A stretch of 44,017 bases of DNA, from NCBI GenBank assembly GCA_002269645.1, contig NIVC01000810.1, positions 174,485 through 218,501 on the forward strand, given 5' to 3'. Source of the stretch: Macrostomum lignano. Its lineage: Eukaryota. Below are positions 1-44,017 of the stretch, piece by piece. The notes below the pieces were generated by a model. It did not search any database. It was given only the letters and a program-made list of their open reading frames with translations, and was not told the origin of the DNA. The translations under genes were made by a program, and so were the position numbers. Numbering within the stretch: position 1 is the first letter of the stretch; each line of letters begins with the position of its first letter.

Positions 1-423
1 AATTTGACTCAGTTTGCGATAGACATGTACTTTAGAAATTTAAAACCATAACCGGAGTTTTTTGTCTTTGAGCGAATCACTAAGTAAAGCTCAATGAGAC
101 TTCAGCTTAGCCTAAGCAGTTGCTCATTATACAGTGCACTGTATCCAACCTGATAAGCCATACATGTATTTCGGTTAGATCCTGCAAAAGCCAACCCTCA
201 AACCATTGCTCAGCTAGAGGGGCAGACAGATCTCTAGGACAATACCATCGGAAGCTGCTCCAGCTCCCCATCCAATAGTGAGTCTTCAAACCTAACGTTA
301 AGTCAACTGTAGCGGCATGGAATGAAAGCCCCCCCCCCTGCAGTCCGTAACAGTCGCAGCTGAGACTGAGCTGGGTTGGTGAGAGGGGGGCTTGATGAAG
401 TCTCGGTTGCTAAGGTCGGGCTC

Positions 424-562
424 TGAGTCAGTCTAGTTGCCATGGACGCGACAATACCCCCCCCCCTAGTTGGCTTTGGGCTATTGAACGATCGGGCATC
501 CGCTGTTCTTAACAACCACCCCTGCAGACGCCCCATCCCCAGGGGCTCCAATCTGTATAAAA
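424..562 (+). promoter_or_regulatory. Putative promoter of the Ly6-like gene (TATA box, AP-1-like and partial X-box-like motifs)
   Basis: TATAAAA at 556-562, about 100 bp upstream of the ATG at 664; TGAGTCA at 424-430; GTTGCCATGG at 436-445. Motif matches only. Confidence 0.35.
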
Positions 563-663
563 AGCCTCACCGCTCTCGGGATTCCGGGCCGCAAAGTAGG
601 CTTCAACCCCGTTTCATTTGTCGCCTCACTGCTGCAGGAACCACTAATAATTACGCCGCCAAA

Positions 664-1249
664 ATGCTAAACAAGACCAGCTCAATCTGCCTTGGACTCG
701 GCGTCCTGGCTGTCTTAGTTGGTAAGCTGACTGAAGTATAAAATGCATAATGTAGCGCTGTCAACCACAGCAACAAACTTGAATTATCATCATCATCTAA
801 AACTGTGTCGCACGCAGGTGTTCGGACACGCCATCAGCTGTCTGACTTACAGCCACATGCGGCATTGAAGGCATCCGGGGCACCCCCACTGTGATGGAGT
901 GCGCCAGCTCCGTCACCACCTGCATTAAGATCAACTTCTTCAATTACACCACTTCGACTTCGGCCGTAAAAACCAATGCCAGCCTTACTGTGAGCAGAGT
1001 AGATACATGAGCTGATTGAGCCCTGTCTCAGCATTGACCCAGCCATACAGCAGCTCTGCTCACTCACCGCACTCGCATTCTCAGGTGTACTCTGGCGCCT
1101 GCGGCAGCTGCACTGGCTTGCCGTCGAATTACATCTGCACCGCCTGCAGCAGCGACCAGTGCAACTCCGCCTTTGCTGCTGTGCGGGCTGCCGCTCCGCT
1201 GACTCTGGCGCTGCCGCTCCTGATGGCCGCTGCCCTGCACAGCTTCTAA
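664..1249 (+). CDS. Small secreted, probably GPI-anchored Ly6/uPAR (three-finger)-like protein, ~119 aa
   Basis: join(664..721,853..989,1085..1249), GT-AG, phases 1 and 0 consistent. N-terminal signal peptide MLNKTSSICLGLGVLAVLV; ECASSVTTCIKI; terminal C-x2-C-x4-CN motif (CTACSSDQCN) followed by a hydrophobic GPI-type tail (AFAAVRAAAPLTLALPLLMAAALHSF). The exon 2 acceptor (ctgacttacag, 852) is inferred. Confidence 0.7.
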
Positions 1250-1635
1250 AAGCAGCAAGCGAACCTCGGAATTTTGAGAGAAATTAAATTACTGTAAAAA
1301 CGTTGATAGCTTACCGCAATACTCAAGATCAATATTTCTGTTTCACGAATAAAAATAACCTAGATTTTCAGCAACTCAACTTTTTCGATATTATTTTATT
1401 AAATAACTTACAAAATTTACCCTAATCTATATTCCCTTACAAGTATGAGTTTTTATGAGTGTTTTTAATTTCAAAATGTATGAAATTTTTTCATACATTT
1501 TATTCAAAGCTAAATACAATACAACACAGTCTGTCTCTTGATTAAATTTTAAACACTTTCTAAATAATGGAACTCAGTCTAAGTTTCTGATCATTTGACA
1601 GATACCGTTAAAGTGAATTACTGCAAAAAATGAAC

Positions 1636-4559
1636 AGTGATGGTCAGGAGAGGTTCGGAGTGATGGTCAGGAGAGGTTCGGAGTGATGGTCAGGAGAGGT
1701 TCGGAGTGATGGTCAGGAGAGGATCGGAGTGATGGTCAGGAGAGGTTCGGAGTGATGGTCAGGAGAGGTTCGGAGTGATGGTCAGGAGAGGTTCGGAGTG
1801 ATGGTCAGGAGAGGTTCGGAGTGATGGTCAGGAGAGGTTCGGAGTGATGGTCAGGAGAGGTTCGGAGTGATGGTCAGGAGAGGTTCGGAGTGATGGTCAG
1901 GAGAGGATCGGAGTGATGGTCAGGAGAGGTTCGGAGTGATGGTCAGGAGAGGTCCGGAGTGATGGTCCGGAGAGGCTCAAAGTGATGGTCAGGAGAGGTT
2001 CGGAGTGATGGTCAGGAGAGGTTCGGAGTGATGGTCAGGAGAGGTCCGGAGTGATGGTCCGAAGAGGCTCAAAGTGATGGTCAGGAGAGGTTCGGAGTGA
2101 TGGTCAGGAGAGGTTCGGAGTGATGGTCAGGAGAGGTCCGGAGTGATGGTCAGGAGAGGTTCGGAGTGATGGTCAGGAGAGGTTCGGAGTGATGGTCAGG
2201 AGAGGTTTGGAGTGATGGTCAGGAGAGGTTCGGAGTGATGGTCAGGAGAGGTTCGGAGTGATGGTCAGGAGAGGTTCGGAGTGATGGTCAGGAGAGGTTC
2301 GGAGTGATGGTCAGGAGAGGTTCGGAGTGATGGTCAGGAGAGGATCGGAGTGATGGTCAGGAGAGGTTCGGAGTGATGGTCAGGAGAGGTCCGGAGTGAT
2401 GGTCCGGAGAGGCTCAAAGTGATGGTCAGGAGAGGTTCGGAGTGATGGTCAGGAGAGGTTCGGAGTGATGGTCAGGAGAGGTCCGGAGTGATGGTCCGAA
2501 GAGGCTCAAAGTGATGGTCAGGAGAGGTTCGGAGTGATGGTCAGGAGAGGTTCGGAGTGATGGTCAGGAGAGGTCCGGAGTGATGGTCAGGAGAGGTTCG
2601 GAGTGATGGTCAGGAGAGGTTCGGAGTGATGGTCAGGAGAGGTTTGGAGTGATGGTCAGGAGAGGTTCGGAGTGATGGTCAGGAGAGGTTTGGAGTGATG
2701 GTCAGGAGAGGATCGGAGTGATGGTCAGGAGAGGTTCGGAGTGATGGTCAGGAGAGGTCCGGAGTGATGGTCCGGAGAGGTTCGGAGTGATGGTCAGGAG
2801 AGGTTCGGAGTGATGGTCAGGAGAGGTTCGGAGTGATGGTCCGGAGAGGCTCAAAGTGATGGTCAGGAGAGGATCGGAGTGATGGTCAGGAGAGGTTCGG
2901 AGTGATGGTCAGGAGAGGTTCGGAGTGATGGTCAGGAGAGGTTCGGAGTGATGGTCAGGAGAGGTTCGGAGTGATGGTCAGGAGAGGATCGGAGTGATGG
3001 TCAGGAGAGGTTCGGAGTGATGGTCAGGAGAGGTTCGGAGTGATGGTCAGGAGAGGTCCGGAGTGATGGTCCGAAGAGGCTCAAAGTGATGGTCAGGAGA
3101 GGTTCGGAGTGATGGTCAGGAGAGGTTCGGAGTGATGGTCAGGAGAGGTCCGGAGTGATGGTCAGGAGAGGTTCGGAGTGATGGTCAGGAGAGGTTCGGA
3201 GTGATGGTCAGGAGAGGATCGGAGTGATGGTCAGGAGAGGTTCGGAGTGATGGTCAGGAGAGGATCGGAGTGATGGTCAGGAGAGGTTCGGAGTGATGGT
3301 CAGGAGAGGTTCGGAGTGATGGTCAGGAGAGGTTCGGAGTGATGGTCAGGAGAGGATCGGAGTGATGGTCAGGAGAGGTTCGGAGTGATGGTCAGGAGAG
3401 GATCGGAGTGATGGTCAGGAGAGGTTTGGAGTGATGGTCAGGAGAGGATCGGAGTGATGGTCAGGAGAGGTTCGGAGTGATGGTCAGGAGAGGATCGGAG
3501 TGATGGTCAGGAGAGGTTCGGAGTGATGGTCAGGAGAGGTCCGGAGTGATGGTCAGGAGAGGTTCGGAGTGATGGTCAGGAGAGGTCCGGAGTGATGGTC
3601 CGGAGAGGCTCAAAGTGATGGTCAGGAGAGGTTCGGAGTGATGGTCAGGAGAGGTTCGGAGTGATGGTCCGGAGAGGCTCAAAGTGATGGTCAGGAGAGG
3701 ATCGGAGTGATGGTCCGGAGAGGCTCAAAGTGATGGTCAGGAGAGGTTCGGAGTGATGGTCAGGAGAGGTTCGGAGTGATGGTCAGGAGAGGTCCGGAGT
3801 GATGGTCCGGAGAGGCTCAAAGTGATGGTCAGGAGAGGTTCGGAGTGATGGTCAGGAGAGGATCGGAGTGATGGTCAGGAGAGGTTCGGAGTGATGGTCA
3901 GGAGAGGTCCGGAGTGATGGTCCGGAGAGGCTCAAAGTGATGGTCAGGAGAGGTTCGGAGTGATGGTCAGGAGAGGTTCGGAGTGATGGTCAGGAGAGGT
4001 CCGGAGTGATGGTCAGGAGAGGTTCGGAGTGATGGTCAGGAGAGGTTCGGAGTGATGGTCAGGAGAGGTTCGGAGTGATGGTCAGGAGAGGATCGGAGTG
4101 ATGGTCAGGAGAGGTTCGGAGTGATGGTCAGGAGAGGATCGGAGTGATGGTCAGGAGAGGTTCGGAGTGATGGTCAGGAGAGGATCGGAGTGATGGTCAG
4201 GAGAGGTTCGGAGTGATGGTCAGGAGAGGATCGGAGTGATGGTCAGGAGAGGTTCGGAGTGATGGTCAGGAGAGGATCGGAGTGATGGTCAGGAGAGGTT
4301 CGGAGTGATGGTCAGGAGAGGTTCGGAGTGATGGTCAGGAGAGGTCCGGAGTGATGGTCCGAAGAGGCTCAAAGTGATGGTCAGGAGAGGTTCGGAGTGA
4401 TGGTCAGGAGAGGTTCGGAGTGATGGTCAGGAGAGGTTCGGAGTGATGGTCAGGAGAGGTTCGGAGTGATGGTCAGGAGAGGTTTGGAGTGATGGTCAGG
4501 AGAGGATCGGAGTGATGGTCAGGAGAGGTTTGGAGTGATGGTCAGGAGAGGATCGGAGT
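1636..4559. repeat. 23-bp minisatellite (GAGTGATGGTCAGGAGAGGTTCG), ~127 copies
   Basis: Head-to-tail units without spacers; variants GGATCGG, GGTCCGG, GGTTTGG and CCG(G/A)AGAGGCTCAAA. Confidence 0.98.
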
Positions 4560-7513
4560 TGGGATCACAAAAAATTATTTTGCTTAGGTAGACTTAGGCA
4601 GAACGCTCGTTACGTCGGACGGAACTCTCTATGTCTGTCTTCCCACCTCTCAGCACATGAACGGGCATGCCTGTACTGTCGCTATTGACAACAACTTAGA
4701 GGCGATAGGGTAATGGTCGATCACATACCTACCTACCGACAGACCATTTTTAGTATATGGACTGTGTGGGAGCCTATCTGGGGGTAATCTATCAAATGCT
4801 ATCATTGTAAGAGTCGTAAAATTGAGACTTTATGGCTCAACCGGTGTTCCTCTCTCCGCCGGTACGGAGGCTGCCTGACAACACGACCTCCCCATCGCGG
4901 TTGCTTTGGAGATGCGCGCGGATAGAAAGGTTTTCACTGCTGCTCCGTTGCTCAGGATTCAATTGCTCAAGTCGTACAGAGATGAGAAAAGTCTTTAATA
5001 GAGAAGATCCTGAGAATGTTTGAGGCAGTAGAATGCGTATTTCATCTGCATAGACATACTATCGCTGCCTGACTTAATCACAATGATTGAGGATGCAACC
5101 CGAAATAACATCTCCTTTCCTCTTACTCTTATAAGTAGGCAGGTTCTGAGTTTTTCTTCTTTATTTATTCTGACTTGTTTTTGTTAATTTCTAGGACATT
5201 GTACTTCTTTTTGCCGAGTACTTTCGGCAAAAAGTACTTAGCGCGCACCGTCACCCCATCCCCTATTAAATTCCCAAACGGTGACGTAAGGCCTCTGACC
5301 CCTCCTTCCCCCCGATGATTCATCGATGACTCATCACCCACTCTTGCCCAACCTTTTCTCATGCTATTGTTCTCTTCTCAAGATTTCTCATGCGACACCC
5401 ACCCCACCTCCGCTTCTATTGTTCTCGGTTTTGATTCTTTTGTTCTCGATTTCGCACCCAATTATCACATTTTCCTAGATTTTCTCTTTCTATTGTTATC
5501 CTTTTCGCACCCAATTAGCACCTTCTCTCCAATGTTTACTTTTCTATTGTTCTCGGTTCCCCCAATTATCCCCGATTTCCATTTCCTTTATTCTCGACCC
5601 CGCCCTATTATTCTCCATGTTTGATTGCGCAACACTTTCTCGACCTCCCGCTGCGCCAATTATCTCCCACCCCACCTCCGGATTGCGCAATTTCCCCATT
5701 TCTCATGTTGCTATGCCGTTCTCATGCTTCTCATCATGACTCATTCTGACGTCATTTCACCGGCAGCCAATCAGAGAGAGGGAGTCATGGAAACGACCTT
5801 GGAGCGGCGGCTGGGAAGGCTATTAAGGAAGCGGTTTTCGGCGTGAGAACCTTAACTTCGGCTCTCCTCTGGTCCTTCTTTGGACTCACTGTCAGACCCT
5901 GATCTGACCCATTCGTCTATAGGACGAATCTATGCCGGTCCACGGTCTGTTACCGCCCAGCATCTTCAGCCTGAACTACATCAGCGCCTCGTCGCTTCAG
6001 CGCATCGCCGCTTCACAGCCTGCCCGTCTGCAGTCAACAGCCGCCCTCGGTCACTCCGTCGCTCTCTCTCTCTCTGTGCAGCTGCCGGTAAGTTCATATT
6101 ACTAATTTGTGCTCTAATTGCCTTTGCTTATCCGGGGTTTGCCTATTTTCCATTGCTTGATTAGAGAGCTGAGCCAATTGTGATACCGTATCTTTTGCTG
6201 TACTTTTACTCAATAGTGAAGCCGCCTAATTGCCTGATTATTTTGCCTAAGGGCCTAATTATTGATATTAACGATTACTAAACTCCTCATTATTCACACT
6301 TTCACTATCATTTTATTCATGGCTTGCTAAGCCTTTATACCTGGGTGGCAAAGCATAAGGGAGTTTGGGTAAGCTAATGGCCTCTCCCCGTGCAAAGCCC
6401 GACTGTGAGTGCGTGCTGCGGGGCCGCGTGTGCGTGCAGTAGAGGGAAGTAGCGGGTCTTGGCACAGAATGACAGTAGGAAGGTTGCAACCCCATGCTGA
6501 CGCGTCCCTTCGCCCTGAGCAATCTAAACTAGAGACAGTACATGTTCGTCTCACACTACTCTTAGTAATTAAAGTCGCAAGTCAGCCTCGCTCACAGCCA
6601 CAAAGGATCCCCTGCTGAGAAATCCTCCAGGATTGAGCCCAGAGTTCCCGATCATGCCCCAAGCAGAGTCCCTGTACTCGGCTGCATGCGTCTCCCCTGT
6701 TAGCCTAAATCCCCTGGTAACCAATCCAGGCGGGGCTCTAGCCTCGAGAGGTCTGGTAGTAAGATCCAGGTGCGCCAGGTCACATAGAGTGGTGGCAGCC
6801 ACTCGGTCATGCTATGACCGAGTGACCAATATTGCACCTTGGCTACAGGTGGGGTCCATGTGGGTCCTTGGCCCTCTGGTCACGAAAGCGCTACCAAAGC
6901 TATCAATTATGTGGGCTGGACAGTCTGGTGCTGGAGGTCCGTCAGGTCATTGCCCGGTCATAGGCAGCCTACGGTCATGGCCCCCCTATGTTCATACGTT
7001 CGCCTCCCCGCGGAGCCTCAAAGGCGGTTACATCACTTAAATCTATCTACCCAATACCCAATCAGCACGCAGCCAGCGATTGCGAGTACATCTGCACTGA
7101 AACCCCCTGCCCGCCAAACTGGGGGTGGGTGTACTCGGACAGACTATCAATATGCTAAGTCGGGGGGGGGGGGGGTACGTGCCACCTTTTTGGCGCACCT
7201 GCCCATGTGATCGCGTCTTCTGCATGGAAATAAATTGTAAAAAATCAAAGGTTTTCTGTACATGCAGATGGAAGCATTGAAAATAAAAAATAACACTGAA
7301 GACTTACAAAGACCACAAATAATTTAAAATAGATTAAACAGGAAAATTTTATTTTCAGTAACGTAGCAAAACATTGTTTATTTTAATAAGTTTGGAATGT
7401 ATTTAAACAAATTGGTATGGACGTATGTGTTCCTTTGTCCTACAAGACTTTATAAAAGTACATCACATCCTTTCAAAAAAATACGTATTCTCGTATAGAC
7501 CATCAGCAGTCAA

Positions 7514-10500
7514 TCAGCCAAGTCGATCCAGCTGCATCACTTGCGTGGGAGGAATCTCCAGCTCCTGGTTCACCTGAAAGTTTAATATTGTAGCTCCCGT
7601 GATAAAACTCTCCCATTATTAAATTTATAAAAAAAATTTAATATATACGAATACCAATAGAGCTATAACAAAGGCAAGTCATATCAAAATATGACCATTG
7701 GGTCTGCCTCATACCAAAAGCAATAACACATTTCGAACTGAAAAATGAAAACCTCCATTCTCCGCAATGTATTTGGGCCTCCTAAAACTTTCCATGAAAC
7801 GCGTAGTTTCCCGTCCTCTTACTTGAGAAGTCCTTGACTAAATGCTATGACGATAGCGTCCTTCTACTTGAGTAGTCCTTGACTAAATGATATGACGCTA
7901 GCGTCCTTCTACTTGAGAAGTCCTTGACTAAATGCTAAGACGCTAGCGTCCTTCTACTTGAGTAGTCCTTGGCTAAATGCTAAGACGCTAGCGTCCTTCT
8001 ACTTGAGTAGTCCTTGGCTAGATTCTATGACGCTAGCGTCCTTCTACTTGAGTAGTCCTTGGCTAAATGCTAAGACGCTAGCGTCCTTCTACTTGAGTAG
8101 TCCTTGGCTAAATGCTATGACGCGAACATCCTACATGTACTTCAGCTGTCCTCGCCTTGAGGCTGTTGCGTATTTGAACTGCTGAAACTCACCTTGGACG
8201 TGACGTATTGCTGCAGCAGGTGCCTCAGCTCGGCATTCTGCAGCCGCAGCGCGTCTGTCTCGTTCAACAGGCTGGAACGACTTTGCAGCACGCTGCTGTA
8301 CTTCTCCATGCCAGCCAGCAGGGCGTCCCACAGCGCCTCCTTGTCCTCATCTATCAGGCTGCCGTAGCGGGCCCAGTAAGCAGCGTCCTCTGAGTCGTCT
8401 CGCTCTTCGATATCTTTCAGGGTGAACTGCTGGCCGCCGCCTTGGCTCTGGTGCTGGCGCTGCTGGTGGCTGCGCTGCAGCTCCTGCAGTTTGTGACCGG
8501 TGGTTGGGTTTGACATTGGGCTCAAGCCTACTACTGAAGAAGGGGCCGCAGCCCAGTGATTTTGCAGCGGTCCAGGCTCGATTTCAAGTGCAGTCACATT
8601 AATTTGAGGCTAAATTGGAATCTCGGCTTGGGTACCCGTTGGAAAATAATTGTCCCTCAACTGTGTCAAATGGCAAATGAAAAACAGATAGAAAGAAATA
8701 AAATAATAATTGTTTATTGGCAACAAAAATGGATTCATCGAGAGTTATTTATGATAGACAATCATACCGGTTAATGTGCCAATTGGCATAGTTGTGACAA
8801 TTGGCAGAATTGCAGATTTTGCTAGGACAATTATTTCTCGCCGGGTTTTCTGCTCGTGCAATTATCGCCCTTGAGGGCCAACCCCCAAGGCGCAGTGAAG
8901 TGTACATGCCTAACGATAAATAAAGTTAGGGCCGCTGTACCCTCCTGTGTGAGTGTGTGCCTGTGCGTATGTCTGAGTACGTATCCGCGTGCTTGCGTGC
9001 CTGCTCAGTGGAGTCAGCGGAATGGGCAGCAATGCCTCTCGCTGGTTGTGTAACAATGTCGCTCAAAGAGCGCCAGGGTGCACGCAGACCCCTGCTTCTA
9101 TCTTTCATGAAGCCTACTGAAGAAAAGAATATGACGCTAATCTCTTATTAGCAATAATTATAATAATCGAATTCTCACCTGAACAAAGCCGCGAAGAGCC
9201 CGTCGAACCCGGTTGGGGTGAATCAAGGTCACGCGAGACCCGTCCTTGGGCGACACGATGCGTCGAATCTCTTCGGCCGCCTCTTCGCCGGAACCCGCCT
9301 CGGAGCCTCCGCCACCTACGGCGCCCTCTTCCTCCTCCGGCTCGTCCTCCTCGTCGATGGCGCCGCTATCCTGCAGGAAGTAGGGCAGCATCTTGTCGAT
9401 CTCGTCCTCGGAGGTGATGCCCAGAGCTGAGAACACGGCGTCCAGCTGCATCAGGTTGCGCTCGTCCTTCTCCAACGGAGCCAGCAGGGTCTTCAATTTC
9501 TTCTCGATTAGAAATCCGGCCTCGTCGCAGACCAACTCGAGCACGGAGCGAACTATGGACGGGTTGAGCTCGCGGGCTGCCAGACTGCGAGCCTCATCGA
9601 CTGAGCCGAGCTGCTCGAGGCCGGGGGCGTCGCCTCCTTCGCGGCTGAGCATGTCGCGAACCACCTGCGCCACCGGGACGCTCTTGGCTCGGTCCGAGGC
9701 GCTCACCACGGGACCGACGTTGTCGAGGAAGGAGCAGTCCGGCTCCGTCCAGGGGATGCCCAGCTGCTGCTCGTGCAGGACTCGGTCAGCGTCCAGTAGC
9801 CGCTCGGCAAGCTTCTTCGCCTCCTCCTCGTTCATCAGCCAGATGTCGTGGAACTTCTTGCCGTCGGCGCCGAGAAGATTCTTTGCCTTCTTCATCAGGT
9901 CACGAAACTGTTCCGTGACGCGCCTGTTCAAAGTTAAAATGGAGGCGAAGTTAAAAATGGAAGTCTGGATGGATTTTTTTTACCTAGGAAACTTGCAAAT
10001 GGCTATACTCCCCATACTAGGGTCTGAGAAAAGCATCGAAGGTCACCAACGCTTGGCCTGAACATCGGATAAAGCACCCACACCTGAGCACTGAAGCAGC
10101 ACACACCTCACCCTTGGACATCTGAGGAATCACATACCTCACACCTGAGCATCTGAGGAAGCACACACCTCACCCCTGAGCATGAGGCAGCACACACCTC
10201 ACCCCTGAGCATGAGGAAGCACACACATCAGCTCTGAACATGAGGAAACACACACCTCACCCTTGAACATCTGAGAAAGCACACACCTCACCCCTGAGCA
10301 TGAGGAAGCACATACCTCACCCTTGAACACCGTAGGCAGCACATACATAAGTTAATACCCAAACCAAGCAAGCACGGATTAAAAAACTCACCTGTAATCT
10401 TCAGTGAGCTGCTCGTTCTGCTGCTTGAAGTCCTTCTCCTGCTTGCGCAGCTTCACTCGCAGGTTGTTCAGCGCGTCCTGCAGCCGGGTGATCCTTCGCT

Positions 10501-12501
10501 TTTGCAGCGATTTGGTCTGCGTGTTATCCTCTTCGCGCTTCTTCAGCACTTGAAAATTGTACTCGAGCTTCTCCAGGTTCAGCTGAAACGTAGCCTTCAT
10601 CATCTGCACCTGCTGTTGCAGCCGCTCGACGTCCTGCTCGAGAGTGACCTTTAACTCGTTGAACTCCTCGGCGTGTTGGGTTCGCAGGGCGCTCAGCTGA
10701 TCCTCGAAGTCGTCAACGCGAAGCTGCCTGGCCTGAAGGTACTCGTTCTGCCGGTCCACAATCTGCTTCATCAACGCCTCCCAATCCGACGTCTGTCGCT
10801 CCATCGTGTCCTCCCGCTGTTGAACGAAGGCTTTTTCAATCTGCAGCAGCTCCTGCTTGTAGGCTCGAGTCATGGTTCGCACCTGCTCTTCCATTCGCTC
10901 CACCAGCAGGTCGATTTCTTCCGACTGTTTCTTCAACTCTTTCACGTAGAGCTCGTCTTTGGCTTTGAGCTCGAATAGCAGCTCGTTGATGAGTTTGTTC
11001 TTCTCGTCGATTAGCGAGTCGCAGCCCTCCTGCTGAGCTTGCAGCATCTCGTGCAGATCCTGATAATTTTTTGAGGCATCGCATGCTTAATATCCACTAT
11101 CTGTCTTAGTGCTTGTCTCTGCGTGTGTTTTCGTCTGTGTACCTGCGTCTGCTTGCCTTTCTGTCTGCCTGTCTGTCTGACTGTATGTCTCAGTGTCTCT
11201 GTGACAGAATCCTAGTTTATCTTAGTGTCTGTCTGTCTGTTTGTCTACTCAGCAAGCTCTAAAAATGCCTCTAAATAATCCCTACCTGCGGAATCTCCTT
11301 CTGCAACGCGATCTCCCACTTCTTGGTGATGTCGTCGAACTTCTCGGTGGCGGCCTTGGCCTCGGCCTCCAGCTTCTCTCGTCGCAGTCGACGCGCCTCG
11401 TCATCCTCGATGCGGCGCGCGTTCTCCCTGGCGTCGCCAGCCACGCGGACGTTGGTGAGAAATTCGTTGCCGTCGCGCAGCAGCTTCGTGTTGCGCTGCC
11501 GGCTGGCCTCGATCTGCTTCAGGCTCTTGCTGAGCTCCTCGATCTTCACGCCCTCCTCCTCGTCTGTCCCTTCGGCCCTGGAGATTGTGTTTGGGTTAAC
11601 CATTTAGGCAATTCGATTTAAAATTATTCTTATTTAACTAAAGCTTTACTGTTTCTATTGAAAAACTGTATATTTCTAAAAAAGTTTTGAAGAATTAAAA
11701 CAAACTAATATTTTTAAGTATCGATTTAGATTTCTATGACTTCGTTCTCTGTTATGTAAAATGTAAAAATCCTTGACAATAATTTCTATTTTTTACATCA
11801 GATAGTAGCTCATAGAAAGATAGTCGGGAAATCAAATCTTCTTCTTAATTCTCAATTAAGCAATGTATACTATGCATGCTTTATAAATATCAAAATTATT
11901 AGTAATTTTTAGACAGTCTTTCAATAGCTTTTGAATTCTTTTTTTCACAACATTTAAAACAGTAAAGTTTAAAATAAGCAAAGTCATTTAAGTTAAGAAA
12001 TCAATATGTCTATGAGGTATTAATATGCTCCCACAGAATATTATATGATAGCCAAACTAATATGATTTTGTAGTAGTTAAGTAAAGAAAATAGCTGGGAT
12101 CATTTCATGCTTAACCAAAGATAAATTTCAAAAGCAGGGTTAAAATTACAAGATAGTTATAAATTTTATGCATTATTGAAATGGAAAAATAATTATTTCT
12201 ATTGTTGCATAAGATTTTATGGATACTTGCATAAATAAAATAAGTTGTACTGTAAAGTCTTGCACGAGAGCTGATGAAAATTATATCTGCTTTATGTTTT
12301 CCTATAATTTTAAATTTAAAACGCATTTATGCAGTATGTTTAGTTCAATTCGAATCAAAGGACTGGAGTTCCTTAATCGTACCTTCTTTGTGCTTCAATG
12401 CGTCGTTCGATACGCAGACGTCTTGCTTGAATTCTTTCCTGGATGTCTTCTGATTCAACGGTAGGTTCAGGCTCTTCATCTTTCTCTTGACTGTTCTTCA
12501 T
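7514..12501 (-). CDS. DRC1: Dynein regulatory complex subunit 1 (CCDC164), 724 aa, 6 exons
   Basis: complement join 12501-12383, 11577-11286, 11059-10392, 9923-9179, 8483-8193, 7573-7514 = 2175 nt, all GT-AG and in phase. Recognisable DRC1 motifs: QERIQARRLRI, DEKNKLINEL, EKLEYNFQVLKKR, DIWLMNEEEAK, LVCDEAGFLIE, IHPNRV, LWDALLAGMEKY, VNQELEIPPTQV. Confidence 0.95.
7811..8123. repeat. 45-bp minisatellite, ~7 copies, in the last DRC1 intron
   Basis: Unit CTTCTACTTGAGTAGTCCTTGGCTAAATGCTAAGACGCTAGCGTC recurs at 7861, 7906, 7951, 7996, 8041 and 8086. Confidence 0.95.
8611..9076 (+). repeat. Dispersed ~250-bp repeat, copy A, interrupted by a MITE
   Basis: 8611-8631 plus 8847-9076 is the approximate reverse complement of 23864-24112. 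Confidence 0.85.
8634..8846. mobile_element. MITE-like element, ~213 bp, with ~22-bp imperfect TIRs
   Basis: Left end ACCCGTTGGAAAATAATTGTCC versus right end GGACAATTATTTCTCGCCGGGT (inverted). The segment is absent from the second copy of the host repeat at ~24090. Confidence 0.7.
10070..10345. repeat. Degenerate ~30-bp minisatellite in DRC1 intron 3
   Basis: Recurring GAGGAAGCACACACCTCACCCCTGAGCAT-like units. Confidence 0.85.
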
Positions 12502-13582
12502 TTTCAACTTTAAAAGAACGAGATATTATTCGAAGACTAAACGAGTGTGACGCTTGTTAGCAATAAAAGAAAATTATATTGAAGTTAAAAAGTACCATAG
12601 TTCCAAAACATCAAACATCTCGATATACAAAAAGTGAAATAAAAGACATAAATATTTTTTGCAATAAAAAAAGAGGAAAAAATTACTTATTTGAAGCATT
12701 TCTAATTTTTTGACCTTTCTACGGTAAGACATTTGTTTTACTCTGTCTTCTGCGGTATGTTAACTCGTCGGTATTTTTGGCTCGAGAAATATAGTATATC
12801 GAAGCTTATTTAATACCAATAAAGAAGCCAATAAAATTTAGAATTGAAAAACTAAAAGACGGTATTCGTAAATTCAGATTTTTTGCATTGGCAGCAATAA
12901 AACAATAAAGAACAAAGAAAGAGTAAATGTTGTATGCTAGAACTAGAAGTACCGATAGATGCACTTTCTGTTTGTTCGCCGTTCGCCAGAATTTTCCAGC
13001 CTTTTGAGTATTTGTTTATTGCATTTTTATTTCACGCTTTTCTTTTTTCATGCTTTATCTTTCTTAAAAACGATAGAAATCTTACCTTACATATAACTTT
13101 TACTATATTAAACGTACATTTTTTCTGCGAACTCCCTTCCTTCAGCACTTGCACACATTAGTGGAATGTCATTATATTTTTGAGACAGAATCTTTGGATC
13201 TTTTAGTCTTCTCGATCGTAGCTCGTAACGCGAAAAATCTCGTTCCACGATACCAACAGAAATCGGCCGTAGCTATTATTAATGATTGCATGTACAGGTA
13301 GGCTGGTGCACACATATGGCTACCTAAACAAACTGGTTTAGTGCCTGTTTCATTAGATGTCTCTCTCTCTCTTTCTCTCTCTCTCTCTGTCTCTCTCTCT
13401 CTCCCTCTCTCCCTGTCCCTACACGGACGACGGTAATATAGGCGCTCAATAATATAAACCTTGACTGCATGCGTAGTGAATACACGTGGATACAGCCTAT
13501 GAACCTGTGAATGTTAAAAACTGCAAAACGCCGTTTAAGAATTGACTTATAATAATACTAAACAGTCCAACAGTATTTAATA

Positions 13583-19572
<5,990 letters not shown>

Positions 19573-19910
19573 TTGGAGTCGGGACTAATCTTCACTAACA
19601 GTTATTTAATACCTTCCAATATCATAGTTAGTCTTAGTAGAATGGCTCGCACACATCCACTTAGCCTTTGTTCTGTTGAACTACTAACAGTAGCTTGCTA
19701 GATTTGTTAGAATAAATATTTGCATACGTTTTTCAAACGTGTCGTGATAATGCAACGATTTTTCTCGAACCCATTTTCTAACAGAATCAATCAAATTGAA
19801 AAATCGACTGATTTAATAAAAAATATAACAAGATCAGCATAAAAGTATGCATAAATATACTATAGTACGCTCGTAGGTAATAGACTATCCAAATAATATG
19901 ATTGCTGAAT

Positions 19911-20105
19911 GGTGAGGTGAGGTGAGGTGAGGTGAGGTGAGGTGAGGTGAGGTGAGGTGAGGTGAGGTGAGGTGAGGTGAGGTGAGGTGAGGTGAGGTGA
20001 GGTGAGGTGAGGTGAGGTGAGGTGAGGTGAGGTGAGGTGAGGTGAGTTGAGGTAAGGTGAGGTGAGCTGAGGGGAGGTGAGCTGAGTGGAGGTGGGGTGA
20101 GGTGA
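19911..20105. repeat. (GGTGA)n pentanucleotide microsatellite
   Basis: About 25 perfect units followed by degenerate ones; a short copy lies at 18494-18510. Confidence 0.97.
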
Positions 20106-21007
20106 GTTCAACATCAGATCAATATTTATTAAGCGGCTCAGCAGCTGATCCAATGTTTAATCGGGGCATGGCTACAGCTTCATAAAGGAACTGAAGTTGA
20201 TTGCAATGGAAATAACATCACTATAAGCTAGCATTCACCAGTGCTATTTAAAGCAAATTAATCGATATTGATGGCAGCTATCAACATCAAAGCCGGATAT
20301 TTGCAACCAAGGCCAATTTAAATTGCAAATTTCTCTCTCTATTCATAGATTAGATATCCAACTCAGCGCTTGAACTGGTTCAGTGTAGACCGGCTGGTGA
20401 ATCTGTGAGAAAGCCGGTCAGTTGACCACCGCAAGCGCACACATCCGCTACCAGATTGGCCACTAATTATGCACAAACAGATGGAAGCATGTGTCAGGGG
20501 AAAGCAAATTTGGTTTGAACTCTTATGGTAAACGCGCCATACCTGTTATTGTCGGGTATTTTTAGTAAATTTTGAGCATTTATATATTCTGCCTGAATAA
20601 AAATATCTCAAACGGCATCGTTAGTGCTACTATTGATAAAAATATTAAATTCTAGTTCGTAATGTTTCGACAGCAGCCAGTTTCAGTTTCAGGAATAGTT
20701 TTAATTAGCATAAAAATATCTGAATAACCAATCATAAGCTATTAGTGAAGCAAAAGTCTTAGCCGAAATAATTATAGTTATTACAAAGTTCGGAAGCTTA
20801 AAAAAGTCATTCTCTATAAAAAACAGAAAAGCACAGAGAAATCTTGAGTAAATGAGGGTCTCTCTCGGAGTCTCTCCGTTATTTTTGAAAAATCGGAACT
20901 TGAAGAAGCTGAGCTTTGATGTTGCTACAGAAAAGAGAAAAATCTACAGCACACCTGTTAGTTTCAGAAAAGTTGATCTCCCATGATCGCCTCACGATCC
21001 CCCGGCC

Positions 21008-24000
21008 CTACATATCCCATGACGTCACCAGCTCGCCGTGCTCGTCGATGTGTCCGATGATCTTCTCGTAGATCGTCTCGAGACTGTCCGACAGACGGGG
21101 GGCCGATGGGTCGGGACTGACAACCGTCGCGTACTCCATGCGGGACAGGTCCTGGGGTAAACCGGTTCAGGTAGATGAGGCTTAAATGCATATTAATTAA
21201 CTAATTATTCTCTCTTCCGTCTCTATAAGACCAGCACCAGGGGCTTTAGCACCAGGGGCTTTAGCACCAGGGGCTTTAGCACCAGGGGCTTTAGCACCAG
21301 GGGCTTTAGCACCAGGGGCTTTAGCACCAGGGGCTTTAGCACCAGGGGCTTTAGCACCAGGGGCTTTAGCACCAGGGTCTTTAGCATCAGGGGCGCCAGC
21401 ACTAGGGGCGCCAGCACCAGGGGCTTTAGCACCAGGGGCGCCAGCACCAGGGGCGCCAGCACCAGGGGCGCCAGCACTAGGGGCGCCAGCACCAAGGGCG
21501 CCAGCACCAGGGGCGCCAGCACCAGGGGCGCCAGCACCAGGGGCGCCAGCACCAAGGGGCGCCAGCACTAGGGGCGCCAGCACCAAGGGCGCCAGCACCA
21601 GGGGCGCCAGCACCAGGGGCGCCAGCACCAGGGGCGCCAACACCAGGGGCGCCAGCACCAGGGGCGCCAGCACCAGGGGCGCCAGCACCAGGGGCGCCAG
21701 CACCAGGGGCGCCAGCACCAGGGGCGCCAGCACCAAGCACGCTGACAATGTCATCGGGCGCGCCAGGCGCTGCTTTGCGCAGGTGAGGAGAGCCATCGGG
21801 CCTACTTGGGGTCTTTCTCCCAAGACGGTCAGATGGATTTACACCGGCATTGTTCGGCCCAGTATCACCTACGCGTGTGTTATCTGGTCCAGTGCGTTGG
21901 AGTTGAAGACTGTTTGGGATCGGTTGTACCAGCTGCAGGGTAACATCTGCCGAGCCATCACCGGTGCGTATCCATCCACCCCTTACGAGGGGCTCAACAC
22001 CATCCTCAGCATGCCTCCGCTGCATTTGTTCATTAGAGCTGAGGCGATGAAGGGTGCCGCGCGTCTCATCTGTGATAAATTTATTGCTAACACGCCCTCG
22101 GGCTTCATGCCTGAGAAGACTCTTTTCCCACATCTGGACTATATCCGTCGCGATCTTCAACGCATCCACCTCAATTTAGACGAGGTGGACTGCAGATCAT
22201 CCACTCTCATCCTCAGGAGGGGCTTCAAGTGTACTCTTCCACCGAGAGGTAGTCACCCGCTGGACGTGGGCATCAACCGGAGAAGCCAGGGTATTCACTG
22301 CTTCACTGACGGATCCCTGCGTGACGGTCTCGCTGGTGCAGGCATTGCCATTTTCCACAAGGGTGAAGCGATCTTCCAAGAGAGTCTTCATCTTGGTGAG
22401 AATGTCTCGGTTTTTCAATCCGAAGTTGTAGCTATCAACCAGTGCGCTGAGCATTTGCACAAAGCTGGCATCAGCAGCTTTGACATTTATTTTTACTCTG
22501 ACAGCCAGGCCGCTATTAAGGCCTTGTCTTCTATCAAGCTCTCAACCAAGTCAGTCTCAGACTGCCTCAAAAGCTTGCAGACCCTAGCGATTCTCAACAG
22601 GATCAATGTTATCTGGACACCAGGCCATAGCAACATCCTCGGCAACGAGCTTGTGGATCAGCTTGCCAAGCGGGGTTGCACCCCTGATGGAGCGCAACGC
22701 TCAGTCAAGTTACCTTCTCCGAAGTCATCAATCAACCGCGCCATTCAAGATTGGCTGAACCGCCAGCATCAGACTCACTGGGACAGCTGCTCCGAATACC
22801 GGCAAGCACGAAAGGCTATGCCTGCCATTAACCGGAAAGTATCCGAATATCTAATCTCCTTAAGTAAAACTGACCTGAGGGAGATGTGCATGGTCATTAC
22901 TGGCCATGGCTTCTTCCAGAGACATATTTCACTGCAAAGTGGCTGCTCCCCTATCTGCCCATTCTGTGATTTAGAGGAGGAAACCTCGACGCACCACGTC
23001 ACTTTCTGCCCGCACTTCAACGAGGCGCGGAGGCGTCACCTCGGTCACCCGCTAAGGCTTGACGAGCTCACCACTCCGGACCGTATCCGTGATCTACGTG
23101 CATTCGTTCGGGATTCTGGGCGGATGAAAATCGCAGACGCCACTCTCGCGAGCTCTTCTGCCGGCGAGGGGTGGGCGCAGCCCCAAGGCTAACGCCTTTC
23201 TGTTTCTGTTTAGCTTGGGGTTGCGATGGGGGCCTCGCGGCCTGTTCGCGGCGCTCTGCCCCCCGTCGGTAGTAAGTAAGTAAGTAGGGGCGCCAGCACC
23301 AGGGGCGCCAGCACCAGGGGCGCCAGCACCAGGGGCGCCAGCACATCAAAAATGAGATACCAATTATGGAATGCAACCAAGCTACCCACCCTGTACAGGT
23401 AGTGCGATTTCCTGTAGTCCTGCTCCAGCTCGAGGGCCGACGGTCCCGCACCGATGCGCTTTCGGTAAAAGTAAATCGATAACGCAACTACTAGAAGCAG
23501 CAACGACAGCAGGCCGAACAGAACTGGTAGAAAACTGCTTTCTTCGTCCCGCTTCCCTTTGTTGCATCTTGTGACTCCTGAAATTCGAATAATTGCTACT
23601 CGAATGTCCATATCTGTTGATCTGCATATGTCAACAGGGAGACATAAGCGGCCTTACCTGCTGATTGCAAAGATGAACAGCTCCGCTTTATCGTGAAATT
23701 AATGATTTTCCTCTGTGTAATCAAACAAGAAATTGTTATATTTTCTTGATAGCTGTCAGTCTTGCCAGTCAGAACTGCTGCATCTTCCAACGAGTCATTA
23801 AAAAACGGCTGAAGATGGTTTTTTAAAATTGGTTTCATGCAGTCATGCCATTTTTTATTGAGGCTGGCACGCTTTAAGCGACAATGTCGCACAACCGGCG
23901 AGAGGCATTGCTGCCCATTCCGCCGACTCCCCTGAGCAGGCACACAAGCGCGCGGATACGTACGCAGTCATACGCACAGGCACACACTCACACAGGAGTG

Positions 24001-27000
24001 TACAGCGGCCCTAACTTTATTTATCGTTAGGCATGCACACTTCACTGTGCCTTGGGGGTTGGCCCTCAAGGCCGTTAATTGCACGAGCAGAGCCAAGCCG
24101 AGATTTCAATTTCGCCGCACTGAACCTGTGGGCTACGCCCCCCCCCCCTGGGAAATGTCATGCTTCAGAGCTACTCACAGAGCCAGTAGAGTTCCCATCG
24201 ATGAAGCACTGAGCGCTGGCTCTGGGATTTCCTCTCCATTCCTTCGACAGGCTAAGCGTGGTGTTAAAATGGGTTCCGTTGAAGAAAGAGATCGACAAAC
24301 TTGCTTCTGCTTGGTCTGAGGGGAATTTTTAAAAAAATTCTTGGCGATTATCAAGTCTCCATTACAGTCACGAAAAACTATTCACAAAGGTAGTTGAGTA
24401 ATTAGTCAATATAGGAATGCCTTCATTGGATTCTTATGGGGAACGAATAATAAGCAGAAGCGCTGCCCGACCGCCCGAGGACTCGGCTGCGTCAGTCGGT
24501 GATCGAGACCGTCATGCTGTACAACGCCTAGACGTGAACCCTGACCGCTACGCTGAAGGGGCAGCTGGACTCGGCGCACTCGGGGCTGCTCTGAGTGGTC
24601 TTACGAGCCGACGAGAGCTTCGGGCTCAACTGCAACGCCCGTCCACCTTCCTTGAGCCGGCGGCGACGTCAACTAGCGAACCAAGTGATTCGGGTCGAGA
24701 GCTACTGCCCCCCAGCCTCTACAGAGACGCCCTCATGACTTGACTCTTCTAGGTTTCGTCTTTTGTTGTTCTTACTTGAAGTATTATACGAACTAGTAAC
24801 CCTTTGGTGCTAAAGCTCACGCTGTTAAATCTAATATGCAATGAGTTATCACAATTAACAACTTTAACCAAAGTTTTGCCAACTCACAATAGACAGTAAT
24901 GTTCTGTGTGAATCTGCCATCCACATCTTCGAGGTCATGCTGAGAGACTCTGCACTCCAATGAGCCTCCGTTCATCTGCCTTGTTGAACTCCAGCTAAAT
25001 TCAGATTCCATCAGCGTCTCAACTCCTGGAGTTTGAGTCACGGGGGTGTTCTGAGCCCTGGTCATGCTGGTGCTGAGACCATCGGCTCTTTGCAGCCAGC
25101 ACCGGTGACTGGGCTCAGGGTTGCCACCGACTGACCGAACTGAGACTGACACGGGCTCGCCCTCCTTCATCACCAGAGGCTGAGTTGCATTCCATGAGTT
25201 CCTTGACGCATCTGTTGTACAAATCAATTCATTTGAATAGCGTTCCATTCACTCAGAATCATAACAATGGGAAACAAAAACGACTCAAACTCACAGAGCA
25301 CATCGAGTTTGTCACTGACTACTGACTTGCGAAACAAAACTGTGCTGCTTTCAGTCATCTGCAAAAGATCACACTGGATTTGCTGTCCGTTGTCTCCGGC
25401 CAGAGCGTTCAGTGTCCATAGAGATGTAGCATTTGATGCAGATTGAGGCTGGAATCAGTTTAGGGAACGAGGTTATTGTCATGTATCACCTGTCAGTCAA
25501 ATACTACAAACTACAGCCTTACCATAATCTGTGTGAGATTCCTTCCGGAAGCAGAGCAGCTGTGCAGAGCCGGAGGATTGCCGCGGTCAGAGGCCAGCAG
25601 CAGAATTTGAGCTGGGGAATTCGCTCGGATCTGCGGTGCGGCCAGCCTGATGGAGGCGCTCCGCACGGGGTCTGCGGTGTTTGCATATGCAGTTGGCTAT
25701 TGTGTACAAATTGTGTACCAACTGAAAAAACTATATATGTGAAGCCACATGCTGTTGCAAATAATGATAGTCAGCTATCCATCACGTGACTCACACAGAG
25801 CAGCTGGCAGCGGATGCCGGGCCCAGGTCTCGATCAGTCCCGACTGATTCACCAGACACGCAACGGATGCGCTGCTGCCCCACCGTCTGCTCACAGTTAC
25901 TGAGAATGTGCTGCTCGAGTTTGTGCTCTGGAATGAGTTCATTTCACACCATGCTTTCTGCAGGTCTCGGCGGCAAAACTGTAAAATACTCACCGAGACA
26001 ATCCGCAGTGTCGAGTTCGGGACTCCCTCCGACAGCAGAAAGCAGCTATGACTGGTTGTCACCCAGTTTCCTTGAGATGAGTCAGCTGTCAGATTGACAG
26101 TCGCTCCATCTATCCAGCTGGAGTCTGGGGGAAGCAGAAACCGAGTGCTGCAGGCCTCTGAAACGGTTCGAGTCGGGAGTGCTAAGGCGATTGCTGCCGT
26201 GAGAACCAGCAGTGAGAACTCACCGAGTAGCTTAGGCAGGCGCAGTGTTACTGGTGCTATATTTGTGCTGTCACTGCATTTTATGCTGCAAGATATGTTT
26301 CCATTCTTATATTCTGATTGCAGTTTCACCTCAAAGTACGACTTTGCACCGATATTTCTAGTACTGAACTTTTGTGTTTCACTCTAAAAGCATGCATGAA
26401 AGTTCACAAAAAATGTGAATGCGCACGATATTGAGTCGAAAATACAGCGCTTTTATTCTTACACTGAAAGTCGAATTCAGTCTTTTTATTGAGATCGTTT
26501 TCGACTTTTTTCGGCTTGATGTACTGCCATAATTTCTCGGATCATATGTAAGATAGCAGTCGTACTCTGTTGCAGAAACCAAGCCATCCGTGCTGAGAGA
26601 GAACACTGCTGTCCTGTTCACCACCCAGTGCTTGGTGATGCTCAGATCAAGACTTGGAGCTCCTGAAATTCAAGCTGAAAGCTTAGAAAAAGAAAAAAGA
26701 AATGGTGACTTCTATTTCACGTTAAAGTTGGTAAATGACCAACTGGAAATGAGAAGGATTGATGATACATTTCTACATAATCGGCAGTTCATTTATTGAA
26801 AGATACAGCGCGAGAAAAACATGAGATACTGAAACTTATTTACTCAATCACAGCTTCACCGAAATTGCCATTAAGTAATGTTACAATGGCGAAGCAGGTG
26901 TTTGGAAACCGTCTCGAAACTCTTTCAAGCTCACCCTTTGCTACACATTGGTTTATCATCAGTTCTTGCGAAGTCTGCGCGAGACTTCCGTCAGTGCAGC

Positions 27001-29580
27001 TCTGTCGGCACTGCAGATTCGCTTCGTGAAATTCCGGTGTCACGTTAATCTCTTTCAAAATGAGGAAACTGGAAGTTTTTGCCTTCTGCAAAATTTATCG
27101 GATTCAAGTTGTAAGTTAGTAGCTAATGAATTTCAGCATTTTGTTTCCAGTTCAGCTCTCACACTGCTCAGAGCCATGACGTCACCGCTTCGCATCCGGA
27201 TGCTGCAGTTGACTGCACCAGGTGCGGATGATGAGCTGCACGGAAGCCATGCCTTAACCATCAGTTTATCATTTTCCTTCAGTTTCAACAATTCTCTCTC
27301 AAAACATCCAACGTTGCTTTGTTTGCAAAAGTACGCTCCGTAGCAGTGAGCATTTTTGGCGTCTCGATCAGAATCATTGCTTCTTTTAATAGCCAAGCTA
27401 TTTTCCTCGATCTGCAGCAGCCGGAAGTTCATGTACTTGTCAGCATTGTTGTGCACAAACTTCCTCAGCAGCACAAACTGCGGCAACTGTAATGAGATGT
27501 CAATGAGGACATTAAAACATGCACGGGAGCTCCAATATTGAAGGACTCAGCAATTGCATACCTTTGAATAGTCTCGAACTGAGCAGGTAACTTTATATGC
27601 TAATTCTGAGTTAGTTGAGTTCTCGGTGATTCCACACAGGTGAAATTCGGTCAGGCTGTGGTTGAAACCCGCTATGCAACCTGGCGGATTCTCAGTCAGA
27701 CCAGCTGGCCTCTCGTGGCTGAGCAGCACCTCGATGCCCAGGGCTCTAACTCTTTCTGGGACTGGGGCTGGTTTGATAATGTGCAAGGAAAACTGTGAAC
27801 TGATTATTATCAAACATTCTTATGCACAAAAACACAGTGTGCACAAACACACGGTGTGCACAAACACACGGTGTGCACAAACACACGGTGTGCACAAACA
27901 CACGGTGTGCACAAACACGCGGTGTGCAAAAACACACGGTGTGCACAAACACACGGTGTGCACAAACACACGGTGTGCTCAAACACACGGTGTGCACAAA
28001 CACACAGTATGCACAAACACACGGTATGCACAAACACACAGTATGCACAAACACACAGTATGCACAAACACACGGTGTGCACAAACACACGGTGTGCACA
28101 AACACACGGTGTGCACAAACACACAGTATGCACAAACACACGGTGTGCACAAACACACGGTGTGCACAAACACACGGTGTGCACAAACACACGGTGTGCA
28201 CAAACACACGGTGTGCACAAACACACGGTGTGCACAAACACACGGTGTGCACAAACACACGGTGTGCACAAACACACAGTATGCACAAACACACGGTGTG
28301 CACAAACACGCGGTGTACACAAACACACGGTGTGCACAAACACACGGTGTACACAAATACACGGTGTGCACAAACACACAGTATGCACAAACACACGGTA
28401 CGCACAAACTTTGGCAGTACTCTTTAGCGAACTTTAGCTAACACAAACCGATGCAAAATATCCTAATACTTACAATCAAGTCTCCCATAGACAGTGACCG
28501 AGAGCACTGAGACACACCGGTTGAGCTTCAGCAACAGCCACTGGTAGCCTGAGGGGTCCGCGGTGTTGCTGGAGTGGAAATAGTCCCATTGCGATGGTCT
28601 GGCAGATGAATTACGGAAGCAGCCGTTGCTGTTGTACCATGACGACTGCCAGGCATCATCGATTTCGGATTTGGTGATGTTGAAGCCGAGGCCTTCAGTG
28701 TTAATAAAGTTTTAGCGACTTGAAAACTGTCTGACCAAAGCTTTTTGTAAAGTGGCGTAGTATCTTCAGATTTTTATCAATAATTCAATGCCCATCGTTT
28801 GCTTTCCAAAGAAGCGCTTATTATTTAACTCTCAAGCATTTATACATCTAGATTACTACTTAAACGGGTAATCTATCTTAATCTGAGCGAGCATCATTGT
28901 AGTTACTAGCACTATTTCATTGAACTTCAAGTTGGTGCTCTTTTGGAGTCTGTAAAAGACGCAATGTTCCAGTAGCCGAACACTCAATCATGATAGTCTT
29001 AATTGTATGAGACTTGTTTTTGTAATTTAGAAGATTACTAGATTTCTAATGACATTTGACATTCACATTTTTTTAACATGCATGATATGATAATTTACAG
29101 TTTCTTTTGGTTTATGTAGCTTGTAGCTTGAACTTCCACCACTCTAACACTCTTGACATGAGTATGAAGTTCCATGTGAGTTAAAGTTGCAATAAGAACT
29201 ACCACTGATAAAGTGACGCTTTATCAAGGTGTAACATTCACATCCTATTAATTCTATAAAGCCATTGTAAGATAAGACCGTTCTCAACTCCCATCTCCGC
29301 AGTGTAAAAGTTCCGACATAAGATCGAACTTACGCTACGAAAGCTTTATACGCTCGTAGTACGACCCCCTACTCTTAGCGTAGCAAGTTTCAACAGTGGG
29401 TTTGAAACTGTGCCGGTAATTGAACTGTCAAATAAATGGTTATTACATTATTTCCTATCAAGATGCCATTGCGCAATAATTATGATATAATTATACAATA
29501 TCAGAAATAAAACAATTTTCCTCACAGTCTCTGAAGCAATAGACAGCAAAGCACAAAAACAGCTTCAATTGCAGATCCAT
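21008..29580 (-). CDS. Type I membrane receptor, ~983 aa: signal peptide, F-type-lectin-like domain, six atypical Ig-like domains, TM, ITIM-like/ITSM cytoplasmic tail
   Basis: complement join 29580-29526, 28692-28474, 27761-27562, 27486-27163, 27085-26860, 26662-26463, 26383-26224, 26181-25994, 25927-25795, 25671-25523, 25448-25295, 25211-24888, 24315-24179, 23808-23658, 23577-23390, 21151-21008 = 2952 nt. All introns are GT-AG and phases chain without a stop. Signal [21 protein letters not shown]; lectin motifs [25 protein letters not shown]-x3-R; Ig-like GNP..C and NG...C motifs, with LDVLY and ITVYY G-strands; [25 protein letters not shown] then RKR. The exon 3 acceptor could shift by 6 nt either way. 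Confidence 0.75.
21231..21735. repeat. 15-bp minisatellite, left part (AGCACCAGGGGCTTT block, then AGCACCAGGGGCGCC block)
   Basis: Tandem units in the last intron of the receptor; the array resumes at 23286-23344 after the LINE. Confidence 0.97.
21736..23286 (+). mobile_element. 5'-truncated non-LTR retrotransposon (R1/LOA-like) encoding RT C-terminus, RNase H and CCHC knuckle; (TAAG)3 tail
   Basis: Uninterrupted frame 21738-23192: [34 protein letters not shown]; RNase H motifs [36 protein letters not shown]; C-x2-C-x8-H-x4-C (CPFC...HHVTFC). 3' UTR ends in TAAG repeats at 23273-23284. Clade assignment is from motif memory. Confidence 0.9.
23286..23344. repeat. 15-bp minisatellite, right remnant (4 units)
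   Basis: AGGGGCGCCAGCACC x4 directly after the LINE tail. Confidence 0.95.
23864..24112 (-). repeat. Dispersed ~250-bp repeat, copy B (uninterrupted), in receptor intron 13
   Basis: Approximate reverse complement of 8611-8631 plus 8847-9076. Confidence 0.85.
24457..24760 (+). mobile_element. Decayed RTE-like LINE 3' fragment, receptor intron 12
   Basis: One frame reads [36 protein letters not shown]...[12 protein letters not shown], matching the RT C-terminal 'S.VETVLLY..E.WTLT..L...LD....LLR' pattern with in-frame stops. Confidence 0.65.
27827..28409. repeat. 17-bp satellite (CACAAACACACGGTGTG), ~34 copies, receptor intron 2
   Basis: Tandem units; reverse complement of the array starting at 34561. 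Confidence 0.98.
28411..28820 (-). repeat. Left arm of an inverted segmental duplication (partner 34150-34559)
   Basis: Line-by-line comparison gives ~410 bp of unique sequence with one mismatch; paired coordinates sum to 62970. Confidence 0.95.
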
Positions 29581-30377
29581 GTAGACGCTGAGGGTGTCTA
29601 CAGTTTTGCAAAATACGATTGCGGAACAGAAGAGGCCCTCTGTCTGCTGCGATTATCAAGATTAAGCTTCGAAGGAAGCTTAGATGGTACAATATTGTGA
29701 AATTTAACCATCAATACGGCTCAACGAGTGAAATAGCTACACTCGTAATATGGGTAGAAATTACCCTACATCCAACCGTCCAATTCACCTTTAGCCAATA
29801 GGCAATGGACCTGGGGCTTTATGTACGTGTAAATATAATTATTGTCCATTTAGCCACGGACTGCTATATGCTAAAACCTGGGCTAAAACCTTCTTTTGAG
29901 GCTTACAGATTTAGGTCCAGCATTTGCCACAGTGGTAGATATTCCAACACGGCATTGATAAGGCAAAAAAATCGTTTGTAAAGAATTACTACCTAAATTA
30001 CTTAATATAATGATGCATATTTAGGACACTCGTTATTAATATTTTATCAATGGCTTGGTCGTAGTTATATAAATTCAACAACAGAATAAAAAAATTGATG
30101 TAATTTACTTAAAATACGAAATTATTGAACGCAAAAATTTCATTTTTTTCTAGATTTCACGACTTTTCCTGAGATTTATAGACACGAGGACATCAAACGC
30201 ACACGTAGCTACGAGTGTCTGCTTTCCTTAGTTTGATTCGTATGACCGAATCACTACAAGCTCGTATGACCATCACGAGTTATACGAGCAAATTCTCGCA
30301 AAGCTCCGTGAAATTTTTTTCAACTAAACTTGTTAAATTTTCCGAAAATCGAAAAATTTAACTAGCTACATAGCCTT

Positions 30378-32498
30378 CACTCAGCAACACTGAAAAGTTT
30401 CCACCCTCGCGCCAGCCGTGTTTATTTAGAGTTTCAAAACTAGTTTTTGTCGCCAGACTTGTGCCATAGACGATTGATGATTTCGTCAACACGCACTTCG
30501 GCCATAGACAAAAACTTGGGTCATAGACGCCAGACAGGACAGGTCGAAGGAAACAGTCACATGGAGCAGACCCATGCTGCGATCCCGTAAGATGCGCAAA
30601 CGGCCACGCCTGACCCCAACCCATGTGGCCAGCCGGGAACAATGGATAAATAATCAACACTATTGACCGCGACCGCTGATTCTTTGCATTGTTTTTCTGT
30701 TTGACGATCCTAAAAACAATGCATTGTTTGTAGCAATGGATTGTTCTGCATTAAAAATGGGAATAATGATGTCAAATTGCTAAACAATGGGAAATGCAAA
30801 GGGCAGCAGCAGTGGCGGCGAGTGATTTTTATTGATTGTAGAGAGTTATTAGACAATACCGAAATGCTCTACTTAAAGTAATATTCTAAGGAAGTCAATT
30901 TCTTTCAAAATGAGTCATATCTATTTTAGGAATCACGCGCAAACAGAATGATTTAGAAACCTACATTGTTTGATCAAGGAACCGGATTCCAACAGCTGTA
31001 TTTGCTTAACCCCATATATGGTAATGCTCAAACATGCATGACAGCTTAATCAAACATTTTTGACCTAAGTAAATACCCAATCCCAAACCGGTTTTTCTCC
31101 AAAATTTTGCTATAAATATAAGTGAAATTTGAGTCAAAAATTCAGACTCAGAGCGGTCTCTAAAAAGACTCTGAAGAAACAAGAAGACCAATCTCTGAGG
31201 GACCACACCTGTCCAATTGGTAAGCGTTTACCCGATTTAGTTATTTGTTACTAGCGCTAATAAGTTGGTTAATTGAGTTATACGAGAGCAGTTCATTGTC
31301 GATACATTAGAGAAAGGCCTCCTTGTTTCCTAGGATATTCCTAGAGGATTTATTGATTTAATTGAGTTATCCGTTACGTTTCGGACGTAACGAAGAAGCC
31401 GCCCTTCAGGAGGACCTATCACAGAAAATTAGAGAATTCAATTGTTCATTAGGGCGCACGTTCTATTGTTAATTCCGAGCTCGAGGACCGTTAAGAAGTT
31501 CTGATTCGCTCTCGTTTGGTCGACCCACAGATAAAAGTCAAGGACTCAAGAAGAATACTCCAAATCGGCCGTCACTACTGCTCAGCCAAGTTAGACAGAG
31601 TCACACACACCGCAAGAACCAGAAGTCTACCAACCACAAGAGGATCCGCCGCAGTAAGTCATTTGAACTGGTAAATACCTAGGCACTTGTTCCCCAGTGT
31701 CTAGAAGTGGGAGTTTTTGAGTGACTGATCACCACTCTTAAACTCTTCATGATGAGAGCCGCTTTCGATTGTTCCGTGCCGACGGCCGCATTCGCGTGTG
31801 GCGCCAGCCGCACCAGGAGATGCTGCCGCAGCACGTGCAAAACTCTGAGAGCCAGTCAGCTTCTATTCACGTGTGGGCAGGCATCACAATGCACGCGAAG
31901 ACGGAGCTCGTGTTCCTGGATGCGATTGTGACTGCCGAGTCGTACGCCAACCTTCTACAGACGCGCCTGCTGCCTTTCATTGATGCTTCATGTGGTGGCG
32001 TGGGGAACAGCGTCCTCCAAGACGACAACGCCCCACCGCATCGCGCAGCCGCTGTGGCGCATCTGAAGGAGCTGCTGCACCTGCGATCCTTGCGCTGGCC
32101 ATCCCGATCACCGGACATGAATCCCAGGGAGCACGTTTGGGATTACCTGAAGCGCTCGATTCGGCGCGACAATCCGCCGCAAAACGTTGCCCAACTGCGC
32201 GAATCACTGTCTACTGCATGGCAACAACTCTGCGACGCCTGTTTCTGGGGATGCCCCGGAGAGTGAGCGCTCTGCTGCATGCACGTGGCTGCTATACGCG
32301 TTACTGACCCTGTTCTGGGCAAGTTGTCACCCATGCTCGCGTACTTTGTTTCTGTGCTGTTCCTTTGCTTCGTTCGAATCCGGATTATATATTTGTCTAT
32401 GGCTCAAACCATGAATATCTGCACCCACCAAAACGTTGACCCTTCGCAACGTTGACCCTTCGCACGCTAGGGTGGAAACTTTTCAATGTTGCTGAGTG
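30378..32498 (+). mobile_element. Decayed Tc1-family DNA transposon (DD34E) with 30-bp TIRs and an internal ~1.1-kb insertion
   Basis: TIRs CACTCAGCAACACTGAAAAGTTTCCACCCT (30378-30407) and AGGGTGGAAACTTTTCAATGTTGCTGAGTG (32469-32498), one mismatch; TA follows the right TIR. Linker fragment MLRSRKMRKRPRLTPTHVASREQW at 30574-30645; catalytic region from 31751. Confidence 0.9.
31751..32307 (+). pseudogene. Tc1 transposase DDE domain, frameshifted
   Basis: DESRF...VWAGI...QDDNAPPH...WPSRSPDMNPREHVW, with 34 residues between the second D and E. Frameshift near 32230 before MPRRVSALLHARGCYTRY*. Confidence 0.9.
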
Positions 32499-33768
32499 TA
32501 ATTTAGCCATATCACAAATGCAGCAAGAATGTTCTCAGGGTGCGCCGCTGCTGCAGTTCGAGCTTCGACTCAGCGCGGATGCTGCGACCTGCTGGCTGAA
32601 GTGAGTCATTGACGGCGCAGCTGCAGGCTTGCAAGGCAGGTGCAGAGAGCTGCATCAGTGAAATTGATCATCACCAACCTTAGAGACTGTACAGGCAGGC
32701 CAGTGTTGCGTGCTCTGTGCCGACTTACTGTTGAGCGAGCCTCGTGAGGTAAAGTCCAGGTCTCAGAGTCCAGATTCCAGGTGTCAGAGTCCAGATCTCG
32801 GCAGTCACAGCGGCCTAGAGCACTTTGGAGGTCAGATGGGAGCTCTGATTGCTCAGAACGAAAGGCAGCTCAGGCAAGCTCTTGGAAATGCCGCGGATCC
32901 CTCATCACGCTTTGCCACCTGCCTTGATGCTGTCCACAATCGCACAAGATTGTACGTGTACAGTCTAATCAAGCAGAGCGCTCGGCAAGAAGTGAATGAG
33001 CTATAGAGGTAAAATCCTTGCATATGTGCCTTCCATGCAGGTCCTATTGTTTTGGCTGCTAGCCAAATGGCTGAAATCAACTCAGGTGTTGAGAGAAGAA
33101 AGGATCGAGATGGCTTTACCTTGTGAGCTAGCAATCAATATATATTGTTTAACTGACAGATGCCCATCCAACATCAGTGCGATGTATGCGTACATTACAT
33201 AATAGTGTAGAGCAGGCACATTCATAACACATATCCCCTGCCTTTCGAGCTCGTACCCTACGTCGGGCCATGAGAAGGCAAAGGGGGAACTGCTTCGATT
33301 TGGAGTGCTTTGAGTGTTAATTAGACGCTTATTAATTACACTATTTAATTAATTGTTGCTTAACCTTGTAAGGAGTAGTTAATTTTTCCTGGAAGCTTGG
33401 TGTTCAAGCTTGGAAATTTTTAAGTTCAATACTAAGTTCAATACTACTACCTTTGAAGTAGCAATATGTGGGATTATAAAACTTTCGGTGCGACCGCGGT
33501 ATATTTAATACGGTAATCAAGGTTCCCATTTAGTCGTTGCAAGGCTAAGTGAGTTATCAGAGCCGCAGCAGCTATTAAATAAGACGGCATGCAGCTTTGC
33601 ACCAGGAAAAAAGTAGAAAGCGTTTATCACCATTGATATTTCCCTAATTGAGAACTTCAGCTGACTTAAACAAAATTTTTCACCAAGTTCTTTCGATTTA
33701 AGACTGAATATATTTTCAGACAAGAATTCGGTCCCATCAAAAAACGCTTCGTCAATTTTTTTGAGTAA

Positions 33769-34496
33769 ATGAGTCTCCAGAAAAAACAGATTCTGTACGT
33801 CAGCTGCAGTCTCTGCTGCTTTTACGTTTGTAAGTACCGTTTTTTAGCTTTTATCTTGCACAACTTCGTTTAAAAATTATTGTAGGCTACTTGACTTTAA
33901 TATAATGAGCAATAACATTAGCGTCTTGAAGGCCAAACTGTGACTCAAGGGGACTGGATATGAGTTAGTAGCACAGAAATCGAATTCAATACCTTTGAAC
34001 TGTCACTGTTGCTTAAAAGGTTGCTTAAAAGATTAGAGTAGCCAAAGTTTAGCGTGATCAGGCGGGTTGTACATATTTTTCATCCTTGTACATTGGGCGA
34101 GTGATCCACTAGGTCATTTGATGTCGTTGTATGCGAGCATTGTATACCTTAAGCGCTTCTTTGGAAAGCAAACGATGGGCATTGAATTATTGATAAAAAT
34201 CTGAAGATACTACGCCACTTTACAAAAAGCTTTGGTCAGACAGTTTTCAAGTCGCTAAAACTTTATTAACACTGAAGGCCTCGGCTTCAACATCACCAAA
34301 TCCGAAATCGATGATGCCTGGCAGTCGTCATGGTACAACAGCAACGGCTGCTTCCGTAATTCATCTGCCAGACCATCGCAATGGGACTATTTCCACTCCA
34401 GCAACACCGCGGACCCCTCAGGCTACCAGTGGCTGTTGCTGAAGCTCAACCGGTGTGTCTCAGTGCTCTCGGTCACTGTCTATGGGAGACTTGATT
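33769..34496 (+). CDS. 5' part (exons 1-2) of a second, divergently oriented copy of the lectin-Ig receptor; remainder would lie beyond the satellite, outside the window
   Basis: join(33769..33829,34278..34496). Exon 1 is MSLQKKQILYVSCSLCCFYV plus a phase-1 gtaagt donor, giving ...CFYVCLGFNITK. Exon 2 is identical to 28692-28474. Confidence 0.6.
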
Positions 34497-34559
34497 GTAA
34501 GTATTAGGATATTTTGCATCGGTTTGTGTTAGCTAAAGTTCGCTAAAGAGTACTGCTAA
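34150..34559 (+). repeat. Right arm of the inverted segmental duplication
   Basis: Reverse complement of 28411-28820 with one mismatch; the order of variant units also matches for the first several satellite units. Confidence 0.95.
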
Positions 34560-34560
34560 A

Positions 34561-37500
34561 GTTTGTGCGTACCGTGTGTTTGTGCATACTGTGTGTTTGT
34601 GCACACCGTGTGTTTGTGTACACCGTGTGTTTGTGCACACCGTGTGTTTGTGTACACCGCGTGTTTGTGCACACCGTGTGTTTGTGCATACTGTGTGTTT
34701 GTGCACACCGTGTGTTTGTGCACACCGTGTGTTTGTACACACCGTGTGTTTGTGCATACCGTGTGTTTGTGCACACCGTGTGTTTGTGCACACCGTGTGT
34801 TTGTGCACACCGTGTGTTTGTGCACACCGCGTGTTTGTGCACACCGCGTGTTTGTGCACACCGCGTGTTTGTGCACACCGTGTGTTTGTGCACACCGCGT
34901 GTTTGTGCACACCGTGTGTTTGTGCATACCGTGTGTTTGTGCACACCGTGTGTTTGTGCACACCGCGTGTTTGTGCACACCGTGTGTTTGTGCACACCGT
35001 GTGTTTGTGCACACCGCGTGTTTGTGCACACCGTGTGTTTGTGCATACCGTGTGTTTTTGCACACCGTGTGTTTGTGCACACCGCGTGTTTGTGCACACC
35101 GTGTGTTTGTGCACACCGTGTTTTTGTGCACACCGTGTGTTTGTGCATACCGTGTGTTTGTGCACACCGTGTGTTTGAGCACACCGTGTGTTTGTGCATA
35201 CCGTGTGTTTGTGCACACCGCGTGTTTGTGCACACCGTGTGTTTGTGCATACCGTGTGTTTGTGCACACCGTGTATTTGTGCACACCGTGTGTTTGTGCA
35301 TACCGTGTGTTTGTGCACACCGTGTGTTTGTGCACACCATGTGTTTGTGCACACCGTGTGTTTGTGCATACCGTGTGTTTGTGCATACCGTGTGTTTGTG
35401 CACACCGCGTGTTTGTGCACACCGTGTGTTTGTGCATACCGTGTGTTTGTGCATACCGTTTGTTTGTGCACACCGCGTGTTTGTGCATACCGTGTGTTTG
35501 TGCAAACCGTGTGTTTGTGCACACCGTGTGTTTGTGCATACCGTGTGTTTGTGCATACCGTGTGTTTGTGCACACCGTGTGTTTGTGCATACCGTGTGTT
35601 TGTGCACACCGTGTGTTTGTGCACACCGTGTGTTTGTGCACACCGCGTGTTTGTGCATACCGTGTGTTTGTGCATACCGTGTGTTTGTGCACACCGTGTG
35701 TTTGTGCACACCGTGTGTTTGTGCATACCGTGTGTTTGTACATACCGTGTGTTTGTGCACACCGTGTGTTTGTGCATACCGTGTGTTTGTGCACACCGTG
35801 TGTTTGTGCATACCGTGTGTTTGTGCACACCGTGTGTTTGTGCACACCGTGTGTTTGTGCACACCGTGTGTTTGTGCACACCGTGTGTTTGTGCACACCG
35901 TGTGTTTGTACATACCGTGTGTTTGTGCACACCGTGTGTTTGTGCACACCGCGTGTTTGTGCACACCGTGTGTTTGTGCATACCGTGTGTTTGTGCACAC
36001 CGCGTGTTTGTGCACACCGTGTGTTTGTGCACACCGTGTGTTTGAGCACACCGTGTGTTTGTGCATACCGTGTGTTTGTGCAAACCGTGTGTTTGAGCAC
36101 ACCGTGTGTTTGTGCATACCGTGTGTTTGTGCACACCGTGTGTTTTTGCATACCGTGTGTTTGTGCATACCGTGCGTTTGTACACACCGTGTGTTTGTGC
36201 ATACCGTTTGTTTGTGCACACCGTGTGTTTGTGCACACCGCGTGTTTGTGCACACAGTGTGTTTGTGCACACCATGTGTTTGTCCATACCGTGTGTTTGT
36301 GCACACCGTGTGTTTGTGCACACCGTGTGTTTGTGCATACCGTGTGTTTGTGCACACCGCGTGTTTGTGCATACCGCGTGTTTGTGCACACCGTGTGTTT
36401 GTGCACACCGTGTGTTTGAGCACACCGTGTGTTTGTACATACCGTGTGTTTGTGCACACGTGTGTTTGTGCACACCGCGTGTTTGTGCACACCGTGTGTT
36501 TGTGCATACCGTGTGTTTGTGCACACCGCGTGTTTGTGCACACCGTGTGTTTGAGCACACCGTGTGTTTGAGCACACCGTGTGTTTGTGCATACCGTGTG
36601 TTTGTGCAAACCGTGTGTTTGAGCACACTGTGTGTTTGTGCATACCGTGTGTTTGTGCACACCGTGTGTTTTGCATACCGTGTGTTTGTGCATACCGTGC
36701 GTTTGTACACACCGTGTGTTTGTGCATACCGTGTGTTTGTGCACACCGTGTGTTTGTGCACACCGCGTGTTTGTGCACACCGTGTGTTTGTGCACACCAT
36801 GTGTTTGTCCATACCGTGTGTTTGTGCACACCGTGTGTTTGTGCACACCGCGTGTTTGTGCATACCGTTTGTTTGTGCACACCGTGTGTTTGTGCACACC
36901 GTGTGTTTGAGCACACCGTGTGTTTGTGCACACCGTTTGTTTGTGCATACCGTGTGTTTGTGCATACCGTGTGTTTGTGCACACCGTGTGTTTGTGCATA
37001 CCGTGTGTTTGTGCATACCGTGTGTTTGTGCATACCGTGTCTTTGTGCATACCGTTTGTTTGTGCATACCGTGTGTTTGTACACACCGTGTGTTTGTGCA
37101 TACCGTTTGTTTGTGCACACCGTGTGTTTGTGCACACCGCGTGTTTGTGCACACCGTGTGTTTGTGCACACCGTGTGTTTGTGCATACCGTGTGTTTGTG
37201 CACACCGTGTGTTTGAGCACACCGTGTGTTCGTGCATACCGTGTGTTTGTGCACACCGTGTGTTTGTGCACACCGCGTGTTTCTGCACACCGTGTGTTTG
37301 TACACACCATGTGTTTGTGCATACCGTTTGTTTGTACACACCGTGTGTTTGTGCATACCGTTTGTTTGTGCACACCGTGTGTTTGTGCACAACGCGTGTT
37401 TGTGCACACCGTGTGTTTGTGCACACCATGTGTTTGTGCATACCGTTTGTTTGTGCACACCGTGTGTTTGTGCACACCGTGTGTTTGTGCATACCGTGTA

Positions 37501-40500
37501 TTTGTGCACACCGCGTGTTTGTGCATACCGCGTGTTTGTGCACACCGCGTGTTTGTGCATACCGTGTGTTTGTGCATACCGCGTGTTTGTGCACACCGTG
37601 TGTTTGTGCATACCGTGTGTTTGTGCACACCGTGTGTTTGTGCACACCATGTGTTTGTGCACACCGTGTGTTTGTGCATACCGTGTGTTTGTGCATACCG
37701 TGTGTTTGTGCATACCGTGTGTTTGTGCATACCGTGTGTTTGAGCACACCGTGTGTTTGTGCACACCGTGTGTTTGTGCATACCGTGTGTTTGTGCACAC
37801 CGCGTGTTTGTGCACACTGTGTGTTTTTGCATACCGTGTGTTTGTGCACACCGCGTGTTTGTGCACACCGTGTGTTTGAGCACACCGTGTGTTTGTGCAT
37901 ACCGTGTGTTTGTGCACACCGTGTGTTTGTGCACACCGTGTGTTTGTGCATACCGTGTGTTTGTGCATACCGTGTGTTTGTGCCTACCGTGTATTTGTGC
38001 AAACCGTGTGTTTGAGCACACCGTGTGTTTGTGCATACCGTGTGTTTGTGCATACCGTGTGTTTGTGCATACCGTGTGTTTGTGCACACCGTGTGTTTGT
38101 GCACACCGTGTGTTTGTGCATACCGTGTGTTTGTGCATACCGTGTGTTTGTGCACACCGCGTGTTTGTGCACACCGTGTGTTTGTGCATACCGTGTGTTT
38201 GTGCATACCGTTTGTTTGTGCACACCGCGTGTTTGTGCATACCGTGTGTTTGTGCAAACCGTGTGTTTGTGCACACCGTGTGTTTGTGCATACCGTGTGT
38301 TTGTGCATACCGTGTTTTTGTGCACACCGTGTGTTTGTGCATACCGTGTGTTTGTGCACACCGTGTGTTTGTGCACACCGTGTGTTTGTGCATACCGTGT
38401 GTTTGTGCACACCGTGTGTTTGTGCATACCGTGTGTTTGTGCATACCGTGTGTTTGTGCACACCGTGTGTTTGTGCACACCGTGTGTTTGTGCATACCGT
38501 GTTTTTGTGCATACCGTGTGTTCGTGCATACCGTTTGTTTGTGCATACCGTGCGTTTGTACACACCGTGTGTTTGTGCATACCGTTTGTTTGTGCACACC
38601 GTGTGTTTGTGCACACCGCGTGTTTGTGCACACCGTGTGTTTGTGCACACCATGTGTTTGTGCACACCGCGTGTTTGTGCACACCGTGTGTTTGTGCACA
38701 CCATGTGTTTGTCCATACCGTGTGTTTGTGCACACCGTGTGTTTGAGCACACCGTGTGTTTGTGCATACCGTTTGTTTGTGCAAACCGTGTGTTTGAGCA
38801 CACCGTGTGTTCGTGCATACCGTGTGTTTGTGCACACCGTGTGTTTGTGCACACCGCGTGTTTGTGCACACCGTGTGTTTGTACACACCATGTGTTTGTG
38901 CATACCGTTTGTTTGTGCACACCGTGTGTTTGTGCACACCGTGTGTTTGTGCATACCGTTTGTTTGTGCACACCGTGTGTTTGTGCACACCGTGTGTTTG
39001 AGCACACCGTGTGTTTGTGCACACCGTGTGTTTGAGCACACCGTGTGTTTGTGCACACCGCGTTTTTGTGCACACCGTGTGTTTGTGCACACCGTGTGTT
39101 TGAGCACACCGTGTGTTTGTGCATACCGTGTGTTTGTGCAAACCGTGTGTTTGAGCACACTGTGTGTTTGTGCATACCGTGTGTTTGTGCACACCGTGTG
39201 TTTGTGCATACCGTGTGTTTGTGCATACCGTGTGTTTGTGCACACCGTGTGTTTGTGCACACCGTGTGTTTGTGCATACCGTGTTTTTGTGCATACCGTG
39301 TGTTTGTGCACACCGTGTGTTTGTACATACCGTGTGTTTGTGCACACCGTGTGTTTGTGCACACCGCGTGTTTGTGCACACCGTGTGTTTGTGCATACCG
39401 TGTGTTTGTGCACACCGCGTGTTTGTGCACACCGTGTGTTTGTGCACACCGTGTGTTTGAGCACACCGTGTGTTTGTGCATACCGTGTATTTGTGCAAAC
39501 CGTGTGTTTGAGCACACCGTGTGTTTGTGCATACCGTGTGTTTGTGCATACCGTGTGTTTGTGCACACCGTGTGTTTGTCCACACCGTGTGTTTGTGCAC
39601 ACCGTGTGTTTGTGCATACCGTGTGTTTGTGCATACCGTGTGTTTGTGCACACCGCGTGTTTGTGCACACCGTGTGTTTGTGCATACCGTGTGTTTGTGC
39701 ATACCGTTGTTTGTGCACACCGTGTGTTGTGCATACCGTGTGTTTGTGCAACCGTGTGTTTGTGCACACCGTGTGTTTTGCATACCGTGTGTTTGTGCAT
39801 ACCGTGTTTTGTGCACACCGTGTGTTTGTGCATACCGTGTGTTTGTGCACACCGTGTGTTTGTGCACACCGTGTGTTTGTGCATACCGTGTGTTTGTGCA
39901 CACCGTGTGTTTGTGCATACCGTGTGTTTGTGCATACCGTGTGTTTGTGCACACCGTGTGTTTGTGCACACCGTGTGTTTGTGCATACCGTGTTTTGTGC
40001 ATACCGTGTGTTTGTGCATACCGTTTGTTTGTGCATACCGTGCGTTTGTACACACCGTGTGTTTGTGCATACCGTTCGTTTGTGCACACCGTGTGTTTGT
40101 GCACACCGCGTGTTTGTGCACACCGTGTGTTTGTGCACACCATGTGTTTGTGCACACCGCGTGTTTGTGCACACCGTGTGTTTGTGCACACCGTGTGTTT
40201 GTGCACACCGCGTGTTTGTGCACACCGTGTGTTTGAGCACACCGTGTGTTCGTGCATACCGTGTGTTTGTGCACACCGTGTGTTTGTGCACACCGCGTGT
40301 TTGTGCACACCGTGTGTTTGTGCACACCATGTGTTTGTGCATACCGTTGTTTGTGCACACCGTGTGTTTGTGCACACCGTGTGTTTGTGCATACCGTTGT
40401 TTGTGCACACCGTGTGTTTGTGCACACCGTGTGTTTGTGCACACCGTGTGTTTGTGCACACCGTGTGTTTGTGCACACCGTGTGTTTGTGCACACCGTGT

Positions 40501-43500
40501 GTTTGTGCACACCGTGTGTTTGTGCACACCGTGTGTTTGAGCACACCGTGTGTTTGTGCATACCGTGTGTTTGTGCACACCGTGTGTTTGTGCACACCGT
40601 GTGTTTGTGCATACCGTGTGTTTGTGCACACCGTGTGTTTGTGCATACCGTGTGTTTGTGCATACCGTGTGTTTGTGCACACCGTGTGTTTGTGCACACC
40701 GTGTGTTTGTGCATACCGTGTTTTTGTGCATACCGTGTGTTTGTGCACACCGTGTGTTTGTACATACCGTGTGTTTGTGCACACCGTGTGTTTGTGCACA
40801 CCGTGTTTGTGCACACCGTGTGTTTGTGCATACCGTGTGTTTGTGCACACCGTGTGTTTGTGCACACCGTGTGTTTGTGCACACCGTGTGTTTGTGCACA
40901 CCGTGTGTTTGTGCATACCGTGTTTTGTGCAACCGTGTGTTTGTGCACACCGTGTGTTTGTGCATACCGTGTGTTTGTGCATACCGTGTGTTTGTGCACA
41001 CCGTGTGTTTGTGCACACCGTGTGTTTGTGCACACCGTGTGTTTGTGCATACCGTGTGTTTGTGCATACCGTGTGTTTGTGCACACCGCGTGTTTGTGCA
41101 CACCGTGTGTTTGTGCATACCGTGTGTTTGTGCACACCGTGTGTTTGTGCACACCGTGTGTTTGTGCATACCGTGTGTTTGTGCAACCGTGTGTTTGAGC
41201 ACACCGTGTGTTTGTGCACACCGTGTGTTTGTGCACACCGTGTGTTTGTGCATACCGTGTGTTTGTGCACACCGTGTGTTTGTGCACACCGTGTGTTTGT
41301 GCATACCGTGTGTTTGTGCACACCGTGTGTTTGTGCACACCGTGTGTTTGTGCATACCGTGTGTTTGTGCACACGTGTGTTTTGCATACCGTGTGTTTGT
41401 GCACACCGTGTTTGTGCACACCGTGTGTTTGTGCACACCGTGTGTTTGTGCATACCGTGTGTTTGTGCACACCGTGTGTTTGTGCACACCGTGTGTTTGT
41501 GCATACCGTGTGTTTGTGCATACCGTGTGTTTGTGCATACCGTGTGTTTGTGCATACCGTGTGTTTGAGCACACCGTGTGTTTGTGCATACCGTGTGTTT
41601 GTGCATACCGTGTGTTTGTGCATACCGTGTGTTTGTGCACACCGTGTGTTTGTGCACACCGTGTGTTTGTGCATACCGTGTGTTTGTGCATACCGTGTGT
41701 TTGTGCACACCGTGTGTTTGTGCACACCGTGTGTTTGTGCATACCGTGTGTTTGTGCATACCGTTGTTTGTGCACACCGGTGTTTGTGCATACCGTGTGT
41801 TTGTGCAAACCGTGTGTTTGTGCACACCGTGTGTTTGTGCATACCGTGTGTTTGTGCATACCGTGTTTTTGTGCACACCGTGTGTTTGTGCATACCGTGT
41901 GTTTGTGCACACCGTGTGTTTGTGCACACCGTGTGTTTGTGCATACCGTGTGTTTGTGCACACCGTGTGTTTGTGCATACCGTGTGTTTGTGCATACCGT
42001 GTGTTTGTGCACACCGTGTGTTTGTGCACACCGTGTGTTTGTGCATACCGTGTTTTTGTGCATACCGTGTGTTTGTGCATACCGTTTGTTTGTGCATACC
42101 GTGTGTTTGTACACACCGTGTGTTTGTGCATACCGTTTGTTTGTGCACACCGTGTGTTTGTGCACACCGTGTGTTTGTGCACACCGTGTGTTTGTGCACA
42201 CCGTGTGTTTGTGCACACCGTGTGTTTGTGCACACCGTGTGTTTGTGCACACCTGTGTTTGTCCATACCGTGTGTTTGTGCACACCGTGTGTTTGAGCAC
42301 ACCGTGTGTTTGTGCATACCGTGTGTTTGTGCAACCGTGTGTTTTGAGCACACCGTGTGTTTGTGCATACCGTGTGTTTGTGCACACCGTGTGTTTGTGC
42401 ACACCGCGTGTTTGTGCACACCGTGTGTTTGCACACCGTGTGTTTGTGCATACCGTTGTTTGTGCACACCGTGTGTTTGTGCACACCGTGTGTTTGTGCA
42501 TACCGTGTGTTTGTGCACACCGTGTGTTTGTGCACACCGTGTGTTTGTGCACACCGTGTGTTTGTGCACACCGTGTGTTTGTGCACACCGTGTGTTTGTG
42601 CACACCGCGTGTTTGTGCACACCGTGTGTTTGTGCACACCGTGTGTTTGTGCATACCGTGTGTTTGTGCATACCGTGTGTTTGTGCAACCGTGTGTTTGT
42701 GCACACCGTGTGTTTGTGCATACCGTGTGTTTGTGCACACCGTGTGTTTGTGCATACCGTGTGTTTGTGCATACCGTGTGTTTGTGCAACCGTGTGTTTG
42801 TGCACACCGTGTGTTTGTGCATACCGTGTTTTGTGCATACCGTGTGTTTGTGCACACCGTGTGTTTGTACATACCGTGTGTTTGTGCACACCGTGTGTTT
42901 GTGCACACCGTGTTTGTGCACACCGTGTGTTTGTGCATACCGTGTGTTTGTGCACACCGCGTGTTTGTGCACACCGTGTGTTTGTGCATACCGTGTGTTT
43001 GTGCATACCGTGTGTTTGTGCACACCGTGTGTTTGCCCACCGTGTGTTTGTGCACACCGTGTGTTTGTGCATACCGTGTGTTTGTGCATACCGTGTGTTT
43101 GTGCACACCGTGTGTTTGTGCACACCGTGTGTTTGTGCATACCGTGTGTTTGTGCATACCGTGTGTTTGTGCACACCGTGTGTTTGTGCATACCGTGTGT
43201 TTGTGCAACCGTGTGTTTGTGCACACCGTGTGTTTTGCATACCGTGTGTTTGTGCACACCGTGTTTTGTGCACACCGTGTGTTTGTGCATACCGTGTGTT
43301 TGTGCACACCGTGTGTTTGTGCACACCGTGTGTTTGTGCATACCGTGTGTTTGTGCACACCCGTGTGTTTGTGCATACCGTGTGTTTGTGCATACCGTGT
43401 GTTTGTGCACACCGTGTGTTTGTGCACACCGTGTGTTTGTGCATACCGTGTGTTTGTGCATACCGTGTGTTTGTGCATACCGTGTGTTTGTGCATACCGT

Positions 43501-44017
43501 GTTTGTACACACCGTGTGTTTGTGCATACCGTTGTTTGTGCACACCGTGTGTTTGTGCACACCGCGTGTTTGTGCACACCACACCGTGTGTGTTGTGCAC
43601 ACGTGTGTTTGTGCACACCGGTGTTTGTGCACACCGTGTGTTTGTGCACACCTGTGTTTGTCATACCGTGTGTTTGTGCACACCGTGTGTTTGTGCACAC
43701 CGTGTGTTTGTGCATACCGTGTGTTTGTGCAACCGTGTGTTTGTGCACACCGTGTGTTTGTGCATACCGTGTGTTTGTGCACACGCGTGTGTTTGTGCAC
43801 ACCGCGTGTTTGTGCACACCGTGTGTTTGTCACACCGTGTGTTTGTGCATACCGTGTGTTTGTGCACACCGTGTGTTTGTGCACACCGTGTGTTTGTGCA
43901 TACCGTGTGTTTGTGCACACCGTGTGTTTGTGCACACCGTGTGTTTGTGCACACCGTGTGTTTGTGCACACCGTTGTTTGTGCATACCGTGTGTTTGTGC
44001 ATACCGTGTGTTTGTGC
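34561..44017. repeat. 17-bp satellite (CACACCGTGTGTTTGTG), >9.4 kb, ~550 copies, runs off the window
   Basis: Tandem units with CATACC, GAGCAC, GTACAC and CGCGTG variants; unit-shortening indels become frequent after about 39700. Confidence 0.99.

Follow-up and report, generated by a model that had tools for sequence, protein, structure and literature searches.

A predicted receptor family of Macrostomum lignano with a remote F-type-lectin-like head, an Ig-like stalk and a paired tyrosine tail

Siglecs (CD22 and the CD33-related members) consist of a distal glycan-binding head, a C2-type Ig stalk, one transmembrane helix and a tail in which an ITIM and a T-x-Y-x-x-(V/I) motif lie about 20 residues apart. 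In PECAM-1 and PD-1, the two tyrosines of an ITIM-ITSM tandem are separated by about 23-25 residues. Siglecs, PECAM-1 and PD-1 follow the same logic, which leads from ligand to tyrosine to SH2 recruitment.

F-type lectins are mostly secreted and often carry lectin domains in tandem. Their fucose-binding motif was defined as H-X24-R-X-D-X4-(R/K) (PMC5712786). Reviews of this family name C-type lectin, H-type lectin, pentraxin, CCP and FA58C domains as well as transmembrane segments as partners. The Drosophila proteins Furrowed and CG9095 are membrane-anchored mosaics in which an F-type lectin domain caps a stalk of repeats. However, this stalk is composed of CCP (sushi) repeats and a C-type lectin domain and not of Ig modules, and the reviews describe no ITIM/ITSM tail for them. 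In mollusc FREPs, a lectin-type domain is joined to Ig-superfamily modules, but these proteins are secreted and the lectin domain is a C-terminal one of the fibrinogen type. To our knowledge, the Alr proteins of Hydractinia and the fester proteins of Botryllus have no lectin head. They are encoded by lineage-restricted Ig-superfamily genes, for which allorecognition papers discuss ITIM motifs.

Here, we analysed a window of 44,017 nucleotides from Macrostomum lignano; all coordinates are positions within this whole window, and the gene described lies on its minus strand. The region contains an intact gene that is predicted to encode a type I membrane glycoprotein and belongs to a multigene family. 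The results support an architecture of lectin-like head, Ig stalk and paired tyrosine tail, i.e., known modules in a new combination. Unlike most F-type lectins, the protein is membrane-anchored and has Ig modules. Its overall layout resembles that of Siglecs, with glycan binding by the head predicted in the present case. In Siglecs, sialic acid is bound by a conserved Arg of the head, which is a V-set Ig domain, whereas the head described here is modelled as a jelly roll. Because the folds differ, the lectin part is not homologous to that of Siglecs and the likeness is one of design. Hence, "Siglec-like" refers to the logic of the protein, not to family membership. PECAM-1 has six Ig modules and the window protein about six, but neither PECAM-1 nor PD-1 has a lectin-like head, and sequence homology to them is not detectable beyond short motifs. 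In addition, the proximal tyrosine motif of the window gene differs from theirs by a Met at position -2. Sequence-level homology of the family to FREPs, Alr or fester was not found in an exhaustive HMM search.

The 16-exon, phase-consistent gene model of a preliminary description was rebuilt independently, with identical coordinates for the ATG (29580) and the stop codon (21008-21010), and all peptide strings quoted there for the head were found in exons 2-4 (Table 1). All junctions are GT...AG and the frame has no internal stop, with a coding length of 2964 nt (987 codons plus stop). The predicted product of 987 aa contains 24 N-glycosylation sequons. Exons 2-15 align with paralogous M. lignano proteins (tblastn or blastp) and the exon 16 peptide with the C-terminal ends of two of them, so the exon chain goes far beyond what chance would produce. 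Exon 1 lacks a paralogue match as it is short; it was assigned from its hydrophobic leader and its phase fit to exon 2. None of the annotated proteins matches the window gene exactly. In the NCBI gene model PAA49974.1 (P0017, 804 aa), a signal peptide, head, Ig modules, transmembrane helix and VVYAQV...TEYTEI follow each other in the same order. The concern that the exons belong to separate transcripts is thus countered by the same overall architecture within one annotated gene.

Exon 3 has three in-phase acceptors, at 27767, 27761 (the one chosen previously) and 27749 (..LDFRALG), and this ambiguity falls in the very loop from which the RxD...R spacing had been read. P0017 (locus L001) has an intron at the matching exon 3 position, also in phase 1. 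Reading through the donor of exon 15 was rejected because this enters a minisatellite and gives a low-complexity peptide. As the window contains spliced eukaryotic genes, a bacterial or viral origin was likewise rejected. Repeats fill the 2.2-kb intron 15, which a minisatellite and a retroelement fragment interrupt, and a near-identical inverted copy of exon 2 is located 5.5 kb upstream. This copy, like a 9.4-kb minisatellite, may reflect either a real duplication or an assembly foldback.

Table 1 Exons of the predicted receptor gene, with positions in the window
Feature	Position	Strand	Content
Exon 1	29526..29580	-	ATG and signal peptide, ends in phase 1; donor GTGAGG
Exon 2	28474..28692	-	Head, first part (AWQSS...YFHSS...GYQWLLLKL...VTVYGRLD); P0002 and P0003 align
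Exon 3	27562..27767	-	Head, middle (RALGIEV...C...LCG...YKVTC); acceptor 27767, 27761 or 27749
Exon 4	27163..27486	-	End of head, Cys-rich linker, first half of module M0; paralogues align
Exon 5	26860..27085	-	Second half of M0; Ig-like beta sandwich, weakly supported; two-domain Foldseek matches to Ig pairs
Exon 6	26463..26662	-	Ig-like M1, first half; starts in phase 1
Exon 7	26224..26383	-	Ig-like M1, second half
Exon 8	25994..26157	-	Ig-like M2, first half; 85% identity to paralogue P0001
Exon 9	25795..25957	-	Ig-like M2, second half
Exon 10	25523..25671	-	Ig-like M3, first half; 94% identity to P0001
Exon 11	25295..25448	-	Ig-like M3, second half
Exon 12	24888..25211	-	Whole Ig-like M4 in a single phase 1-1 exon (...LECRVSQ); 87% identity to P0002
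Exon 13	24179..24315	-	Ig-like M5, first half
Exon 14	23658..23808	-	Ig-like M5, second half
Exon 15	23390..23577	-	Membrane-proximal stalk, transmembrane helix, juxtamembrane region; LELEQD..SHYLY common to P0001
Exon 16	21008..21151	-	Cytoplasmic tail: ITIM-like MEYATV (Y947), ITSM TIYEKI (Y968), then stop codon

The head comprises about 165 aa. It matched no Pfam entry even at E ≤ 10, and the full protein gave only a weak match to C2-set_2 in the Ig part (aa 701-768 in exon 12, E 0.029); hence, Pfam could not settle the lectin call. F5_F8_type_C was matched weakly by 3 of 13 family members, with a best E of 0.0035, which is below the gathering score. As a single sequence, the head gave chance matches only against PDB sequences. 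A profile built from the head and its paralogues, however, gave two matches among 177,635 distinct PDB sequences, and both are F-type lectins. These are striped bass FBP32 (3cqo) with E 2.4e-7, its two lectin domains individually reaching E 0.55 and 0.012, and eel agglutinin (1k12) with E 0.23. The elements in register with F-type lectins are QSS, W..(V/L).L, V.V..R, the R..G.E segment and a Cys pairing with C108 of AAA; within the exon 2 stretch, QSS, W..L and GR align to both 3cqo and 1k12. In contrast, the head is about 25 residues longer than F-type lectins, has a different Arg-Arg spacing, and lacks both the Cys-Cys pair and h2DGx. A 9-residue identity of the head to MS2 coat protein (AYKVTCSVR) was taken as coincidence.

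The structure was modelled on the head of paralogue P0008, which is 66% identical to the window head. An AlphaFold model of this head only, from a more diverse alignment, had a pLDDT of 76 and a pTM of 0.78. Its top PDB matches in Foldseek are all galactose-binding-like jelly rolls, the fold class that is also that of F-type lectins. 1k12 is at rank 4, and its 17% identity is joint-highest in the top 50. Other F-type matches are 3cqo, lectinolysin and SpX modules (3lek/3lei, 2j1r/2j22). The TM-scores are modest (0.4-0.5), so that F-type, SUN, discoidin and CBM32 folds are inseparable by structure alone. SUN domains, which are peptide binders, even scored slightly above lectins; with such scores, the fold alone does not imply sugar binding. 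An identity of the head as a discoidin (FA58C) or SUN domain was rejected because there is a sequence match to neither. An earlier two-domain model of a paralogue was of low confidence (pLDDT 62) and gave a mixture of Ig pairs and jelly rolls in Foldseek, CD22 d1-d3 being among the two-domain matches.

Profile and model together support the head as a very divergent, remote relative of the F-type lectin domain, one without curated membership. It had been described as F-type-lectin-like, and in this respect the profile match to FBP32 and eel agglutinin only and the modelled jelly roll agree with the proposal, whereas a Pfam match and the canonical motifs are missing.

The canonical fucose motif is absent from the head, although R-L-D is present. 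Its His lies 30 residues upstream of R-x-D and pairs in the HMMER alignment with H47, not with the sugar-binding H52, of eel agglutinin. The next Arg after the Asp follows 3 or 5 residues on, depending on the exon 3 acceptor, and the Arg aligned with R86 follows 5 or 7 residues after the Asp. Among the paralogues, the candidate His is replaced with Leu in P0002, P0003, P0005 and P0006, with Gln in P0020 and with Ala in P0022. P0020, P0022 and P0023 have Ser in place of the first Arg. Nevertheless, most paralogues retain the two arginines that align with the sugar-binding R79 and R86 of eel agglutinin. The h2DGx calcium motif is absent, as the family has ..CF.. where FBP32 has AIDGN, and no family member has a CC dipeptide after R-x-D that would correspond to the vicinal Cys-Cys pair. 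From the fucose site proposed before, R-L-D and the x3/x5 spacing were recovered, but the His is out of register and the calcium motif is lacking. The specificity of the head probably differs from canonical fucose binding. A glycan is the most likely ligand because these two arginines, at the positions of R79 and R86, have been retained by most of the paralogues.

The stalk consists of one weakly Ig-like module (M0) and five homologous Ig-like modules (M1-M5), about six in total. Phase-1 introns bound each of M1-M5. M2-M5 align with one another and share two invariant cysteines. Their profile matched Ig-fold proteins only, which bears out the Ig stalk proposed previously: among PDB sequences, the nectin-4 C2 domain was found at E 7.5e-4, and further matches are titin I-set, SYG-2, SIRP-alpha and poliovirus receptor. 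The M1 profile matched the stalk-module profile over the G.P.P.H.C segment (hhalign probability 85%, E 6.5e-6). Neither the M0 nor the M1 profile had a PDB match. M0 gave no significant match to the stalk profile and is considered Ig-like solely from the low-confidence paralogue model, in which a second beta-rich domain follows the head. In the stalk modules, the first conserved Cys occupies the usual place of the C-strand Trp. A single transmembrane helix follows.

The cytoplasmic tail has 72 aa and ends with a conserved pair of tyrosine motifs, in which Y947 and Y968 are 21 residues apart. The distal TIYEKI, which conforms to TxYxx[VI], is a canonical ITSM. In the proximal MEYATV, position -2 is occupied by Met where a strict ITIM has S, I, V or L, so this motif is only ITIM-like. 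In the divergent paralogues P0017 and P0024, the tails also contain a canonical ITSM; P0017 has a strict ITIM (VVYAQV), whereas P0024, like the window gene, has an ITIM-like motif only. The three tails agree without exception in both tyrosines and in V+3, T-2 and I+3, giving the family pattern hydrophobic-x-Y-x-x-V followed by T-x-Y-x-x-I 21-27 residues on. Composition-preserving shuffles produced such a motif pair in 0.03-0.3% of cases. Both motifs also satisfy the Yxx-hydrophobic endocytic signal (YATV and YEKI). The assignment as an ITIM/ITSM tail holds for the ITSM and for the pair conserved in paralogues, but not for MEYATV as a strict ITIM.

An exhaustive HMM search of 1.84 billion representative proteins (E ≤ 0.001) gave 17 relatives, and all 16 whose source was looked up are uncharacterised M. 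lignano models. Word-indexed homologue searches of 5.8 billion proteins yielded M. lignano proteins only, and a further word-indexed search added five more fragments, again from Macrostomum only. Among relatives of checked source, the multigene family is found only in Macrostomum. The similarity between paralogues is mosaic. Exon shuffling or gene conversion may lie behind this pattern, as in clusters of immune receptor genes in vertebrates. A literature search gave no description of the family, of the paralogue genes, of an F-type lectin with Ig or ITIM, or of Macrostomum together with ITIM. Ig modules and ITIM motifs are also not among the partner domains in the F-type lectin reviews, in line with the earlier remark that this architecture is not known to have been described.

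We propose that a glycan-binding head, an Ig stalk and a phosphatase- or adaptor-recruiting tail act with Siglec-like logic, and we assign this reading a probability of about 50%. The Ig stalk would hold the head away from the membrane, where it would bind an extracellular ligand, most likely a glycan. Ligand engagement would lead to phosphorylation of the two tail tyrosines. The phosphotyrosines would then recruit a tandem-SH2 phosphatase or an SH2 adaptor, and the cell response would be damped or modulated. The setting may be immunity, self-recognition, adhesion or reproduction, and the self/non-self or gamete-recognition role suggested before is likewise hypothetical. The wider claim that Macrostomum has independently evolved a family of glycan-sensing checkpoint receptors, i.e., a protostome counterpart of Siglecs on a different lectin fold, is tentative and in our view rather unlikely as it stands.

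Alternatively, the protein might be an Ig-superfamily adhesion or guidance molecule. Its head would then bind a protein or matrix ligand in the manner of the discoidin domains of DDR1 and neuropilin or of SUN domains, and its tail would provide docking or sorting sites without inhibition. Domains that bind proteins share this fold class, and the best structural matches include SUN2, DDR1, muskelin and XRCC1. The lack of canonical sugar and calcium motifs and the variation of candidate site residues among paralogues point in the same direction, as does nectin-4, the best Ig match, which is an adhesion molecule. We regard this explanation as possible but doubtful, since the head sequence matches F-type lectins and no discoidin, CBM32 or SUN entry in the PDB, and the residues aligned with R79 and R86 are largely kept. 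Moreover, the T-2 of the distal tyrosine, which is invariant in three divergent tails, matters for SH2 binding and not for adhesion.

A lectin-like head would also suit an endocytic or phagocytic receptor that captures glycosylated cargo or microbes, with adaptor-mediated internalisation through YATV and YEKI instead of phosphatase recruitment. This would agree with a proximal motif that is not a strict ITIM in the window gene or P0024. However, adaptors need neither the 21-27-residue spacing nor the conserved S..T.Y..I context, both of which are typical of ITIM/ITSM pairs, and P0017 has the strict ITIM VVYAQV, which makes a purely endocytic role unlikely. Much less probable still is that the region is not one functional gene but a recent pseudogene, or exons of several transcripts joined in a repeat-rich, possibly misassembled region. 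The missing exact match among annotated proteins, the repeats inside intron 15, the inverted exon 2 copy and the ambiguous exon 3 acceptor would be consistent with this. Against it, each of the 16 exons has an open frame, stays in phase and is bordered by GT/AG, exon 16 encodes a peptide homologous to the tails of paralogues, and P0017 has this overall architecture within a single annotated gene.

If the proposed function is true, the Siglec design of lectin head, Ig stalk and inhibitory tail would have arisen convergently in a protostome with a different lectin fold. Glycan-based inhibitory sensing would then be something that arises readily in animals and not a vertebrate speciality. The family extends the reach of F-type lectin domains, and because it lies below current Pfam thresholds, these domains may be under-counted in genome surveys. 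M. lignano is a tractable animal in which RNAi, in situ hybridisation, transgenesis and regeneration or mating assays are in use. Even with a non-sugar ligand, the family would represent an expanded, lineage-restricted group of surface receptors whose signalling tail is conserved, and it is a good candidate for a part in flatworm immunity, self-recognition or reproductive interactions.

We read the minus strand of the window between 20,900 and 29,700 in three-frame translation, examined every candidate junction, and assembled the exons by script. The predicted receptor gene has 16 exons, all bounded by AG acceptors and GT donors, in compatible phases. The assembled coding sequence of 2964 nt (987 codons plus stop) contains no internal stop. 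This independent reconstruction gave the same start and stop codons as the 16-exon model of the preliminary description, and all peptide strings quoted there were found in the rebuilt translation. The sequence context is that of a eukaryote: spliced genes occur alongside minisatellites and transposon fragments. No database model identical to the product was found in the collections searched, and this copy is unannotated there.

For exon 3, three AG acceptors are in phase (27767, 27761, and 27749) within a span of 18 nt, the first two being 6 nt apart; acceptor 27792 was rejected as it breaks the frame. Acceptor 27761, chosen in the preliminary description, yields ..LDFPERV.., and 27767, used in the rebuilt model, yields ..LDSPVPERV..; both are plausible. 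An intron of the paralogue P0017 matches the one at this acceptor in place and phase, with a different loop length. The acceptor sets the length of the loop matching the R-x-D...R sugar-binding segment of F-type lectins. Hence, alternative splicing at 27749-27767 could change the putative binding site.

Head (exons 2-4): The window head gave no Pfam match even at E <= 10, and a single-sequence search against PDB sequences returned chance matches only. One nine-residue string, AYKVTCSVR (exon 3, ~27575-27601), is identical to a segment of phage MS2 coat protein; this was judged a coincidence, as nothing else aligns. We then used a profile from A3, an alignment of divergent paralogue heads with the window exon translations. 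Against 177,635 distinct PDB sequences, it matched exactly two, both F-type lectins: striped bass FBP32 (3cqo; E 2.4e-7, both lectin domains) and eel agglutinin (1k12; E 0.23). All three lectin-domain alignments share one register, which places family WQSS on lectin (T)QSS, GYQWLL.KL on PWWR.DL, SVTV.GR on SVT.TNR, R-A-x-G-I-E on R-I-x-G-A-E, and one family Cys on C108 of 1k12. In HMM scans, F5_F8_type_C was weakly matched by 3 of 13 family members scanned singly (best E 0.0035).

Structure models were made for the paralogue P0008, whose head is 66% identical to the window head. The two-domain model was poor (pLDDT 62); the head-only model with a diverse alignment reached pLDDT 76 and pTM 0.78. 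In a Foldseek search of this head model against the PDB, the top matches were all galactose-binding-like jelly rolls, with SUN domains first and 1k12 at rank 4 (17% identity, joint-highest of the top 50). Lower matches were 3cqo, lectinolysin, pneumococcal fucose-binding modules, CBM32, discoidin, muskelin, and XRCC1. As TM-scores were 0.4-0.5, the structure gives the fold class, and it is the sequence that points specifically to F-type lectins, which bears out the lectin pattern noticed initially. Judged by its profile, the head is remotely related to F-type lectins, yet it fails their defining motifs and curated thresholds.

Sugar site: In F-type lectins, the fucose motif is defined as H-X24-R-X-D-X4-(R/K) and the calcium motif as h2DGx (Vasta and colleagues, PMC5712786). 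In the 1k12 alignment, the Arg of family G-R occupies the R79 column and the Arg of R-A-L-G-I-E the R86 column, and both are kept in most paralogues. The family His (Y-F-H) lies in the H47 column, not that of the sugar-binding H52, where the window has Ala; members of the P0002 group have Leu in its place, P0020 has Gln, and P0022 has Ala. The two arginines are 7 residues apart in 1k12 and 6 in most paralogues; in the window, their distance is 8 or 10 residues, according to which acceptor is used. The alignment shows neither the vicinal Cys-Cys pair nor the calcium motif in family heads. Thus, the head departs from the canonical fucose site. A remodelled basic pocket is possible.

Stalk: Phase-1 introns delimit units of ~100 residues (exons 6-7, 8-9, 10-11, 12, and 13-14). 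When modules M2-M5 are aligned with their paralogue copies, two cysteines are invariant, and G-N-P-x-P and C-x-V-x-Q segments are shared. The profile of this alignment matched 15 PDB sequences, all of Ig fold, which supports the proposed Ig stalk; the C2 domain of nectin-4 was best (E 7.5e-4), followed by titin I-set, SYG-2, SIRP-alpha, and poliovirus receptor. M4 also has a weak Pfam C2-set_2 match, and M1 is related to the stalk profile (hhalign probability 85%). M0, between head and M1, had no significant sequence match in profile comparisons; in the low-confidence P0008 two-domain model it is beta-rich and contributed to Ig-pair fold matches. Unusually, the first conserved Cys of the modules takes the place of the C-strand Trp, the usual residue at that Ig position.

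Tail: A single hydrophobic segment (aa 890-915) precedes a tail of 72 residues with MEYATV (Y947) and TIYEKI (Y968). Of the ITIM/ITSM pair proposed previously, TIYEKI is a canonical ITSM, and MEYATV misses the strict ITIM rule at position -2 only. The equivalent motifs are VVYAQV (a strict ITIM) and TEYTEI in P0017, and CSYLSV and TVYLEI in P0024. Across the three tails, both tyrosines, V+3, S-5, T-2, and I+3 are invariant. The motif pair arose in 0.03-0.3% of 100,000 composition-preserving shuffles per tail. Because these motifs are conserved across paralogues, exon 16 is supported as a true coding exon.

Family: The full-length query matched three database proteins only, all Macrostomum lignano "Ig-like domain-containing protein" models, and a head-plus-M0 profile added nine, every one from M. 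lignano. When a head profile was run with HMMER exhaustively against 1.84 billion representative proteins, 17 were found at E <= 0.001; all 16 whose source was checked are M. lignano models. These 16 are labelled "hypothetical protein" or bear automatic names that do not reflect their content. Within the reach of HMMER, the family occurs only in Macrostomum, and the matches place the window in M. lignano or a very close relative. Identity is a mosaic: 66% to P0008 in the head, 85-94% to P0001 in M2 and M3, and 87% to P0002 in M4, despite only 54% between the P0002 and window heads. The pattern points to exon shuffling or gene conversion within the family, or else to chimeric gene models in the older assembly. 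In P0020, the end of one head appears to precede a second, so tandem heads may occur. The short member P0024 has a signal peptide, head, transmembrane helix, and ITSM tail; head and tail therefore travel together even without Ig modules.

Positions of the receptor gene, its neighbours, and repeats in the window
Feature	Position	Strand	Remarks
Receptor gene	ATG 29580; stop 21008-21010	minus	Frame-closed 16-exon predicted model
15-mer array CCAGCACCAGGGGCG	in 21231-23340 (intron 15)		~34 copies; array and short remnant flank the 469-codon ORF
469-codon ORF	21783-23192 (intron 15)	+	RNase H domain, Pfam E 6e-11
Exon 2 and inverted copy	28410-28820 and 34150-34560		410/411 bases identical
17-mer minisatellite GTTTGTGCACACCGTGT	34561-44017		~558 copies; runs past window end
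17-mer unit, second array	27823-28409 (receptor intron 2)	other strand	34 copies
23-mer satellite AGTGATGGTCAGGAGAGGTTCGG	1636-4559		~127 copies; strong GC skew
DDE_3 transposase fragment	31769-32266	+	Pfam E 5e-11; between receptor gene and inverted exon 2 copy; probably Tc1/mariner-like
228-bp inverted repeat pair	8849-9076 and 23864-24091		92% identical; probably a dispersed repeat element
Dynein-regulatory-complex-like gene	8142-11603	-	Pfam NYD-SP28 'sperm tail' and NYD-SP28_assoc
Bestrophin chloride channel gene	13583-18497	+	Neighbour of receptor gene
Long CTAT microsatellite	15201-15566		Inside stretch spanned by bestrophin ORFs

Intron 15 (2.2 kb), which parts exons 15 and 16, is filled with the 15-mer array and a retroelement fragment; the ORF there resembles a non-LTR retroelement, truncated at its 5' end, that inserted into the array. 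Besides exon 2 itself, the inverted copy contains the beginning of intron 2 and 128 bp of intron 1, and no exon 1 copy was found upstream of it. Either a partial inverted duplication occurred very recently, or the assembly contains a foldback artefact. One copy of the 228-bp repeat lies in receptor intron 13, the other near the NYD-SP28-like gene.

The architecture of the receptor is the part of the initial interpretation that stands, at a probability of about 0.85; the specific lectin-plus-inhibitory function is a tentative proposal. The head would bind an extracellular ligand, most likely a glycan, and the tail tyrosines, once phosphorylated, would recruit an SH2 phosphatase or adaptor. One rival reading is an adhesion molecule whose head binds protein; the exclusive sequence match of the head to lectins argues for a sugar ligand, though not decisively. 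The protein could instead be an endocytic lectin receptor with the tail tyrosines in Yxx-hydrophobic signals. Here, recognition by SH2 domains is favoured by the conserved T at -2 and by a spacing like that of ITIM-ITSM pairs, again not decisively. A non-functional or mis-joined gene model is the third rival. The NCBI model of P0017 (PAA49974.1; locus L001) has ~11 exons in one gene with the parts ordered as in the window gene; P0002 joins head and Ig modules in one model, and P0001 joins Ig modules, transmembrane helix, and juxtamembrane region.

In layout, the receptor resembles Siglec, PECAM-1, and PD-1; it is not a Siglec because its head is not a V-set Ig domain. In the F-type lectin reviews consulted (PMC5712786 among them), the partners named are C-type lectin, H-type lectin, pentraxin, CCP, FA58C, and transmembrane segments, and neither Ig nor ITIM is among them. 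Literature searches found no description of the family, in agreement with the first impression of an undescribed architecture. Known kinds include invertebrate receptors of the Ig superfamily that carry ITIM motifs, and proteins that combine Ig with lectin, such as FREPs. What is judged new is the combination of these modules in a lineage-restricted, expanded family.

Follow-up and report, generated by a model that had tools for sequence, protein, structure and literature searches.

Minisatellites in humans mutate in a polar, conversion-like manner at one end, between alleles of one locus, and inverted duplications can arise through FoSTeS/MMBIR-type events, in which replication template switching or break-induced copying is closed by end-joining. 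Snail FREPs diversify by conversion, and copy-over between neighbouring paralogs is an already known kind of event. In primates, SIGLEC11 and SIGLEC16 lie head-to-head ~9 kb apart with documented opposite signalling tails, and the region of similarity between them includes their first eight exons as well as sequence upstream, with a (GAAT)n repeat at one of its boundaries (PMC5701461). The FREPs are a lectin-plus-IgSF immune-type family of secreted proteins in which IgSF is N-terminal and a fibrinogen domain C-terminal (PMC7588048). In this study, we analysed a locus of the flatworm Macrostomum lignano in which an exon of a lectin-like receptor gene is found twice, in inverted orientation, next to a minisatellite. 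The window, that is, the whole stretch analysed, is 44,017 nt long and corresponds to positions 174,485-218,501 (forward strand) of contig NIVC01000810.1 in assembly GCA_002269645.1.

When 28411-28820 was compared without gaps to the reverse complement of 34150-34559, a single mismatch appeared (28413/34557), and it lies outside exon 2; the 219-nt exon itself (28474-28692 and 34278-34496) is identical at 219/219 positions. Past 28820/34150 the match is lost at once, with 12 mismatches in the next 20 positions, and sensitive blastn detected no residual inverted similarity in the 5.3-kb spacer apart from transposon terminal repeats. The inner limit of the tract is 128 bp upstream of exon 2, in intron 1. 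A sequence-only reading of this DNA had already described both the near-perfect inverted copies and their abrupt end, and our results bear it out on these two points; it understated the extent of the repeat, as near-identity continues for ~270 nt further into a minisatellite. Because both copies enter the same 17-bp minisatellite, the arms are longer than the first 410 nt: a repeat search returned arms of 1000 nt at 97% identity (27821-28820 and 34150-35149), and the mismatch list delimits a near-identical tract of 680 nt with 4 mismatches at about 28141-28820 and 34150-34829. Each copy holds exon 2 together with 128 bp of intron 1 on its upstream side and, downstream, 64 bp of intron 2 (28410-28473 in the left copy, minus strand; 34497-34560 in the right copy, plus strand) that lead into about 16 units of the satellite, which in the right copy are the first of its array.

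The left copy belongs to receptor gene A (23390-29580, minus strand), for which we obtained a model of 15 exons and 883 aa up to a short tail, open at its 3' end. Its exons lie at 29526-29580, 28474-28692, 27562-27767, 27163-27486, 26935-27085, 26463-26662, 26224-26383, 25994-26157, 25795-25957, 25523-25671, 25295-25448, 24888-25211, 24179-24315, 23658-23712, and 23390-23577; all 14 introns are bounded by GT...AG, and the frame is open through all exons. In the predicted product, a signal peptide is followed by an F-type-lectin-like domain, by Ig-like domains, and then by a single transmembrane helix and a short tail. Exon 1 (29526-29580) is a 55-nt leader exon of phase 1 with the donor GTGAGG and a hydrophobic core score of 2.57, and exon 2 encodes the N-terminal half of the F-type-lectin-like domain.

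Gene A is homologous exon by exon to the M. lignano proteins P0001-P0012 and is a member of a small receptor family seen in M. lignano alone. By the plan of the family, the proteins start with a signal peptide and an F-type-lectin-like domain, and Ig-like domains and a single transmembrane helix follow; the leader is encoded by an exon of its own, and intron 1 spans 0.45-0.85 kb (loci L001 and L002). Identity among members is mosaic from exon to exon: gene A matches P0001 at 37% in exon 7, 91% in exon 8, 100% in exon 9, 94% in exon 10, and 38% in exon 11, and it matches P0002 at 43-59% in exons 2-5 and 87.5% in exon 12. Thus, segment exchange recurs in this family. A profile built from eight N-terminal domains of the family matched the F-type lectins FBP32 (3CQO, E=2e-7, both of its domains) and eel agglutinin (1K12, E=8.4e-4). 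The same two structures were the best PDB matches (3CQO, E=1.2e-4; 1K12, probability 1.00), followed by other galactose-binding-domain-like folds, in a Foldseek search with the low-confidence AlphaFold model of the paralog P0012 (mean pLDDT 50.7, domain core 55-80). The fucose-binding motif of F-type lectin domains (FTLD) is HX24RXDX4(R/K) with contiguous Cys-Cys (PMC5712786). Gene A has H-X30-R-L-D-X5-R and no Cys-Cys pair, and in the HMM alignment the residue opposite His52 of the eel lectin is not a His, with the two Arg positions conserved across the family. Since the motif departs from the FTLD consensus, sugar binding is only putative.

At the gathering threshold, Pfam gave no match for the lectin-like domain of gene A in the F5_F8_type_C clan, where P0010 and P0024 reached only sub-threshold scores (15.5-16.5 bits vs cut-offs of ~28). 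For C2-set_2, with a cut-off of 21 bits, gene A scored 19.4 with the exon-12 ORF alone and 16.1 with the whole model, and P0001 scored 21.4. In UniProt, the paralogs are named 'Ig-like domain-containing'. The locus also draws attention to this family as a lineage-restricted, unannotated group of F-type-lectin-like plus Ig-like membrane proteins.

On the plus strand, the right copy of exon 2 is preceded by a putative leader exon of a second gene, gene B (33769-33829, 61 nt, MSLQKKQILYVSCSLCCFYV), located 448 bp upstream of exon 2. The positions and the shared phase 1 of this leader and that of gene A, as given in the sequence-only reading, stood up to analysis. The gene B leader is the sole candidate in the 1 kb upstream of the plus-strand exon 2; it combines a perfect GTAAGT donor and the right phase with a hydrophobic core behind a positively charged N-terminus, and its junction with exon 2 (T+GC) encodes Cys, as in gene A and P0002. 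These features have to be weighed against the explanation that gene A was duplicated once and recently as an inverted segment lacking its 5' end, which would start 128 bp ahead of exon 2, cross the satellite, and possibly extend past it, leaving a dead plus-strand copy with a fortuitous ORF as its leader and a satellite that expanded later. The copying of non-coding flanks and of the start of the satellite together with the exon is consistent with such an event, and so is the non-homologous inner breakpoint, which a simple inverted duplication would leave. Moreover, the spacer contains no family exons other than the two leaders, gene B is visible as two exons, no transcript or protein with the exon 2 of either gene was found in the searched databases, and tandem repeats make up 15% of the M. 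lignano genome (PMC5730564), for which a fragment or a mis-join would be routine. However, a leader as good in its donor, phase, signal-peptide profile, and junction Cys is rare by chance (3 of 2000 simulated sequences and none of 108 real 1-kb windows), and the length of gene B intron 1 is typical of the family.

The plus-strand leader is also nearer to the gene A leader than are shuffled or random ATG-started sequences. The two leaders had been said to share only M-x-L-Q-x-K, which turned out to be too little: they are identical at 34 of 55 nt (62% DNA), with p=0.006-0.007 by codon shuffling and p=0.022 by amino acid shuffling. Among the ~830 ATG-started 55-mers of the window, none scores as high as the gene B leader except its own first 55 nt, and the 150 nt on either side of the two leaders show no similarity. 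This similarity is modest (p about 0.006-0.02), and we tested it once the earlier reading had already drawn attention to it. Taken together, the sequence features suggest that the exon at 33769-33829 is probably real rather than a chance ORF, and we consider the single inverted duplication unlikely.

Both arms run into the 17-bp minisatellite. The left array (27823-28409) comprises 34.5 units, with TGCACAAACACACGGTG as the plus-strand unit, and fills intron 2 of gene A; the right array (34561-44017) comprises 558 units and reaches the end of the window. Aligned in register, the two arrays agree at 98.5% over their first 200 nt, a value matched by none of the 544 other in-phase offsets, whereas deeper in the arrays the in-register identity is no better than at other offsets. 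The near-identity is register-specific over the first ~200-270 nt of satellite, and this part of the tract is genuinely common to both arms. In the homologous intron 2 of a distant paralog the repeat is a different one, (TCTG)n, so that the presence of the same 17-mer array in both arms marks a recent common origin of the segment. Because the contig terminates inside at least 9.4 kb of satellite, what can be seen of gene B is limited to its leader and exon 2.

A contig end of this kind raises the question of assembly, as the right arm (34150 onward) might be the stretch of gene A from intron 1 through exon 2 to intron 2, or its allele or homeolog with a longer satellite, joined in inverted orientation by a chimeric long read or a contig-end mis-join. 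The arms are effectively identical, and the consensus quality of the right array decays toward the contig end, with 39 indels in 39700-44017 vs 2 in 34561-39700 and identity to the unit down to 0.90 in the final ~450 nt. In addition, M. lignano, a hidden polyploid, carries duplicated regions in its genome, and the published assemblies are error-rich, with REAPR error-free bases of 32% for ML2 and 64% for Mlig_3_7 (PMC5730564). Nevertheless, the junction and the first 5 kb of the right array are in clean consensus, and a false join would have had to land by chance 320 bp downstream of a well-formed, in-phase, and correctly oriented leader. The arrays carry different variants once past the first ~16 units, so the right arm is more than a second reading of the left one. 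A missed-adapter or fold-back long-read artefact was rejected, as it would give a palindrome with no spacer or a very short one, and 5329 nt of unique DNA (28821-34149) separate the arms here. We therefore regard an assembly artefact as improbable.

The explanation that we put first, with about even confidence, is that the locus contains two head-to-head paralogs with old 5' ends and that a segment of ~0.65 kb was recently copied, non-reciprocally, from one into the other. The 62% DNA identity of the leaders and the unalignable non-coding DNA around them would reflect the age of the paralogs, and the copied segment would reach from a point in intron 1 128 bp ahead of exon 2, through exon 2 and the next 64 bp of intron 2, to about the 16th unit of the minisatellite. 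Of the two histories proposed earlier, namely old paralogs recently homogenised and a duplicated segment with a new leader, the first is favoured by the contrast between 62% identity in the leaders and 100% in exon 2. The segment does not look like a classical conversion tract, because at 128 bp upstream of exon 2 the similarity gives way to unrelated sequence. A two-sided homologous tract has homologous but more diverged flanks on both sides, and the mismatch count and the blastn search reveal none on the intron-1 side, while on the satellite side the array continues as homologous at background identity.

Copying from a break or a stalled fork, closed by end-joining or template switching, fits these observations better than two-sided conversion. 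In this scenario, the repeat array would have broken, or a fork would have stalled in it, and copying from the inverted neighbour ~5 kb away would have followed; one end of the tract would lie inside the minisatellite, the only long homology available, and the other would be the abrupt non-homologous junction in intron 1, sealed by either of these two routes. As a result, gene B's own exon 2 may have been replaced, or an extra copy may have been put in ahead of it. What the sequence shows is the identity tract with its limits, the gene A model, the assignment to family and domain, and the statistics in favour of the second leader; that gene B goes on past the satellite, which way the segment was transferred, and how the repair proceeded are what we infer. 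It counts against this explanation that, between old paralogs with unalignable introns, a conversion that stops within a common satellite requires both genes to have had the satellite before the event, which implies earlier rounds of exchange or a one-off insertion. As far as the copied segment can be seen here, the locus resembles FoSTeS/MMBIR-type events in that an inverted copy lies within a few kb of the sequence it came from, with a single abrupt, homology-free junction at one end and a breakage- or stalling-prone repeat array at the other. As in human minisatellite polarity, the first array units and the immediate flank would have been exchanged and the array interiors differ, but here the exchange would be between inverted paralogs on the same contig and would carry a coding exon.

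The parallel with SIGLEC11 and SIGLEC16 drawn in the sequence-only reading holds for the head-to-head arrangement, and only as an analogy of arrangement. Like those genes, the M. lignano receptors would be neighbouring head-to-head paralogs (the leaders are 4.2 kb apart) with near-identity over exon sequence of the N-terminal region, putatively glycan-binding here, and, in the visible part, diverged leaders beside an identical exon 2, and a simple repeat lies at one boundary, (GAAT)n there and the 17-bp minisatellite here. Unlike the SIGLEC tract, with its eight exons and the sequence before them, the tract here excludes the leaders and the upstream DNA, has one common exon visible, and has a non-homologous inner boundary; the binding domain is a V-set Ig domain there and an F-type-like lectin domain here. 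A paired-receptor system of that type, in which selection would keep the lectin exon identical in inhibitory and activating (or secreted or tailless) partners by repeated conversion, would agree with the orientation, the spacing of a few kb, and the position of the common exon in the lectin-like domain (PMC5701461). Tails do differ within the family, as at least one distant member, P0011, has a long tail with an ITIM-like VVYAQV and an ITSM-like TEYTEI and others have a short ...SHYLY tail; no partner gene was found upstream of the P0011-type gene in locus L002. In gene A, however, the 15-exon model shows a hydrophobic 23-residue transmembrane helix followed by RKR, with no charged residue in the helix and no ITIM in the tail, leaving the proposed pairing unsupported. 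Furthermore, one event is visible rather than repeated ones, and the non-coding flanks and the satellite were copied as faithfully as the exon, which gives no sign of selection on the coding part. Paired receptors are thus a very doubtful reading of this locus.

With respect to recent copying between old paralogs, a real gene B would mean that a lectin-domain exon had been transferred very recently from one inverted paralog to the other, in a sharply bounded tract anchored at one end in a minisatellite, in a regenerating flatworm model with transgenesis. Together with the family mosaic, it would make M. lignano a tractable system for the promotion of exon exchange and receptor diversification by repeat-rich introns. 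More broadly, intronic minisatellites might serve as recombination anchors that repeatedly move lectin and Ig exons between neighbouring and dispersed paralogs, yielding both the family mosaic and head-to-head pairs alike in their binding domain. This proposal is decidedly speculative and, on our assessment, improbable; if true, it would amount to a repeat-driven exon-shuffling route to receptor diversity. Like the FREPs, the M. lignano proteins form a lineage-restricted multigene family that combines lectin-type and Ig-like domains and shows mosaic relationships among its members, but in them the F-type-lectin-like domain is N-terminal, the Ig-like domains are C-terminal, and a transmembrane anchor is present.

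The spacer that holds both leader exons also holds, between them, a Tc1/mariner element (30378-32498, plus strand) with 34-bp terminal inverted repeats (30378-30411 and 32465-32498) that are 94% identical. Its transposase remnant (31742-32263; DDE_3, E=7e-12) is 96% identical to the intact 344-aa transposase P0034, and the truncation of the ORF identifies the element as a decayed copy. The target site is TA at the right flank and TT at the left flank.

Two copies of one exon lie head to head in this region: exon 2 of gene A, the minus-strand receptor model (28474-28692), and exon 2 of gene B, its putative plus-strand partner (34278-34496). Aligned without gaps, 28411-28820 and the reverse complement of 34150-34559 differ at a single position (28413/34557) outside the exon, so that the 219-nt exon is free of mismatches, and identity stops abruptly upstream of it, as the sequence-only reading had described; the 20 positions just past 28820/34150 contain 12 mismatches. 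The repeat is longer than had been stated there. A repeat search gave arms of 1000 nt with 97% identity (27821-28820 and 34150-35149), because both copies run on into one common 17-bp minisatellite, and the mismatch list delimits a near-identical tract of 680 nt with 4 mismatches (approximately 28141-28820 and 34150-34829). In the surroundings of exon 2, ~0.65 kb are 99.4% identical between the two genes. No residual inverted similarity was found between the halves of the spacer (28821-34149), where sensitive blastn matched transposon terminal repeats only, and no Helitron-type ends were seen by eye at the inner boundary. The best reading, to which we give about an even chance, is a head-to-head paralog pair with diverged leaders and an exon 2 freshly common to both.

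The minisatellite comprises a left array of 34.5 units (27823-28409) and a right array of 558 units (34561-44017), which extends to the window's final base. Over their initial 200 nt the arrays are 98.5% identical in register, a value not equalled at any of 544 other in-phase offsets; in-register identity is 95% over the following 200 nt and 93% over the final 189 nt, values that other offsets match. Thus, the initial part of the satellite is truly common to both arms. Nearly every intron of a distant paralog, P0011 (positions 4223-15969 of locus L001, GCA_002269645.1 NIVC01003746.1), holds a tandem array of its own, and seven are almost filled, each by a different array (periods 26, 4, 54, 4, 34, 22, and 34). 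The 17-mer of gene A intron 2 was not found in this one locus. Since the introns of the distant paralog hold differing arrays, the presence of the 17-mer array in both arms marks the common origin of the segment, and introns filled with satellite seem to be a habit of the M. lignano genome or of the receptor family. We also considered the satellite as a hairpin-prone cause of fork stalling, and rejected this since folding of the array is not above that of dinucleotide shuffles (z=-0.75).

An assembly artefact as the source of the right arm is improbable. It is true that the contig terminates inside the satellite with a consensus worsening toward the end: single-base indels number 2 in 34561-39700 (5.1 kb) and 39 in 39700-44017 (4.3 kb), which looks like the signature of thinning long-read coverage, and unit identity is 0.90 in the last ~450 nt of the right array. 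In addition, M. lignano is a hidden polyploid whose published assemblies are prone to error (PMC5730564). However, missed-adapter palindromes lack a spacer such as the 5.3 kb of unique DNA between these arms, the consensus is clean across the junction and throughout the initial 5 kb of the right array, and the array interiors differ in variant content. Furthermore, a random mis-join would have had to hit a point 320 bp past a leader that is in phase and in the correct orientation. Look-ups via P0002 (an M. lignano paralog protein), the bestrophin P0033, and two spacer ORFs found no independent contig on record across the junction.

Gene B is represented in the window by a leader and exon 2 only. 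The proposed leader MSLQKKQILYVSCSLCCFYV (33769-33829, plus strand) ends in phase 1 at a perfect GTAAGT donor, and no other ATG-to-donor candidate lies within 1 kb upstream of exon 2. Candidates as good in both donor and hydrophobic core arose in 3 of 2000 first-order Markov simulations and were absent from all 108 real 1-kb windows taken from the contig; with the donor relaxed to a 3/4 match, leader candidates appeared in 72 of 2000 simulations and 6 of 108 real windows. The acceptor context of gene B exon 2 is that of gene A, because identity spans 128 bp of intron 1. The predicted gene B junction joins TTTTACGTTT to GCCTCGGC, where the codon T+GC restores a Cys at the same place as in P0002 and in gene A, whose predicted junction joins CAGAGACT to the same exon. 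The resulting intron 1 of 448 bp is in line with the family plan, which in two genomic paralog loci consists of a separate leader exon and an intron 1 of ~0.55-0.65 kb. The leaders had been thought to share little. Instead, 34 of 55 aligned nucleotides are identical (62%), a similarity with p=0.022 in residue shuffles and p=0.006-0.007 in codon shuffles. The alignment score lies ~3 SD above the mean of the ~830 ATG-started 55-mers of the window, and, the initial 55 nt of the plus leader itself excepted, none of them reaches it. The 150-nt flanks on each side of the leaders show no similarity. Judged from these features, 33769-33829 most probably represents the diverged leader exon of a paralog rather than a chance ORF. 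A 108-codon open frame antisense to it (33520-33843, minus strand) is ordinary for the local composition (p=0.04-0.26), has no Pfam match, and was set aside.

The leaders are old (62% nucleotide identity, flanks unalignable) and the ~0.65 kb around exon 2 is young (99.4%), which favours a recent non-reciprocal transfer between pre-existing head-to-head paralogs. Alternatively, the plus copy may be a dead inverted fragment of gene A, which together with an assembly artefact is the chief rival reading. We consider this unlikely, since it needs a one-off duplication landing by chance behind a leader-like sequence, and the contrast between old leaders and young exon speaks for transfer. The earlier interpretation is partly supported, as to diverged leaders with a freshly common exon 2. 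The tract departs from the textbook form of a conversion tract, since homology is wholly absent past the intron-1 boundary; at the opposite side it stops inside the minisatellite, which offers the only long homology. In the most economical mechanism for such a transfer, a break or stalled fork in the array would have led to copying from the inverted neighbour, across exon 2 and on into intron 1, followed by sealing without homology. The outcome would be either replacement of gene B's own exon 2 or insertion of an extra copy ahead of it.

Gene A comprises 15 exons on the minus strand (29580 to 23390), with all introns GT...AG and an uninterrupted frame of 883 aa. At its C-terminal end, a hydrophobic helix of 23 residues precedes RKR and a short tail, homologous to the ...SHYLY terminus of paralog P0001; the model has no defined stop codon or 3' end. 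All homologs are Macrostomum lignano proteins, with 22 representatives among 1.84 billion clusters, and the small family is an undescribed, lineage-specific one. A search for transcript or protein support of either leader found no carrier of this exon 2 in a set of 5.8 billion proteins. Pfam searches of single-exon ORFs and the whole gene A model gave a weak, borderline C2-set Ig match only, leaving the N-terminal domain unmatched, and a 3-sequence profile against PDB sequences gave chance thioredoxin matches only. When eight N-terminal domains of the family were combined into a profile, it matched two F-type lectins of solved structure, 3CQO (E=2e-7, in both domains) and 1K12 (E=8.4e-4). An AlphaFold model of one paralog, of low confidence (domain core pLDDT 55-80), retrieved 3CQO, 1K12, and other galactose-binding-domain-like folds; a model of P0002 made without an alignment was unusable (pLDDT 30). 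Profile and fold comparison thus point to an F-type-lectin-like domain, of which exon 2 encodes the N-terminal half. The canonical fucose motif of F-type lectins is HX24RXDX4(R/K) with a Cys-Cys pair (PMC5712786); the receptor family keeps both Arg positions, but has a displaced His and no Cys-Cys pair. The label 'ligand-binding exon' is reasonable, though putative.

Gene A exons 7-12 (24888-26383) are strongly mosaic relative to P0001 and P0002, with neighbouring exons swinging from 37% to 100% identity. Against P0001, exons 7 to 11 show 37%, 91%, 100%, 94%, and 38%, respectively; against P0002, exons 2-5 show 43-59% and exon 12 shows 87.5%. These values suggest exchange at exon scale throughout the family, albeit with the caveat that the paralog proteins are automated predictions, among which chimeric models are possible. 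The anchoring of the tract in a minisatellite and this mosaic are the interesting parts; the event itself is of a known kind.

SIGLEC11 and SIGLEC16 are likewise head to head, ~9 kb apart, and their homogenised region takes in upstream sequence and the first exons, with a (GAAT)n tract at one boundary (PMC5701461). The gene A/B locus resembles them in arrangement, in closeness, and in a repeat at a boundary. Their defining functional trait is opposite signalling tails. The 3' part of gene B is off the contig, and gene A lacks both an ITIM and a charged residue in its transmembrane helix. An activating/inhibitory pairing of this type would be a speculative and unlikely reading. The long predicted cytoplasmic tail of P0011 (residues ~740-800) contains an ITIM-like VVYAQV and an ITSM-like TEYTEI, unlike the short ...SHYLY tails of other members, including gene A and P0001. 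Tails are variable across the family, with no bearing on the gene A/B pair. At the one locus inspected for head-to-head pairing as a family trait (L002), the 10 kb lying upstream of a P0011-type gene contain no partner.

Between the leader exons lies a decayed Tc1/mariner element (30378-32498) that has TIRs of 34 bp, retains a DDE_3 remnant, and is flanked by TA on the right only; without it the leader ATGs would be ~2.1 kb apart. An intact transposase, P0034, 96% identical to the remnant, exists in Logan contigs, so the element family was recently active. Directly 3' of receptor exon 15, a 663-codon plus-strand open frame (21201-23344) with an RNase H domain, a non-LTR retrotransposon remnant, lies within a 15-bp minisatellite (21231-21735, 23286-23344). 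Elsewhere in the window are a DRC1/NYD-SP28 'sperm tail' coiled-coil gene (8145-11603, minus strand) and a bestrophin gene (17115-18494, plus strand) with an exon 99% identical to M. lignano A0A1I8HS65 (UniProt). A 23-bp satellite, AGTGATGGTCAGGAGAGGTTCGG (1636-4559, 127 units), has a very strong G-over-C strand skew (~+0.65), and further simple and tandem repeats occupy 15201-16516 and 19911-20106 ((CTAT)91, a 21-bp array of 34 units, and (GGTGA)39). Tandem repeats make up about one third of the window.
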